A DNA stretch of 64,000 nucleotides from an uncultured Candidatus Poseidoniales archaeon (GTDB lineage: Archaea > Thermoplasmatota > Poseidoniia > Poseidoniales > Thalassarchaeaceae). The position numbers and the translations under genes are program-made. Of the stretch, positions 1-64,000 are shown piece by piece. The DNA lies in assembly GCA_964645485.1 (NCBI GenBank), contig CAZXZO010000004.1:1-64000 (forward strand), given 5' to 3'. Numbering within the stretch: position 1 is the stretch's first letter; every line of letters begins with the position of its first letter. The notes beneath the pieces were generated by a model. It searched no databases, was not told where the DNA came from, and was given only the letters and a program-made list of their open reading frames with translations.

Positions 1-305
1 AGTCCAGGTAATCCCATTGCTGACAGTCGGTGGTCCTGTGCCCAAGCACTACCTAGTTGGCGCCCAATTTCTGATTTTGATTCGCTTCCATCCGCTTGCA
101 TCGATAATACAGCCATTATTGCTGCCAAACGCCTGAGATTGGTTCGGTCAGCACTGTTCTCTTCTGTTTGTGAAACTACTGGTTCTTCTATTGGCCCGGA
201 CGTTTCCGTGATATTTGGTGTGTCAAAATCTTCTATGTCTGTGAGAGGTCCACGTGCAGATTGGAGAATCTTGCTTAGAGCATCGCTGTACGACTCTTCT
301 TCCAT
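1..305 (-). CDS. Small acyl-CoA carboxylase accessory (epsilon/delta-like) protein, truncated by window edge
   Basis: Not in the ORF track. Read manually from the ATG at 305: MEEESYSDAL...LRRLAAIMAVLSM...GSAWAQDHRLSAMGLPG, open to base 1. It lies directly downstream of the carboxyltransferase. The AAIxAV...W pattern resembles Acc epsilon-type subunits. Confidence 0.55.
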   Translation of the reverse strand, partial: MEEESYSDALSKILQSARGPLTDIEDFDTPNITETSGPIEEPVVSQTEENSADRTNLRRLAAIMAVLSMQADGSESKSEIGRQLGSAWAQDHRLSAMGLPG

Positions 306-314
306 AATTTCACC

Positions 315-1868
315 TCACAAGGGTATATTTCCGTGTTTTCTAGCGGGTCGTTCCTCTTGTTTATCTAGTAACATGCCAAGAGCTTTACACAGTTTCGAAC
401 GGGTTTCTCTTGGTTCAACTACATCATCAATATATCCGAGGGATGCAGCCTTGTATGGATTAGCGAAAAGTTCCCCGTACTCTTCAACCAGTCTCCCTCT
501 TTCTTGATCTGGGTTGGTTGCAGATTTGATTCTGTTGCGGTGGATAATTTGGACTGCACCATCAGCCCCCATGACAGCGAGTTGTGCTGTTGGCCATGCG
601 ATGTTGTAATCTCCTCGGATATGCTTTGAGCACATCACATCGTAGGCTCCGCCGTAGGCTTTTCTCATGATGACGGTCAGTTTTGGCACAGTTGCTTCCG
701 AATATGCATAGAGTAATTTCGCGCCATGACGGATGATTCCACCCCATTCTTGATTGGCACCTGGCAAGAATCCTGGGACGTCAACCATGGTTAGCAGCGG
801 AATGTTAAACGCATCACAGAAGCGGATGAATCTAGCCGCCTTCACCGATGCATCAATGTCTAAGCACCCAGCGAGATTTTTCGGCTGATTGCCAACAATT
901 CCGACAGTGTTTCCGTCTAATCTTCCATATCCGACAACGATATTGGGGGCGAAATCTGCTTGGACTTCTAAAAATGCGCCATCATCTACAATTTCACTTA
1001 TCACATCAATTACATCATATGGCTTTTGAGAATCTTCAGGCACAATATGTTGTAAATTCTCACATTTACGGGAAGGTGGGTCTTTTGTGGGTTTGACTGG
1101 TGTTGTTTCCAAATTATTCTGTGGTAAATGTGATACTAGGTTTCTTGTGATTTCAAGTGCATCTTCATCGTCTGATGCTGTAAAGTGTGTTACCCCTGAA
1201 AGCGAGGCGTGTGTTGAAGCACCACCCAATTCTTCAAAACTAACTTCTTCATTAGTTACGGTTTTGATCACTTCTGGGCCGGTGATGAACATGTGGGCTG
1301 TTTTGTCAACCATGACAACAAAATCAGTGATTGCAGGGCTATAGACCGCACCACCCGCACAAGGTCCCATGATTATACTAATTTGAGGAATGATTCCACT
1401 TGCTCTAACATTGCGGAAGAAAATTTCAGCGTATGAGCCTAAACTTGCTACACCTTCCTGTATTCTAGCGCCACCACTATCGTTGAGACCGATTACAGGC
1501 GCACCGGTTTTCATTGCCATATCGAGAACTTTGCAAATCTTTAGACCGTGCATTTCTCCAAGACTACCACCATAAACAGTGAAATCTTGAGCAAAACAGA
1601 ATACTGGTCTGCCGTCAATTAATCCGTGTCCAGTAACAACGCCATCGCCAGGGATTACATTTTGGTCCATGCCGAAGTCACGGCATCGGTGCTCAACTAG
1701 TGAATCAATTTCTTGAAATGAGCCTTCATCTAGCAACATTTCCAATCTTTCACGCGCAGTCAACTTGCCTTTCGCGTGCTGGGCGTCAACCCTCTGAGAC
1801 CCTCCGCCTGCGGCCGCAATTGCCTTCCGCTTGCGCAAATCGTCAAGCCTTTCCTCAGTCGACTCCAT
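315..1868 (-). CDS. pccB: Acyl-CoA (propionyl/methylmalonyl-CoA) carboxyltransferase beta subunit
   Basis: Motifs [47 protein letters not shown] and KHGNIPL. Start moved to MESTEE (1868) because the longer ORF overlaps the divergent gene. Confidence 0.93.
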
Positions 1869-1998
1869 CCCGCTCAACTTGCAGGTGACCACGCTAGCCA
1901 ATAGACTATGCGGAAAATTGAACCGAATTTGGTTGCTCATAAAATGAGATACGCTCAATTGAAAGGGTGACGCCATTTCCACGAGGTTGAGGGTAGCC

Positions 1999-2445
1999 AT
2001 GCGTATTGTGATTGCCAAACCGGGGTTAGATGGTCATGACCGTGGTGCAAAGGTTGTGGCGCGGGCTTTGCGTGATGCAGGACATGAGGTGATTTACACT
2101 GGATTGCGAAGAACTCCTGAACAAATTGTTAGGACAGTTCTTGATGAAGATGTTGACATGCTTGGGCTGTCCTCATTATCAGGTGCACATGCGTTCCTCT
2201 TTCCTAGAGTCTGTGAACTGTTGGTGGAAGCAGGTTGTACTGATGTAACTGTTTTTGGCGGCGGCATAATCCCTCTAGATGAGCGTCAACCTCTATTTGA
2301 TTCTGGGATGAGAGCAATATTTGGCCCGGGAACAAAAATGCACGAAATGGCAGAGTTTGTGGAGGCAGTAATTTCTCGGGCCTCGTCAAATCAACCGGTT
2401 GGGGTTGGAGAAGGCGGGGATTGGGTTTGGAATGGCGGAGAGTGA
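1999..2445 (+). CDS. Methylmalonyl-CoA mutase C-terminal cobalamin-binding subunit
   Basis: [12 protein letters not shown] (DxHxxG B12 motif), [22 protein letters not shown]. Confidence 0.92.
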
Positions 2446-3322
2446 CCCTTTGTCAAAAACAATTTTTGAACAAGCGGTTTCAGGAAATCGGAGAAGTTTG
2501 GCAAAGTTACTAACTGCTGTTGAAAATGGCGAAGTCAGCCATGAATCACTTGGAATTTCACCACGAATTGCAGATGGTTCTGTTATCGGCCTCACTGGTG
2601 CTCCAGGTGTAGGGAAGAGTTGTCTCATTGAGGGATTATTGAGCAAATGGACTTCTGACGGGTTGAAAATCGCCGTTATTGCAGTTGACCCGTCATCACC
2701 ATTGACTGGTGGCGCACTTCTTGGAGACAGGGTAAGAATGGAATCTGCTGACAATAACCCAGATGTATTTGTTCGCTCTTTTGCCACAAGGAATCAACCA
2801 GGTGGCATGCCTAATGCAGTGGTTTTAGCGGCAGATGTAATGCGCCAATGTGGATACGATATTGTTCTGATTGAGACTGTTGGGGCTGGCCAATCTGAGA
2901 TTCGTGTAGTTTCTGTTGCCGATAGAATAGTCCTAGTCGAAGCCCCACAAAGAGGTGACGAAGTTCAAGCAGAAAAAGCCGGTGTGATGGAACTCGCTGA
3001 TTTGATTGTGGTGAATAAATCCGATTTGGAAGGTTCAAAACGTGCCGCTGACAATATTATTTCGGCACTTGGACTGACTAGTAACCCTCCTCCAGTCTTA
3101 CTTGCATCGGCTAGGAATTCTGCTGGCATTGAAAATTTAGCCAACCAAATGAAAACTCTTCAGGCAAAACCAGGTGCGGAATTAGCGCGGGCACGTGAAC
3201 GATTATTGACTGCATGGGATAACGCACTTTTGACTCGTGAGGACATAAACGAGGTTCTTGAGAATCTCGCTAGTTCGGAAAATTCTGCTCAAGATTGGGT
3301 TGACAAAAACCTGAGGTGGTAA
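2432..3322 (+). CDS. meaB: MeaB/ArgK-family GTPase chaperone of methylmalonyl-CoA mutase
   Basis: GAPGVGKS, AVDPSSP, GGALLGDRVRM, ETVGAGQSE and NKSD; overlaps the B12-domain gene. Confidence 0.9.
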   Translation: MAESDPLSKTIFEQAVSGNRRSLAKLLTAVENGEVSHESLGISPRIADGSVIGLTGAPGVGKSCLIEGLLSKWTSDGLKIAVIAVDPSSPLTGGALLGDRVRMESADNNPDVFVRSFATRNQPGGMPNAVVLAADVMRQCGYDIVLIETVGAGQSEIRVVSVADRIVLVEAPQRGDEVQAEKAGVMELADLIVVNKSDLEGSKRAADNIISALGLTSNPPPVLLASARNSAGIENLANQMKTLQAKPGAELARARERLLTAWDNALLTREDINEVLENLASSENSAQDWVDKNLRW

Positions 3323-3975
3323 ACTTGGAAGAAGGAATTGCCCTAAGTGAAGAAGCATATGAAGCAGACCATGTTAAACACAGTGTAGGTGGTTTTTCTG
3401 GTCACCTTTTACGTAGAATTGTACATCTTGCATTAGCGATTATTCCTTGGCTTTACTATTGGCATGGGGAAGCAATTGCCGGCAATTTTGAGACAACTCC
3501 TCAAAATTTCGCTCTTGTGTTGTTGGGGATTATTATCGTAGCAGAACTAATTCGTCTAAAATTCGGCTTGACTATTTTTGGTCAACGCGCCTATGAGGCA
3601 AAGCAGTTGAGTGCACTATTTTGGGGTGCAGTATCGGTTGTGTTAGCACTCGTATTATTGCCACATATTGGAGTCATGGGGGCGGCATTTGGTGCGCCGC
3701 TGGTTCTTGGATTAGCATTTGGCGATCCTGTTATGGGTGAAATCCGGCGCGCTGGTAAAGAACCAAAATTTGTAGCGATTGGTGGTCTTATCACAGTCTA
3801 TATTGTGTGGATCTTATCTTGGAAATGTTTAGGCACACCGCTTCTTTTTGCTATTCTAATTCCACCTATCCAGGTTGCTGCAGAATGGCCTCGCTTGCGT
3901 TGGATTGATGATAATGGAACCATGGTTCTAATTCCATTATTGGTGATTTTACTTTTGACAGCATTCGGTCTATGA
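3316..3975 (+). CDS. Membrane protein, dolichol/phytol kinase-like (CTP-dependent) family
   Basis: Several TM segments; RRIVHL near the N-terminus, GDP..G and DDN motifs typical of this family. Confidence 0.55.
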   Translation: MVNLEEGIALSEEAYEADHVKHSVGGFSGHLLRRIVHLALAIIPWLYYWHGEAIAGNFETTPQNFALVLLGIIIVAELIRLKFGLTIFGQRAYEAKQLSALFWGAVSVVLALVLLPHIGVMGAAFGAPLVLGLAFGDPVMGEIRRAGKEPKFVAIGGLITVYIVWILSWKCLGTPLLFAILIPPIQVAAEWPRLRWIDDNGTMVLIPLLVILLLTAFGL

Positions 3976-4068
3976 ATTTCCTAATTCAGCGTTTGATGAT
4001 AACCTGATGAAGTAAAAGAAAGTTGAATGTGGGTTATGGTTAAAATCCGAATCCACTTCGACAGCAAT

Positions 4069-4176
4069 ATGAGTGACGAGATATTGCAAGACGATGCCCC
4101 TTCACAGAGCCTGTATGTCTTTGTTTACGCAGTATCTCTCATCGCGACATTGGTGATTGGATTCGTGTACTGGTGA
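4069..4176 (+). CDS. 35-aa single-pass membrane microprotein
   Basis: Below the ORF-track cutoff: MSDEILQDDAPSQSLYVFVYAVSLIATLVIGFVYW. Acidic N-terminus, clean hydrophobic helix, TTAAAA about 25 nt upstream. Confidence 0.55.
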   Translation: MSDEILQDDAPSQSLYVFVYAVSLIATLVIGFVYW

Positions 4177-4234
4177 GATGAATCATTCTTCTGCGACACA
4201 ATCTTTTAGCGGGTGAATTGCCGGATTGGTACGA

Positions 4235-6106
4235 ATGTGCGGTATAACGGCTATTCTTGGTGATGGGGACACATCCCTAACTCGTGAGATGGCTGACCTG
4301 TTATCTCACCGTGGGCCTGATGGAATTCGGGTTTGGGGCGACGAGGTTTGCTCTCTTGGTCACTCTCGCCTTTCTATTGTTGACTTAATGGGTTCAGACC
4401 AGCCGATTGGTTCTGAACATGGTTGCTGGCTAGTACAAAATGGTGAAATCTATAATTTTCGTAGTTTAAGGAAAAAATACTCTGGATATGATTGGCGCAC
4501 AAAAGGAGATGGTGAGGTAATTCTTGCTTCTCACTGGTCCGCACTTCACAGTAATTCCAGCGTCCCTTCACCTGCAGAATCATTTCGCTCATCACTTTCC
4601 GGTCACTTGAGGAGAACTCCAAGTGCTTCCAAGCCAGGTAATCCAGCAACTGCGCATGTTGAATGGGTAAGTCAGTTGGATGGGATTTGGGGATTTGCTC
4701 TGTGGGATTCTAAGCGTCAAGAATTGATTCTTTGTCGCGACCCGTTGGGAGTTAAGCCTCTATTACGAACATTGACTCCGTCGGGAGAACTGCTAGTGGC
4801 AAGTGAAGCCAAAGCATTCCGGGCACATCCTGATTATGTATCAAAAATTGATGAAAATGCAATGTTAGCGAGGCTTGCATTTGAATATTCACTAGATGAA
4901 ACTACTTTGTTCGAGGGTGTTTCTCAGGTAGCACCTGCAACAATTGAGACTTGGGCTCTAGACCGGGAGGGTAGGGCAACTCTTACGGGGGTGGCAACTT
5001 ATTCTACTGAGAGAATTGTTCCTAGCGACACATGGAATCCTGAGTTAGACGCTCCCGTTTTACTTGATAGCCTGTGCAGTAGTATTGGTGACCGCTTGAT
5101 GTCTGATGTCCCACTTGGAATTATTCTATCTGGCGGCTTGGATTCAAGCCTAGTGGCTGGTCTTGCCCACAAGGCATCAGCACAAACTGGGCAACCGGTC
5201 CCAGAGTGTTGGACAGTTGCAGAAGATGAGGATAACCCAGATTTTCGTGCCGCAGAGGAAGTGTGTTCAGCACTTGATTTAGGTCATCACACATCAACAT
5301 TGGATGATGATTGCTTTTGGCGAACATTACCATCGTTAAGCTGGCATGGTGAAGACTTGGATATTTCAGTTCTATTTTTCCAGCCGCTTTTTGAGAAAAT
5401 GTCATCCGCAGTCACTGTTGGCTTATGTGGTCAAGGTGCTGATGAACTACATGGCGGATATCCTCGTTACCGAAATTTAGTAGGTCATCAAGAGTTGATA
5501 TCTTCTCGATTATCTGTCAGTCGACATCCCTTTGCAGACCATCTTGTGAATGATATTTCTACAGTTGAAGAACAAGGTCCGGCTCAGCCGTGGCGTGCTC
5601 AAAAGCATAATCCTGCAGAGGTGTTTTCAGATTTAACAAGCACTTTACAATTTGAAATGGACCACGGTCAACTAACTAACTTTCAGTTGCGTCTAGTTGA
5701 CCGCCACAGTATGGCTCATGGTTTAGAAGTCAGAGTTCCTTTTTTGGGTGCAGCACATCGTCAAGCATCAAGTACAATTCCAAAAGATTGGAGGGTACGA
5801 GGTCAACAAGAAAAACTTGCATTACGGGCAGCAGCAGCGATGACTGATTTACCTAAATCAATTGTTAATCGGCCAAAACTTCCAGCAGGAACTGCAACGA
5901 CTCCAACTCTTTTGGATGAAATGTTGACTGAATTAAAGCCGCATGCAAAAGAATGGGCTGCAAGTTATCCAAGATTAGAAAGAATACTCAATACTCAGCC
6001 GGATATGGCAATCGGATTACGACTTTTTGAATCGCTACACATAATTGACGGTGGCCTTGGTAGAGAATCCAAAGGACTTTGGGACTTGCTGCAGGATTTG
6101 GATTGA
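4235..6106 (+). CDS. asnB: Asparagine synthase (glutamine-hydrolysing)-like amidotransferase
   Basis: N-terminal MCGI, HRGPD, RLSIVD, NGEIYN, LSGGLDSS, GQGADELHGGY, SMAHGLEVRVPFL. Confidence 0.88.
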   Translation: MCGITAILGDGDTSLTREMADLLSHRGPDGIRVWGDEVCSLGHSRLSIVDLMGSDQPIGSEHGCWLVQNGEIYNFRSLRKKYSGYDWRTKGDGEVILASHWSALHSNSSVPSPAESFRSSLSGHLRRTPSASKPGNPATAHVEWVSQLDGIWGFALWDSKRQELILCRDPLGVKPLLRTLTPSGELLVASEAKAFRAHPDYVSKIDENAMLARLAFEYSLDETTLFEGVSQVAPATIETWALDREGRATLTGVATYSTERIVPSDTWNPELDAPVLLDSLCSSIGDRLMSDVPLGIILSGGLDSSLVAGLAHKASAQTGQPVPECWTVAEDEDNPDFRAAEEVCSALDLGHHTSTLDDDCFWRTLPSLSWHGEDLDISVLFFQPLFEKMSSAVTVGLCGQGADELHGGYPRYRNLVGHQELISSRLSVSRHPFADHLVNDISTVEEQGPAQPWRAQKHNPAEVFSDLTSTLQFEMDHGQLTNFQLRLVDRHSMAHGLEVRVPFLGAAHRQASSTIPKDWRVRGQQEKLALRAAAAMTDLPKSIVNRPKLPAGTATTPTLLDEMLTELKPHAKEWAASYPRLERILNTQPDMAIGLRLFESLHIIDGGLGRESKGLWDLLQDLD

Positions 6107-6115
6107 GGCTTCATA

Positions 6116-7363
6116 ATGACAGAATATAGAGGCCCAAACTTGCTTGCAGAATTATCTGCAAAGTTAGAGTCTAAGCGACAAGAATTGTCCGATTTCTTTG
6201 CTTCTGAGCGCAAAAAACTCCCTATGCCACTATACGCTTCTGTTGATATTAGAGATGCTGGCTGGAAAGTTGCTGCGGTAGACGCGAATGCTTACCCTGC
6301 CGGATTCAATAATGTGAGTTTGTCAGACCACACTCATCTTTCAGGACACTTAATGGAATGGCTGAATAAAGAACACCCGAACAAAAAATGGTTACACATT
6401 TGGCCGGAAAGTCACACAAGAAACAAGGGTTATGTTGAGAATCTAATAACACTCCAACAATTATTTTCACGAGATGGAAAAAAAGTCACGGTCGGTTCAC
6501 CACAACTTAACGAACTAGATGAGGTTGAAGGGTTAACTGGTGTACTAAAACTCTCAAACACCACAGTAAATGGAGAATTAAGAGTTGCAGGGTCGACGCC
6601 TGATTTGGTGATTATGAATAATGATTTGAGTAACGGTCCTTTACAAGGAATAGGCAGTGTGCCAGTTGCTCCACCTCAAGCAATGGGATGGTATCAGCGA
6701 AAAAAATCAAACCACTTTAGACATGTTCAACCTTTCATTGATAGAGCCGCTGAAATTCTAGAAATTGACCCTTGGTTATTGGGGACACACTGGTTTGTTA
6801 GTGAAGATAAATGTCTAGAAGAAGAAGCATGTAAAATTAAATTGGCGGCTCATGTTGATGCATTTCTGGAATTTTTGAAAACGAAGTACGATGAGTACGG
6901 AATTGAAGGTGAACCGGTGTTGTTCGTGAAGAACGACTCGGGCACTTATGGTCTTGGAATTCTTGAAATTCGTAATGGTGAACAATTGTTGAACTTATCA
7001 AACAGAAAAGTGAACAAATTGACTTATGGCAAGGGTGGTACAGAAGCGATTGATTTCCTAATCCAGGAAGGAGTTCCTACTGCTTTGAAAGTTGATGACC
7101 ATGTGATAGAACCATGCGTTTATGGCGCTGGTGGGCATAGTTGCTCAACATTTTACAGAGCAAATCCAAAGAAAGGTGTTATTGCAAATTTGAATACTCC
7201 TTCTACAAAATTTTTGCAGCCTGAAGATCTGTCAAAAATGGAAGGTGGAGATTTGATTCTAGGGCGTTTTGACAATTGGCATTCTCTAGTTGCCGAATTA
7301 GCAATGCTCGCAATGGGGTCAGAACTTGCTGAACTCAGTTCAAAAGACGTTGCTCATGATTGA
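6116..7363 (+). CDS. gshA: Glutamate--cysteine ligase, divergent GshA type
   Basis: PLYASVDIRDAGWKVAAVDANAYPAGFNN, HTRNKGY, VKNDSGTYGLG and IQEGVPT match the betaproteobacterial-type GshA family. Confidence 0.8.
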   Translation: MTEYRGPNLLAELSAKLESKRQELSDFFASERKKLPMPLYASVDIRDAGWKVAAVDANAYPAGFNNVSLSDHTHLSGHLMEWLNKEHPNKKWLHIWPESHTRNKGYVENLITLQQLFSRDGKKVTVGSPQLNELDEVEGLTGVLKLSNTTVNGELRVAGSTPDLVIMNNDLSNGPLQGIGSVPVAPPQAMGWYQRKKSNHFRHVQPFIDRAAEILEIDPWLLGTHWFVSEDKCLEEEACKIKLAAHVDAFLEFLKTKYDEYGIEGEPVLFVKNDSGTYGLGILEIRNGEQLLNLSNRKVNKLTYGKGGTEAIDFLIQEGVPTALKVDDHVIEPCVYGAGGHSCSTFYRANPKKGVIANLNTPSTKFLQPEDLSKMEGGDLILGRFDNWHSLVAELAMLAMGSELAELSSKDVAHD

Positions 7364-7853
7364 GCAACCAGGATTTCGTTTTGACTCCGTCTGCCGCGGA
7401 GTAATTGCCGAGGCTACCATCAGATTTGACAACTCGATGGCAAGGGACAAGAATTGTCCACGGATTTTTTGCCATAGTCGAGCCAACGGCTCGACTGGCA
7501 CCTGCTCTTTTCGCAGTTTTCGCCAATTCTCCATAAGTGGTTTTTTTTCCGAATGGCACTGTGTTTTGCAGGGTCAATAGAATACTCTTTTGAAATTCAG
7601 TTAATCCTGAATAATCAAGGCTGGGTTTTGTTGTCTCCTGTCCTAAAAAATATGCTTTTACCCATTTTTCAGCGTAATCCAGATGTTTACTTCCAGTCTT
7701 GCTTTGGGTCAGTGGAATGTCACACCACTGTAGCCGAGTTAATCCAATTTCACTTGCTTCGGCAATAATTGGTCCGATTGGCGTGGGGATTTTACGAACG
7801 CCTAACCTTCGCATTATCCATTGATTCTGAGATTCGGCCTTTGATTGTTTCAC
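7335..7853 (-). CDS. ogt: Methylated-DNA--protein-cysteine methyltransferase
   Basis: TYGELA, RAVGS and active-site VPCHRVV. The start could instead be 7814. Confidence 0.92.
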   Translation of the reverse strand: MKQSKAESQNQWIMRRLGVRKIPTPIGPIIAEASEIGLTRLQWCDIPLTQSKTGSKHLDYAEKWVKAYFLGQETTKPSLDYSGLTEFQKSILLTLQNTVPFGKKTTYGELAKTAKRAGASRAVGSTMAKNPWTILVPCHRVVKSDGSLGNYSAADGVKTKSWLLNHEQRLLN

Positions 7854-7856
7854 AAA

Positions 7857-8159
7857 TCAAGAATCATCTGATGTTTCCGATTCATCATCAGATTCCTCTT
7901 CATCCTTTTCCATTCCAACTATTTCATAATTTGAAGGGAAAAGTGCAACCACAATTCCAGCAATCATCGCTGCCAATCCCCAGTAGAATCGTTGTTGTAC
8001 TATCATCATTTCTAGAGCAACAACAACCAGTAATAAGCCGCCCAAATTTGAAACCCATACAAGGGTTTTGAAGGTTGAAAGAGTCACTCCTTTGTGGTGT
8101 TGTGAGCGGTAGGGTCCAAACTCTGCACCAAAGCGAACGGGGTCTTTTTCCTCACCCAT
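7857..8159 (-). CDS. Hypothetical two-TM membrane protein with acidic tail
   Basis: ORF fills the gap between ogt and the ferredoxin; two hydrophobic helices. Confidence 0.65.
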   Translation of the reverse strand: MGEEKDPVRFGAEFGPYRSQHHKGVTLSTFKTLVWVSNLGGLLLVVVALEMMIVQQRFYWGLAAMIAGIVVALFPSNYEIVGMEKDEEESDDESETSDDS

Positions 8160-8163
8160 TTAA

Positions 8164-8496
8164 TCACCTGTCAATCATGACTATTGCATCAGTAGGGCAG
8201 GCCAATACGCACAGCCGGCACCCAGTGCAGGGGTCTCGTAAAATCTTGGCTTTTTTATTTACTTCAACATGTAAAAGAGAATTTCTCAAGGGCGCGTCGT
8301 AGAGTTCAATAGCATCATCATCACAAACTATGAGGCATTGGTCACAGCCAATACATTGGTCTACATTTACAAATGCAACTACCTCTTCGCCTTCAGGAAT
8401 ATCCTCAGCGCTAATCTCGTACATCTCAGAAAGTCGTTGTTTGATGCGTTTCGCCTCAAGTTGGCGGCGCTTCGTGACATCGTCAACCTGACTCAT
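8164..8496 (-). CDS. 2x[4Fe-4S] ferredoxin with N-terminal extension
   Basis: CIGCDQCLIVC and CTGCRLCVLACP. Confidence 0.88.
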   Translation of the reverse strand: MSQVDDVTKRRQLEAKRIKQRLSEMYEISAEDIPEGEEVVAFVNVDQCIGCDQCLIVCDDDAIELYDAPLRNSLLHVEVNKKAKILRDPCTGCRLCVLACPTDAIVMIDR

Positions 8497-8567
8497 CTGA
8501 TTTCATCCTCAAGGCTTTCCACTTTCAAGTTGCTTACGTCGGATGGAACTTGATTGTTCGCTTGGAA

Positions 8568-11468
8568 TCAAGCAACAAGTTCGTCTGTGGCTGATGTTTG
8601 CATCGTTTCGGATGCTCCTTTGCCAAGAGCATTCTTCTCATCCACTTGACGGGCAAGGAATGAAACTACATCTAGAATTTCAAAGTTGTAACTTGGGTCA
8701 CCCTCGAATTTGAGGCACTCAAAGTGCGCTACACACTTCGGGCATGATGTAATCATCATCTCAGCCCCTGTCTCAATCACTTCTTCAAACCGGTTAACTC
8801 GCAGGGTTCGACTATCTTCATTGCAGGACATCATGCTTGAGACTCCACAACAAAGAGCGTCATCATGGTGGTGTTCCATTTCAACTAATTCTACACCCTC
8901 AACACTCTCAATGAGTTCACGTGGTTCATCATAGATGTCCATTTGTCGTCCAAGCCGGCATGGGTCGTGGAAGGTTACTGTCTTAGGGCAACTTGAAGTC
9001 AACTCAACATCGAATCCAGCTTCCTTGAGGTATTCAGTGGTGTGCATAACCTTGATGCCTTCTAGTTCGTAATCCATTGCAAAGGTGCGGAAACATTCAG
9101 CACAACTGCTGACAAGTGTGTCAATTCCGCTTTCTTCCAATTTCTGCTTGTTGAAAGTCTTTAATTTTTCAGCGACATCATCCATGCCTTGCCATTTTTG
9201 GTCGTGGCCACAGCATTTCATGAAATCTCTACCGAGATAAGAGACATCTACACCCATCTCATCGAATAAGGTGAACGCGGCAGTTGTTGTTTCTCCAAGA
9301 TTCATCTCACCCTTGTTAAGATGGCTGAACACTAAGTCTTGGTCAAGGTAATCTACACAACCTGGGTAGTAAGCAACATTTGAGTTAATTGGATATTCAT
9401 CGGTTGGGATGAAGTCGTCATCTGCATCCTCTTCTGCTTCTGCAGCCAAGACTGCCTGCAAAACAGTGTGCGGAATATTTGCTGCTGGTGGCCCACCAAC
9501 AACCAAGTTTCTACGGATATCAACATATGAGTCGTAGTCAACAAGTTGAGGACAAGCATTGGTACAAGCGGTACAGGTTAAACAAGAATACATTGGGACT
9601 CCATCGTCTTCATTGTTCCATGTGTTGTAAATGATGTTCAATTTATCTCCACCAGTGAATAATCTAACTGGGCACGCATCATCACACAGGTCACATCCGT
9701 AACACTTGTTCATTTCATACTCATATCCTCTAGCCATACTACGCATTAGAACAAAAATAATTGCTCCAAGGGCAAGTGGCGGGATGAACAGGGAGTAGGT
9801 AAGTTTGGCATCCAAACTCTTTGGATTTTGGTGGTAGGTAGGGTTCTCAATCAATAACGATGACAGGTCATTTGTCGCTAGACCTGCTAATGCTAATTCA
9901 GTTCCATTGGTTCTGTCAAGCGCCATTCCAGTATCTGGGTTGAGAAGTAGTGGTTGGAATACAGATACATCAGAAGTAGCATCAACCACTACCGTTGCGT
10001 TGCCTGCATCGAAAGTTGAATCAACCATCATTGTTACAGTATACCGTCCAGGTGCAACATCAAATGACTTGGTGGTGCAAGTTGCACCTTCTTCTAAGTC
10101 GCCACTAAATCCTGCAACACTTGTGCCACTTGCATCAGTTACATCTACACTGATACTGTGGTCGCCTGCTTTTCTTTCGGAGGCTCTGTAGGTACAAGAT
10201 AGATCCATAGTTAACTCATCAACACCTAAGTCTTCTACATTCAGAGAGTAACTGCTTGAAAGCGAACTATCACCTGAGTAATTGTAAACTTCAGTGAATC
10301 CATTGACGCCTCCAGTTACTGCACCATCTGTTGTCAGAGTTTGTTTGTGATTATTTTCGTCAGCAAAATCAATGATATTATCTTGGACAGGCTGATAAAT
10401 ACCCCAATTCAACCAATTTTCAGCAGGTAACAGACAATAATCAGAACGTTCAACACCATCTTCTGTGAATTTGGAATCTTGCCAAAGGATGCTTCCTGAA
10501 CTGGCAGCGTAGGTCAGGCAATTCGCTTCCATGCTACTCCATTCGTGTCCTTCATGGATTGCGATTAAGGAATCTTCTGGTTGGTTCCTTAGAGTTGCCA
10601 ATTCGTCAACATCATCCATAGCACCTAAGCCACCAACATCCCAAAATCCTCCATTATACATTGGCCAAGAGACAACAGAGAGTAAGACAGCAATTACTAA
10701 TGCTCCAAGGGCAATCTTTCGTCCAGTTTTCGGCCGGACTCTAGAACCTGCGGCTTTTATCAGATATGCTTTAGCAATAAAGAACAACATTATCCAAATT
10801 AAAATTCCCGTCAAAATCCAGGGGACTGCATTGAACACATCAGCAATCCATGGTTCTCGAACACCACAACTTAGACCAGCATGAGAGTTAAGTTTACAGT
10901 AATCTGAACGATTATTCCCATATAATTGAAGGAAGATATTGATTGAATATACACTAATGAACCAAACGTGTGCCAAGTAAATTACACCGGCGGTGGCAAA
11001 CCAAGGGTCTTCCACTCCACGTTTCGCACGTCCACCAAGGAATGGTGGGAGTGCTAAGATTCCAACCGGGAAACCTGTGAGGAATGCACCCCACCAACCT
11101 GCATTCCAAGAAATCACAGGTGTACCAAAGAAATTCCCAATTATATCTGGGAGCGGTATATCGAATTGGGGTAGATACTCTCCCCAACGAAGGTACCCAT
11201 AGGAGAATAGAACATACCAATCAGGGAACACGAACCCAGCCTGAGCAAACGGGTCAGCAGCGCTGTGGAGAGGTGGTGGGATAAGCCATGCATAAAATGA
11301 TAGAACCGCCATAATTGATGCAAGAATAATGCTGTCTCTGAGAACTTCATGCGGCCAAAGTGGATGACCGACAAAGGTACGACGACGCTCTTCGCCATCA
11401 TTTTGTAACTTGTCTTTCTCACGCATATACACATCTGCAATGCGGCCAAAATTGTCTAACATACCCAT
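8568..11468 (-). CDS. Cytochrome b C-terminal (subunit IV-like) protein fused to an external domain and an Hdr/GlpC-like 2x[4Fe-4S] + 2xCCG oxidoreductase
   Basis: WPHEVLRD, ADPF and PDWY (PEWY Qo-site equivalent); about 6 TM helices; CYGCDLCDDACP and CLTCTACTNACP; two C..CCG..CxxC domains (MKCCGH/CAEC and ALCCGV/CPKC). Confidence 0.88.
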   Translation of the reverse strand: MGMLDNFGRIADVYMREKDKLQNDGEERRRTFVGHPLWPHEVLRDSIILASIMAVLSFYAWLIPPPLHSAADPFAQAGFVFPDWYVLFSYGYLRWGEYLPQFDIPLPDIIGNFFGTPVISWNAGWWGAFLTGFPVGILALPPFLGGRAKRGVEDPWFATAGVIYLAHVWFISVYSINIFLQLYGNNRSDYCKLNSHAGLSCGVREPWIADVFNAVPWILTGILIWIMLFFIAKAYLIKAAGSRVRPKTGRKIALGALVIAVLLSVVSWPMYNGGFWDVGGLGAMDDVDELATLRNQPEDSLIAIHEGHEWSSMEANCLTYAASSGSILWQDSKFTEDGVERSDYCLLPAENWLNWGIYQPVQDNIIDFADENNHKQTLTTDGAVTGGVNGFTEVYNYSGDSSLSSSYSLNVEDLGVDELTMDLSCTYRASERKAGDHSISVDVTDASGTSVAGFSGDLEEGATCTTKSFDVAPGRYTVTMMVDSTFDAGNATVVVDATSDVSVFQPLLLNPDTGMALDRTNGTELALAGLATNDLSSLLIENPTYHQNPKSLDAKLTYSLFIPPLALGAIIFVLMRSMARGYEYEMNKCYGCDLCDDACPVRLFTGGDKLNIIYNTWNNEDDGVPMYSCLTCTACTNACPQLVDYDSYVDIRRNLVVGGPPAANIPHTVLQAVLAAEAEEDADDDFIPTDEYPINSNVAYYPGCVDYLDQDLVFSHLNKGEMNLGETTTAAFTLFDEMGVDVSYLGRDFMKCCGHDQKWQGMDDVAEKLKTFNKQKLEESGIDTLVSSCAECFRTFAMDYELEGIKVMHTTEYLKEAGFDVELTSSCPKTVTFHDPCRLGRQMDIYDEPRELIESVEGVELVEMEHHHDDALCCGVSSMMSCNEDSRTLRVNRFEEVIETGAEMMITSCPKCVAHFECLKFEGDPSYNFEILDVVSFLARQVDEKNALGKGASETMQTSATDELVA

Positions 11469-11482
11469 TTTGATTCACTCCT

Positions 11483-12349
11483 TCAATGTGGCTCCGCTAT
11501 TCCTTGTACCCAGACAATAAACAGGTGAATGATAATCAGCGTGGTTACAATAACTGGTAAGATAAAGACGTGCAAGAAATACATTCTCGTAACTGCCGCC
11601 CCTGAAAGTGATGTTCCACCAAACATGAGTGTTGCAACCCAGCCACCGATAAGTGGTGTTGAATTTGCCATTGCGATTCCAATAGTTGCTGCTCCAAACG
11701 CTAGAGCATCCCATGGCAGCAGATACCCAGAATATCCAAACACAATGGTAAGTAACATCAATCCAACGCCAATAAGCCAGTTTAATTCTCGTGGGTTTCG
11801 GTATGCACCAGTAAAGTACACTCTGCACATATGCAAGAATACTGAGGCTACCATGAAATGAGTAGCCCAATGATGTATGCTTCTGATAATGTAGCCAAAT
11901 GGCAATTGAGTCATGATGAATTGCATGCTTGAATAGGCAGGAGTTGGATCACCATCTCCTCCGGGGACATAGTAGATTCCAAGCACAGTTCCTGTGATGA
12001 TTAGGATAATGAAAGCAAGGAACGAAATTCCACCTAAACAGTATAACGGATACCAATACCAAATAATTCGCAGTTTGTATTTTTCGGCGTGGGTTAGAGG
12101 CATTTGTCGGTGTACTGATTGGTATGCGTCGCGACTCATAGCCCAGTAATCTTGGATTCTGAATCTTGTATCTAACCATGAAAAGGTCCACAGGAATAAT
12201 TTTTCAGCAAGACCCATTTTTCCTACAGATTCAACCGCTCGGAGAATTTCTTTTCGAGGGATGTCTTCATTTTCTTTGCGCAAAGTCAAGGCTACTAACA
12301 CCGTAACGATGATGATGAATAGCCAAAGGAACCAAAATTGTAGTAACAT
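11483..12349 (-). CDS. petB: Cytochrome b N-terminal subunit (cytochrome b6-like)
   Basis: YCLGGI, heme ligands in RSIHHWATHFMVASVFLH and FLHVFILPVIVTTLIIIH, GAYRNPRELNW, GYSGYLLPWD, ends IAEPH. Confidence 0.93.
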   Translation of the reverse strand: MLLQFWFLWLFIIIVTVLVALTLRKENEDIPRKEILRAVESVGKMGLAEKLFLWTFSWLDTRFRIQDYWAMSRDAYQSVHRQMPLTHAEKYKLRIIWYWYPLYCLGGISFLAFIILIITGTVLGIYYVPGGDGDPTPAYSSMQFIMTQLPFGYIIRSIHHWATHFMVASVFLHMCRVYFTGAYRNPRELNWLIGVGLMLLTIVFGYSGYLLPWDALAFGAATIGIAMANSTPLIGGWVATLMFGGTSLSGAAVTRMYFLHVFILPVIVTTLIIIHLFIVWVQGIAEPH

Positions 12350-12366
12350 ATCATTTCCTCCTTTTT

Positions 12367-13242
12367 CTAATTACAGTAAGTGTACCAATCGAGAATCTCA
12401 ACCACTCCTTCAGCCTCAAAGTCAATCACTTCTAGAACATCATTGTTCACTGTGAAGGGAATAAGAGGGATTCCAACAGGTGCAGGCCCGCCAGTTCTTT
12501 TGATTCCAAAATAATTGAAAGCAGCACCTGTATTTTTGTTGATGTTTGTATTCTTTTCTATTGTGGTTGGGTCAAATCTACTCGAGTGGCAGATACAGAA
12601 TAATTTGTTACCACCTGAATCTAATCCACCGGGTAACCAGTTATCGGCGGTGAAATCATTGGCAACAAGTTGCCATCCAGGTATACAGCAGAGATGTGTG
12701 CAGCGAGACATAATAATGACGATATTATCATGAATTTTTAGGGTTGACCATTTGGGGTCATCTTCGATTTCACCCCCGAAACCAATGATAGCACCTGTTT
12801 GGTCAACTCCGTCTTTGAATTGGAAGCGAGGTAGACCACTTGAGATAGGAGAACTCTTGTTTTCTTCGTGCGGAACATAAACCACAGTAACTGGCATCCC
12901 TCCCCACACACCTTGGGCTCCTGCCATTTTGGTCGTAGCGGTTTGTGATTGCCCTTCAAAGTCAGATTTTTTCATTGGTTCCATGTGTTTTGAGCCGAAC
13001 CACACTGTCGCTTCTTGTCCCTTAGGAACCCAATAACTGATGGAATTGTTACCACCATCACCATCTTTGGTCCCCATAAGAAGAGATGCAAATCCGATGG
13101 AACCTAGGCTAGCCATCGTGATTACACCTGCAGCAGAATTGAAGGAATATCTCATGAAGCGACGTCTATCCAAACTGTAGCCGGTTTCTCCCGTTGCTTC
13201 ATCAGCATTTGGAGATGGGCGAAGTCTGAATTCTCTTGCCAT
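12367..13242 (-). CDS. Rieske iron-sulfur protein
   Basis: Tat-like LDRRRFMR followed by a TM helix; Rieske boxes CTHLCC and CICHSS. Confidence 0.9.
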   Translation of the reverse strand: MAREFRLRPSPNADEATGETGYSLDRRRFMRYSFNSAAGVITMASLGSIGFASLLMGTKDGDGGNNSISYWVPKGQEATVWFGSKHMEPMKKSDFEGQSQTATTKMAGAQGVWGGMPVTVVYVPHEENKSSPISSGLPRFQFKDGVDQTGAIIGFGGEIEDDPKWSTLKIHDNIVIIMSRCTHLCCIPGWQLVANDFTADNWLPGGLDSGGNKLFCICHSSRFDPTTIEKNTNINKNTGAAFNYFGIKRTGGPAPVGIPLIPFTVNNDVLEVIDFEAEGVVEILDWYTYCN

Positions 13243-13245
13243 TCA

Positions 13246-13695
13246 TCACACCTCGTATTTTTTCCAACTCTCAGGGTCTTTTGGACCAATGAATTTCCCT
13301 CGTCGATGCTTGACAACGACAAGGTCTGGTAGAACCCACTTTAGATAGACAATTCCCATTATTATCAGAGTAACCATTGTCATTGCGAAATGGTAAGAGA
13401 GTTGCTGTTGGTCCCAGCCGTTGAAAAGTCCGTAGGTCATACTGCCCGCCCAGAAAAGGGTCCATCCTAAGCCCCAAATTGAGATGAGAATAACAAGTGC
13501 CGAGGTGCCACTTGGGGTAACTGCTGCTCGAACAACAGTTCCTGGTTCAACGCGGTTGAACACACCATGGTCAATCGCTGACTCGTATGTTTCTTCACTT
13601 AGTTCAACTCCTTCAAGGGCAGTGCGTGCATCCTCTACGCTTACTTCCCCGGCAGCAACTTGCTGCAGCATTTTGGTGATAACATCTTGATTCAT
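13246..13695 (-). CDS. Hypothetical two-TM membrane protein in the Rieske/cyt b operon
   Basis: SD GAGGTGA upstream, two TM helices, stop 3 nt from the Rieske start. Confidence 0.7.
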   Translation of the reverse strand: MNQDVITKMLQQVAAGEVSVEDARTALEGVELSEETYESAIDHGVFNRVEPGTVVRAAVTPSGTSALVILISIWGLGWTLFWAGSMTYGLFNGWDQQQLSYHFAMTMVTLIIMGIVYLKWVLPDLVVVKHRRGKFIGPKDPESWKKYEV

Positions 13696-13769
13696 CAGTT
13701 GTCACCTCTGTTGCCTAGATAAGAAGTTAAGGCATCTCGCCAGCATTGAAGTCTGTCTTCACTGCTCAT
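13695..13769 (-). CDS. Putative 24-aa micro-ORF MSSEDRLQCWRDALTSYLGNRGDN
   Basis: GAGGTGA SD 6 nt before the ATG; ATGA overlap with the upstream stop and TGATG overlap with the downstream start. Confidence 0.4.
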   Translation of the reverse strand: MSSEDRLQCWRDALTSYLGNRGDN

Positions 13770-14593
13770 AATTGGTCACCTCTGCGTAGGTGTTTGATTC
13801 TGAGTCGGAGAAGGTTACTGCGTCCAACGTAATGGTGACTGAAACCATAGCGCAAGAAAAAGCCACAAAACAAGAGTACGGCAATAACTGCACCAAATCC
13901 TAGTAGGCCAAGCCAATGAGCTCTGAAAGGTGCTCCCATGCTGTGGAGGTCAATTTCACCACTTGAGGCTGCGGGTGCCTCAATGTTGCCATCTCCAGCA
14001 AAGATTGCTCTAGTGCCGCCATTGTCATTGCCCTCAACTAGGTCAAAGAAAAGTCGGTTGTAGGCATCTGGGGCCATTGGAGCAGAGTTTCCATCTACCG
14101 CATTTCCTGCGACCCAGAAGGTTACACTACCGCTCCCAGAACTTGGAGCAGTCCAAGTTACAACCCATGTTCTGTCCTGAACTTGCGCACCATCTGATGT
14201 GTGAGTCATGGTTTGTTCACTGCCATCATCTTGAACTAGGCTTTCATAACCTGCACCTGGAGTTAGGACTCCAGAAGATACTCTCATTGAGAATCCGCCA
14301 GTGTTAGAGTGTCCGCTAGCCATTTCAGGTCCGCCAATCAACTGGATTGTTAGGCTGTAAGATGTTCCTTCAGCCCATGCATATGGCACTCCATCAACAA
14401 TCAATGTGACAGTGTCAGATGGTGCGATTTCATTATTTGTGTGACAAGTGCAACCGCTTATTGCCACGTCTGTATCGCCTTCTGCTCTATCACCTGTAAT
14501 CCCATCAGATTCAGCAATAGTTCCACCTGCTAAGAGGAGTGCAGAAAGCACCACAATCAGCGGTAAGCGAAAGTCGTTGATTTTACCGCCCAT
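13766..14593 (-). CDS. Exported, C-terminally anchored Reeler/choice-of-anchor-V-like protein with CxCH motif
   Basis: Signal peptide, SGCTCH, GGFSM, QTMTH, WVVTWTAPSSGSGSVTFWVAGNAVDGN (Reeler-like) and a C-terminal TM helix. Confidence 0.7.
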   Translation of the reverse strand: MGGKINDFRLPLIVVLSALLLAGGTIAESDGITGDRAEGDTDVAISGCTCHTNNEIAPSDTVTLIVDGVPYAWAEGTSYSLTIQLIGGPEMASGHSNTGGFSMRVSSGVLTPGAGYESLVQDDGSEQTMTHTSDGAQVQDRTWVVTWTAPSSGSGSVTFWVAGNAVDGNSAPMAPDAYNRLFFDLVEGNDNGGTRAIFAGDGNIEAPAASSGEIDLHSMGAPFRAHWLGLLGFGAVIAVLLFCGFFLRYGFSHHYVGRSNLLRLRIKHLRRGDQL

Positions 14594-14779
14594 GCTACTC
14601 TCAACCTATGTTGATTCGCCCGAATTGCAATGGTCTAATAATCGTTTGCTGATGGATACACTTCTGTCGGGTCGCAGTAGGTCATTTTCAGCAGGGATAG
14701 TTTTCGTCACTTGGCTTAAGTTATCACCCTTTAGAAGAGATGAAGTGGTAAGGCTTCATCCCGGTATTGAGGGCTTTGA

Positions 14780-15082
14780 ATGAGTAGTGGTGGATGGGCT
14801 AATATTTACAATCTAACAGATGAACAAATCAACCTCCTTGATGAGGCAGAAAAGAAGATGGAAATGCATGATTTAACCGGAGCCGAAGAACTACTTCTTG
14901 GGATGCTTGAAGAAGATGGTGATTGCATTCCTGTATTGAGCAACCTCGGTAATTTGTATGGGAAGTATTTTTCGGAGTTTGAAAAGGCTGTAGAATATTA
15001 TGATAAGGTCCTAACACTAGAGCCCGATAATGCTTGGGCGAGAGATGAGAGAAGGCGGTATCAACGCTATTCTTCGTACTAA
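14780..15082 (+). CDS. TPR-repeat protein
   Basis: LSNLGNLYGK...AVEYYDKVLTLEPDNAWA is a TPR pattern. Confidence 0.8.
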   Translation: MSSGGWANIYNLTDEQINLLDEAEKKMEMHDLTGAEELLLGMLEEDGDCIPVLSNLGNLYGKYFSEFEKAVEYYDKVLTLEPDNAWARDERRRYQRYSSY

Positions 15083-15149
15083 TATCGTGCCTTGAACACA
15101 GGTAATTGTTAGGGAAACATCAATCGCTTGCCTGCACAACGGAGAGTTT

Positions 15150-16052
15150 GTGCATGATGGTAGTCTATTGATTGCAGGCGTTGGCGGCCTTGGTTCACAG
15201 TGGGCTAAAAGAGCCCACGCCCGATGTGCAGATGAATGTGATTTGCTACTAGTAGATGCAGATGAATCTTCCTTTGAGGATTCACGACACGCACATTGTT
15301 TGCCACTTGGTGATTCTTCTGATGCTGGATGTGCAGCACTTCCAGAATTAGCGGCTTCACATTACATGAAAGCCTCTGCAATAATGGAAAAAATTCTAGA
15401 ACCTGTGGAATTAATGATATTACTCACATCACTTGGAGGTGGAGTTGGTTCTGGTGCTGCACCGGCATTGGCTGCCCAGGCATCTCGAAAAGGGGCACTT
15501 GTAATTACGATTGCAGCGATGCCATTTGAAGAACATATAGCGAGATGTGAAATTGCTGTTCCTGCATTCAATCGGCTAGAGGATTCATCTGATGTTTGTG
15601 CTCAACTTTCCTTGGACCGTTTGGCATGGCAGGCTCGTAGCCGAGGAGTGGATTGGAGAATCCGTCCATCATGGGTAGAAGAGTTAGTTCAGGGATTGGT
15701 CTTGACACTTGGGCAAGTCGGGATAATCAACCTTGATTTGATGGATCTACGTTCAGTAGTTCAAAGAAAAGGAGGGGCCACGATGATTGTTGCAGAAGGC
15801 GAGGCAAATGACCCTGAGGGACTTTTCCTCAAAGCCCTCGCGGCTCCTTTAGCAGGATTGGAGGTTATCGGCGCGAGTGGTTGCCTCTTACAACTTGAAG
15901 GTGGAAGGCAAATGTCGATTTATCAAATGGAACAAGTGGCTGATGCTTTCACGCGGGGATTAACTGAAGACGCACAAGTAATTCTAGGTGCAAGGCATTC
16001 CGATGATTTAGATGGGAAGATGAGAGTAGTTGCCGTAGTAAGTGGGCTCTGA
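15150..16052 (+). CDS. Divergent FtsZ/tubulin-family GTPase
   Basis: AGVGGLG, GGGVGSGAAP (tubulin signature variant), AMPFEE, T7-like NLDLMDL and VILGA...MRVVAVVSG. Confidence 0.8.
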   Translation: MHDGSLLIAGVGGLGSQWAKRAHARCADECDLLLVDADESSFEDSRHAHCLPLGDSSDAGCAALPELAASHYMKASAIMEKILEPVELMILLTSLGGGVGSGAAPALAAQASRKGALVITIAAMPFEEHIARCEIAVPAFNRLEDSSDVCAQLSLDRLAWQARSRGVDWRIRPSWVEELVQGLVLTLGQVGIINLDLMDLRSVVQRKGGATMIVAEGEANDPEGLFLKALAAPLAGLEVIGASGCLLQLEGGRQMSIYQMEQVADAFTRGLTEDAQVILGARHSDDLDGKMRVVAVVSGL

Positions 16053-17636
16053 CTAATCCATTAAATCGACAACATCATCTGGGATTTCGAGGTCATCTAA
16101 GTCTATGACCTCTTCTTGAGAGTGTGGCTCTTTAACCTCAAGTACATCATCAAGTGCTTCCAAATCACTGGCTCCTACCGGGTTTGCTTCTGGAATTGCA
16201 TCTTCATCAGGCGCTTTCAAATCACTGACTTCAACGGCGTTTGCTTCTGTAATTGCATCTTCATCAGGCGCTTTCAAATCACTGACTTCAACGGCGTTTG
16301 CTTCTGTAATTGCATCTTCATCAGGCGCTTTCAAATCACTGACTTCACCTGCGTTCGCTTCTCGATTTGCACCATCAACCGTTTGTAATTCAGTCGCTGG
16401 AATCTCGATGTCATCCCGTTCTTCTTGCATGGCTTGAGGAGGATTTTGAACCCGATTTTTATGATTTCTTAGGGTTTTAGGATGAATCATAATTAGTGTA
16501 ATTGCAGTAACTAAATGTCCAATTGCCATCGTTGTTGCAAGGTTTCCTCCTCCAACAGAATTACTGAGATTGGTAATCATTGCGATACTTCCCGCATACC
16601 CAAATCCAAATGCTAATCCCCAGAATAGCGCATTCTGAGAAGTGAAAATTTTCCCACCTCGATTTACATCACGACTTGCCAATGACCAAATAGCCAAGAG
16701 TACCGTTAAGATCATCAAAATAAATTCTTCAATAATCATTGTGAATGCTTGTGGCTCATCAATAAGTCTCCGCCACGCACTGGCAAGATGCCAAGTGACA
16801 AACACCTGCGAAATTACACCCCATCTTGTTGCAAATCTAGCACCACCTTTTGTTGTAGATACATCAATTATTGTATCCTTCATCCAGTAAATCATCCCTA
16901 CTTGGATTGTAATAGCCAGAATGATGAAACCGATCCATTTCAACTGCTCACTTGTTTCACCTTGAAATCCAGAACTAAATCCGTATCCAATCAATATTGC
17001 AACAGCCGATACAGCCGAGATTTGCCATGCCGATGTACCTATTACGGTGCCTTCTCGTTGTGTATTTTGAAGAACTTTTTTTCCGCTAGACAGCCACGCT
17101 GAAGTACCAGATTTGAATGATATCCCTTGGCCTATAGACCAAAGCAGGAAGAGCGAAGCGAGGGATAATGGGATCCATGTAGCCCAGTTAGAGTTCCCAT
17201 TGACCAACTGTAATAATCCAAAGCAAATTAGGCCACTCAATAGTAATGGCAGAGTCCACGCTCTTAATGACCTGAGAAGCAGAGATTTGAACCAGGAATC
17301 GGCGGCCAATCCTTCAACTCTAACCATTCTAGCAGCGAAATCCCAGCGTGTCGACATTGCAGTTAAGGAATAACCAAATGAAAGTGAAATGAATCCTATC
17401 GCTGCATACAAATTTGCCGAATCTGGTCCTTGAGCAAGTGCATAAAGTACAGTTGAGAGAATTAGAAGAAGTAGGATGTGAGGAAGAGTCTTCAAATCCA
17501 TTAATGTGGCAATTAATTGCATTAATCCAAATTTTGGTTCTTCAACAATGGTGTTTTCTACTGAGAAATTGGGCGAAATTGATTCATTATCTCCGGAGAT
17601 ATGGCTCGAAGCAACATCCTCAACCATATCGGCCAT
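16053..17636 (-). CDS. Polytopic membrane protein with acidic repetitive C-terminal tail
   Basis: About 10 hydrophobic segments, then 19-aa repeats. Confidence 0.75.
   Translation of the reverse strand: MADMVEDVASSHISGDNESISPNFSVENTIVEEPKFGLMQLIATLMDLKTLPHILLLLILSTVLYALAQGPDSANLYAAIGFISLSFGYSLTAMSTRWDFAARMVRVEGLAADSWFKSLLLRSLRAWTLPLLLSGLICFGLLQLVNGNSNWATWIPLSLASLFLLWSIGQGISFKSGTSAWLSSGKKVLQNTQREGTVIGTSAWQISAVSAVAILIGYGFSSGFQGETSEQLKWIGFIILAITIQVGMIYWMKDTIIDVSTTKGGARFATRWGVISQVFVTWHLASAWRRLIDEPQAFTMIIEEFILMILTVLLAIWSLASRDVNRGGKIFTSQNALFWGLAFGFGYAGSIAMITNLSNSVGGGNLATTMAIGHLVTAITLIMIHPKTLRNHKNRVQNPPQAMQEERDDIEIPATELQTVDGANREANAGEVSDLKAPDEDAITEANAVEVSDLKAPDEDAITEANAVEVSDLKAPDEDAIPEANPVGASDLEALDDVLEVKEPHSQEEVIDLDDLEIPDDVVDLMD
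16157..16364. repeat. 57-bp coding tandem repeat, three near-perfect copies plus a degenerate one
   Basis: Unit aattgcatcttcatcaggcgctttcaaatcactgacttcaacggcgtttgcttctgt starts at 16194, 16251 and 16308; it encodes EANAVEVSDLKAPDEDAIT on the minus strand. Confidence 0.92.
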
Positions 17637-17688
17637 GATATCTCCAAGGGTCCACTCCTGTTAAGGGCGATGCACCTTAGCGTGTAGC

Positions 17689-17994
17689 ATGGCCAAGTTA
17701 CGAAAGGCAGCCCGTCCCAAGCGCCGATGGATTGGCTTGGCAGTTGATGAGTCAATCGAAAGTAGGAGTGAATTAGAAGAAATTTTAAGTCAAATTGATG
17801 ATTTGGGAGATAGATGCAAATTGTTTGACTTTATTGGTGGTCAAGCAATAATTAGAATTCCTCTAGAGTCATATAATTCGGCAAAATCAGTTCTTGAGGC
17901 CGGGTGTAAAGGATTGGTTTCAAAGACCAGTTCGGGAAAAATTCGCTTAGTACGTGAGCGTTTGGGAATCAAAGTTTCTCGCAACAAAAGATAA
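17689..17994 (+). CDS. Rpp14/Pop5-family RNase P protein-like
   Basis: PKRRWIG, AIIRIP, TSSGKIRLVRERLG and the size fit the Pop5 family. Confidence 0.62.
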   Translation: MAKLRKAARPKRRWIGLAVDESIESRSELEEILSQIDDLGDRCKLFDFIGGQAIIRIPLESYNSAKSVLEAGCKGLVSKTSSGKIRLVRERLGIKVSRNKR

Positions 17995-18004
17995 ATTCTC
18001 ATTC

Positions 18005-20581
18005 CTAATGTTTTCCAGCCCAACTATCCTCAACAGATAAGGCCTTATTCTTGAGAGGTATAATCTTTCGATAGACTTCAGAAGGAGAGCACATCTCTCC
18101 ACCTACCGTTAATAATCGGGCAAGAGGGATGCCAAAATGTTCTTCGTTTTCAACTAATAACGGTTGGATAATGTCCCAATCCGCGTCAGTTAGTTCAACA
18201 AATTCGCCTCCATTCAATTGCGAGGAAGACAGCACATTGGTTGGGTCGCGAACATAAATCGCTCCGCCACTCGAGAGACTGAACAGATTTCCACCCGGAT
18301 AAGGTGTATTTAGTTCAGAGATTTCCCCATTGCTTTCAAACTTGAGTCCGTTGACTACAACGAATCCGCCTCCATCTAACGGGTCTCCAGCCATGAAGGA
18401 TTCAGCAAGATAGTCCAAAGCTGTGCCATTAATGACTAGTTTTGGGCTGCCAACGGAGTTTATCATAGGTCTACCAGCAGCGTTTCCTTGAACAAATAAT
18501 CTACCACCTTTTGCTCCGTATCCATAACATTGCCCAACATCTCCATGAACAACTAAAGTTCCTGCCTTGTGAATTTGGGCTACTTGATCCTGTGCATTTC
18601 CATGCATGTGAATAGTCATTCCATCACTACCACTACCAAGGTAGTCGCCAACACTTCCGAAGACGTCGATTCTCACATCTGAGGTCTCCATACCAAATCC
18701 GTTGCCAATGAACCGGTGTCCATGACAATGTGTAACGACAAAGTTACTCCATCCTGTATTGTACAACGCCACTAACTCTCGAGCAAGAGATTCCGTTCCT
18801 TCAATCGGATAAGGTCGTGCGTCTACAACAATTGCTTGGCCTTCGTTTTGAGGTTCAGGTAGGTGGCCAGGGGATTTTTGGCCAGAGAAATGTTCGCATG
18901 GAGTTGTCCCAGCATGATTCAAAATCCCCATTATTGCGTCTTCAACGCAATCTAACCATCGGCTTGTTCGTAGACTTCCTGTGTCATATTTTCTGTTCAA
19001 TAGGAGGCATAGCAAGTCGATTGATTGTTTCCTTGAATGTTGGCTAGCATTGGAGCCTATTTCTGCAAGAAGGGCACGAGCAGCAGGCCAATCAAGGTCA
19101 GGGAAAGCAGTTACAATCTGCCCGAAGACTTCGATTGGTGTCCACTCAGTTGGCCAATCAAATCCTGAATCCATTGCTGCTGGTTCAATCTCAAAGTTGC
19201 CTTCTGGTTTTGTATCAACGATTGCACCAAATTTGTTGCTCATGATTAGTTCATGTCCGCCATTTTCATCAGGTTTTACATCAAATATGAATGAGCCTCC
19301 ATCTGTGTAAGAGCCGCCTCTAGCATTCCAGTATTCGTCACAACGGCGCCAGAATCGCTTATCTTCGGATGATAAGCTTTCTAATACTGCATCGATAACT
19401 TGCTTTTCGCTACCACAAAAAGCGATGCCGACCTCACCACGCTGGTAAGAGAAAACTTGCGGCCTTAACATGCTGGTATCAGTTATTCCAATTAATTGAT
19501 GAGTCAGGCCATCTGCTTTGGCGATTATGAAGAACCAAGGTCCATCTGGTGAGCCATGAATGTGGGTTTTTTGGATTGCTTCGTAAATCTCTTGTTTTTC
19601 GTCAGGCAGCATCACAAAATCAAGTTCGCCTGTGGGCGCTAAACTCTCTATCACATATTCCATCGGGTATCCGTATACTCGAGAATGGAGGTCAAAACCG
19701 AGTGCTGCTACTTCAGTATCTGTGAAGAAGAGCGGTTCCATTCCTCTTTGGCCAAGATAGTCCTTGACTGAAACATAATTTGAGAAATCCCCGTTGTGTA
19801 CAAGAGCAACGTCAACACCCTGTCCAAATGGGTGTGCACCACCTGGGTGAGTTACCCTGCCTCTTGTTGGGTAGCGGTGGTGTCCAATCCAAACATGTGC
19901 TGTTACGTCATCTAGTCTATAGTACCGAATCACGTCTTCAGCATATCCGACAATCTTGAGAATAATCATATTTTGTCCATGACTTAGAACGAACGCATCT
20001 GCTCTTTGTTCCTTAGCATAAAATTCAACATTTAATTTGTGAGTATTCTGGAAGACCATTTCATCCCACATGGTTTTTTTGTTGGCGAAATCTGATTCTG
20101 TCAGATTTCCATCGGAGAGGAATTTTTCCACAGCGGCTGGTTTTGGCCTTATGAAATAACAAACAACATTTGGTGGTTGCACATCTAGATTTTCAAGTTC
20201 TTTCCAATTATCCAGAGTGGATACTTCATGAGTGTGGTCAACATCAAAATTTGAATTAATGAATTGTTCCTCAACATCTTTTCGCACTGAATCATCTAAG
20301 TAAGCAACTGCATACAAGTAATCATTTTTGAGAATCTCAGGGCTAACACCGAACTGTTCATGGTCAAGTCCAACCATTGCTACTCCGCCGCCTTTTCCGT
20401 TTCCACGGTTACGCATTTGTTCAAGTGAATTGAATAGATGGCGTCCAGCAACTGGGATTTCACATGCCAAACCAACAACTCCACAACCTCCTTCGGCTGC
20501 ATCGTCTTCATTCAACTCAAACTTTGGTAAACGGCTGTTCATTAATCGCCTTGAATCAAGAAGTGCTTCTGCATTCTTCAT
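18005..20581 (-). CDS. Glutamate synthase subunit: class II glutamine amidotransferase + GXGXG domain
   Basis: EGG|CGVVG Ntn nucleophile, RNRGNGKGGG, GHHRYPT, HNGD, TDTEV and C-terminal GXGXG repeats (GDVGQCYGYGAKGG). Confidence 0.88.
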   Translation of the reverse strand: MKNAEALLDSRRLMNSRLPKFELNEDDAAEGGCGVVGLACEIPVAGRHLFNSLEQMRNRGNGKGGGVAMVGLDHEQFGVSPEILKNDYLYAVAYLDDSVRKDVEEQFINSNFDVDHTHEVSTLDNWKELENLDVQPPNVVCYFIRPKPAAVEKFLSDGNLTESDFANKKTMWDEMVFQNTHKLNVEFYAKEQRADAFVLSHGQNMIILKIVGYAEDVIRYYRLDDVTAHVWIGHHRYPTRGRVTHPGGAHPFGQGVDVALVHNGDFSNYVSVKDYLGQRGMEPLFFTDTEVAALGFDLHSRVYGYPMEYVIESLAPTGELDFVMLPDEKQEIYEAIQKTHIHGSPDGPWFFIIAKADGLTHQLIGITDTSMLRPQVFSYQRGEVGIAFCGSEKQVIDAVLESLSSEDKRFWRRCDEYWNARGGSYTDGGSFIFDVKPDENGGHELIMSNKFGAIVDTKPEGNFEIEPAAMDSGFDWPTEWTPIEVFGQIVTAFPDLDWPAARALLAEIGSNASQHSRKQSIDLLCLLLNRKYDTGSLRTSRWLDCVEDAIMGILNHAGTTPCEHFSGQKSPGHLPEPQNEGQAIVVDARPYPIEGTESLARELVALYNTGWSNFVVTHCHGHRFIGNGFGMETSDVRIDVFGSVGDYLGSGSDGMTIHMHGNAQDQVAQIHKAGTLVVHGDVGQCYGYGAKGGRLFVQGNAAGRPMINSVGSPKLVINGTALDYLAESFMAGDPLDGGGFVVVNGLKFESNGEISELNTPYPGGNLFSLSSGGAIYVRDPTNVLSSSQLNGGEFVELTDADWDIIQPLLVENEEHFGIPLARLLTVGGEMCSPSEVYRKIIPLKNKALSVEDSWAGKH

Positions 20582-21906
20582 TCCAAATCACTCCTAGTGT
20601 AGACTAATAGGTCGGTACGACCAACCAAATCTTTGACATCACTTAGTCCTAATTTTCGTAGGATATCTCGAAGACGCCATTGAAGAGCAGTGTAATAGTT
20701 ATCTAATCTTTTTACTGCCCAATCTTGCTGTACCCATTCTTGCAATTCGATATCCGTGGTTGTCAATCCCCAAGGGCAACCTCTACCAGAAGGTCCGCCT
20801 TCACAATTTGAACAGCGAGTACAACCCATTGCAACTAAGTCACTTGTACCTAGAACAACCCCATCTGCTCCTAATGCGATGGCTTTGGCGATATCATCTG
20901 CAGTTCGGATGCCACCACTAGCAATCAAAGTTACATTCTCTCTAATTCCTTCTTTGATGAGGAATTTGTGAACTTTCGGTACTGCTAACTCAATCGGCAT
21001 TGCAATATTTTTCTTGGCAATTTCTGGCGCTGCTCCAGTTCCGCCAAAGGCTCCGTCAAGGTGGATGATGTGGGCTCCAGCATAAAATGAACCAACAGCC
21101 ACCATGTCAACATCGTGTGGTGTTGAAACTTTGACAGATATCAACGCATCAGGGTTGATTGTCTGCACCCAATCGATGTGTTTTGAGTGGTCTTCAACGG
21201 AGTAAGTTGAATGGAATGGGAATGGGCTGAAAAGGCTGACAAATGGCACGCTGCCCCGCATCTTTGCAACCTCCTCGCCTGCTTTGGTAGCCAATAAGTG
21301 GCCGCCAAGTCCCGGTTTTGCCCCCTGGGCATATTTGAATTCAACAATCGGGGCGGCTTGGATGGATTTTTCTTCAACACCAAATAAGCCAGTAGCAACT
21401 TGTGTAATCACGTGGTCTCTGCATTCGTACAATTCAGTGGGATAGCCACCTTCTCCAGTTGACATGTATGTATTCCAATTCTTGGCGTGGATTGCGCGCG
21501 ACATCATCACATTAACCGAGACGGAACCATAAGACATCCCTCCTCCATAGATCGGGATTGCAGGGGTTAATTTCTTCCTGTGGTCACCGCGCCTATTCAG
21601 TGGAATGCTGGTTTTGATGTCTTCAGAGTGTTTGAGCCATTTTTCTTCATCCAACATTTTGAAATCAAGTCGGTCAAATCCTCCGTTACTATCTCCGGTT
21701 TTGTAATTTAGATTTTCAGGCAGTGTTCCAGTGGCTGCCATGTGCCAAGTGGAGAGAATCAATTCATCTGTCCAACGAGCATCTCCCAAAGCCGGTGGAA
21801 TCTCAAATTCTCCAGAGGTCCGTGCTTCCATTCCATCGTGCATAAGGTGCGTAATCTTGTGTATCATCGTCTCGCTTGGGAATACTGGTAGGTTACTCTT
21901 GGCCAT
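20578..21906 (-). CDS. Glutamate synthase FMN-binding catalytic subunit
   Basis: GGMSYGSVS, STGEGG, QVATGLFGV, KYAQGAKPGLGGHL, DGAFGGTGAAP, CTRCSNC...CPWG. Confidence 0.9.
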   Translation of the reverse strand: MAKSNLPVFPSETMIHKITHLMHDGMEARTSGEFEIPPALGDARWTDELILSTWHMAATGTLPENLNYKTGDSNGGFDRLDFKMLDEEKWLKHSEDIKTSIPLNRRGDHRKKLTPAIPIYGGGMSYGSVSVNVMMSRAIHAKNWNTYMSTGEGGYPTELYECRDHVITQVATGLFGVEEKSIQAAPIVEFKYAQGAKPGLGGHLLATKAGEEVAKMRGSVPFVSLFSPFPFHSTYSVEDHSKHIDWVQTINPDALISVKVSTPHDVDMVAVGSFYAGAHIIHLDGAFGGTGAAPEIAKKNIAMPIELAVPKVHKFLIKEGIRENVTLIASGGIRTADDIAKAIALGADGVVLGTSDLVAMGCTRCSNCEGGPSGRGCPWGLTTTDIELQEWVQQDWAVKRLDNYYTALQWRLRDILRKLGLSDVKDLVGRTDLLVYTRSDLE

Positions 21907-23417
21907 TAAATTCCACCTCCTGTGAATCCTTCAATTTCTGAAAAAGCCTCTTCCTCTAGATGGGAACACCACATTGCTCTACCCATTTCACCCCTCAATC
22001 TTCGGACTTCACGGATACCCATCGCGCCTAAGATTTCGAGCATCTGGTCTCTCCAAGACCCAGTTAAGTTGACAATTCGTTGACAAGCCCATTCATCATC
22101 GAATTTCTTGGGTAATTTTGCAGTGTATCCTTCTCTGCTTGATGTGTCTCCGCCTAATCTAGCTTGGATTGCGACGAGTAGTGGTAAGTCAAGACCAACT
22201 GCATCTAAGCCGCAGATGATTGCCTTTGGAAGATGGTCGGCAGCGATTACTCCACCGCTGTGGAGAAGTGTGACTTTATCACGTACTCCTGCTTTGATTA
22301 GCATCTCATGCGCTTCGATAATAATGTCCATGATAAATCTGCCACCATCATCTTCTCCGTGGTTATTTGCCACGAAGTGAATAACAGGAACATCAGCGGC
22401 AATCATTTCGCTGAGTTGGTCTTGCCAACCTTCTTCAAATGCCATTCGCACTGAAATCATCAAATCCGGGTTTGAGGATACCATAGATTTGTATTCTGAT
22501 GCACCCCAGTTCTCCAATTGTACCATCCTTGTGCCATTTTGGAAAGATCTCGCCGTTTCATAAGAATCAAGCGAGATGATAGGTACGACTGCAGGCGAGG
22601 CTAAATTGTTTGATGCAACCATATCTGCAGATATTAATGCCAAAGTATCAACTTGTTCGGCTGCCGTTTTCCATATTTTTGCCAAGCGAGGCGTCATGAC
22701 ACTTCCAGCAGGTGAATCAAATACAAATGGGACCTGAATGCTCATCATTTTTGGTCCAGCGCTTACCAGCCCACCATCTGAATCAAATTGTAAACGCATT
22801 GGTTTTGAACCAATATCAACAACAGTGCTAATCAATTCTCTTCCATGTATCCCATCTCGGCTTGGCCGCACAATCTCAGACATGTCGGTGAACATTTCAT
22901 CCCAACCAGGTCCTCCGAAACGGCCACGGTAACCTTGTCCTCTGACAGGAACTGTGCCTTTACGGGCTTCTTCATCAATTGTGGAGATTATTTTTGAATT
23001 CAAGTATGAGTCGCCCATCGATTCAAGGGCTGGATTTGGGGTGATAGTAACAAATCCGGGGTGCTCAATAGTACAACGTAAACACCCAACACATTTTTCA
23101 GGCCGAGGTGAGAATCCTCCTACAGGTCCAGAAAATACTCCGTAAGTACAGGGTCTTGCGAAAACCACATCCCACTTGCCCCAGTATTCAAAGACCTCAC
23201 TAATGAGTAACTTTGCTAGTCCAAATTTTCCAACTTTGACAAGGAATCTGTTGGGGAGAGATTGCCGGTCAGGTATTTCGATTGTATCAATGTGATAGCG
23301 ATGATAACTATCCGCGCGGGTTCTAGATTGCGAAGCGAATTCTGCCATCGTCAGTCTAGATTTTTCACTTGCTCCAATCATCGTTTGGTCTTCCTCCACT
23401 TTGTTCAGCAGTTGCAT
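21906..23417 (-). CDS. Glutamate synthase-related subunit: Fe-S domain + degenerate FMN barrel
   Basis: CVGCLRC, DMSEIVRPSRDGIHGRE, SGGVIAADHLPKAIICGLDAV and GAMGIREVRRLRGE; lacks AQGAKPG. Confidence 0.8.
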   Translation of the reverse strand: MQLLNKVEEDQTMIGASEKSRLTMAEFASQSRTRADSYHRYHIDTIEIPDRQSLPNRFLVKVGKFGLAKLLISEVFEYWGKWDVVFARPCTYGVFSGPVGGFSPRPEKCVGCLRCTIEHPGFVTITPNPALESMGDSYLNSKIISTIDEEARKGTVPVRGQGYRGRFGGPGWDEMFTDMSEIVRPSRDGIHGRELISTVVDIGSKPMRLQFDSDGGLVSAGPKMMSIQVPFVFDSPAGSVMTPRLAKIWKTAAEQVDTLALISADMVASNNLASPAVVPIISLDSYETARSFQNGTRMVQLENWGASEYKSMVSSNPDLMISVRMAFEEGWQDQLSEMIAADVPVIHFVANNHGEDDGGRFIMDIIIEAHEMLIKAGVRDKVTLLHSGGVIAADHLPKAIICGLDAVGLDLPLLVAIQARLGGDTSSREGYTAKLPKKFDDEWACQRIVNLTGSWRDQMLEILGAMGIREVRRLRGEMGRAMWCSHLEEEAFSEIEGFTGGGI

Positions 23418-23732
23418 TCACCGCCCCCCACAGGGGGCGTTGGCAGCGCGTGCCGCCTTTAATCATTGAGTTGGGCTAGTTCAGGAATTAGCCAGATAGC
23501 CATGCACACGTTCATTAAACTAATGATAAAGTGTGCATATGTTCAGTTTCCACGAAAGTAGTAATAACATTCACGCAATCAAGCGGTAACTAGATTTTGG
23601 CTATTACTTCGCATCTGATTGCAAATATTACAGCATCTTTTTGTGTCCCAGAGTTGATTCTTAATCAAGCAGGTTCTTCTAATAAACGGTCAATTATTCT
23701 TCAAACTATTCAAGGGCGATGTTCATGATGCA

Positions 23733-24284
23733 TTGGCTGTTCGCCCATCCATGGCAGGAGGGGGAGTGGGTGCAAAAGTAACCCCGCATGATATCTCAAT
23801 TATAGTCGGAGCAATCGGCTTAGTCGGTGCTTTAGCAATCTCTATGTTTGCTCTTCCAATGATGGTCGAATTTGGTGAGGTATCATCTACTCAAGAAGTG
23901 CGTTCAATTTCTGTTGGAGTTCTTGGTTCTAAAGATAATATTGTGGTCGAAGCATCCCCGATTTGTGAAAACAATAACACCTGTGCAATAAATAATATCA
24001 AGGTAATGAGCGAAGATGGCGCTGAATTAGCAAGGGTTTCAGATTTTGAATTCAACGAAGACGGTTCATTCTCAAGTTCAATAGATGTCGATTCAAGTGG
24101 GAAACTCACGGTAGAAATTAACGGCCAGGGGACTTGGGAGGTAGAAGTGAAAGCACAACGCCAAATCCCAATTCAATTTCTCCCCACGATATTGTCTCTT
24201 CTTCTTCTAGTCTGGGGTGTTTGGCGAAAATTTCAGGAAGGTCCAGCAGATTCAGACATTGATGAAGTCGTCGAAACAGCTTGA
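23733..24284 (+). CDS. Hypothetical membrane protein (TM - beta-rich domain - TM)
   Basis: ORF with N- and C-terminal TM helices; exact start uncertain. Confidence 0.65.
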   Translation: MAVRPSMAGGGVGAKVTPHDISIIVGAIGLVGALAISMFALPMMVEFGEVSSTQEVRSISVGVLGSKDNIVVEASPICENNNTCAINNIKVMSEDGAELARVSDFEFNEDGSFSSSIDVDSSGKLTVEINGQGTWEVEVKAQRQIPIQFLPTILSLLLLVWGVWRKFQEGPADSDIDEVVETA

Positions 24285-24287
24285 TTT

Positions 24288-25721
24288 TCAGACCCAATCA
24301 ATATTGTAACTATCTGAAATTATGTGCTTTTGTGTTCCGTCAGAGCAAATTAATTCTCCTTTTTGATTGATGTTTGTGACTGCCATCTTGCCTGCACCCT
24401 GTCTAAGGGTTAATCCAGATTTTAGGTGATTGGACATTAATGACCAAATCACATTTTTTTGTCTCCATTGTTTAGGGATCAATTCCCCTGTTTCAAATTG
24501 TGAAGCTACGGAGGTGTCTAGTAAGTTTGTGAAGTCGTCTAGGTTTATGTGACCAGTTAATTCTTTTAGGCTGCTTGAGAGGTATTCTTTGTTAGAAGTT
24601 GCACCAAGATTTACTCCGATACCCAGGATTACTTTCTGTTCTTTGCCTGTTTGACGTCCTTCCACTAAGCAACCCGCAAGTTTTCCTGAATTAGTCCAGA
24701 TGTCATTTGGCCAACGAATTGATAGATTGTGTTTTGCAAAAGGTTTGCATTGCGTCCAATGTGTGGAAACTAAGGGGATTTCTTGGCAAGCACATATTGC
24801 ATCGATGACTGCAACTCCCGCTGCAAGTTGAATCAGTCCGGGCCCTTCATCAATCAATTTCGGATCAAGTACCCAACTACCAGCAAAATCACCAGCAGCA
24901 GTATCCCATACTCTTTTTCGTTGACCTCTGCCAACCTGTTGTTGCTTGGCTGTGACGAGGCTTCCAACTGGGAATTCCTCATCTAGGAGGTATTGGTTTG
25001 TGGAATCGATAACATCGTGAGAAACCCTAGTTGCCTTTTCGTGTGGCTTCCATGCTGCAAAACAGGTCAATCTTTCGCCGTCAACTAATTGAAGTTCAGA
25101 AGAAATTCTCGTTGCCCATCCAGCCGCTCTCCAACGACTCTGTAATGAGTTTCCACGTTCATTATTAGTGTGTAAAAGATAAACTGCGCCCCCTTGGTTC
25201 AGGAGATTATTTTCTCTGGTTAGGGTTTGCAAAAGTGCCACCCCCCAACCGCTATTTTTTGGAGTGTCAACTAGGCCTGCATCTTCGAAAGGACCTAACC
25301 TATCGTCGTCACCACTAATTGGTGAGAGGTATGGTAGGTTCCAGGTTATAATGTCAAACGGACCCTGAGATTCTACAATTTTCTGGTTGACGAAATTGGA
25401 ATCTTCATCCAAGCCAGCCTCTACTGCTTTCAGGGTGACATTGTTGTGACTTGCGTTGCCAGTTGTTGTAGCGATTGCAAGTGGGTTTACATCACAGGAT
25501 GTAACCTGCCAACCTAGTTTTGCCGCGGCAATTGAAATGGCTCCACTACCACAACCAATTTCAAGGAGTTTTCTTCCCTTTCCTGCACCTAATTTTGATA
25601 GGCTGGAGAACAAAAGCGCAGTGTCTTCACGGGGGGGATAAACAGTCGCCGGCACGCGGAGGGAAAGCCCCTCCTTTTCATGGTAAATCCATTCGTGAAG
25701 TAGTGCACTCTCACTCTGCAT
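24288..25721 (-). CDS. HemK2/N5-glutamine methyltransferase-like domain fused to biotin--protein ligase
   Basis: N-half VYPPREDT, LEIGCGSG and WNLPY; C-half STN, GRGQRKRVW, RWPND and KLAGCLVE, ILGIGVN. Confidence 0.82.
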   Translation of the reverse strand: MQSESALLHEWIYHEKEGLSLRVPATVYPPREDTALLFSSLSKLGAGKGRKLLEIGCGSGAISIAAAKLGWQVTSCDVNPLAIATTTGNASHNNVTLKAVEAGLDEDSNFVNQKIVESQGPFDIITWNLPYLSPISGDDDRLGPFEDAGLVDTPKNSGWGVALLQTLTRENNLLNQGGAVYLLHTNNERGNSLQSRWRAAGWATRISSELQLVDGERLTCFAAWKPHEKATRVSHDVIDSTNQYLLDEEFPVGSLVTAKQQQVGRGQRKRVWDTAAGDFAGSWVLDPKLIDEGPGLIQLAAGVAVIDAICACQEIPLVSTHWTQCKPFAKHNLSIRWPNDIWTNSGKLAGCLVEGRQTGKEQKVILGIGVNLGATSNKEYLSSSLKELTGHINLDDFTNLLDTSVASQFETGELIPKQWRQKNVIWSLMSNHLKSGLTLRQGAGKMAVTNINQKGELICSDGTQKHIISDSYNIDWV

Positions 25722-25945
25722 TGCGAGCTCACGTTTGGTATGGTCATTCACAGAGGTCCGGTGTAAGTATCATATTTCAATGGTATTTTTGATAAATCCA
25801 AGGATACCTTTATGATGAACCACAGGAAACGAGGGTTTGGAGATTTGCTCTCCTCCACATGACCGAGCGGTCATCACTGTCAGCGTATGCCATGCGACAG
25901 GCTTTTGAAGGGTACCCAAGTCCGAGGTTAGTCACCAATAGCCAT

Positions 25946-26019
25946 GGGCCTGTAGCTCAGTCAGGTGGAGCGACGGACTTTTAATCCGTTGGTCGCGGGT
26001 TCGAACCCCGTCAGGCCCG
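25946..26019 (+). tRNA. tRNA-Lys (UUU)
   Basis: Acceptor GGGCCTG/CAGGCCC, D arm TAGCTCAGTCAGGTGGAGC, anticodon arm ACGGA-CTTTTAA-TCCGT, T loop GGTTCGAACC; no intron and no encoded CCA. Confidence 0.97.
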
Positions 26020-26074
26020 CTCCACTCGATTGGCTCCAGTACCTCGGTTTCTTGGCGAATGTGGGGGTATGTGA

Positions 26075-26665
26075 GTGGCAGTAAAATCATCAACTAAGAA
26101 GCGATTAATGGAGCTTGGTGTTAAGGAAGAATTAGCACACAAGTTGGCAGACGACGCGAACATGGACACCATCAAGAAAATGAGTGCCCAAGATGTCGCT
26201 ACCAAATTAAGTTTGAAGATGACTGATACTGAACTTGAAACAATCATGGATATCATTCGTGAGCAAGCCGCTTCCAAACGCCGCCGTCCAACTCGCCGAG
26301 TGGAAATGAAAGCAGAACTCAAAGCACTAGAAACAAACATTCCACTTGGTGAAATGAGATTCAATGTCCTAAATCACGAAATCGTGCCATTGCATGAATT
26401 GGTGCCTGAAGAGGAACAGATGGAAGAATTGGCCCCTTGGGACCTTGTTGGAACCGATATTGATGGCAGCCCACGCCTTCGAATTGAATTACTTCCTAAG
26501 ATTCTGATTACTGATCCAGCGATTCAGGCAATGAAAGAGGCAATGGAACAGTCTGATGGTGAGTTACGTGCAGGTTGGTTGAACAACAGAGTAGTAAGAA
26601 TCACTCGAAGAAGTCCTTCAGCAGGAATTCACGTGGCATACAGGCTAGTAGTAGAGGGTAACTGA
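26075..26665 (+). CDS. rpoH: RNA polymerase subunit H (Rpo5) with ~85-aa N-terminal extension
   Basis: C-half FNVLNHEIVPLH, LPKILITDP and RITRRSPSAG..AYRLVV; first gene of the rpo operon. Confidence 0.9.
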   Translation: MAVKSSTKKRLMELGVKEELAHKLADDANMDTIKKMSAQDVATKLSLKMTDTELETIMDIIREQAASKRRRPTRRVEMKAELKALETNIPLGEMRFNVLNHEIVPLHELVPEEEQMEELAPWDLVGTDIDGSPRLRIELLPKILITDPAIQAMKEAMEQSDGELRAGWLNNRVVRITRRSPSAGIHVAYRLVVEGN

Positions 26666-26672
26666 GGAGGCG

Positions 26673-29600
26673 ATGAATATGAGAGACATTATCAAGACAT
26701 ATTTCAGAGAAAGAAGTTTGGTTAATCACCAGATTGCATCATACGATGATTGTTTGCCAAAGGGCGATGGACGAGATTGCCGTTTTGAGCAGATTGTCCG
26801 CAACATTCGTATCGGTACTGATGAAATCATTGACGATGACGAGGGCGGATTGGTGAAGCTTGACGTTCTAGACAATGAAATTTCTGTAAGAATGAAGAAT
26901 TTGACACTCGGACCACCTACAATTCGCGAGGCAAATGGTGCAAACAATGAGGACGCAACTCCCCTTGAGTGCCGTCTTCGTAAGTTGACATATTCTTCTC
27001 CGATTTTTATGGACTTCACAATACACCGTGAAGACCACCCAACACCAATCAAAGAAGATAGAGTCCAAGTTGGAAGCCTACCTGTAATGGTTCGTTCAGA
27101 AAGATGTAATCTAAATCCAGGTCACATCGACCAAAATCGAAATCTCAGCCCAGAGATGAGTGAAGAAGACCGCACTCATTACATGTCTCTTCTAAAGAAG
27201 AAGGGAGAAGATCCTTTCGACCCAGGTGGTTACTTCATCATCAATGGAACAGAAAGAGTTCTAATTTCGATGGAGGATTTGGCGCCAAACCGAGTTACTG
27301 TTGAGATGAGCAAGAGATACAGCAGGGCAACAGAAGTTGCAAAGATTTTCTCACAAAGAGATGGTGTTCGAAAGCCACTGACTGTTGAAAAGAGAAAAGA
27401 TGGCATGCTGATGGTGAAAATCAGCAGTGCTGGTGCTCAAGTTATTCCAGCAGTTCTACTAATGCGTGCTCTTGGAATCAATTCAGATGAGGAAATATTC
27501 GCATCGATTGCAGGCCACAAAGACGCTTTCAAGTACGTTGTTGCAAACATCAATCACGTCCGGGACTTGGATACTAAGGATGCTTATGGTGTGGAAACCA
27601 ACGAAGAAGCACTTGCATGGTTAGAGAAGAAATTCGCTGCTGGCCAGCAAAAAGAATATCGTGAACAGCGTGTCAACAATCTAATGGATAAGGAATTACT
27701 TCCTCACCTAGGTGACCAACCCGAGCACCGTTTGAAGAAAGCGGTCTTCCTTGGGCGGATTGTTCGTCAAGTTCTAGAAATGGCAATTACTCAAGGTAAG
27801 CCAAATGATAAGGATCACTACGCAAACAAGCGTGTCCGTCTTGCTGGAGATTTAATCGAAGATTTATTCAGAGTCAGCATGACTCAACTCGCTCGTGACC
27901 TCAAGTACCAACTTGAGCGCCACCACAACAGAAAACGTGAACTAAAAATCAATAGTTGTCTACGACCAGATGTTTTGACATCAAAAATCATGCACGCTCT
28001 TGCTACAGGGAACTGGGTTGGTGGTAGAACTGGTGTCAGCCAATTGCTTGACAGAACAACCTTCATCTCAGCGCTTTCACATATGCGCCGAGTCACAAGC
28101 CCACTTGTGAGAAGCCAACCACATTTCGAAGCTAGAGATCTTCACCCAACTCAATGGGGTCGTTTATGTCCGAACGAAACCCCTGAGGGACAAAACTGTG
28201 GTTTGGTAAAGAATGCAGCACAAATGATTGATGTTTCAGAAGCAGTATCAGAAGAAGATGTAAAAGAATTGCTAAAAGAGGCTAATGTCATTGAGCCAGA
28301 AGATTGGTCAGAAGGTTCCCGAATTCACGTGAATGGAGACATTTTCGGTCTACACAAGAATCCTCACCGATTGGTTACTCACTTCAAACGCCGAAGAAGG
28401 AATGGAAGAATACGCCCTGAAGTCAGTATTCGCCACGACTCAGTGAACCGTGATATATTCATCAATACAGACAAAGGAAGAATTCTGCGTCCGTTATTAG
28501 TTCTTGAGAGCGGCAATCTTTCTCTAGCAAAGGAGCACTTAGTTGCTCTTGCAGACCGTGAGATGAACTTCAAAGACCTCGTAAACGAAGGAGTAGTTGA
28601 ATGGGTAGATGCAGAAGAAGAAGAAGACCTTCTTGTCGCTCCACGGCCTTACGACCTACCAACACTTTCTCCAAAACACCAGCGCCCAATCGACCCAGCA
28701 AAGGTCACATGGACAAATCTCGGTGAGTTTGACATTTCAGAAGCAGAGTTAGAGGTGGAAGTCCAATTATCCAATGGTGCATGGGTGACAGAGAAATTCA
28801 CTCGCCCTCTGAACTATTTCCAAGAAGATATTGAGAAGCTTCGCCGCAAAGAAAAGAAGAGTGGCAATGTATTAGTTTATACTCACGTTGAAATTGACCC
28901 GCAGTTGATTTTGGGTGTTTGTGCGAGTTTAGTCCCATTCCCCGAACACAACTCGACCCCTCGAGTTACTGGTGGAACTGCAATGGTCAAACAATCTCTT
29001 GGCCTACCAGCAAGTAATCACCGCGTAAGACCTGATACTCGAATGCACATTCTAGACTACCCGCAACGATCTATCGTGCAAACACAATCAATGGAATCAA
29101 CAAACTTTGTCAATCGCCCTGGTGGACAAAATTATATCGTTGCAATTCTAAGTCATCACGGCTATAATATGCAGGACGCGGTCATTATGAACCGTGCTTC
29201 AGTTGAAAGAGCACTTGGTCGTTCAAGTTTCGTTAGAACTTACAATGCTGAAAGGAAGAGATTCCCCGGTGGACAAGAAGAAGAAATCCAAATCCCTGGT
29301 GCGGGACAAGATGAAGTTAAAGGTCGTAAAGACAGCAAAGAGTATGCTCACTTGGAGTACGATGGGTTACCTCATCCAGAAACTATGCTTTCAGGAAAGA
29401 GAGATGAGGACCCCGCTGTGTTGGTTGGAAAGACAAGTCCCCCAAGATTCCTAGAGGAAGGTCATGGTGCTTTCATGATGGGACAATACCGCCAAGAATC
29501 CAGTATGCATGTGAGGCATGGAGAAAATGGTCATGTTGACCATTTGTTCGTGACTGAGAGCCTCGATGCTGGGCGTTTAGTAAGAATCGTACTACGTCAA

Positions 29601-30356
29601 CACAGAATCCCTGAATTGGGTGATAAATTTTCATCAAGACACGGGCAAAAAGGAGTTGTTGGCCGCTTGGTTGACCAAGAAGATATGCCGTTCACTGTTG
29701 ATGGAGTCGTGCCTGATTTGATTATCAACCCACACGCTATTCCTAGCAGAATGACAGTCGCTCACATTCTAGAAATGATTGGCGGCAAGGTTGGTGCCAT
29801 GGAAGGTAGATATGTTGATGCTTCAGCATTCTCTGGTGAAAAAGAGACTGCTCTTCGAGAAGGATTGCTGCGAAACGGATTCCAGCATACAGGAAGAGAA
29901 CGCATGATCAATGGTGAAACTGGTGATGAGTACGAATCAAACGTTTTCGTTGGTTGTATCTATTATCAGAAACTGCACCACATGGTTAGCAGTAAAATCC
30001 ACGCACGAAGTCGTGGAAGAGTGCAAATATTGACTCGTCAACCCACAGAAGGTCGAGCTCGACAAGGTGGACTACGGTTCGGAGAGATGGAGAGAGACTG
30101 TCTGATTGCTCATGGTGCTTCCATGGTTATCAAAGACAGACTATTGGATGAATCAGACGGTGTTACCCTGCCAGTTTGTGCCGAAAGCGGTCACATTGCA
30201 TACTGGGATAATCGCCGCCGCTGTTACGTCAGCCCGGTGTATGGTGAAAGTGCAGAAGTTCATCTTGTAGAAACCTCATATGCATTCAAGTTATTACTAG
30301 ACGAAATGAAATCACTTGGAGTTGCCATGCGACTTCAATTGGAGGACAGGAGGTGA
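26673..30356 (+). CDS. rpoB: RNA polymerase subunit B (Rpo2, unsplit)
   Basis: GGYFIINGTERV, CPNETPEGQNCGLVKN, GDKFSSRHGQKG, GGLRFGEMERD. Confidence 0.98.
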   Translation: MNMRDIIKTYFRERSLVNHQIASYDDCLPKGDGRDCRFEQIVRNIRIGTDEIIDDDEGGLVKLDVLDNEISVRMKNLTLGPPTIREANGANNEDATPLECRLRKLTYSSPIFMDFTIHREDHPTPIKEDRVQVGSLPVMVRSERCNLNPGHIDQNRNLSPEMSEEDRTHYMSLLKKKGEDPFDPGGYFIINGTERVLISMEDLAPNRVTVEMSKRYSRATEVAKIFSQRDGVRKPLTVEKRKDGMLMVKISSAGAQVIPAVLLMRALGINSDEEIFASIAGHKDAFKYVVANINHVRDLDTKDAYGVETNEEALAWLEKKFAAGQQKEYREQRVNNLMDKELLPHLGDQPEHRLKKAVFLGRIVRQVLEMAITQGKPNDKDHYANKRVRLAGDLIEDLFRVSMTQLARDLKYQLERHHNRKRELKINSCLRPDVLTSKIMHALATGNWVGGRTGVSQLLDRTTFISALSHMRRVTSPLVRSQPHFEARDLHPTQWGRLCPNETPEGQNCGLVKNAAQMIDVSEAVSEEDVKELLKEANVIEPEDWSEGSRIHVNGDIFGLHKNPHRLVTHFKRRRRNGRIRPEVSIRHDSVNRDIFINTDKGRILRPLLVLESGNLSLAKEHLVALADREMNFKDLVNEGVVEWVDAEEEEDLLVAPRPYDLPTLSPKHQRPIDPAKVTWTNLGEFDISEAELEVEVQLSNGAWVTEKFTRPLNYFQEDIEKLRRKEKKSGNVLVYTHVEIDPQLILGVCASLVPFPEHNSTPRVTGGTAMVKQSLGLPASNHRVRPDTRMHILDYPQRSIVQTQSMESTNFVNRPGGQNYIVAILSHHGYNMQDAVIMNRASVERALGRSSFVRTYNAERKRFPGGQEEEIQIPGAGQDEVKGRKDSKEYAHLEYDGLPHPETMLSGKRDEDPAVLVGKTSPPRFLEEGHGAFMMGQYRQESSMHVRHGENGHVDHLFVTESLDAGRLVRIVLRQHRIPELGDKFSSRHGQKGVVGRLVDQEDMPFTVDGVVPDLIINPHAIPSRMTVAHILEMIGGKVGAMEGRYVDASAFSGEKETALREGLLRNGFQHTGRERMINGETGDEYESNVFVGCIYYQKLHHMVSSKIHARSRGRVQILTRQPTEGRARQGGLRFGEMERDCLIAHGASMVIKDRLLDESDGVTLPVCAESGHIAYWDNRRRCYVSPVYGESAEVHLVETSYAFKLLLDEMKSLGVAMRLQLEDRR

Positions 30357-30361
30357 TTTGA

Positions 30362-33300
30362 ATGGCTAAAAAACTAGATGCATCAAAGATTCCAAAGCGT
30401 ATTGCTTCAATCAAATTTGGATTGATGGCACCAAACGAGATCCGCCGACTGAGCGCAGTAGAAGTCAAAACTGCTGATACTTACAAGGACGATGGACACG
30501 CATTCCACCAAGGTCTAATGGACCCTCAGATGGGTGTAATTGAACAAGGAATTCGTTGTGAAACTTGCGGAAATAAGCATGATGAGTGTCCAAGTCACTT
30601 CGGTCACATACAACTCGAATTACCTGTTATCCACTGTGGTTTCACACCACTCATCAAGACTGCACTGAAGACCACTTGCAACAAATGTTACCGTGTTCTT
30701 CTGCACGAAACCCCAGGTACGCACCCAGTTGATAGTGAACTTTCAGAGCAAGATTTCTATCGTAACAGAGTATTGGATATCATTCAGAAGCACGGTCCAG
30801 GTTCACCTGAACTAAAGAAAATCATCAAGGATATTGAGAAAACTTGCAGTGGTAAAAAGCGAATGGTTTGCATGCACTGTGGAAGCGAACAAGGAAAAAT
30901 CTTACTTGAGAAGCCGACAACTTTCAAAGAAAAGAAAGAGGACAAGAGCGAGCACAAATTGAACGCTAGAGATATTCGTGAATGGCTTGAAGGAATTCCT
31001 GCTGATGACCTAATTTACATAGGGATGGATAAGGAATCAAACCGTCCAGAATGGGTAGTCATGAGAGTGCTTCCAGTACCGCCGATTACCGTACGCCCTT
31101 CTATCACACTAGAAAGTGGTGACCGTTCAGAGGACGACCTAACCCACAAGCTTGTGGATGTATTGAGAATCAATCAACGATTACGAGAAAATCGTGACCA
31201 AGGTGCTCCACAACTGATTGTAGAAGACCTTTGGGAACTTCTCCAATATCACATAACTACTTACTTTGACAACCAAACAAGTGGTGTTCCACCGGCTCGT
31301 CACCGTAGTGGTAGGCCACTCAAGACGCTAACACAGCGATTGAAAGGTAAGGAAGGAAGATTCCGTAGTAACTTGTCTGGAAAGCGTGTGAACTTCTGTG
31401 CGCGTTCAGTTATTTCACCAGATCCATTCTTAGGAATAAACGAAGTTGGTGTACCCGAGCAATCTGCGAAAGATTTGACCGTGCCAATCCGTGTTACCAA
31501 GCGTAACCGTGAACAACTTCGTGAGATGATTTTGCGCGGACCTGATAATCACCCCGGTGTGAATTATATTGTTCGCGGCGACACTCACCGTGTTCGAATT
31601 ACTGACAGAACCAAGTTCATTTGGTCTGGTTTCCGCTGTATGAATCCTGTTTGTGATGGGGGAGACCCTGAACGTGATGAGCCTTACGAGGGAATGGCTC
31701 CAGAACTTAACGAAGTTCTCAGAGCACCAAATTTCTTGCCTGGTTTAGTTATCAAGAAGGAAAATCGTCGTACTATTGAAGGTTTACAAGAGAACTGGGT
31801 TGCTGATTTAGAGGCTACAATTGCTAACTTACGTGGCGAAGATGAGAATGGAAATCAACTTCCTGATGATGACCCACGCACAATCATCCACAACCGCTGG
31901 AGATGGGAGCAAGAACAAGCTGAAGACGCTCCATACCCTGAACATCTGGATGTCATTTGCCCACACTGTGGTTCACCATGGGATGAGGAAGATGAAGAAA
32001 GAACACAGGTAGAGGACAGACTTGCAACTGTTGATTTGGATGGAAGCCCCAAGCCAGGTATGGTAGTTGAGCGCCATTTGATTGACGGCGATGTTGTAAT
32101 TTTCAACCGACAACCTTCACTTCACCGTATGTCAATGATGGTTCACGAAGTAAGAGTGATGGAGGGTAAAACATTCCGTTTCAATCTGTCAGTTTGTACT
32201 CCTTACAACGCTGATTTCGATGGTGATGAGATGAATCTCCACATTATTCAGTCAGAGGAGGCTCGTGCTGAAGCGAAGGTTTTGATGCGTGTGCAAGAGA
32301 ATATTCTGAGCCCACGTTACGGTGGCGCAGTTATTGGAGGTATTCACGACCACATTTCAGGTGCATATTTGCTGACCAATAGCGACCGTATTGTTGCCAA
32401 AGGACAAGCCTTAGAAATCCTAAGTAAAATCAATTGGACTGGTACTTTGCCAAAGGAAGTCAAAGGCGAAAACGGCGAAATTGGTTACAATGGACGTGAA
32501 CTTCTGAATTTGATTATACCTTCAGGCATTAATCTAAGTTACAAGAGTCGAAGTAACGACCAAGTTGAAGTCATTGATGGTGAAATTCTATCAGGTACTA
32601 TCGACAAGACAGGTATTGGTGCAGAGGATGGAAAACTGCTTGATGCGGTACTCCAAGTTCATGGGAGCACAAGGGGAGCACAATTCCTCAACGAGTTAAC
32701 TCAACTTACAATTGGAATATGTACTGCTCTAGGATTTACTACTGGAATTGATGATGAAGACCTTCCACCAGCAGCACGCTCAGAAATCACTGAGATAAAC
32801 TCAACAGCTATTGCAGATGTCGATGCAAAACTCGAACAATATGGTAAGAGCGGGCGTGGTTACGAAGCAAGACCGGGGCGCACTCCATTAGAAACCCTTG
32901 AAGAAGATATCATGCAGATTCTGGACCAGTCGAGATCAAGAACTGGTGAAATTGCAAAGGAACATCTAGCGAGTGATAACGCTGCAGTAATGATGGCTGT
33001 ATCGGGCGCTCGTGGTTCTATGGACAATCTTTCAATGATGGCCGGTTCAATTGGACAGACTCGAGTTCGTGGTCAGCGTCTTGAGAGAGGTTACAAGGAT
33101 AGAGTACTTTCACACTTTGAGAGAAATGCGAAGGGTGCACAGGAGAAAGGATTTGTTCAATCTTCATTCAAGAGAGGACTAGAACCAACAGAGTTCTTTA
33201 TGCTCTCAGTATCTGGAAGAGAATCTCTGGTCGATACTGCTGTTCGTACCAGCAAATCAGGATATATGCAGCGCCGTCTCATCAATGCGATGGACGATTT

Positions 33301-33460
33301 GAAGGTTCACGGAGATTCTCATCACTCAGTTAGAAACACTGCGGACAGAATTATCCAATTCAGTTATGGTGAGGATGGAACTGACCCAACAAGAAGTATC
33401 AGAGGTTCTGCAATTAATATCAGAGATGTTCTTGATAACGCACTAGGAGGTGAGAAGTAA
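30362..33460 (+). CDS. rpoA1: RNA polymerase subunit A' (Rpo1N) with large insertion
   Basis: [25 protein letters not shown], active site [22 protein letters not shown]. Confidence 0.98.
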
Positions 33461-34995
33461 TGGTAGTTAAGTCAGCAACCAAGAAGAAACTCATGGATAT
33501 GGGTATTCCCGAAGATTATGCACATAATCTCGCTGATGGCCGCAAATGGGATGATGTCAAGATATTATCACAAGGTGAAATTGCAAAGATTTGTGGACTT
33601 TCATCAGATGAAGCAGATAAATTATCTCAAGTAATTCAAAAGTTCGGAAAGCGAACTCGTTCTACTGCAGCATCAACAACTAGCACCACTGTCGTCCGTC
33701 GCCGTGCAGCAAAGAGGAGAGTCAAAGTTCAGCAAGAACTTGAACAATTTGACCCCGAATTGAAAATGGAACAACTGAATAGAGGCCTAAACGCTACAGA
33801 TATTTTTACCGCTTTGGTTAATGCTGCGGAAAAGGAAGGTTCAACACTTTCCAAACTTGTCTTGAGTAATTTAGCCGACCAAATTGAGAAGCGGGGGATG
33901 AACAAATTGACAGCCAAGCAAGCATCATCAGTTATACAAGAAGCAGACCAAGCTTCTGTGGCTACTGGAGTAGATCCGTTTGAAGCAGTTGGAATTGTTA
34001 CTGCACAATCAATCGGAGAACCAGGAACCCAGATGACTATGCGTACTTTCCACTATGCGGGTGTAGCAACTGTAAACGTCACTCAAGGTTTGCCAAGAAT
34101 CATTGAGATTGTTGATGCTCGAAAGAAATCATCGACTCCAACAATGAGAATTCACTTGGATGATGAATTAAAGCATGATGAAAAGAAAGTCAGAAATCTT
34201 GCAGCTTCTCTTGAAATAACTGATGCTAAAGACATTGCAGTCATTGAGACTGATGTCACACAGCGCAGAATTACTTTGAAATTAATTCCATCAAACATGA
34301 AACAGAAAGGTGTTAAACCCGTTGAAGTCAAAGAGATACTTTCTCGCAGACTTCGTCTTTTCATCGAAGCAGATAACGATGTTCGACCAAAGTTGTTGAC
34401 CATCATTCCAGGTCGAAAGAAAGAAAGCGACGATGTCACTCCGAATTACACTGAATTGTTGGCATTAGAAGAAAAAGTGAAGGAATTACGCTTGAAAGGT
34501 GTAACCGATATTCAGCGAGCAAACACGCAGAAAGATGCAGGAACTGGAGAATATTATATCGCTACCATTGGAAGTAATCTAGCAGCAGTAAGTGAATTTG
34601 AAGGAATTGACCGTGCTCGAACATACACTAACAACATCACCGAGATCCACCAATATCTAGGGGTTGAGGCGGCACGACAAGCGATAATTAATGAATTAAT
34701 TTTGACTCTTCAAGATGCACGTTTGGATGTTGATGTAAGACATTTGATTACTGTAGCCGATGTTATGACAAGTGAAGGCGAAGTTCGTGCAATCGGACGC
34801 CACGGTGTTTCAGGAAACAAACACAGTATCTTGGCTCGTGCTGCTTTCGAAGTAACAGTGAACCATCTTCTAAGAGCTGGAATCATTGGCGAACAAGACG
34901 AATTAGCTGGAGTTGCTGAGAACATTATTGTTGGACAACCTGTTGCCCTTGGCACTGGTAGTGTTGAACTGTTCTACATCCCAGATGAGGAATAA
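33460..34995 (+). CDS. rpoA2: RNA polymerase subunit A'' (Rpo1C) with N-terminal extension
   Basis: [40 protein letters not shown]...GTG. Confidence 0.97.
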
Positions 34996-35042
34996 TTAAA
35001 ATCCCACCATGAGAAACAAATGTGGAGTATGGAGGAATAAAA

Positions 35043-35342
35043 ATGGATATAGTAAAACAATTAAAAACAGCGATTAAGAATGGTACCTTGCTATTTGGTC
35101 AAAACCAAACTGCAACGGCTTGTGCACATGGGGAAGCGAAATTAGTTATTTTAGCGGCAAATTGCCCCCAAGATTATGTGGAAGAATTACACAGTAGTCA
35201 TCCAGATATACCCATTCACAGGGTATCGATGGTCAATAGAGAATTAGGCGCTGCTTGCGCAAAGCCATTCCATGTCAGTTCTATTTGTGTGGTTGATGCA
35301 GGTAGCAGCGATTTACTCTCATTGAGAAGTAACCTTGAATGA
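35043..35342 (+). CDS. rpl30e: 50S ribosomal protein L30e
   Basis: G.LLFG, AKLVILAANCP, ELGAACAKPF, DAGSS; canonical position after rpoA2. Confidence 0.88.
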   Translation: MDIVKQLKTAIKNGTLLFGQNQTATACAHGEAKLVILAANCPQDYVEELHSSHPDIPIHRVSMVNRELGAACAKPFHVSSICVVDAGSSDLLSLRSNLE

Positions 35343-35431
35343 TTCCGCGAAATCAGTTTAACTCTGAATCTGGCCCTAAAGGGCCAACATCAAGGCGAGC
35401 ATTGATGTGTCAATGAAGTAGCCGAGCATCA

Positions 35432-36388
35432 ATGACAGTTTCTTTACCGTCAGTTCTCAAAGAACTTGGAATTGAAGTAAAGTCTGTATCCATCATTTCT
35501 AGAACTCCGGGAATTAATTGTTTGGGGATTATTGAATCCATAACAAATTCTGATGCTGGTTGCCCTGTGCAAACAGGAACCCACATCTGGCATGCTCAAC
35601 CCGGTTGGGCACCGATTGACAGAATGGAATTGGAGCGCTGGATAGTGGATGCGCCTGATGGTTCACATTGGCTCGTTTCAGAACGGAGATTAATTGATTT
35701 AGACCGAACAACGGTTTCTGAACGAATTAACTTGGTACTTTGGGGATGCGAGGAACTTTCAAATTGGCTTGGTAAATCGATCCTCAATGGCAAATTAAAC
35801 TTACAATTTGATGAAACACCGGCTTCTCCCACAATAGGTGGAATTACCAAGAGAGCAGTCAAATCGGCTCCTAAAATTCCTAAAGCACAGGCAATCAAAC
35901 CAATTATCAAACTGACAGAATGGCTTTCACAACGTGGATATGAGCGATTGGAAGTACGGCCAGTGTTACTTGAAGGAAAAAGTTGGCAAATTGATGGCCA
36001 TCTACTTGGCCCAGAAGGAACTAAGGAAAGGCAGCGCTGGTCGTTAATCGAAGACCCTTTTTCAGGCCAACTAACAAGAATGGGTGATTCCGAACCCCTA
36101 CCGTTTGTACCCCAACTCGAGAAGATCTCTCCTAGGTCATGGAAAACTATGGAGATGGTGCGCTCTGAACTGCCCTCAGTGTGTGAGGAACGGAGACATT
36201 GGAGAGTTAGTCAAACTTCGGATGGGGGGAATGTTCACGGGAGTATCCTGCATTGGTGGCGCATTGAGGAGAAGGTTGCCCAAATGACTTCTTCACCTAT
36301 CTTGATACCCGGATGGCAAGTTGATTTCCCAAGTAATGGGTGGATGATTGTACACGGTTTAAGTGGTGAAATACTAAATCTTCCTTGA
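35432..36388 (+). CDS. Hypothetical protein, possibly with a degenerate nuclease-fold N-domain
   Basis: 318-aa ORF; LVLWGCEELS resembles Mrr-like domain ends, but no catalytic motif is recognisable. Confidence 0.6.
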   Translation: MTVSLPSVLKELGIEVKSVSIISRTPGINCLGIIESITNSDAGCPVQTGTHIWHAQPGWAPIDRMELERWIVDAPDGSHWLVSERRLIDLDRTTVSERINLVLWGCEELSNWLGKSILNGKLNLQFDETPASPTIGGITKRAVKSAPKIPKAQAIKPIIKLTEWLSQRGYERLEVRPVLLEGKSWQIDGHLLGPEGTKERQRWSLIEDPFSGQLTRMGDSEPLPFVPQLEKISPRSWKTMEMVRSELPSVCEERRHWRVSQTSDGGNVHGSILHWWRIEEKVAQMTSSPILIPGWQVDFPSNGWMIVHGLSGEILNLP

Positions 36389-36415
36389 GCGCAAAATAAC
36401 GAATAATTAGCATCG

Positions 36416-37108
36416 CTAATCAAACAGTGGGCCTAAGATTGTCACTCCACCTGCACTAATGTCAATGGCTTGCTTTTCCATACTGTGTCGCAAATGCCTC
36501 ATTTTTTCTATTTGCATTGTCCGGACAATTTTTCCATTTCTTCTATCTAATCCTAGGTTGATGATTCCATCTGCAATGAACCCTTCATTTCCTTGTAATT
36601 CAGCATGTTCGCCAGTTTGCCTCTCTGTGATAATGATGGTGTACAAGCCTTGAGTTCTGAGGAAGTCGAAGAATCCAAACATCTTCTTCCTCATCTCAGC
36701 GTCAACGCTAGTTAGGCTGTAAATTGCTCCAAGGCTATCAAGTACGAAAACAGAGAATTGGTCGCCTCTTTCTTGCTTAAAGTGTTGAATCATTCGCCGC
36801 GTAAACTTGAGGTAATCCATTGCTTCATTTTCCTTTCTCAATTCGGTTAAATCTGTGATTTGCAAGTTAGGTGGTAGTTCAAGACCCATTGAATTACATG
36901 TTTTAAGCAGGCTGTCAACGGTTTCTTCAACTGTGCAATATAATCCAAACCCACCTGTTCTTCGCAAATGATTAGAGATTATAGAGAGGGAAAAACTGGT
37001 TTTCATTGAGCCAGGAGGGCCAGTTAGTAGACTCAGATATGGTGGTTCCGCGTCTCGACTTAGTACCCGCTCCATTCCTGCAATGCCGCCAATATACATA
37101 GTTCCCAT
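36416..37108 (-). CDS. KaiC/RAD55-like single-domain RecA-family ATPase
   Basis: GPPGSMKT Walker A, TVEE, VLDSL Walker B, ITE, ADGIINL, IEKMR...H. Confidence 0.87.
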   Translation of the reverse strand: MGTMYIGGIAGMERVLSRDAEPPYLSLLTGPPGSMKTSFSLSIISNHLRRTGGFGLYCTVEETVDSLLKTCNSMGLELPPNLQITDLTELRKENEAMDYLKFTRRMIQHFKQERGDQFSVFVLDSLGAIYSLTSVDAEMRKKMFGFFDFLRTQGLYTIIITERQTGEHAELQGNEGFIADGIINLGLDRRNGKIVRTMQIEKMRHLRHSMEKQAIDISAGGVTILGPLFD

Positions 37109-37288
37109 GAAGGCGATTTTATACTCAGTATTTATTGTTGTTGAAAGCACACACTGAATATCTGCTTGAATTGTCAATATACATCTAAAGCCATTAAAAT
37201 CATAGTGGTTAAATGCCCCACCTCAGTCGAAGGCTTGTGAAGTACCGGCCCTATGGGCCGTGAGAATGAGATTGGGAGCTGGTGATTG

Positions 37289-38143
37289 ATGCAGGCGGTA
37301 TTGAAAGATATCATTTCCAGCACAGAACATTTCATCACAAAACACCAAGAACAACGTGACGAGTGGAACGCAAAAGTTGTTGAGAATAAGTCTCGCCGAG
37401 AACAAGTAAATGGTCAGAAGCGAGAGATATATGATGAAATCGAGCGCCAGCGTACAGTTCGTGATAAAGAAAATTCGAGTGTCAGAGAAGCCAAGGCTGA
37501 GCGAGAAAATGCAAATAAAGAATTTAATGCACTTCGAACTCAAATCCATGGAGCTGATGCTGATTCTAGAGGTAAGCGTAAAGAGGGCGATAGTCCCGAA
37601 TTTATCCGCAAAAAGATGAGGGCTCTTGAGGATAGATACGAGCGAGGACAATTCACAGGGAAGAAGGCTGAGAAGCAATTCCAGAACGATATGAAACAAT
37701 TTGCTCGTAAATTAAGAGAGGCTGAGGCAAAGAGGAAGCCAACTGGTGGGACTGATTCAAACAGTCAACTCGATGCTCTACGCGAGGCTTGTGATGCGGC
37801 CCACAACCGTGTAATTTCGGCAGCAGATGCTGCTCAGGCTGCTCATGATTTGATGGGTAAGTTGAATGATGAGACTCGGCGTTTGAATAATGAGCATGAG
37901 TTGGCACATAGGGCTTTTGTAACAGCAAAAGTGGAAGCAGACAGGGAACATGAACACTATATTGTAGCAATGCGTTGCATTTGGAGTTCAAGAAATCTGC
38001 TAAAGGCATCGCAAGACCGCGCTGAAGGAATACAACCGTCCAAGGCAGATGCACTGCCTGCAAATGTCGACTTGATGAGCGCTTTAATGTCTGGAAAAAC
38101 TCTCTCTACAGAACAATTGATGACTATGAAGCGTGACGATTGA
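37289..38143 (+). CDS. Archaeal coiled-coil protein (COG1340-like) paralogue 1
   Basis: RDE.N heptads, periodic His (AH..., EH...), C-terminal GKTLSTEQL; GGTGA SD before the ATG at 37289. Confidence 0.75.
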   Translation: MQAVLKDIISSTEHFITKHQEQRDEWNAKVVENKSRREQVNGQKREIYDEIERQRTVRDKENSSVREAKAERENANKEFNALRTQIHGADADSRGKRKEGDSPEFIRKKMRALEDRYERGQFTGKKAEKQFQNDMKQFARKLREAEAKRKPTGGTDSNSQLDALREACDAAHNRVISAADAAQAAHDLMGKLNDETRRLNNEHELAHRAFVTAKVEADREHEHYIVAMRCIWSSRNLLKASQDRAEGIQPSKADALPANVDLMSALMSGKTLSTEQLMTMKRDD

Positions 38144-38157
38144 AGTAGGTGCCAGGA

Positions 38158-39315
38158 ATGATTGATTCAACTGATATCTCGGACATTCTCAACGATTATG
38201 ATCGCATGAAGTTACGTATTGGCATGACAGCAAGCCACTCAGCACTGGATATCTGTGATGGTGCGATAGAAGAAGGATTTCCTACTGTCGCATACTGTCA
38301 AAAGGGAAGAGAGAAGACCTACTCCGAATATTTCAAAACTGTACGCAACCATTCTGGAAGAGTAACAAGAGGAATGGTTGACAAGGCAATAGTTCTTGAC
38401 CGGTTTGATAATGTTTTGAACCCATCATTTCAAGCAGCAATGAGGGATAGGAATGTGGTATATATTCCCAATCGCTCCTTCACATCTTATTGTGGAATGC
38501 AACAAATTGAGGACGATTTCAGGGTGCCTATGTTTGGCAGCCGCAATATGTTGAGAATGGAAGAGAGAACCGAAGATCAAGATTATTATTGGATTCTTGA
38601 TAAGGCTGGATTACCTTATCCTGAAGCAATTGAGAACCCACAAGATATTGATTGTCTTGTGATTGTTAAATTACATCACGCTGAAAAGAAACTTGAGCGA
38701 GGTTTCTTCACTTGTGCCTCTTATTCTGAATATCAAGAAAAATCAGAGTCACTTCTCAAACAGGGTGTTATTGATGAGGCAAGTTTAGCAGGTGCTAGAA
38801 TTGAACGGTATGTGGTTGGACCTGTTTTCAACCTCAATTTTTTCTATAGTCCGTTAGAAGAGGAGATGCCCAAACTCGAATTACTTGGTGTTGATTGGAG
38901 ATTTGAATCAAGTTTAGATGGTCATGTGAGGCTTCCTGCACCCCAACAAATGACTATGCCAATCCATCAGCAAATACCAGAGATGACTGTTGTAGGGCAC
39001 AATACCGCTACCATTAGAGAAAGCCTACTTGAGGAGGCTTTTGAGTTGGGTGAAAAATTCATCACCGCAAGCAAAGAGCATTATGACCCGGGAATTATTG
39101 GGCCATTTTGTTTACAAACATGTATTGACAAAGACATGAATTATTCAATTTACGATGTTGCTCCACGAGTCGGTGGAGGTACTAATGTGCACGTCAGTGT
39201 TGGTCACCCTTACGGAAATGCCACTTGGCGCAAACCAATGAGTAGTGGGCGCAGAATAGCCATGGAATTACGAAATGCGGTCGAGCAAGATAGGCTTGAC
39301 GAAGTACTCACTTGA
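38158..39315 (+). CDS. purP: FAICAR synthetase-like PurP protein
   Basis: ASHSALDICDGAIEEGF, PNRSF, FGSRNMLRMEER, ERGFF, GPFCLQ, RVGGGTN, MSSGRRIA. Confidence 0.9.
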   Translation: MIDSTDISDILNDYDRMKLRIGMTASHSALDICDGAIEEGFPTVAYCQKGREKTYSEYFKTVRNHSGRVTRGMVDKAIVLDRFDNVLNPSFQAAMRDRNVVYIPNRSFTSYCGMQQIEDDFRVPMFGSRNMLRMEERTEDQDYYWILDKAGLPYPEAIENPQDIDCLVIVKLHHAEKKLERGFFTCASYSEYQEKSESLLKQGVIDEASLAGARIERYVVGPVFNLNFFYSPLEEEMPKLELLGVDWRFESSLDGHVRLPAPQQMTMPIHQQIPEMTVVGHNTATIRESLLEEAFELGEKFITASKEHYDPGIIGPFCLQTCIDKDMNYSIYDVAPRVGGGTNVHVSVGHPYGNATWRKPMSSGRRIAMELRNAVEQDRLDEVLT

Positions 39316-39330
39316 GTATCACACTGTTAG

Positions 39331-39705
39331 TTACAGAAGTTGAAGTAATTGTGTAGATGCAATTTCCATTTGTTTTCGCACCATCCCAAGATTAACACCT
39401 TTCTCTGTTTTGCATACAATTGAGTAAGAATTGTTGATTTTCGAAACGGCTAAAATCCCCTCTTCACCATTCAAAGTTACAATTTTGGGTTCACCGAGTT
39501 GAATATTAGAAAGTAGTAAATTTGCAGTATTTACGATTGAAGGAATTAGCGAGCCAATTCCTTCAAGGAACAATGCTGGCGCACCTTCGACTTCATGGAT
39601 GAATCCCTCCATCGAGCAGATTGCACACCAGGAAACGCCATCAATCTTGGCGACCTCCTTGACAATGTTAGACTTCACTTTACTCACGTGTACAAGGGAG
39701 GTCAA
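39331..39705 (-). CDS. Roadblock/LC7 domain protein
   Basis: 124 aa; IDGVSWCAICSMEG and GVNLGMVRKQM follow the roadblock pattern. Confidence 0.72.
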   Translation of the reverse strand: MTSLVHVSKVKSNIVKEVAKIDGVSWCAICSMEGFIHEVEGAPALFLEGIGSLIPSIVNTANLLLSNIQLGEPKIVTLNGEEGILAVSKINNSYSIVCKTEKGVNLGMVRKQMEIASTQLLQLL

Positions 39706-39729
39706 TAAAGAAGGTGCGTAATCATACGC

Positions 39730-40785
39730 TCATTCTTCTCGTCTTTGATGAGAGCGAGCAACGCCTCGCCGAGGTTGAGTTTTGCTTCTCCCACCTCTTC
39801 TAGAACCTTGTTTTTTCTTCTTTGAAGTCTTTTTGTTAGTGGATTCTTGTAATTGGGATAATCCTCCCGTCTCGAGTATTCTCGCCATATCTTCCATCGA
39901 CAAAGTGCCGCCACTCATTGCATGTTCTCGGAGTGTGTTGATTCGCTTGCGAACTTTTCTGCCTCGCTTCTCATCTTCCTTGCGAATTCTACTAAAGGAT
40001 TCAAGGCGGCCAATTTCCCTCTTTACTCGGCGTAATTCTGATCGTTGGCTACGAATAGAGTCGAGCATTTTTTCGATGCGGTTATTGAGGTCTTTCTCCT
40101 CCTTTCTGCTAATTTTTGTGCCTTCTAAGCGAGGATTTTCATCTGCTGCTTTCGCGGCAATTCCACTGGATTCTTCTTGCAAACCATCAAGTTTCTTGAT
40201 GGTTTCTTTTTGCATTCTAATCATCTCTACAAAATTTTGGTGGGATGCATCAGACTGAAGCTTGAGTTTGTGCATTACTTTTAGTTCAAAGAAGAATGAG
40301 AATTTTTGGATTTCATTAGCCAGATTTGGTGCTCGACTAGGGTCATCGCGGATAGAAGTCAAATCTTTCCATGTTCGCTTGAGCAATCTCTCGATTAGAT
40401 TCAATGGAGGTGATACTCTTAAGTTGATATCATCGCGAATGGATTTCGCCTCATTGATTTGTTTATTTCGTTCCCGTAACTCATTCAATAAGTCTCGGCG
40501 TTCTTTTGAAACGCCGCCAGAATTATACAATGCTGTGCGGAGTACTTGTACCGTTGAAATCAAAGATTTCCGTTCACTTTCTAAAGATTCTAGTTGAGAT
40601 TCCATCGCTCTTGAGGATGCTCTGTTGTCATTGAGCATATCTTCAATTTCATGAGTTTCAAGTTCTCTTAAATCTTCAAAGAAATCTCGTCGAGTTGACT
40701 TCTTTCCTTTATTGCCTCTTTTTGAGTTCCGTTTTTTGGACTCTTGTGACTTTTTCTTGGGCTTGGAATTAGATTGTTTACTCAT
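39730..40785 (-). CDS. Coiled-coil protein (COG1340-like) paralogue 2, with basic termini
   Basis: Heptads, RDDIN, C-terminal GGTLSMED, Lys/Arg-rich ends. Confidence 0.7.
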   Translation of the reverse strand: MSKQSNSKPKKKSQESKKRNSKRGNKGKKSTRRDFFEDLRELETHEIEDMLNDNRASSRAMESQLESLESERKSLISTVQVLRTALYNSGGVSKERRDLLNELRERNKQINEAKSIRDDINLRVSPPLNLIERLLKRTWKDLTSIRDDPSRAPNLANEIQKFSFFFELKVMHKLKLQSDASHQNFVEMIRMQKETIKKLDGLQEESSGIAAKAADENPRLEGTKISRKEEKDLNNRIEKMLDSIRSQRSELRRVKREIGRLESFSRIRKEDEKRGRKVRKRINTLREHAMSGGTLSMEDMARILETGGLSQLQESTNKKTSKKKKQGSRRGGRSKTQPRRGVARSHQRREE

Positions 40786-41600
40786 TCTTCCTCACCCCCT
40801 TGATTTTTGACAACAGGCCTTTGGGGCATGCTTGATGGTTTTCCTTCTGCTACCATTCGGCTAGCAGCCATCAAGTCTCCAGTCCCATCTTTTAGGTCCC
40901 CAAATCCACTTTCAATTCGGTGATTCCAGTAACCAACGATGTCATCAGATGATGATAAAAGTGATTTTGAACGGTTAAGTTGACTTTGTGCTTCACGTTG
41001 TACTTCTTTGTGTTCTGCGTACTTGGTGTGATGCTCACCACTTACTTCTGCCAAACGTACTAGTTCTACATGAGCGGCATCAGCATCTTCGAGCAATTGC
41101 CTATGCATTTTCCATCCATCCCGATATTCTTTCAATTCGGGGTTAGAATCGAGTCTTTGTGTGACCCATTCTTCGTGGGAGCGAGTAAGTTCACGCATTT
41201 GGCGTAGTAATTTCCTTTCACTGTTCAAATCTAGTGCAGATGTTTCAACTTTTTCGTCGATTTCAGCCAATTTTTGTGCTAGTTTTTCCTTTGCCCACCC
41301 TGGGTTCGGATTCTTGAGTTTATTCTCTTCAATTAAAGTCTCACGTAAGCCTGTAAGTTTCTTTCGCAATTCTTTTGCTTCTGATTGCATTGAATCTCTT
41401 TTTGCTTTCAAATGAGAAACCTCATCTGTTGCTTTGTCTCTTTCTTTAAGCGCTGATTCAACTAAGGGATTCAATTGATCTAACTCTTGCTTTCTATCGC
41501 GAACGATTTTTGGCAGAGTATCACTCAATTCGTGACGGCGGGCAATTATTGCTTGTGCCACTTCCTCTGGAGTCATGGCAAGTAGTGTGCTGACATCCAT
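40782..41600 (-). CDS. Coiled-coil protein (COG1340-like) paralogue 3
   Basis: ERDKA...KRD, ETSALDLNSERKL, ADAAH...GEHH; 4-nt overlap with the next gene. Confidence 0.72.
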   Translation of the reverse strand: MDVSTLLAMTPEEVAQAIIARRHELSDTLPKIVRDRKQELDQLNPLVESALKERDKATDEVSHLKAKRDSMQSEAKELRKKLTGLRETLIEENKLKNPNPGWAKEKLAQKLAEIDEKVETSALDLNSERKLLRQMRELTRSHEEWVTQRLDSNPELKEYRDGWKMHRQLLEDADAAHVELVRLAEVSGEHHTKYAEHKEVQREAQSQLNRSKSLLSSSDDIVGYWNHRIESGFGDLKDGTGDLMAASRMVAEGKPSSMPQRPVVKNQGGEEE

Positions 41601-41697
41601 AGGCAAGCCGCCCACCTGACTATCTCTCATAAAGGTGAGGTTTTTCTATCCGAAGGATAGTAAAGGTCATTCATCCGTCTTGGCGCAGGCAATAACG

Positions 41698-44349
41698 ATG
41701 AGGGCCTCCTATGTCCGCCAGACTTTGGCAAGTCTTTGCGTTGTGTTCTTAGTAATCCCTCTACTTTCTGTGGTTTCTGCTAATGGTTCGGGATTGCTCC
41801 TAGACTCGTCATCACTTGTGGTGGTTGGAGATTTAGAAGAAGGGGAAGGTGATGTGAATATTTCAATTGATGTTCAATCACATGATGTTGTTTCCCTAGG
41901 TGCAATTAACATGACTCTTGTTGAGGGTGAGAGTACAATTATTGCCAGTGAAAATGTTTCACTTAATCTTAGTTCAGATGAAATCATAACCGTTCAATTC
42001 AACATCTCTCAATTAGCAATCGGCCAATACACAATGAATCTAGTACTCTTTGGTGATGTTGGCACTCCATTTGCCAACTATACAGACTCAATCAGTCAAT
42101 TTGTCAAGAGATTAGCGCCAGCCACTGGTGAAGTCAGTGACACTAATCAATGGCAGATCATTCCAGTTAACCCAAGCACTGGTGAAGCGAGTGGAAACTC
42201 ATCATTTAGGGACGGAGATGTAGGTTGGGCGGAAGTCCCTGTAAGCAATTCAGGGGAAGTTGACTTCACCGGCAGTATCGGGTTTGCAGTTGACGACGGG
42301 CAGTTTGTTTTTCAAAACCTAACAATTTCACCTTTATCTTCAACTCCTGTGAATTTTTCAATACCACAACTCTTTGAGAATAATTTGACAACTTTCAGAG
42401 TAAATTTGTCTGGTCAAGTAAGTTCACTTGAAATTCAAGTCGGGCCTCCGCCTTTAGCAAGGCTAGATATCCTTGCAAGCGCTGACAATTCTGCACCTCA
42501 ATTAGGACAGGAGGTTATGTGGACAGTAAATTTGTCTAATTCTGGAGAAGTAGCATGGGTAGGGGACCTAAGATGTGCATTTTCTAATTCAGTGGTGTTT
42601 AGCGAATCTTTGTACGTAAACCATGGCGAAGGACAATCTCGTCAATTCTCATTTTTGGTTCGACCAGGGGATTTGAATTGCTCAGTTGTGAATAATGACA
42701 GACTTCATGATGACTCAATAACCAGTTTTTCACACACATACGATATGGATGCCGCACATTTCTCGACAGCAGGGAGTGCTGGCTTGGCAATTGTTGGAAC
42801 TAATTTTCATGTTGGTGATGACTTACAAGCAACACTAATCGCTCATAACGGGGGTGATTACCAAGGAAATGCAAGACTCTCAATTAGTGATTCAGGAGGG
42901 TTATCAGAAGGTTTGTCGCGGCAATTTTTTGTCGGGAATAGTTTGCAATTAGATGTTAGTCACACGCTTCAAGGAAGTGCGGGAAGTCGAATTCTATACT
43001 GGGCAGTAGTGAGTGAAGATGGCTTAGTTGATGCAAACCTTTCTGGTCAAGTTGAAGTCCAGGTTTCACCTTCACAACATTTGGAGGGCGAAATCACTAC
43101 TGTTGATTGGACTACTTCTGATGGTTTAGTTGCTGAAATTGATTTACAATTGTCAGAAGGTCGCTCTCGTACTGTCAGAATTCAGGTTGGTCACATGAAC
43201 GGTGATGATTCTGTGACAGTGATTGATACTGATGTAGAATTGGCACCTGGGCAACGTACTCTTTCCTTCGATTTAGGTGTACCTTTGGTCGCTGAGGGAG
43301 TCTGGCTAACACTGGAAGTTGCAGATTGGCTACCTGCACAATTATCACAAATGAATTCCACACGTTCAGTCAGTGAACCAGATGTTAAGCCGAGTGTAAT
43401 CTTAGGTGTTTCCAATCCTGCAGTACCGGTTAGTGGTGAGTCTGCTACAATAGCCTACACTCTCTCAAATGATGGTACTGACAATATCGCCGGGGGAGTT
43501 TTGGTTCTCAAGGTGTCTTCAACCAATGAAATACTATGGCAAGAGTCAGCACCTTTAGTAGAAGCAGGAGATAGCCAATCGGGAGAAATTAGCCTGGATA
43601 ATTGGCCTTCTGGGGTGGCTGTGGGCCTACACCTTGAATGGCGAAGTGGTGGAACTGAAACAATAACCACGAAATCATATCCATCCAAAGCTCCCACTGT
43701 TGCTGATTCATTTGATATTCCTTGGGCTGCCATCATTTATGGCGCCATAGCTGGCATTGTCATCTCAGCAGTGGCACGATTCGTATTTGTTTGGCAAGGA
43801 GAGGACCCTGATGAGAGGGCGCAACATCGCCAACAGAGGCGAGATGCTAGAGCGACTGCCAAGGAAGATGCCAAAAAGAACAGACAGGAGAAGATAAATC
43901 CTACAGGCAAACAAGAAGTCGGTTGCCCTTCATGCAGTATGACACTGCGAGTTCCCAACGATTATGATGGGCAGGCCCGTTGTCCCGCATGTACTCATGT
44001 ATTCCCAGTGACTCCTGTTCAAACATCTGATTCAGAGCCAGATGGAATAGTCGATGATGATGAAGATATTGAAGAGCCTGAGAAGTCAGAAATTTCACAA
44101 TCGAAGAAGCGCGAATTGGGGACTAAAGTTGGCACGGTTTCAACTCAAAAAGCAACCAAACCAAAACCAGTAGAGAAAAAGCAGGCTAAGCCACAGAGCG
44201 CTGACTCTTCAATAGCATCTGCAGAATCTGCAGGAGATGAGATTCGTTGCCCTGCCTGCGCACAGAGATTGAAGGTTCCTTATGATAGGAGGCCAATTAC
44301 AGCCAAGTGTCCAAGGTGTGAATCTAAGTTCATGGCAGAAAAAGAATGA
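41698..44349 (+). CDS. Large surface protein: signal peptide, Ig/CARDB-like repeats, TM helix, two cytoplasmic zinc ribbons
   Basis: V.NSGE..F/W.G repeats; TM WAAIIYGAIAGIVISAVARFV; CPSC..CPAC and CPAC..CPRC. Confidence 0.8.
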   Translation: MRASYVRQTLASLCVVFLVIPLLSVVSANGSGLLLDSSSLVVVGDLEEGEGDVNISIDVQSHDVVSLGAINMTLVEGESTIIASENVSLNLSSDEIITVQFNISQLAIGQYTMNLVLFGDVGTPFANYTDSISQFVKRLAPATGEVSDTNQWQIIPVNPSTGEASGNSSFRDGDVGWAEVPVSNSGEVDFTGSIGFAVDDGQFVFQNLTISPLSSTPVNFSIPQLFENNLTTFRVNLSGQVSSLEIQVGPPPLARLDILASADNSAPQLGQEVMWTVNLSNSGEVAWVGDLRCAFSNSVVFSESLYVNHGEGQSRQFSFLVRPGDLNCSVVNNDRLHDDSITSFSHTYDMDAAHFSTAGSAGLAIVGTNFHVGDDLQATLIAHNGGDYQGNARLSISDSGGLSEGLSRQFFVGNSLQLDVSHTLQGSAGSRILYWAVVSEDGLVDANLSGQVEVQVSPSQHLEGEITTVDWTTSDGLVAEIDLQLSEGRSRTVRIQVGHMNGDDSVTVIDTDVELAPGQRTLSFDLGVPLVAEGVWLTLEVADWLPAQLSQMNSTRSVSEPDVKPSVILGVSNPAVPVSGESATIAYTLSNDGTDNIAGGVLVLKVSSTNEILWQESAPLVEAGDSQSGEISLDNWPSGVAVGLHLEWRSGGTETITTKSYPSKAPTVADSFDIPWAAIIYGAIAGIVISAVARFVFVWQGEDPDERAQHRQQRRDARATAKEDAKKNRQEKINPTGKQEVGCPSCSMTLRVPNDYDGQARCPACTHVFPVTPVQTSDSEPDGIVDDDEDIEEPEKSEISQSKKRELGTKVGTVSTQKATKPKPVEKKQAKPQSADSSIASAESAGDEIRCPACAQRLKVPYDRRPITAKCPRCESKFMAEKE

Positions 44350-44358
44350 GGTGGAACC

Positions 44359-45009
44359 ATGTCAATTCCTATTCAAGAAGATCAAGAGATGTATCTCAAA
44401 AAACTGTTTCAAATACATTTGATAGATAATACCGAACCAATTAGGACAAGTAGAATTGCCGAAGAGATGAATGTTTCAGCACCAAGTGCTAGTGAGATGC
44501 TAAAGCGGCTTGGACGCAAGGGATTTGTGAATTATGTTCCATACAAAGGAGTGACATTAACTCAACAAGGCATTGATGCGGCTAGCCGTGTTAAAAGAAG
44601 AGAAGCACTGATGGAGGTTTTTCTAGTTCAAATGTTGGATTTCAGAGGCGATGTGAAAGATGTTGCATGCAGGTTGGAACACGCCCTAACAGATGAATTA
44701 GAATCTTCTATAGACCGGTTGCTTGGTTACCCAAGTCACACAATTGATGGTGATGAAATACCAGCGGCTAATAGAATGATTAGTAGTGATATTGAAGGTA
44801 TATTATTACCACTTTCTGCTTTACCTGTGGGTTCTCCCGGTGTGGTAGAGTTGGTTGTTATCGATGGTATGGATGCTCGTACCCTTTCAGACATGGGATT
44901 AATGGTTGGGTCTAAGGTCCAAAATAATGGTGATGATTGGCAAGTCAATGGGGTGAGAATGAGCCTCTCAAACACACTCCAATCAAGAATATTGGTACGC
45001 ACCGCTTAA
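44359..45009 (+). CDS. DtxR/MntR-family metal-dependent repressor with FeoA-like C-domain
   Basis: EMYLK, VSAPSASEMLKRL, YVPYKGVTLT, ACRLEH. Confidence 0.9.
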   Translation: MSIPIQEDQEMYLKKLFQIHLIDNTEPIRTSRIAEEMNVSAPSASEMLKRLGRKGFVNYVPYKGVTLTQQGIDAASRVKRREALMEVFLVQMLDFRGDVKDVACRLEHALTDELESSIDRLLGYPSHTIDGDEIPAANRMISSDIEGILLPLSALPVGSPGVVELVVIDGMDARTLSDMGLMVGSKVQNNGDDWQVNGVRMSLSNTLQSRILVRTA

Positions 45010-45052
45010 TTCGGAAGCAAAGACGCCTTGATATGGGATTGATGAGTCGGCG

Positions 45053-46069
45053 ATGCCGATGGCACGAGAGGTGGAAGAGTCCGACCCCGAGCAAGACGGG
45101 GTTCGTGAACGACTTCAAGCGATGGAATCTAAGATGAGAAAACTCTCTGACCAGAGAAGGACTCACAACGAATCTGCTCGCACAAACGCCGATAAGAGAG
45201 ATGCTGTTCAGAAGCAATATGGCTCTTTGCGTGAAGAAATTAAAGAAATTTTGGACTCTCAAAAAGAGGTGAGAGTTAAAGCGAAAATTCACCAAGCAAG
45301 AAGAGATGCAATCCAAGAACAACTTAGAAATTTATTTTCAAAGTCAAAATCAGCAAAATCAAATAGGGACAAATCAGTTGTTTTGCAACTTTCAGAGAAG
45401 AGTGCAGAAGCAGAACAAATTGAATTCCGTTTAGAAAGGGACGGGACTCTGAAATTGGATGCTGAAAACCGTCTTCACAAGAAATTGAAATCTCTAAAAA
45501 ATGAAATCAAAGAACTTGAACCTCAAGTTCAGGCTGAGATGCGAATTAAAATAGATATTAACGACCTTGAGGGTTCCATCGAGCAACTAAAAGCAGAAGC
45601 AGATGAAGAACACAAACAGATGGTTGCGTTTAATGATGAAGCGGATAAAATCTGGGAAGAAGTAAAACCAAAATTCGATGAACGAGATTTCTTGAAGGCC
45701 GAAGGAGACAGACTTCACAATTCATTCGTTCAGTGTCGAAAGGATGCAGATGCAGTACACCAACAAATTGAGGAATTAATGGCTCAGGTTACGTCTGCTC
45801 GTAAAGAATTACAAGGAATTAGAGATGAGAGATCATCATGGATTACTCTTCACAACAAATCAGTTGAAGAATCAACTAGCACACCTCAGAAGAATGAGGA
45901 ATTAGCAGACAATCTTGTCTCAAACCTGATGGGTTCCGGAGCGCTATCCCTAGGTGGGACCGCTGGCCGGGTGGCAGAAGATAGTAGTCGCTCAAACCAC
46001 CGGAGAAAGGGACGGAAAACCACATTGGCAAGGCGAGGTAATCGCGGAAGTAGCAAAAAATCTGAGTAA
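45053..46069 (+). CDS. Coiled-coil protein (COG1340-like) paralogue 4
   Basis: KRDA, AEADEEH, EGDRLH and DADAVH periodic His pattern. Confidence 0.75.
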   Translation: MPMAREVEESDPEQDGVRERLQAMESKMRKLSDQRRTHNESARTNADKRDAVQKQYGSLREEIKEILDSQKEVRVKAKIHQARRDAIQEQLRNLFSKSKSAKSNRDKSVVLQLSEKSAEAEQIEFRLERDGTLKLDAENRLHKKLKSLKNEIKELEPQVQAEMRIKIDINDLEGSIEQLKAEADEEHKQMVAFNDEADKIWEEVKPKFDERDFLKAEGDRLHNSFVQCRKDADAVHQQIEELMAQVTSARKELQGIRDERSSWITLHNKSVEESTSTPQKNEELADNLVSNLMGSGALSLGGTAGRVAEDSSRSNHRRKGRKTTLARRGNRGSSKKSE

Positions 46070-46180
46070 ATTAAATCACGCAGATGATGTGTTGATTAAA
46101 ATTAATTTACTGTTACATTGATGCACCTTTGTTCAGTTCGGCATTAGTATAAAATATACGACTTTGACGGGGGCGCTCCG

Positions 46181-46423
46181 ATGAGAATAGGCGATGAAGC
46201 ACCTCGACGTAGTTACGACCGTCAATGGGATGAAATTGAGGGCATGCTAGAGATTGCAGAAGAGCGTGGGGTTGAATGGCAAAGTTGGTTTGAGGAATGT
46301 CGTGATAATAGTGACAAAGAGGGTATGAAAGAAGCCGCTCGTAATTATAAGGCCCTTCAAGGGGTTATCAAATGCTTGAAATGGGTGCTTGGTGAAGAGG
46401 GTATAGACCACCCACTAGAGTGA
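46181..46423 (+). CDS. Hypothetical 80-aa helical protein
   Basis: ORF with protein-like composition and TATAAAAT about 26 nt upstream. Confidence 0.7.
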   Translation: MRIGDEAPRRSYDRQWDEIEGMLEIAEERGVEWQSWFEECRDNSDKEGMKEAARNYKALQGVIKCLKWVLGEEGIDHPLE

Positions 46424-47032
46424 ATATCCTACTCGCCATTATCGCAGCCCTCTTTGAATACGATTGGTCCGAGCGGTTTACTTCTCGGACATTCGTTCAA
46501 TGGAAGACTTTGTTAACAAAATCGATTTCTAATGTTCTAACTTTGTTGATAATCTCAACAAGCGCCGCTAGGGTGTAAGCACTTCGGCATCTTCGAACAT
46601 TCAGGGCGACCTCTTCTTGGCCGCATGGGCATTCACATCACTGAAAACAAATTCAATGGAACAAGTAGGGAATCCGTTTGAAAAATATTATTTCCGTGGA
46701 ATCTAGTGCCCTTTCCCGGAAAGGCCCTATACGGTGAATTTTTTTACACTAATCTGTTGCGCATTCTTTAGTCTGAGCCCCCGTAGGAAATACCCATCCC
46801 GCTGCGAGTAATTTAAGTTGGTTTGCCGCTGAAAGAGTAAAACGCTCAAATTCGCAGAATTTCTTTTTTGATTAATAATAGAGTTGACGAGAGTCAGTTC
46901 AACGGAAGCAAATTATGGATTGGTGAGCGGCGAGAAAGCGACGTAGCAATGTTTTCTACAGATTGAGTAGAGAATAGCAATATTTTTGAGGGCTCAATTA
47001 AGTTTATAAATTGCATTGATTTAATTAATCCA

Positions 47033-48856
47033 ATGAGGCTCTGTATATTCTGCCTGACAATTTTAATCGGTTCTCTTGCTTTTCCACTGTTTGATTCTAC
47101 ATATATTTCAGAGAGTGAAAATAATCAACTCTCAATGAATAAAATGCATGGCGTACAGATAAATTCATCTGGAACTGATTCATCTTTTTTCTCATCATTA
47201 TATCAACCAATTTTGATTGATGGAGGAGGTTTTCCAAAATTACTAGGTCAGTCTCATATTTTAGCTGCAGATATTCAACTCTCTAGCAATCAAATCTCAG
47301 TTATTTACAAAAACAATCAATATGACTTACTGCTATTTGAATCAAATCTGTTTAATTTTCCAGTAAACTCAAGTCATTTTTCTGGTTGGGTAATAAACGA
47401 CCCATATTCAATTGTAACCTTAAGTTATGGTCAATATACAGATGACTTCAATTTATACATATCAACTAGCGAAGGTAGGAACATATTCATTGAGGGTTGG
47501 AATCAAGAACTGCATGAACTGTTTGAGCTTACGGCTGACCATGATGAATTAATTATTTATGATAATGAAGATATTATGGATGCTTCTAACATAGAATTTC
47601 AACCTTCTACGCCTAATTTTATTAATCAACGATATTTAACTTATGCATCCAACGGAAATCAGGTGGTATTACCTGATACAAGTAAATTATTAAGGATTAA
47701 GATGATTCTAGATTCTTCATCATCTAGTAGTTGGTCAAAAATTAAAACTGCATTAACATTTGCTAACGGGATTTTTGAAGGTGCCGCTGTTACTAAACTT
47801 TTTGTTGAACAGAGAGAAGATTTTACCAATTCAGAGGTACTTCAATTAGATAGTAATGCTGATTGTGATGGCAACACCTTTAGATTAATTGACGACCTTC
47901 CAAACAATCCAAAAGCGGACGATTCAAGTTGGAACGCTTGGGGTAAAGGTGAGAGATTTGATGTAATTATCTACTACACTGAAGATTCTCATTTTGTATT
48001 TAAATCACCCATAATGGGATGTGCAAAGAGACCTGATAAGGGTATTCCTGCAATAAATAAAGCATTGAATGCTTACATTGATTCAGATAGTTGTTTTTCA
48101 AATAAGTGTTGGGCAATTATCCTGAGCCACGAAATTGGACATACTCTGACGCTAGAGCATAATGATGGGGATTGTAATTGGTATAGCAAAACGGTGATGT
48201 GCACACCATATTCTTTCATTTCATCAACCCTTACTTGGTCTGCTAATTCTATTATCTACCTCACAAATGTGGATTTGAACAACGCAGCTGGATTAGCTTG
48301 GTTACGTCACTCTAGAGAAATTACCCAAGGTAATTTGTTAGTCGATTCACAATCCATTTCACTTTCATATTTTAATATTGATGTTCTAAACCCTATGATT
48401 TTTTCTTGCGATGTTCTTTTTCGGGTAACTTATAACCTTCAACAACAGCCAAATTTAATGCCAAATAGTGTAGCGGAATTTTTTGTTGGTGTTCGTAGTT
48501 CTTATATCAGAGGTTTACCAGGTGAATGGGATATGTGGCAAGGTTATGATAGGCCTATAAATGGGCATTTCATACCCCCTGGAGGTTATCTTTGGGTGAG
48601 CGGCTGGATGAAAGCGAGGGACTTAGTGAATGTGGATCCGAGTATTTTAATTACCTATGGATGCCAAATTAGCAAGCATAAATCCGACCAACAATTACAT
48701 ATTTTTCAACCCAAAAATGTAAATGACCCCCAATACTCACTTGTTCATTCTTGGAGCTTTTGGCCAGTTTACAATTTTGGTTCAACTTATCAACCACCCT
48801 ATGCTCATTATTCAAATTTCATGGCCGCAGAAATTAATATATTTGTCTTAAATTGA
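47033..48856 (+). CDS. Exported metzincin (reprolysin/M12-like) zinc metalloprotease
   Basis: Signal peptide; HEIGHTLTLEH zinc motif followed by a Met-turn (TVMC); AT-rich. Confidence 0.72.
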   Translation: MRLCIFCLTILIGSLAFPLFDSTYISESENNQLSMNKMHGVQINSSGTDSSFFSSLYQPILIDGGGFPKLLGQSHILAADIQLSSNQISVIYKNNQYDLLLFESNLFNFPVNSSHFSGWVINDPYSIVTLSYGQYTDDFNLYISTSEGRNIFIEGWNQELHELFELTADHDELIIYDNEDIMDASNIEFQPSTPNFINQRYLTYASNGNQVVLPDTSKLLRIKMILDSSSSSSWSKIKTALTFANGIFEGAAVTKLFVEQREDFTNSEVLQLDSNADCDGNTFRLIDDLPNNPKADDSSWNAWGKGERFDVIIYYTEDSHFVFKSPIMGCAKRPDKGIPAINKALNAYIDSDSCFSNKCWAIILSHEIGHTLTLEHNDGDCNWYSKTVMCTPYSFISSTLTWSANSIIYLTNVDLNNAAGLAWLRHSREITQGNLLVDSQSISLSYFNIDVLNPMIFSCDVLFRVTYNLQQQPNLMPNSVAEFFVGVRSSYIRGLPGEWDMWQGYDRPINGHFIPPGGYLWVSGWMKARDLVNVDPSILITYGCQISKHKSDQQLHIFQPKNVNDPQYSLVHSWSFWPVYNFGSTYQPPYAHYSNFMAAEINIFVLN

Positions 48857-48857
48857 A

Positions 48858-49409
48858 ATGGTGATTATTATCAATAATATATATGTATTCAGTATACTTG
48901 CACTGTTACTGTTGTTTTCACCGGGCTGTTTTAGTAATGACGAGCAAGAAGATCCAGAAACATTTGTCACACTAGATATTAGTGTTGTGAATCCGATTGG
49001 TGAAACCATCTATCTTCTAGTACCGGAACCTAATTATGAGATTACTGAAAAATTCATCAATGATCATCAAAATATTACTTCGGTTGTTCATAAACAAAAG
49101 GATTATCTGAAAATTGAAATAAATGAAAATACCAGTTATCGTTCATCTTTTAGTTCAGCCTTTAAAGGCAAATATTATTGGGGTGGTGAATTTCATTCAA
49201 CTCAACACCCGAATACATTTTACACTATGGATAATGTATCTAGTTATTCAGATTCTGACGAAGAAACATCGATCATTTTTCAGATGAGAATTGGAGGGAC
49301 TGATGGTGACCCTTTGGCCGGTTGCAGGGATGCAATACTCTCTGCTGAATTGGTGGTTGGTGAATCTAAAATGGTGCCGTATATTATTCCTGAATGTATG
49401 TCGGCTTGA
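48858..49409 (+). CDS. Hypothetical lipoprotein-like exported protein
   Basis: Hydrophobic N-terminus ending in SPGC; abuts the protease stop; AT-rich. Confidence 0.65.
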   Translation: MVIIINNIYVFSILALLLLFSPGCFSNDEQEDPETFVTLDISVVNPIGETIYLLVPEPNYEITEKFINDHQNITSVVHKQKDYLKIEINENTSYRSSFSSAFKGKYYWGGEFHSTQHPNTFYTMDNVSSYSDSDEETSIIFQMRIGGTDGDPLAGCRDAILSAELVVGESKMVPYIIPECMSA

Positions 49410-49899
49410 AAAAAATATTAGTATTTTTCAATTTCATTTTTCAAACATTTATACGTAGAATCTCTTACTACGAGTTAACTCATTGATGTTCTGAATATTT
49501 AATTTCTCACTTTACCAAAACCATCTACCCGTAGGGCAAATCATTAGAGAAAGGTTTTCCTGGCACAATCAAATTTACAACATGAATTAACAGAAGACGG
49601 AATACAGACTTAACCACCCAAATACGCCCGAAGGGTCAACAATTGAGGTAAGAATTTTCTTGACTTTATCATAATGCGAATAATCTCAATCGATTCAGCA
49701 ATGGGGCTTCTCACCCATTTCTGAATCTTGCACAGAATAAATGTCTGAGGCCTAGGGGCCGAAGACTGAGTTGGACTAAAATTCGAAGCGTTCGTTGTCA
49801 TAAGATTACAATCGGCATGAGGTTTGCTCAGAAGGAGGCGGTAGCCCCCTTTAGAACCAACATTGATGAGTAGGACACCGGTCGCACGGTTTAGTTCAC

Positions 49900-50883
49900 A
49901 TGGCTATTGACATGACAGAGATGCGACACGGCACAGAACTGCTGAAGCGAGGATTCGCAAAAATGCAGGAAGGCGGCGTCATAATGGATGTTGTAACACC
50001 CGAGCAAGCACAGATTGCAGAAGATGCCGGCGCAACTTCAGTGATGGCGCTAGAACGTGTGCCATCCGATATACGAGCTGACGGTGGTGTAGCCCGAATG
50101 AGTCACCCTGATCTTATCAGAGGAATCATTGAGACAACTTCTATTCCAGTAATGGCAAAGGCTAGAATCGGGCACAGTGAAGAGGCCAGAGTTTTGGAAG
50201 CACTTGGCGTTGATATGGTGGATGAATCAGAGGTGCTGACTCCAGCAGACCCATTTTATCACATCCCAAAAAACGATTTCACCATTCCTTTTGTCTGTGG
50301 GTGCACCAACCTTGGTGAGGCTGTTAGGCGTATATTCGAGGGTGCTGCTATGATGCGTACGAAGGGCGAAGCAGGAACTGGAAATGTGGTTTGTGCGATG
50401 CAACACGCAAGATTGGTTGCTCAAGAAATTGATTGGCTCCAAAGATGTGACGAGGAAGATTATTCATTTGCTGTTGAGCAAATTGTTGAAGGTTTCCTCA
50501 AAATGGAATATGAAAGTGAGTTGGCGATTGAACTGGCTAGCACACCGTTTGGCACAGTTGACGAATGCATTGCAGGAGTTGAGGAGATTCTTGAGGATGT
50601 CAAGCGAATGGGGCGCCTACCAGTTGTCACTTTTTCTGCTGGAGGGATTGCAACACCAGCGGATGCGGCATTATTGATGCAGACTGGTATGGATGGGATT
50701 TTTGTTGGTTCTGGGATCTTCAAGTCAGAAGACCCAGTGACAACTGCGCAAGCGATTGTGCATGCAACTCATCATTTCAATGACCCTGAAAAGATTGCTG
50801 AAGCATCTACGATGATGGTTAATCCAATGCCTGGTCTTGAGATTGAATCTCTAGATGTCAGGATGGATCAGCGCGGCAATTGA
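49900..50883 (+). CDS. pdxS: Pyridoxal 5'-phosphate synthase lyase subunit
   Basis: [56 protein letters not shown]. Confidence 0.96.
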
Positions 50884-50918
50884 TTGTTTATATTCAAGGA
50901 ATAGATGACAATATTCCT

Positions 50919-51536
50919 TTATTCTTCGTTTTCGAACTCACCCAAATATTCAATTGCGGTTTCAAGGATTGATATGTCGTCTTTGAAACGCCCTAGCCCA
51001 GTGTTACAACTATCGCAAATCCATCCTCTCCCTTTCCCTGTTTGATGGTCATGGTCCATGCGAGGAGGTGCTCTCATATTTTCAACGATGTACAATTTTC
51101 TACAAATGGGGCATGTCCAAATTCCGTTTGGTTTAGTTTTCCTCATTCTCTTCTTTTCAGTTGCAGACATACTAACCCCATCTATTGTTGCTCTACAATC
51201 TATGCATGAAGGACGATATGTATGTCTTCCTTTGCTATCAGTTTGATTTCGGTCAAACTCTGTTCTTCTGTCTTTCAAAATGTAGCAGCGGTCACACACT
51301 TTTCTGTCATGACAAGTACAGATTCCATCGCAAGTTGTGCATGGATGAGTTTTTTTCTTGCCGGTTTCATGAATATCAAATTCTTCTACTTGTTGGGGTT
51401 CTACTTGCACAAGGCGAGATTCATTAATGAAGAAAATTTCTAAGTTTCCATTTGTTAATTTACCTCTGTATTGTCCTACAGAGTTTAGTCTTACATCCAG
51501 TACATCAACTGCTCTGAAATATCTCCACTGAGTCAC
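50919..51536 (-). CDS. Type II restriction endonuclease, Hpy99I-like (beta-beta-alpha-Me/Endo VII fold)
   Basis: CDRC, NQTDSKGRHTYRPSCIDCR, CPIC, DHDH and WICDSCNTGLGRFKD match my recollection of R.Hpy99I; adjacent to a methyltransferase. Confidence 0.82.
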   Translation of the reverse strand: MTQWRYFRAVDVLDVRLNSVGQYRGKLTNGNLEIFFINESRLVQVEPQQVEEFDIHETGKKKTHPCTTCDGICTCHDRKVCDRCYILKDRRTEFDRNQTDSKGRHTYRPSCIDCRATIDGVSMSATEKKRMRKTKPNGIWTCPICRKLYIVENMRAPPRMDHDHQTGKGRGWICDSCNTGLGRFKDDISILETAIEYLGEFENEE

Positions 51537-51577
51537 AAAACGGTCAGAATTGGCGACCTATTTAACTGCCGGGTAAA

Positions 51578-52414
51578 TTATTCAAACTCGATACCTAATT
51601 TGGTTTGAGCCTTCAGCTCCTTTTCAAAATTACCGACACGTTCAGTTGCAATCTCAATGTATTCTTCGGATATGTCAGTTCCAATGTAATTACGCCCATG
51701 TTTAACAGCCATCTTTGGAGTTGTACCTGAACCACACATTGGGTCAAAAACCAAGTCACCTTCGTTAGTCCAAGATAAGATGTGATCTTCCGCTAATTTT
51801 TCGGGGAAAACTGCTGGGTGTTGGAAGGCGATTTTATCGCTTGTGGTGCCGTGCAATCCAACAGCGTAATCCCAAATATTTGTACGTGTTTTTGTGTTAT
51901 TTAACTTGCCTAACGTCTTTTTGTTTACTCCGTCAGACCCCTTGTTAAAAGGCATCATTTCCATTCCTTGCCTAACCGTTTGGTCGGTAAGAGGATTGAA
52001 GGTATTTGGTTTCCCTTTAGTGAAGACATGCATGTACTCGTAACAATTTGTATAAGCATTTGAACGCATAAATGGTGTGTTCTTTTTGCGATAAATCATG
52101 ATATCATGTGCATTAAAGCCCAATTCTTGGAAGTATAGTGCTTGTCGAAAACTGGTAAGTGAACGATTTCCTTTGTGAATTCTGTCTCCTACAACCCACA
52201 CAACAACGCCGCCTTCCTTAGTGACTCGGTACAATCCCTGTGCTATGCCTTCAAAGTCAAATGAATATCCTTTGTAATCTCGAAGATTGTCATAGGGTGG
52301 AGAGGTGACTGTAAGGTCAACCGAGTTTTCATCCATCTTTTCCATGAATTCAACACAGTTGGTGGCAATGAGTCTATTCACTTGCATTCCCAACACCGCA
52401 TCCTGTCTCATCAT
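51578..52414 (-). CDS. DNA methyltransferase, beta class, probably N4-cytosine
   Basis: VTSPPY motif IV near the N-terminus, HPAVFP, and DPMCGSGTT motif I near the C-terminus. Confidence 0.92.
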   Translation of the reverse strand: MMRQDAVLGMQVNRLIATNCVEFMEKMDENSVDLTVTSPPYDNLRDYKGYSFDFEGIAQGLYRVTKEGGVVVWVVGDRIHKGNRSLTSFRQALYFQELGFNAHDIMIYRKKNTPFMRSNAYTNCYEYMHVFTKGKPNTFNPLTDQTVRQGMEMMPFNKGSDGVNKKTLGKLNNTKTRTNIWDYAVGLHGTTSDKIAFQHPAVFPEKLAEDHILSWTNEGDLVFDPMCGSGTTPKMAVKHGRNYIGTDISEEYIEIATERVGNFEKELKAQTKLGIEFE

Positions 52415-52477
52415 TTAGTTGAGGGTAGTTAAGCCTTGAGTGATTTCTTATCCTCTTGACCAACTGTTCACCTCAAA

Positions 52478-52978
52478 TCAAGGCCTTTCGTAAGTAGCGA
52501 ATGCCATATCAAACGGGTTCTTGTCATCAGCCCTTCTTGTTTCCCGTGTGATTTCTTCCCAGTCGTCCCAGTTTATGTAAGGGAACCAAGTGTCTCCACC
52601 GCCAACTTTTGCCTTCACATGGGTTACTAATAATCTATCACAGCGATTGAGCATGGTAGCATAAATTGCACCACCTCCAATAACCCAAGCCCAGCCATCT
52701 ATTCCAGCATCAATTGCTGAAACTTCTAGAGCATCTGAGATGTCGTGTACTATCTCAACACCCTCAACAAACCAGTCCATGTCACGAGTGAGTACCACGT
52801 TAAGCCGACCGGGTAACGGCCGCCCAATGGCCTCGTAGGTTTTTCTCCCCATTATTATCGGGCAACCCATAGTTGAGCGTTTGAAATGTGCTAAATCGGC
52901 TGGGAGATTCCAAGGCATAACACCGTCACGCCCGATAACCCCATCTTCATCCATTGCCACAATCATTCCTAGCTTCAT
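52478..52978 (-). CDS. folA: Dihydrofolate reductase
   Basis: IVAMDEDGVIGRDGVMPWNLPADLAHFK, MGRKT, RPLPGRLNVVLT, IGGGAIY, DTWFP. Confidence 0.95.
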   Translation of the reverse strand: MKLGMIVAMDEDGVIGRDGVMPWNLPADLAHFKRSTMGCPIIMGRKTYEAIGRPLPGRLNVVLTRDMDWFVEGVEIVHDISDALEVSAIDAGIDGWAWVIGGGAIYATMLNRCDRLLVTHVKAKVGGGDTWFPYINWDDWEEITRETRRADDKNPFDMAFATYERP

Positions 52979-52988
52979 CTTTTTCACC

Positions 52989-53783
52989 TCATACGCTAAT
53001 CGGGGCCCTGATATGTGGATGGTGATTGTAATCCACAATTTCGATATCATCATAAGAAAAATCATCGATTTCAGTACATTCTGGATTGAGTTTCAACTTA
53101 GGTAATTCTAATGGGACCCTTCCAACTTGCTCTCTTGCTTGCTCAAGATGATTCAAGTAAAGGTGAGCATCGCCAATAGTGTGAATGAAATCTCCTGGTT
53201 TCAAGCCACAAACTTGGGCCATCATACAAGTTAGCAAACTGTATGACGAGATATTGAATGGCACTCCTAAAAATACGTCTGCACTACGCTGATAAAGTTG
53301 GCAGGATAATTCACCATTTGCAACGTAAAATTGGAAGAATGCATGGCAGGGCATCAGTGCCATATCATCTAATTCACCTACATTCCAAGCAGACACAATG
53401 ATTCTTCGTGACCCTGGGTTTTCTCGTAGTTGGGCAACGGCTTCCTTTATTTGGTCAACAACTCGGCCATCATTTCCTTCCCAAGCACGCCATTGTTTGC
53501 CATATACTGGGCCAAGGTCGCCATTCTCATCAGCCCACTCGTTCCATATTCTGACTTTGTTGTCAGTCAAATAGCGGGTGTTTGTATCACCTGACAAAAA
53601 CCAGAGTAGTTCGTGAATGATTGACGGCCAGTGAACTCGCTTGGTGGTGATAGCGGGAAACCCTCTTCTCAAGTCGTATCTTGATTGGTGCCCGAACACA
53701 GAAATTGTGCCAGTTCCTGTTCTATCATCACGCTCTACACCCTCTTGAAGGATGAGTTTGAGTAGATGCTGATACTGGTCCAT
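52989..53783 (-). CDS. thyA: Thymidylate synthase (bacterial type)
   Basis: [44 protein letters not shown]. Confidence 0.97.
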
Positions 53784-53854
53784 ACTGACGCCGGCATCAA
53801 GGGGGGAATTGACGCACTAAGAACAAATCGCATAACTTTCCCGATACACCGGGT

Positions 53855-54664
53855 TCATGGCGCACCTAGTGCTTGGATAGTTGCAATGCTTTGATTAGTG
53901 AATTGCCGGTATAATTTTCTGAGTTCTTGGCGCTGTTTCTCTTCTGACATTGCTTCAATTTTTGCAATTTTTTCATCATCCAAATTTGCGCCATCGGGAT
54001 GGCCAGCCCATTCATTCCAAGTTATTGGGCTGGCAAATTTTAATTCAGTTCGTTTCCAGGTACGTGGTAGAAATGGTTCACCCGGTGCTAGGATTTCTCT
54101 TGCACCGTTTATTCCGCAAAATACGATTGGAGTATTAGGAAAAGCCGCGGCGATTCTAGCGATCCCTGTTTTTCCTCGGCTGAGATATGGTGGAGATGTG
54201 TTTCTAGAGCGAGTTCCTTCGGGAAAAATTCCGAGTGGTAACCCTGCCGCTATCACATCTGCTGCCCGAGCGATTGCATCATCACCACCCTTCTGCCTAT
54301 CTGTTTCAACTTGACCAGTTGCTAGCATCAATTGCTTCCAACCTAGTCTGTTAAAGTGTTCATTTTTGGCTAAAAAAAACAATTTTCTTCTCGAACTAAA
54401 AATTGTTAGAACCGGGTCAAGGTGTGAAAGGTGATTAGCAGCAAGTATCATTGGACCTTTTCTTGGTATATGTTCCATCCCTGAAATCTTTAATCTCGTA
54501 ATCATATTAATGAATGGAATAGCGAAATTTAGCAAGCCACTGTAAAGAGGTGTTGGTGGCAAAGGGCGATTGGCTGGTTCTACTTCAGTGAGTTTACCTA
54601 AGCGAGCGCGTCCCTCACTGGTTAAATCACCCATATTCAACTCGGCTAGGTTAGAGGTTTTCAT
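53855..54664 (-). CDS. plsC: 1-acyl-sn-glycerol-3-phosphate acyltransferase
   Basis: ANHLSHLD (HX4D), FLAK, FPEGTRS, GKTG. The start could be 54634. Confidence 0.88.
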   Translation of the reverse strand: MKTSNLAELNMGDLTSEGRARLGKLTEVEPANRPLPPTPLYSGLLNFAIPFINMITRLKISGMEHIPRKGPMILAANHLSHLDPVLTIFSSRRKLFFLAKNEHFNRLGWKQLMLATGQVETDRQKGGDDAIARAADVIAAGLPLGIFPEGTRSRNTSPPYLSRGKTGIARIAAAFPNTPIVFCGINGAREILAPGEPFLPRTWKRTELKFASPITWNEWAGHPDGANLDDEKIAKIEAMSEEKQRQELRKLYRQFTNQSIATIQALGAP

Positions 54665-54725
54665 GGTTATCGGGACAACAGGCCTGACCGCGCTGTTCTT
54701 GAAAGGGTGGCTCGTGGGCCGGCAT

Positions 54726-55901
54726 ATGCTCACAGGGCGGGTAGTCGCACTCATTTTGTTTGGGTTACTCATGCTGCCTCTTTATGCCCCCGTTGGAGCA
54801 GAGTGGGAAGAAGATACTTGGCTTACTACAATAATTGGCCCAGAGAGACTAGCCTTAGGGGATGAATTTGGTTGCCATGGCATGGCTGGCAGTGAAACAT
54901 CAGATTATGAACTTGAAATTTCACAATGTAGGGATTATCTGACTGGCCGAATAAATGCGTCAAAATGGGCGGCCAATCCTATTTCATTGGGTATAGATTC
55001 AGATAGATTGAGTGAAATCGATTCTGCGGCAATTACTGATGCAGGATTTGCAGTTGTAGACCAGCAAATCCTGCCTTTGAATCCACAATTAAAAAATATA
55101 TCATATAATGGCGGCTCACTGGAGAAAGATAGGCAGACTATCGACCAGTTCGAAGGGTTGATTGAAGAAGGAGAACCATTGATTAATTTTTATTGGCATG
55201 CACGTGACCATGACGTAATAGTGCGGCCTAATTCTGAATTAGTAGCATCTATAGAATCAACCACTGCGTGGTTTACTACGTGGGGTGAACACGCATCTTA
55301 TCAAGTTACGAAAAGCGAATTCTCACTAAATAATTCCATTCCTGAGTCATGGGTAGTGACATTTGAAAGCAATTCTCAATCAAGTGATGGAGTCTTTTGG
55401 GAGGTGCCAATAACAAATAAATTCACAAGCATAAATGCAGATGTTGTTTCAGTAAATGATGGCACTAATTCATTGGATGAATTGGAGATTGATTCACCTC
55501 ATTTACAGACCGGATGGCATCAAGAAAATAATAGTTTAATTTTGACATTGATGCCTGGACAACAAGTTACAATTAATTTCGATGCAGATGCAAATAATGA
55601 TTCCACCCCCCAAATCTGTGAACGTTTCAACTGCCATGTAGTTGCTATCACGGTTACAGGAATCCACACAAGTGATTTGTTTGATTGGTCTCGTCGTTGG
55701 GATGATACACCAATGCGCTTCACTTGGTTAGTTGAGCCACGGGAAGTTTCTGAATTTAGTTGGGTTCTACCTGCTATGGCAGTCATTGTAGCACTTAGTG
55801 CTCCGGTTGCAATAATCTGGTTAGTGAAAAATGATCGTCGGGCACAGCAAGCAATTTCAGTTTTGAATTCATTGGATAAACTGAAAATTGAAGAAGAATG
55901 A
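54726..55901 (+). CDS. Hypothetical exported protein with C-terminal membrane anchor
   Basis: Signal peptide from MLTGRVV, large acidic domain, C-terminal TM helix. Confidence 0.7.
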   Translation: MLTGRVVALILFGLLMLPLYAPVGAEWEEDTWLTTIIGPERLALGDEFGCHGMAGSETSDYELEISQCRDYLTGRINASKWAANPISLGIDSDRLSEIDSAAITDAGFAVVDQQILPLNPQLKNISYNGGSLEKDRQTIDQFEGLIEEGEPLINFYWHARDHDVIVRPNSELVASIESTTAWFTTWGEHASYQVTKSEFSLNNSIPESWVVTFESNSQSSDGVFWEVPITNKFTSINADVVSVNDGTNSLDELEIDSPHLQTGWHQENNSLILTLMPGQQVTINFDADANNDSTPQICERFNCHVVAITVTGIHTSDLFDWSRRWDDTPMRFTWLVEPREVSEFSWVLPAMAVIVALSAPVAIIWLVKNDRRAQQAISVLNSLDKLKIEEE

Positions 55902-55940
55902 TGCTATAATGAAGCGCCAGAATATCGGGTTAGCAGTTCT

Positions 55941-57020
55941 TCAATTCAACTCTGTTCTAGTTATTTCAGCTCCCGTACTGCGAAGCCGACTGACTATTTC
56001 ATCTAAATCTGAGTAATAATTGTCAGGTGACTGGATACCTTGAATCCTGCCGCCAAGCAAAGCCTCACAGGCTACTAAAAATGGGATTCCAGTTGCTACC
56101 GCCATTGATGGCCAGTCCCTATTTTCCGATTCATCTATCCCCGGTATGTAGAACTCCCAACGTACTACTGGTCCATTGTTTTGTGTGATGGTAATATCCA
56201 TGTAAGTAAACTCTGACCTGTCAGTTGTGTAAGCCCACTGTTGTACGAGTTCTTGTTCATTCAAGGCTCCGCTTTCCCTCAATTCAAGGAATTTTTCTAT
56301 GTGCCCCGGCCAGCGAACAGTATATTCTGATAAAGAATCACAAGTTATGTCAGGGTTGGTTAGGAGAGACCTCAACCCGTCGGTCAGAAAAGCCTCCATC
56401 TCACCGTGATTTCCGGCATTGAAAATGTGGCGGTCAGAAATCGCTGGCACTTCTTTTTCTTGGCCATCAATTCTTATTCTTGCTGGCCTCGTATATTCTT
56501 CAATCACATCGGTAGGCGAGAACGGGGCGCAATAACTCCATTCAGAATCTTGGGTGACAGGATTCCCACCTACGCGAATCTTCACTGATTGTATGGCGGG
56601 AAATCTCTTTTGTTCAGACATTACCACCATGTTTGACACACCAGGAGCAATTCCACAATCATGAATCATCGATGCCCCAGATTGTTCAGCAAGTTGACTA
56701 AATCTATCAGGTGAATTGTCTGAGAATGCTAAATCACAGACTTTAACTCCATTTGTAATCAGGTGTTCACGTATAGAATCTCCAATTCTTCCGGGCAATA
56801 AGTTGAGAATCAAATCATATTGAGTTAGGTCACAATTTGCTAAATGAGAGATGGCATCCCCATCAATTAAAGAAAATGAGAGATTTTTTCTGACTTTATC
56901 CAACATGGGGACTTCATCATGGTTCACAGCGACAGCAGTGACATTATGGCCATTCTTGGCTAATTCATCACAAATGAAAGAACCAACAAGGCCAGCCCCA
57001 AAAGACAGAATCATAGCCAT
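55941..57020 (-). CDS. Saccharopine dehydrogenase / lysine 6-dehydrogenase family oxidoreductase
   Basis: GAGLVG Rossmann motif, DCGIAPGVSN, VGGNP, EEYTRPA, TDGLRSL, TVRWPGH. Confidence 0.85.
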   Translation of the reverse strand: MAMILSFGAGLVGSFICDELAKNGHNVTAVAVNHDEVPMLDKVRKNLSFSLIDGDAISHLANCDLTQYDLILNLLPGRIGDSIREHLITNGVKVCDLAFSDNSPDRFSQLAEQSGASMIHDCGIAPGVSNMVVMSEQKRFPAIQSVKIRVGGNPVTQDSEWSYCAPFSPTDVIEEYTRPARIRIDGQEKEVPAISDRHIFNAGNHGEMEAFLTDGLRSLLTNPDITCDSLSEYTVRWPGHIEKFLELRESGALNEQELVQQWAYTTDRSEFTYMDITITQNNGPVVRWEFYIPGIDESENRDWPSMAVATGIPFLVACEALLGGRIQGIQSPDNYYSDLDEIVSRLRSTGAEITRTELN

Positions 57021-57131
57021 ATCTTTCGTGAGGGGCGGCTAGTATATTTGATTTCAACAATGGCTACCTTCGACGTGTTACAGCCGTAGCATTCATGCCA
57101 TTGATGCTTACGAGACCGGTTCGGGGAGCAG

Positions 57132-58517
57132 ATGGCAGGAGACGTTTCAATTGACCCTTGGTCGTCAAGTCAGTCAACTGACTATTCTAGGATTATCCAA
57201 CAATTTGGGCTAGAAAAGGTAGACCATTCAGTATTGCCAAACCCGCACATGTTACATCGTAGAGGGATAGTATTCGCTCACCGTGACTTAAATCTCATTT
57301 TAGATGCTCACTCTAGTGGTAATCCATTCGGAGTCTTGACGGGGCTGATGCCTTCAGGAAGAATGCACCTTGGACACAAAATGGTCATTGACCAAGTAAA
57401 ATGGTTTCAAGAACAAGGTGCAGATGTATCAATCGCAGTTGCTGATTTAGAAGCCCATGCTACACGAGGTCTTTCACTAGAAGAATGCCGGCGAGTAGCA
57501 TTGGAAGAGTATGTAGCAAATTATGCTGCATTGGGATTAGACGTAGAAAACACATCTGTATACTTTCAATCAACAAGACCAGTTGTTCAAAGGTTAGGAT
57601 TCACTCTTGGAAAAAGGACCAATTTGTCTGAATTTGAAGCAATTTATGGGTTCAAAGGTGAAACGAACCTTGCACATGTGCAGGCACCATTGGTTCAAGC
57701 GGGGGATATTTTGCATCCTCAGTTAGACAAATACGGTGGCCTAAGACCAATTGTAGTGCCCGTCGGTGTTGACCAAGACCCACACTTGCGACTCACTCGT
57801 GGTTTAGCGGGTAAGACTAACTGGTTCAATGTAAAGGCTAGAAAATCAGGCGGTTTAGTAATCGGACTTTCTGTTCAAGAAGAGAATTCCGAAGCCCTAG
57901 GTGTTGCAAAGGACGGGAGGATTGACAAGAGTTTGAGGCAATCTGTGTTTGGAAAATTATCAGCAATTTTGGAAAGGATTGGTTTCAGTGATATTCGTTC
58001 TAATCCCAAGCACGGTTCAATTGAGATTCCTGCAGCAACAATGAGAGATAGAGATTTAATCCGGCCTGAACTTCTGAAATTAGAACGCTCCATGGGCGGA
58101 TTGGGTTTGTTACAACCTTCAAGCACGTACCATCAATTCGCGATGGGTATGACTGGTGATAAGATGTCATCAAGCCGCGAGGAGACTACAATTTTCCTAA
58201 GTGAAGATGTAGCCGTAATGGAAAAGAAGGTGAAATCCTCTTTTTCAGGCGGTCAACCGACTCTAGAAGAACACCGCCGACTTGGAGGGAATCCCGATGT
58301 GGATGTTGCATTCCAATATCTAAGATACTTCTTCGAAGATGATGATAATGCACTTGCGGAAATCGAGGCTGGTTATCGTTCGGGTGAACTTCTGACCGGC
58401 CAAATGAAACAAATTTGTATTGACAAAGCCAGCGAATATCTCAGCCATCTTGGCGAGATGCGCCAGCAAACTGCACATATTGTTGATGATTTCTTGGCTG
58501 CTGATTCACGTTTTTAG
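57132..58517 (+). CDS. trpS: Tryptophanyl-tRNA synthetase, archaeal long form
   Basis: GLMPSGRMHLGH (HIGH), QAGDIL, VGVDQDPHLRLTR, KMSSS. Confidence 0.95.
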   Translation: MAGDVSIDPWSSSQSTDYSRIIQQFGLEKVDHSVLPNPHMLHRRGIVFAHRDLNLILDAHSSGNPFGVLTGLMPSGRMHLGHKMVIDQVKWFQEQGADVSIAVADLEAHATRGLSLEECRRVALEEYVANYAALGLDVENTSVYFQSTRPVVQRLGFTLGKRTNLSEFEAIYGFKGETNLAHVQAPLVQAGDILHPQLDKYGGLRPIVVPVGVDQDPHLRLTRGLAGKTNWFNVKARKSGGLVIGLSVQEENSEALGVAKDGRIDKSLRQSVFGKLSAILERIGFSDIRSNPKHGSIEIPAATMRDRDLIRPELLKLERSMGGLGLLQPSSTYHQFAMGMTGDKMSSSREETTIFLSEDVAVMEKKVKSSFSGGQPTLEEHRRLGGNPDVDVAFQYLRYFFEDDDNALAEIEAGYRSGELLTGQMKQICIDKASEYLSHLGEMRQQTAHIVDDFLAADSRF

Positions 58518-58518
58518 T

Positions 58519-59139
58519 TCATTCAACATCTTCTGAACCCATGATGATAGGGGCTGGCCCGGGGTCAAGTTGGGCAACTTCTTCTGCGCTCAACTCTTTT
58601 TTTACCATATCATCATGGCCAATTATGCTGTGCCCTTTTGGGTCTAGAATTTGCAGAGAAAGTTCGCCAAGTAATTCACCCTTCGCAAGCGCTGTAAGAG
58701 CCATTTCAAGTTGAAACAATTTATCCAAATTTTCCTCATTGCTATCTTCTCCATTATCAATCTCCGATGATATTTGCCTCATCATCATTCGAATGATGTC
58801 GATGAAGCGATTTAGGACTCCTTCAACATTTGAAACATATCCTGAGGATTGAGTCCCAGGTGATACCTCTAGATCTAACTCAGGTATTCTAAGAGTGCCA
58901 GAAGAACCTCGAACGACTCTCGCTTGCAAGTGCTCTTCCTTTTCTATAGACAAGGTGCAAGAGATGGCTCCTCGTTCCTCTTCTGGGATGAAATCAGTTT
59001 GCTTCATGCCACACTTTTCACAACTAATTGTAATCTGAGTATGCTCACCGAAATAGGGGATTTCGGAAGACATTGATAGAAGTTTCAAATAACCTTCAGA
59101 TTGACAAGTCGGGCATGGGAAATCAAGGTCACTTTCCAC
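58519..59139 (-). CDS. ZPR1-type zinc finger protein
   Basis: CPTC, IPYFGE, CEKCG, IPELDLEVSPG, NVEGVL, ILDPKGHS. Confidence 0.9.
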   Translation of the reverse strand: MESDLDFPCPTCQSEGYLKLLSMSSEIPYFGEHTQITISCEKCGMKQTDFIPEEERGAISCTLSIEKEEHLQARVVRGSSGTLRIPELDLEVSPGTQSSGYVSNVEGVLNRFIDIIRMMMRQISSEIDNGEDSNEENLDKLFQLEMALTALAKGELLGELSLQILDPKGHSIIGHDDMVKKELSAEEVAQLDPGPAPIIMGSEDVE

Positions 59140-59148
59140 TTTACCACC

Positions 59149-59574
59149 TCACAAAGAGTGTTCGAATGATTCTTTTTCTAGACCCGCGACACCGCTTACT
59201 CCAGGAGGTAAGACTAACACGCGGTCTTCCCCAAGTTGAACGAGAGTTCCACCTACATCCTTGACAATGAAGTTTGAGATTTGTTCGATTGTAGTTTCAA
59301 ATTCAAAGCCTCTGTCGATAATTTTTCCTAACTCAACTATCACAACTTCTCCTTCTGCAGCCCAATTAAAAATCTCGTCTAAACCGGTAACATCGTGTAA
59401 AACTGCTCTGCGGATGACTAATTCCCCATCAATTCGTGGCACAGGAGCATCAGGGTATAACGACCCCAAGTCATGGTATAGTTGGCCAGGTTCCGGGCGT
59501 GGCATTTCCCCTTCTGAGGTGCTGGGAATGTCAATCCAGCGCGGCCCATCGCCTTCTTCCTCAGTCATTTCCAC
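59149..59574 (-). CDS. sepF: Archaeal SepF-like cell division protein
   Basis: GEVVIVEL...VGGTLVQLGEDRVLVLPPGV pattern; adjacency to ZPR1. Confidence 0.72.
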   Translation of the reverse strand: MEMTEEEGDGPRWIDIPSTSEGEMPRPEPGQLYHDLGSLYPDAPVPRIDGELVIRRAVLHDVTGLDEIFNWAAEGEVVIVELGKIIDRGFEFETTIEQISNFIVKDVGGTLVQLGEDRVLVLPPGVSGVAGLEKESFEHSL

Positions 59575-59743
59575 GGTTCACCCGTGCAGGGCTAGCCACA
59601 TAACCAATTTCCTGTTTTGTAGTAGGATGAATGCAGTTCGGTTTAGTCGGGTTGATAAGGGGCCGATATTTCGCCCTTCATGCACAAGCAGGTGGCCGGG
59701 CTCAGTGCGAATGTTCAAGAACGGGCAATTAGGGGATAATGAT

Positions 59744-60370
59744 ATGGACGCAGAGATGACGGCATTGAAGACAGGAACTAGCACCATCGGCATATGCTTT
59801 GATGGAGGCGTAGTAGTAGGTGCAGACCATCGAGCAACTATGGGTCACTTTGTGGCTAACAAGAATGTTCAGAAGTTATTCTCAATTGCTGATAATATCG
59901 CTCTTACAACTGCTGGATTGGTTGGTCATGCTCAAGTCCTTTCGCGTGTTTTGGCTGCTGAAATAGCAATCTATGAAATGAAGCGTGGTGGAATCATGAA
60001 GGTTGAAGCCGCCGCAACTCTCACTGCAAATATTCTCGGTGGCAGGCCTTATTGGGTTCAATTATTAATTGCCGGCGTGGATGTTGATGGAAGTCATGTT
60101 TATTCCATTGATTCAGCAGGTGGTTCAATTTCAGACACTTATTGCGCAACAGGCTCAGGTTCACCCTACATGTACGGTGTTCTAGAAGACCAGTACAAAG
60201 ATGATATGACTGAGAATGAAGCATTGAAAGTTGCCGCAAAAGCACTTTTGGCATCCGCTCAAAGAGATGCAGCGAGTGGTAACGGCATGGATTTGTGCGT
60301 AATCACATTGGACAAAGGATTCACCTTACTCACTGATGCACAGAAGCAGAAACTCATCAATTCTATTTGA
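59744..60370 (+). CDS. psmB: Proteasome beta subunit
   Basis: Propeptide ending KTG|TSTIG, ADHRAT, TGSGSPY, RDAASGNG. The longer ORF call is antisense to sepF. Confidence 0.95.
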   Translation: MDAEMTALKTGTSTIGICFDGGVVVGADHRATMGHFVANKNVQKLFSIADNIALTTAGLVGHAQVLSRVLAAEIAIYEMKRGGIMKVEAAATLTANILGGRPYWVQLLIAGVDVDGSHVYSIDSAGGSISDTYCATGSGSPYMYGVLEDQYKDDMTENEALKVAAKALLASAQRDAASGNGMDLCVITLDKGFTLLTDAQKQKLINSI

Positions 60371-60466
60371 GAATTGAAATCAAATTCCCGGCAGTTTAAC
60401 TGCTATTCTCCTCGCTTGAGGAAGCCCCAAAACTGCGGGATCCAGTTGACACGATGAGGTGTAGCA

Positions 60467-62368
60467 ATGAGATTGACCTTTAAGGAAATTAAAGAGAAGT
60501 TAATACAAATGATGCCTAGTAAGGCTGATTATGAAATTGATTTAGAAGCAGCAAGCATCGCCATTATCACTAAAACTCCAGAAGAATTCAACAATTCTCT
60601 AATTGGTGAGATGGCTAAAACAATTAAACGACGAATTATTGTTAGGCCACATGAATCTATTTTGATGAATCCAAGAGATGCCCAAGAATTAATTGGCAAC
60701 ATAATTCCAAAAGATTCACTCGTTCTCAATATTTGGTTTGACCCTGCAATTGGAGAGTGTACAATCGAATGTAAAGACCCAGCATTAGCTGTTGGGAAGA
60801 AGGGTGTACATCTCAAAGAAGTCAGGGATAAAATCGGATGGCACACTAACATAATCAGGTCATCAAGGATGGATAGCAGGACATCTACTGATATTCGGAG
60901 ATTCAGAATGGATAACTCCACAGACAGAAAAAAAGCACTGCGTAGATTTGGCAATAACATCTACCGCCCACAAAGGCCAGGGGAATCATGGGTTAGACTC
61001 ACGGCGCTCGGGTCGTATGGTGAAGTCGGAAGGGCAATGCATCTTGTCACGACTAACGAAAGTAGGGTTGTTGTGGATTGTGGCGCGAAACCGGGACGTG
61101 AAGATTCCTCAATGCCGTATTTTTCAGCACCTGAATTGCTTCCACCTGACAAAATTGATGCAGTTGTAATTACACACGCCCATCTCGACCATATTGGGAT
61201 GTTACCTGTATTATTCAAATATGGATATCGAGGTCCAGTATATTGCACTCCACCAACACGAGATTTGATGGTATTACTGCAACTAGATTTCATCAAGGTG
61301 TCACAGTCAGAAGGACGACAACCAGCGTACACCTTAGAAGATGTACAAACAATGATGCTTCATGTGGTTGACGTAGATTGGAACCAAACTACAGATATTT
61401 CTCCAGACATCAAAATGACACTATACAACGCTGGACATATTCTTGGTTCATCGTCTGTTCACATGCACATTGGAGAGGGATTGCATAATTTGGTATTCAG
61501 TGGTGATATAAAATACGAAAAATCTTGGCTTTATGATGCTGCTAATGTGCGCTTTCCACGGGTTGAAACTCTTGTACTTGAATCAACATATGGAGGTGCT
61601 AAATCATTCCAGCCTTCTAGGTTGGAAGCAACCCAAGAATTGCAAGATATGATGAAACGAGTTCTCAGCAAAGGTGGCAAAATATTCTGTCCTGTATTCG
61701 CTGTGGGACGAAGTCAAGAATTGATGATAGCAATTGACCAATTATTCAAATCGGGAGAATGTGAACCTGTTCCAGTTTGGCTTGATGGTATGATTCAAGA
61801 AGCAACAGCAATCCATGCACTACATCCTGATTATCTAAATCAAGAATTGCGGCAATCAGTCTTGAGAGATGATGAATCAAATCCTTTCTCATCCAAATGG
61901 TTCAAGAAAGTTGAGAGCAGAGACCAACGTGAATCAATCATCAACAACCCACGTCCTTGTATCGTTCTAGCGACCAGTGGGATGATGTCAGGTGGGCCAA
62001 TAGTTGAATACCTGAGAAATTGGTGTGAAGACCGATTAAACACCCTTTGTTTTGTCGGTTATCAAGCCGAAGGAACTCTTGGACGGAGACTCAAAGATGG
62101 CTTCAAGGATGTACCAATTAGTGATGGAGGAAGAGGCACAGAGATGATCAGAGTTGAGTGTGACTTAGTCATTATTGATGGGATGAGCGGCCATTCAGAC
62201 CGCCGACAATTGATGGAATACGTAAATCAAATGAATCCAAAACCACGTTTCATTATTTTGCACCATGGTGATGCAAAAATCGCTAACCAGTTCAGACAGG
62301 GGTTAAGAGAAACCTACCGCATTAGAACGGTTGCACCATCAAACCTTGAGACACTTCGGCTGGTCTGA
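60467..62368 (+). CDS. aCPSF1/FttA beta-CASP ribonuclease with KH domains
   Basis: KH region, then EVGR, THAHLDH, AGHILGS, ESTYG, FAVGRSQE, GMSGHSD. Confidence 0.95.
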   Translation: MRLTFKEIKEKLIQMMPSKADYEIDLEAASIAIITKTPEEFNNSLIGEMAKTIKRRIIVRPHESILMNPRDAQELIGNIIPKDSLVLNIWFDPAIGECTIECKDPALAVGKKGVHLKEVRDKIGWHTNIIRSSRMDSRTSTDIRRFRMDNSTDRKKALRRFGNNIYRPQRPGESWVRLTALGSYGEVGRAMHLVTTNESRVVVDCGAKPGREDSSMPYFSAPELLPPDKIDAVVITHAHLDHIGMLPVLFKYGYRGPVYCTPPTRDLMVLLQLDFIKVSQSEGRQPAYTLEDVQTMMLHVVDVDWNQTTDISPDIKMTLYNAGHILGSSSVHMHIGEGLHNLVFSGDIKYEKSWLYDAANVRFPRVETLVLESTYGGAKSFQPSRLEATQELQDMMKRVLSKGGKIFCPVFAVGRSQELMIAIDQLFKSGECEPVPVWLDGMIQEATAIHALHPDYLNQELRQSVLRDDESNPFSSKWFKKVESRDQRESIINNPRPCIVLATSGMMSGGPIVEYLRNWCEDRLNTLCFVGYQAEGTLGRRLKDGFKDVPISDGGRGTEMIRVECDLVIIDGMSGHSDRRQLMEYVNQMNPKPRFIILHHGDAKIANQFRQGLRETYRIRTVAPSNLETLRLV

Positions 62369-63214
62369 TTAAGAATATTCCAGCTGGACTTTGTCAATTT
62401 GTTTGCCTAGGATGTAAAGAACTAGGCCTGAAACCAAAGATAGTACACCAATGAAAGTCACGGCAAATGCTGCTAAAGCAACCCCGATGCTCACCGTATC
62501 GTGTGGACCTCCAATATCAATCAATGCAGTGGCCATTTGGTATCCAACTGTGAAGAAAATAATACCTGGGATTCCAAGTACAATAAGTGGGTGTTTTGAT
62601 TCGAGCATCCAGTAGAATAGTTGGGCAAACCGAGAGGCACTTGTCAAAGATTCCAATTCTTTGCCAACAGGTGTGGCATCGAGTTCAATTATTCTGACCT
62701 TGAGGTCATGAGATAGGTCTGCGGGCTTGTCATTGTCGTCTGCTTGTGCTAAGGCACGTAAGCCCTGTTTGGAGAAAGCGCAAACAGAAATTGCAGCATC
62801 TGCGTATGAATAAGAGGCGATTGTAATCGCTTCGCTTGAATCAGGAATGTCATCAGTTCGTTGGTTGACACTTCTATGCTTGAAGGCGATGTAGATATCA
62901 TTGCGACTACGTGAAAGGGCGATATGGCGTGGCAAATTCTTGAGTTTCCAGTCTTTGTCCAAACCGATTGCAACAGTATTTTCTGTTTCAGGTAACTCCA
63001 TCGCCAGTAAAGTACGGGCTAAACTTGGGGCGTGAGCAGGGCCATCATGAACCACATAAGTCCCACCCGCTTTCTCAACCATCTCACGTTGTTTTTCATC
63101 TTCTCCTAGAGAAATTACAACAACATCGTCAACAAAATCAGTACCGCGGCTTACAGCCGACCCTAATCGAAGGGCTTGTTCTCGAGCAACAAACACTAAT
63201 CGCATGCTTCCCAA
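62369..63214 (-). CDS. Degenerate GT2-like membrane protein
   Basis: The C-terminal HPL..GIPG..TM-TM unit is typical of GT2 proteins. The N-domain aligns loosely but has VVISLG and IGLD in place of VVDDG and DxD. Confidence 0.55.
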   Translation of the reverse strand: MGSMRLVFVAREQALRLGSAVSRGTDFVDDVVVISLGEDEKQREMVEKAGGTYVVHDGPAHAPSLARTLLAMELPETENTVAIGLDKDWKLKNLPRHIALSRSRNDIYIAFKHRSVNQRTDDIPDSSEAITIASYSYADAAISVCAFSKQGLRALAQADDNDKPADLSHDLKVRIIELDATPVGKELESLTSASRFAQLFYWMLESKHPLIVLGIPGIIFFTVGYQMATALIDIGGPHDTVSIGVALAAFAVTFIGVLSLVSGLVLYILGKQIDKVQLEYS

Positions 63215-63310
63215 CCCTCCGTCGGGTCGGTCTAAGGGTTAATCATTCGCCCTAAGATGTAGCAAAAATGTGGAACTCATTGAAAGACCGTGTCTGCCGC
63301 CGCCGAATTG

Positions 63311-64000
63311 ATGCGCAACGGATGGCGAGTGGCGGTAGTGATGCCAGCCTTCAATGAGCAAGTGCAAATTGAGGCGGCGATCAACTCTATACCATCCTGG
63401 ATAGATTCGTTGGTAGTTGTGGATGATGGCTCAACTGATTTGACTTACCAAAAAGCCGAATCGGTGCTTCCAGCCTTTGGTAAAATCGTCACGACTAATG
63501 GACTTGGAGTGGGTGGTGCAATCGCAACTGGATACGCGGAGGTAATCTCTGACCTACAGAGTGAAAATGTAGGCACACATGACTGGGCTGTTGTTGTAAT
63601 GGCCGGTGATGGGCAAATGGACCCAGAGGATATTGACAATCTTCTCACTCCTCTCTCAAGAGTTCCGTTTGTGAAAGGTGACCGATTCTCTCACCATTCC
63701 GGATTAGGGGGAATGCCAAAAAATAGACGGGTTGGCTCATGGGTGTTAGGAAAACTAACCTCCCTTGCAAGTGGCCGCCATGTGAATGACCCTCAGTGCG
63801 GCTATACTGCGGTTACCGTAGATGCATTACTACAATGGGATTGGGTGAGTAAGTGGCAAGGATATGGTTATCCAAATTGGTGGTTACTGAACATTGGTTC
63901 ACAATCAATTCCGTTTGAATCTGTGCCGGTGAAATCGGTTTATCGTGACGAAAAATCTGGAATAAAAGTGCTCAAATTTTTGCCTCGGATTTCACTATTA
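63311..64000 (+). CDS. Family 2 glycosyltransferase, truncated by window edge
   Basis: Not in the ORF track (no stop). Read manually: MRNGWRVAVVMPAFNE, VVVDDGSTD, GVGGAIATG, MAGDGQMDP, DPQCGY. Confidence 0.9.
   Translation, partial: MRNGWRVAVVMPAFNEQVQIEAAINSIPSWIDSLVVVDDGSTDLTYQKAESVLPAFGKIVTTNGLGVGGAIATGYAEVISDLQSENVGTHDWAVVVMAGDGQMDPEDIDNLLTPLSRVPFVKGDRFSHHSGLGGMPKNRRVGSWVLGKLTSLASGRHVNDPQCGYTAVTVDALLQWDWVSKWQGYGYPNWWLLNIGSQSIPFESVPVKSVYRDEKSGIKVLKFLPRISLL

Follow-up and report, generated by a model that had tools for sequence, protein, structure and literature searches.

What is the role of a cytochrome bc-type complex in which subunit IV continues into a cytoplasmic iron-sulfur module, and do electrons enter or leave the Q-cycle through this module? 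The question is raised by an operon on the minus strand of the window (the whole stretch of DNA analyzed, 64,000 nucleotides), from a Marine Group II (MGII; Poseidoniales) archaeon. Marine Group II archaea are among the most abundant archaea in the surface ocean. The operon encodes the respiratory complex III of this organism, the only one found in its 82%-complete genome. Taken as a whole, it is best read, with roughly even confidence, as a b6-type quinol oxidase with a cytoplasmic Fe-S wire, most likely supplying the Qi side with electrons of the ferredoxin type. The arm probably gives cytoplasmic electrons a direct way into or out of the Q-cycle.

The fused subunit IV and its operon

The fusion ORF (8568-11468, minus strand) encodes a protein of 966 aa. 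Residues 1-270 (10659..11468) are subunit-IV-like, as judged by profile match and hydropathy, with a PDWY motif at residues 82-85 and five transmembrane helices (TMs) in total. With a profile built from 29 homologues, this part matched the C-terminal half of cytochrome b (3.5e-9) and b6f subunit IV (2.4e-7). Hydropathy peaks were found at residues 46-64, 127-145, 162-180, 214-232, 252-270 and 556-574, and the loop at 233-251 contains seven K/R residues (positive-inside). The sixth helix (residues 556-574; 9747..9803), assigned from its hydropathy of 2.08 and the linker MRSMARGYEYEMNKC, brings the chain back into the cytoplasm, and is followed by MRSMARG. Residues 575-966 (8571..9746) form an HdrD/EtfD-like module, predicted to lie on the cytoplasmic side, with matches to Pfam CCG (9.6e-26) and Fer4_8 (1.8e-7). 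It has two [4Fe-4S] motifs (CxxCxxCxxxC at residues 589, C589-C599, and 629, C629-C639) and two five-cysteine CCG motifs of the noncubane-cluster type (C704/C752/C753/C789/C792 and C837/C873/C874/C909/C912). The same 29-homologue profile linked it to EtfD (9e-39), HdrC (5e-10) and HdrB (2e-5), and the closest PDB structure is the EtfD 9ojn_A (3.3e-23 from sequence, 9e-39 with the profile).

Residues 271-555 (9804..10658; 285 aa, 46 of them D/E) constitute an extracellular acidic beta-sandwich domain, which is an insertion specific to Poseidoniales; it is replaced by 4-12 residues in the alignment of seven non-MGII fusion clusters. This stretch contains no CxxCH motif, but has four conserved cysteines and H374. 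Its AF2 model (pLDDT 77) yielded only generic jelly-roll/CBM/GOLD matches in structure comparison, with TM-scores of 0.26 or less, and matched no redox fold. All the elements that a sequence-only reading had described in this ORF (the length, PDWY, about six TMs, the external domain lacking CxxCH, RSMARG, two 4Fe-4S motifs and two five-cysteine CCG domains) were confirmed in the sequence, and the physical architecture, with a covalent link between subunit IV and a 2x[4Fe-4S] + 2xCCG module in the cytoplasm, is near certain.

As the same reading had proposed, the fusion follows a Rieske gene and the N-terminal half of a cytochrome b gene. The Rieske protein (P0003, 291 aa; 12367..13242, minus strand) has CTHLCC and CICHSS boxes, an RRRF twin-arginine N-terminus and a single TM anchor at residues 38-56 according to hydropathy; its match to TIGR01416 (1.8e-9) is below the cut-off of that model. 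The split cytochrome b6-type subunit (P0002, 288 aa; 11483..12349, minus strand; Pfam Cytochrome_B, 2.7e-42) is the sole Cytochrome_B protein in the genome, and possesses four heme-ligand histidines, a YCLGG heme-ci cysteine motif and an additional N-terminal TM. Its top PDB matches are cytochrome b6 proteins (4e-44), in which the cysteine aligns to FYCLGG; this residue, C104, does not vary among the aligned cytochrome b sequences, and a scan of 17 relative loci recovered YCLGG in 15. Sequence and comparison show the core to be b6-type (plant-like): next to the Rieske protein it has a split cytochrome b of four helices, with bL, bH and the cysteine for heme ci, and its subunit IV carries PDWY, a menaquinol-type Qo motif. 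PDWY tends to accompany menaquinol and Rieske proteins of low potential (PMC4122944).

No cytochrome c1 had been noticed at the locus, and CxxCH is indeed absent from every minus-strand frame of at least 60 aa between 7300 and 14700. P0005 (275 aa; 13766..14593, minus strand; NCBIfam choice-of-anchor V, 1.8e-21), which is exported and has a beta-sandwich fold, a C-terminal TM anchor and a G-C-T-C-H motif, is a candidate substitute for cytochrome f/c1. The GCTCH motif, the anchor and the tail are invariant in 25 homologues; the AF2 model (pLDDT 69) matched a reeler domain (1.5e-5) and cytochrome f (1.3e-3) with TM-scores of 0.26-0.29, and the link to cytochrome f is weak. P0004 (149 aa; 13246..13695, minus strand), a small 2-TM membrane protein by hydropathy with a weak, below-cut-off match to Pfam DUF7318 (2e-5), is encoded 3 nt upstream of the Rieske gene and is a probable accessory subunit. 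Downstream of the fusion lie the genes for a 110-aa 2x[4Fe-4S] ferredoxin with an N-terminal helical extension of about 40 aa (P0399; 8164..8496, minus strand; Pfam Fer4_21, 1.1e-12; top NCBIfam match rnfB subfamily, 2.5e-12, below cut-off) and a 100-aa 2-TM protein with the motif PVRFGAEFGP (P0398; 7857..8159, minus strand). P0398 has no Pfam or NCBIfam match and is probably a small subunit; the ferredoxin follows the fusion, and P0398 the ferredoxin, in 11/11 same-family loci. A glutamate-cysteine ligase gene is located 1.2 kb away, on the opposite strand.

Conservation and relatives of the fusion

A mis-assembly or frameshift could join a subunit IV gene to an adjacent HdrD-like gene, and the source is a metagenome-assembled genome of 55 contigs, with a natural split form of the fusion present in the sister order. 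This explanation has virtually no probability, and is refuted by the presence of an ORF of the same length in relatives (63/63 sampled Poseidoniales genomes, 21/21 in f1 and 42/42 in f2, and hundreds of independent assemblies) and by contigs from other sequencing runs that cross both domain junctions with substitutions only and no indels, one of which, of 11 kb, spans the operon. There are 634 database homologues of the fusion, and among the 120 matches listed, all are 60% identical or more. Eight clusters, defined at 50% identity, carry PDWY together with Fer4x2 and CCG, and PDWY is invariant in 29 aligned fusions. Seventeen of the 18 cofactor cysteines are conserved across fusions that are 33-39% identical to the present one: sixteen are invariant (8/8 Fer4 and eight CCG), C792 is present in at least 90% of the aligned sequences, and C753, the second cysteine of CCG1, is missing from some non-MGII fusions.

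Shorter fusions, without the outside domain, occur in other Thermoplasmatota. In the sister order with the split form, and in genome G056, a polyferredoxin gene follows; the genes downstream in G074, G050 and G036 are HdrA-like and MvhD/FlpD-like. In the tree, the fused modules form their own clade (SH-aLRT 96), apart from the EtfD clade (100). The HdrD/GlpC architecture suggested initially stands for the 2x4Fe-4S + 2xCCG layout and not for the identity of the module: every curated NCBIfam model scored far below its cut-off (TfrB 106 vs 385, GlpC 43 vs 278, DsrK 31 vs 400), and these scores and the separate clade rule out HdrD, GlpC or EtfD proper. The true EtfD of this genome is P0126 (3.2e-109 to 9ojn_A), which has its own membrane domain.

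Direction of electron flow

The start of the first cubane cluster lies 15 residues past TM6, a spacing close to that in P0128, P0135, P0137 and P0140 (linkers of 14-16 residues), and the cluster would, because of this short distance, lie at the membrane surface beneath the Qi side. In EtfD, the cluster of the first Fer4 motif is about 7 Å from heme b, adjoining the quinone site (PMC13083937), and in EMO the same module serves electron transfer only (bioRxiv 10.64898/2026.08.18.745454). The Fe-S chain of the fusion probably trades electrons with heme bH/ci, as in EtfD and HdrDE; we infer this transfer from tethering and analogy alone, and consider such wiring likely. Quinol would be oxidized at Qo, the high-potential electron being passed out, possibly via the cytochrome-f-like CxCH protein, and the arm would most likely supply quinone at Qi with low-potential electrons from the cytoplasm. 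Their source may be ferredoxin reduced by 2-oxoacid:ferredoxin oxidoreductases, with the ferredoxin of the operon as the carrier to the complex, which would then act as a combined ferredoxin:quinone and quinol:acceptor oxidoreductase. The genome encodes two such POR_N-type oxidoreductases as well as a heme-copper oxidase; the host, placed in Poseidoniales by the names of homologues, is an aerobic heterotrophic archaeon, as the sequence-only reading had presumed. Electrons also have other ways into the quinone pool, since a NuoF-like gene and the true EtfD are present.

The conserved neighbors, a ferredoxin in MGII and a polyferredoxin or HdrA/MvhD-like proteins in other Thermoplasmatota, favor a ferredoxin-type partner for the module, and nothing specific was found for the disulfide substrate envisaged in the sequence-only reading. 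The complete five-cysteine CCG pair, as in catalytic HdrB/HdrD, is as compatible with thiol/disulfide chemistry as with a simple transfer of electrons, and the HdrA-like partners seen elsewhere in Thermoplasmatota could point to a bifurcating or confurcating role instead of simple ferredoxin oxidation. Inward flow, from ferredoxin to quinone, is put forward as the leading option, unproven and somewhat short of an even chance.

Electrons might instead flow outward by quinol-based bifurcation, the low-potential electron left by quinol oxidation at Qo moving through bL and bH/ci to the Fe-S arm, whose paired noncubane clusters would hand it to an acceptor in the cytoplasm. This acceptor could be a low-molecular-weight disulfide, in line with the sequence-only reading, or ferredoxin or NAD(P)+ through HdrA-like partners. 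Outward flow would suit the five cysteines kept in both MGII CCG motifs, as EtfD, which performs electron transfer only, has a reduced first CCG motif; it would also suit the low-potential b branch expected from PDWY/menaquinol-type chemistry, and has a parallel in the anammox bc complexes with cytoplasmic oxidoreductase subunits, which have been proposed to make NAD(P)H. The nearby glutamate-cysteine ligase gene is suggestive only. However, the second CCG1 cysteine is missing in some non-MGII fusions, so the clade does not share a two-cluster catalytic site throughout, and the S. aciditrophicus EMO has two noncubane clusters without disulfide chemistry. The conserved operon partner is a ferredoxin and no thiol-handling protein, an obligate aerobe would gain little from sending Q-cycle electrons against the membrane potential, and the reduction of ferredoxin by menaquinol is strongly uphill, making outward flow unlikely.

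An entry of the EtfD/EMO type, in which the module would oxidize reduced ETF from beta-oxidation and amino-acid catabolism and deliver the electrons to quinone via the b hemes of complex III, appears highly doubtful. The nearest solved relative is the mycobacterial EtfD, EtfAB is present in 58/59 good Poseidoniales genomes, and the literature portrays MGII archaea as fatty-acid and protein degraders (PMC6336850), but the genome has a separate and much closer EtfD orthologue in P0126, the two clades are apart in the tree, and the co-encoded partner is a ferredoxin. The ETF genes lie about 150-180 kb from the operon where one contig holds both (in G185, ETF at 731 kb and the fusion at 880 kb). 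It is also very improbable that the module is a structural, regulatory or relict appendage, serving assembly, redox sensing or protection without catalytic flux, for example as a drain for an over-reduced b chain that limits reactive oxygen. Such a module is dispensable to the canonical Q-cycle in all studied bc/b6f complexes, and its partners differ by lineage (ferredoxin, polyferredoxin, HdrA/MvhD-like); the persistence of 17/18 cofactor cysteines down to 33% identity, the fusion in every sampled Poseidoniales genome and the dedicated ferredoxin nevertheless indicate selection on a working electron-transfer chain.

Comparison with known systems

The complex shares with cytochrome b6f and with the b6c-type menaquinol:cytochrome c reductases of Firmicutes/Heliobacteria a split cytochrome b, with four histidines and the CxGG heme-ci cysteine, a separate subunit IV with a Qo motif and a Tat-type Rieske protein; PDWY is the motif of menaquinol-using Firmicutes. 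It differs in having a CxCH beta-sandwich protein in place of a CxxCH cytochrome f, c1 or di-heme c, a subunit IV extended by three further TM helices, the outside domain and the cytoplasmic Fe-S module of 390 aa, a b subunit with an additional N-terminal helix, and, as further subunits, a ferredoxin and two small membrane proteins. A cytoplasmic 2x[4Fe-4S] + 2xCCG module on a heme-b membrane protein adjoining a quinone site is also found in HdrDE, DsrMK, HmeCD and EtfD (EMO), and as in EtfD, the first Fer4 motif is nearest the membrane. The anchor in those systems is a NarI-type cytochrome, whereas here it is a Rieske/cytochrome b6 Q-cycle core, with the module fused to subunit IV rather than to the heme-binding subunit.

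The Rieske/cytochrome b complexes of anammox bacteria (Kuenenia; cytochrome b subfamily G, Dibrova et al.) also combine a small cytochrome b and a Rieske protein with a large cytoplasmic Fe-S oxidoreductase, and have been discussed as bifurcating or reverse-running bc complexes (PMC5600118; PMC12954380). However, the oxidoreductase is an NAD(P)-binding flavo-Fe-S protein in a separate subunit, unlike the HdrD-like CCG module fused to subunit IV here, the hosts are anaerobic bacteria, and multiheme cytochromes c are part of the complexes. The finding is not wholly new, as two reports precede it. Members of the bacterial PDWF-FeS clade in Magnetospirillum and Turneriella (Kao and Hunte, 2014) join a 4Fe-4S domain plus MvhD to an entire cytochrome b, Qo motif included; their gene clusters lack a Rieske gene, and CCG domains are not reported for them. 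In Ca. Angelarchaeales, which form a related order of Thermoplasmatota, the genes next to complex III include hdrD-like and rnfB-like ones, from which ferredoxin entry was independently proposed (Diamond et al., 2022; PMC9038741). This remark is one sentence, and is silent on a subunit IV fusion, on heme ci, on how the arrangement is distributed and on the outside domain of MGII.

With the chloroplast b6f complex, the likeness is one of concept: low-potential stromal or cytoplasmic electrons reaching Qi via an exposed heme ci. A route from ferredoxin/FNR to heme ci, with transient binding of the donor, has been proposed for chloroplast cyclic electron flow and is debated. In Marine Group II archaea, by contrast, the attached Fe-S chain and the co-encoded ferredoxin would, if the proposed wiring is true, hard-wire such a route.

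The operon and its b6-type core

Eight genes lie in a row on the minus strand, with intergenic gaps of 3–71 nt: P0005, a protein with a GCTCH motif (275 aa, 13766–14593), the two-helix protein P0004 (149 aa, 13246–13695), the Rieske protein P0003 (291 aa, 12367–13242), the cytochrome b P0002 (288 aa, 11483–12349), a fusion of subunit IV with an Fe-S module (966 aa, 8568–11468), a 2×[4Fe-4S] ferredoxin (110 aa, 8164–8496), a two-TM protein with the motif PVRFGAEFGP (100 aa, 7857–8159) and a methyltransferase gene of the MGMT type (7335–7853). Divergent from the operon, a 300-aa protein of the tubulin/FtsZ family is encoded on the plus strand at 15150–16052 (Tubulin 5.4e-15, FtsZ_C 7e-13). Genes for asparagine synthase (4226–6106) and glutamate-cysteine ligase (GshA, 5.7e-92; 6116–7363) adjoin the operon on the plus strand. 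Three neighbouring minus-strand genes at 18005–23417 (GXGXG/GATase and two Glu_synthase) have the appearance of a split archaeal glutamate synthase cluster. The GC content is 0.376 at 46001–50000, versus about 0.44 in the rest of the window, and this stretch may be an island or a set of differently composed genes.

P0002 is a split four-helix cytochrome b (Pfam Cytochrome_B, 2.7e-42), the closest PDB structures to which are cytochromes b6 (4e-44). It keeps the two histidine pairs for hemes bL and bH, with H159/H160, H173, H260 and H275 invariant in the cytochrome b alignment. Its YCLGG motif aligns with the FYCLGG/FYCIGG of cytochrome b6, which contains the CxGG cysteine preceding helix A, the site at which heme ci is covalently bound in cytochrome b6. 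Of 17 relative loci scanned, distant ones included, 15 have YCLGG, and the cysteine itself (C104) is invariant across a 15-row alignment. The cysteine required for heme ci in the b6f/b6c class is, thus, present, and attachment of the heme is predicted from the sequence. The separate subunit IV carries its Qo motif (PxWY) as PDWY at residues 82–85, a variant tied to menaquinol and low-potential Rieske proteins (Kao and Hunte, PMC4122944). The [2Fe-2S] subunit P0003 has CTHLCC and CICHSS boxes and a twin-arginine N-terminus; it has no Pfam match, and its score against TIGR01416 (1.8e-9) lies under the cut-off. The core therefore has the cytochrome b, CxGG cysteine, subunit IV and Rieske protein of b6f and b6c complexes, but lacks their CxxCH-bearing c-type cytochrome subunit. 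The sequence-only reading had reported an external domain devoid of CxxCH and no cytochrome c1, and a scan of all minus-strand frames of at least 60 aa between 7300 and 14700 bears it out, with no CxxCH and hence no CxxCH-bearing cytochrome (f, c1 or di-heme c) in this region.

P0005 may fill the role of cytochrome f/c1. It combines a signal peptide and a beta-sandwich with a C-terminal TM anchor and tail that hardly vary, a layout that recalls cytochrome f, and has an invariant GCTCH about 20 residues past the likely mature N-terminus. The likeness of fold is weak, however: a Foldseek search with its model returned reeler domains first (1.5e-5) and cytochrome f with a weaker match (1.3e-3, TM-score 0.26–0.29), and the motif is CxCH rather than CxxCH. 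We know of no role for CxCH as a heme-attachment motif. The genome, which is 82% complete, contains a single Cytochrome_B match and encodes a heme-copper oxidase, making this operon the sole recognisable complex III of the organism.

The subunit IV fusion and its distribution

The fusion had been described as one frame combining the PDWY motif, about six TM helices, an external domain, two 4Fe-4S motifs and two five-cysteine CCG domains, and all of these parts were recovered by Pfam, hydropathy and motif analyses. Pfam finds CCG in two stretches (9.6e-26) together with several 4Fe-4S dicluster families; hydropathy peaks at residues 46–64, 127–145, 162–180, 214–232, 252–270 and 556–574, and CxxCxxCxxxC motifs at 589 and 629 are followed by two CCG motifs of five cysteines each. 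A profile built from 29 homologues hits, through its N-terminal part, bc1 cytochrome b in the C-terminal half (3.5e-9) and b6f subunit IV (2.4e-7), and, through its C-terminal part, mycobacterial EtfD (9e-39), HdrC (5e-10) and HdrB (2e-5). The loop at 233–251 is strongly basic and MRSMARG directly follows the last helix. Six helices, an even number, and loops that obey the positive-inside rule would place the Fe-S module in the cytoplasm, as the earlier reading had it, provided that the N-terminus is inside, as it is in b6f subunit IV. To our knowledge, the cytoplasm is also the only side on which an Fe-S domain lacking an export signal can be assembled.

The outside domain (residues 271–555, 285 residues) is an insertion restricted to Poseidoniales. 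In this acidic stretch four cysteines are conserved and a single histidine is invariant; it was modelled (pLDDT 77) as a beta-sandwich of a generic kind. A redox function for this domain was rejected, as neither a CxxCH nor a fold of the cupredoxin or cytochrome type was found, its only structural matches being to generic jelly-rolls with a TM-score of 0.26 or less. A complex prediction combining cytochrome b 85–288, fusion residues 25–270, three hemes and the module (578–966) scored 0.00; it gave no answer and is neutral on docking.

A word-index search yielded 634 homologues, the best 120 of which are nearly all 920–970 aa long and 61–92% identical to the fusion; the named sources among those 120 are Poseidoniales/Thalassarchaeaceae assemblies. 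In a survey of 301 Thermoplasmatota genomes, the frame is open at full length in 21/21 genomes of the family to which the window belongs and in 42/42 of the other Poseidoniales family. An 11,086-nt contig from a different sequencing run covers 7864–13242 with 11 substitutions and no indels, and contigs from a third run extend across both domain junctions. Mis-assembly or a frameshift is, thus, ruled out by the 63/63 Poseidoniales genomes, the homologues and the indel-free contigs of other runs. No variation was seen across the 29 aligned fusions in PDWY (29/29), in the eight cysteines of the Fer4 motifs or in eight of the ten in the CCG motifs; C792 is retained in at least 90% of the rows and C753 is missing from some fusions from outside Marine Group II (MGII, the Poseidoniales).

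An exhaustive search of representatives found PDWY, two Fer4 motifs and CCG together in eight 50%-identity clusters. Shorter fusions (600–790 aa), without the outside domain and mostly with four TM helices, occur in four further Thermoplasmatota genomes from three families (G074, L019; G050, L020; G036, L023; G056, L018). At each of these loci the fusion adjoins a Rieske gene and a cytochrome b with long N-terminal Ig-like (Big_5) domains. A sister order of the same class (L021 in G249, L022 in G028) has the fusion in split form: subunit IV with two 4Fe-4S motifs (353–429 aa), then a separate protein of about 330 aa with two CCG domains and a polyferredoxin of 321 aa, the N-terminal part of which resembles the Thermoplasmatales zinc-containing ferredoxin family (1.7e-20, under the cut-off).

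Affinities of the Fe-S module

The module was initially likened to HdrD and GlpC. The likeness holds for the motif layout, with two [4Fe-4S] motifs followed by two five-cysteine CCG domains as in HdrD, and fails for identity. The HdrD of methanogen HdrDE is partnered with a NarI-type cytochrome b, HdrE, and acts on CoM-S-S-CoB, whereas the module is joined to a Rieske/b6 subunit IV in a Poseidoniales archaeon that is aerobic and encodes a heme-copper oxidase. EtfD/EMO proteins have an N-terminal NarI-like heme-b membrane domain in the position occupied here by subunit IV. Membership of the curated GlpC, GlcF, TfrB, DsrK or LdhH families was rejected, as each NCBIfam equivalog scores far under its cut-off (TfrB 106 vs 385, LdhH 84 vs 800, GlpC 43 vs 278, GlcF 40 vs 333, DsrK 31 vs 400).

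Among solved structures, M. smegmatis EtfD (9ojn) is the nearest, and the genome encodes an EtfD orthologue of its own, P0126 (666 aa, 3.2e-109 to 9ojn_A), on a separate contig (C9, L002 1012–3012, minus strand). P0126 has its own membrane domain and a first CCG motif reduced to CSG, as in EtfD, and shares just 27% identity with the fused module; its gene adjoins that for a methionine sulfoxide reductase. A tree of 98 modules (IQ-TREE quick, LG+G4, midpoint-drawn) was built from the top 150 representatives that aligned over 300 residues or more, the sequences being unnamed representatives and P0126. All the subunit-IV-fused modules fall into one clade (SH-aLRT 96) and P0126 falls into another (100), so the phylogeny of the CCG part separates the fusions from the EtfD of the same genome. 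The sub-threshold NCBIfam scores, the EtfD structure as nearest neighbour and the separate clade together indicate a distinct branch of the HdrD-like superfamily devoted to Rieske/b6 complexes, distinct from HdrD, GlpC and EtfD proper. The nearest unfused sister proteins (P0145 and P0151) lie on contigs of just 1.2–3.3 kb; HdrC- and HdrB-like genes lie downstream of one of them. On contig C10 of the same genome (L003, 75–2349, plus strand), a 469-aa SdhB-like protein with a flavodoxin-like N-terminal stretch is followed by a 305-aa SdhE-like protein with one CCG domain, a pair suggesting a type-E succinate dehydrogenase.

Proposed electron path and relation to known systems

Against the established parts list, topology and conservation of the complex, a path for electrons can be proposed. 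The first cubane motif begins 15 residues past TM6 (the linker is 14–16 residues long in four more fusion clusters), which would put its cluster at the membrane surface; the cluster from the equivalent motif of EtfD lies about 7 Å from heme b, beside the quinone site (PMC13083937). Given these two features, an Fe-S chain reaching heme bH/ci would be expected. Electrons would pass from the ferredoxin clusters to the two noncubane and then the two cubane clusters, on to heme bH/ci and to the quinone at Qi; reduced ferredoxin would, thus, drive quinone reduction at Qi while the usual quinol oxidation continued at Qo. Ferredoxin feeding quinone at Qi is the most economical reading, because the genome has two genes of the 2-oxoacid:ferredoxin oxidoreductase type and a sole complex III, and the host is aerobic. 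The same suggestion was made in one sentence for Ca. Angelarchaeales (Diamond et al., PMC9038741). The more specific proposal that the cytoplasmic module is a hard-wired ferredoxin:quinone reductase working via heme ci is tentative, and we consider it somewhat less probable than its negation.

The partner genes bear on the main rival, in which electrons would flow outwards to a disulfide or the module would have a bifurcating or confurcating role with HdrA-like partners. The five-cysteine CCG pairs are complete in MGII, which would fit such a role; EMO shows that clusters of this type can serve in electron transfer alone (bioRxiv 10.64898/2026.08.18.745454). A gamma-glutamylcysteine-type thiol in the host, if present, would bear on the disulfide-reductase version. 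In 11/11 loci of the same family, the fusion is followed by the 110-aa ferredoxin, which has an N-terminal helix of about 40 residues, and the PVRFGAEFGP protein. The top family match of this ferredoxin is the RnfB ferredoxin domain, under the cut-off, and it may be the 'RnfB' recorded by Tully as an orphan in MGII (PMC6336850). The downstream gene encodes a polyferredoxin in G056 and the sister order, and HdrA-like pieces with an MvhD/FlpD domain in G074, G050 and G036, the operons of which possibly combine a Rieske/b6 core with a flavin-bifurcation module. Every distal partner is, thus, a carrier of the low-potential Fe-S or flavo-Fe-S type, and none is a recognisable thiol-handling enzyme. 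ETF, considered as a donor because EtfD is the nearest solved relative, was demoted in view of P0126, the separate clade and the location of ETF genes elsewhere; that a search of the genome itself did not find ETF carries no weight, as this genome is 82% complete and EtfAB is present in 58/59 good relatives.

Few archaea of the sunlit ocean are as abundant as Poseidoniales, in which this operon is the one recognisable connection from the quinone pool to the terminal oxidase. Should the module carry flux, a respiratory entry or exit point has been left out of standard metabolic models, and estimates of energy conservation would change for ferredoxin-producing amino-acid and 2-oxoacid catabolism. 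The ideas behind the complex are partly in print. Published genome surveys of Poseidoniales report just a cytochrome b and a Rieske protein, without a canonical bc1, and an 'MGII-specific complex III' is named in print (PMC6336850); in one Thermoplasmatota order, hdrD-like and rnfB-like genes adjoin complex III (Diamond et al., PMC9038741). Anammox bacteria have bc complexes with cytoplasmic oxidoreductase subunits (PMC5600118), and some bacterial cytochromes b are fused to Fer4 and MvhD, without a Rieske protein (Kao and Hunte, PMC4122944). In open-access papers and preprints, we found none on the subunit IV fusion, its heme-ci context or its universality in Poseidoniales, and none on its split and short forms or its HdrA/MvhD-linked relatives.

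Two bioenergetic questions lend themselves to study in a b6-type core that has heme ci and a cytoplasmic Fe-S chain joined to it covalently: whether heme ci can take electrons from the cytoplasmic or stromal side, and whether Rieske/cytochrome b complexes descended from cytochrome-b-anchored dehydrogenases. The route from ferredoxin to b6f in cyclic electron flow has long been debated. If the heme-ci reading is true, the fusion would be a natural, covalently fixed form of that route, and in the HdrA/MvhD-partnered cores of other Thermoplasmatota the Q-cycle would be linked to bifurcation or confurcation at a flavin. In that case, too, a 'membrane-anchored dehydrogenase', the stage from which bc complexes are proposed to have arisen (Dibrova et al.), would survive in this complex.
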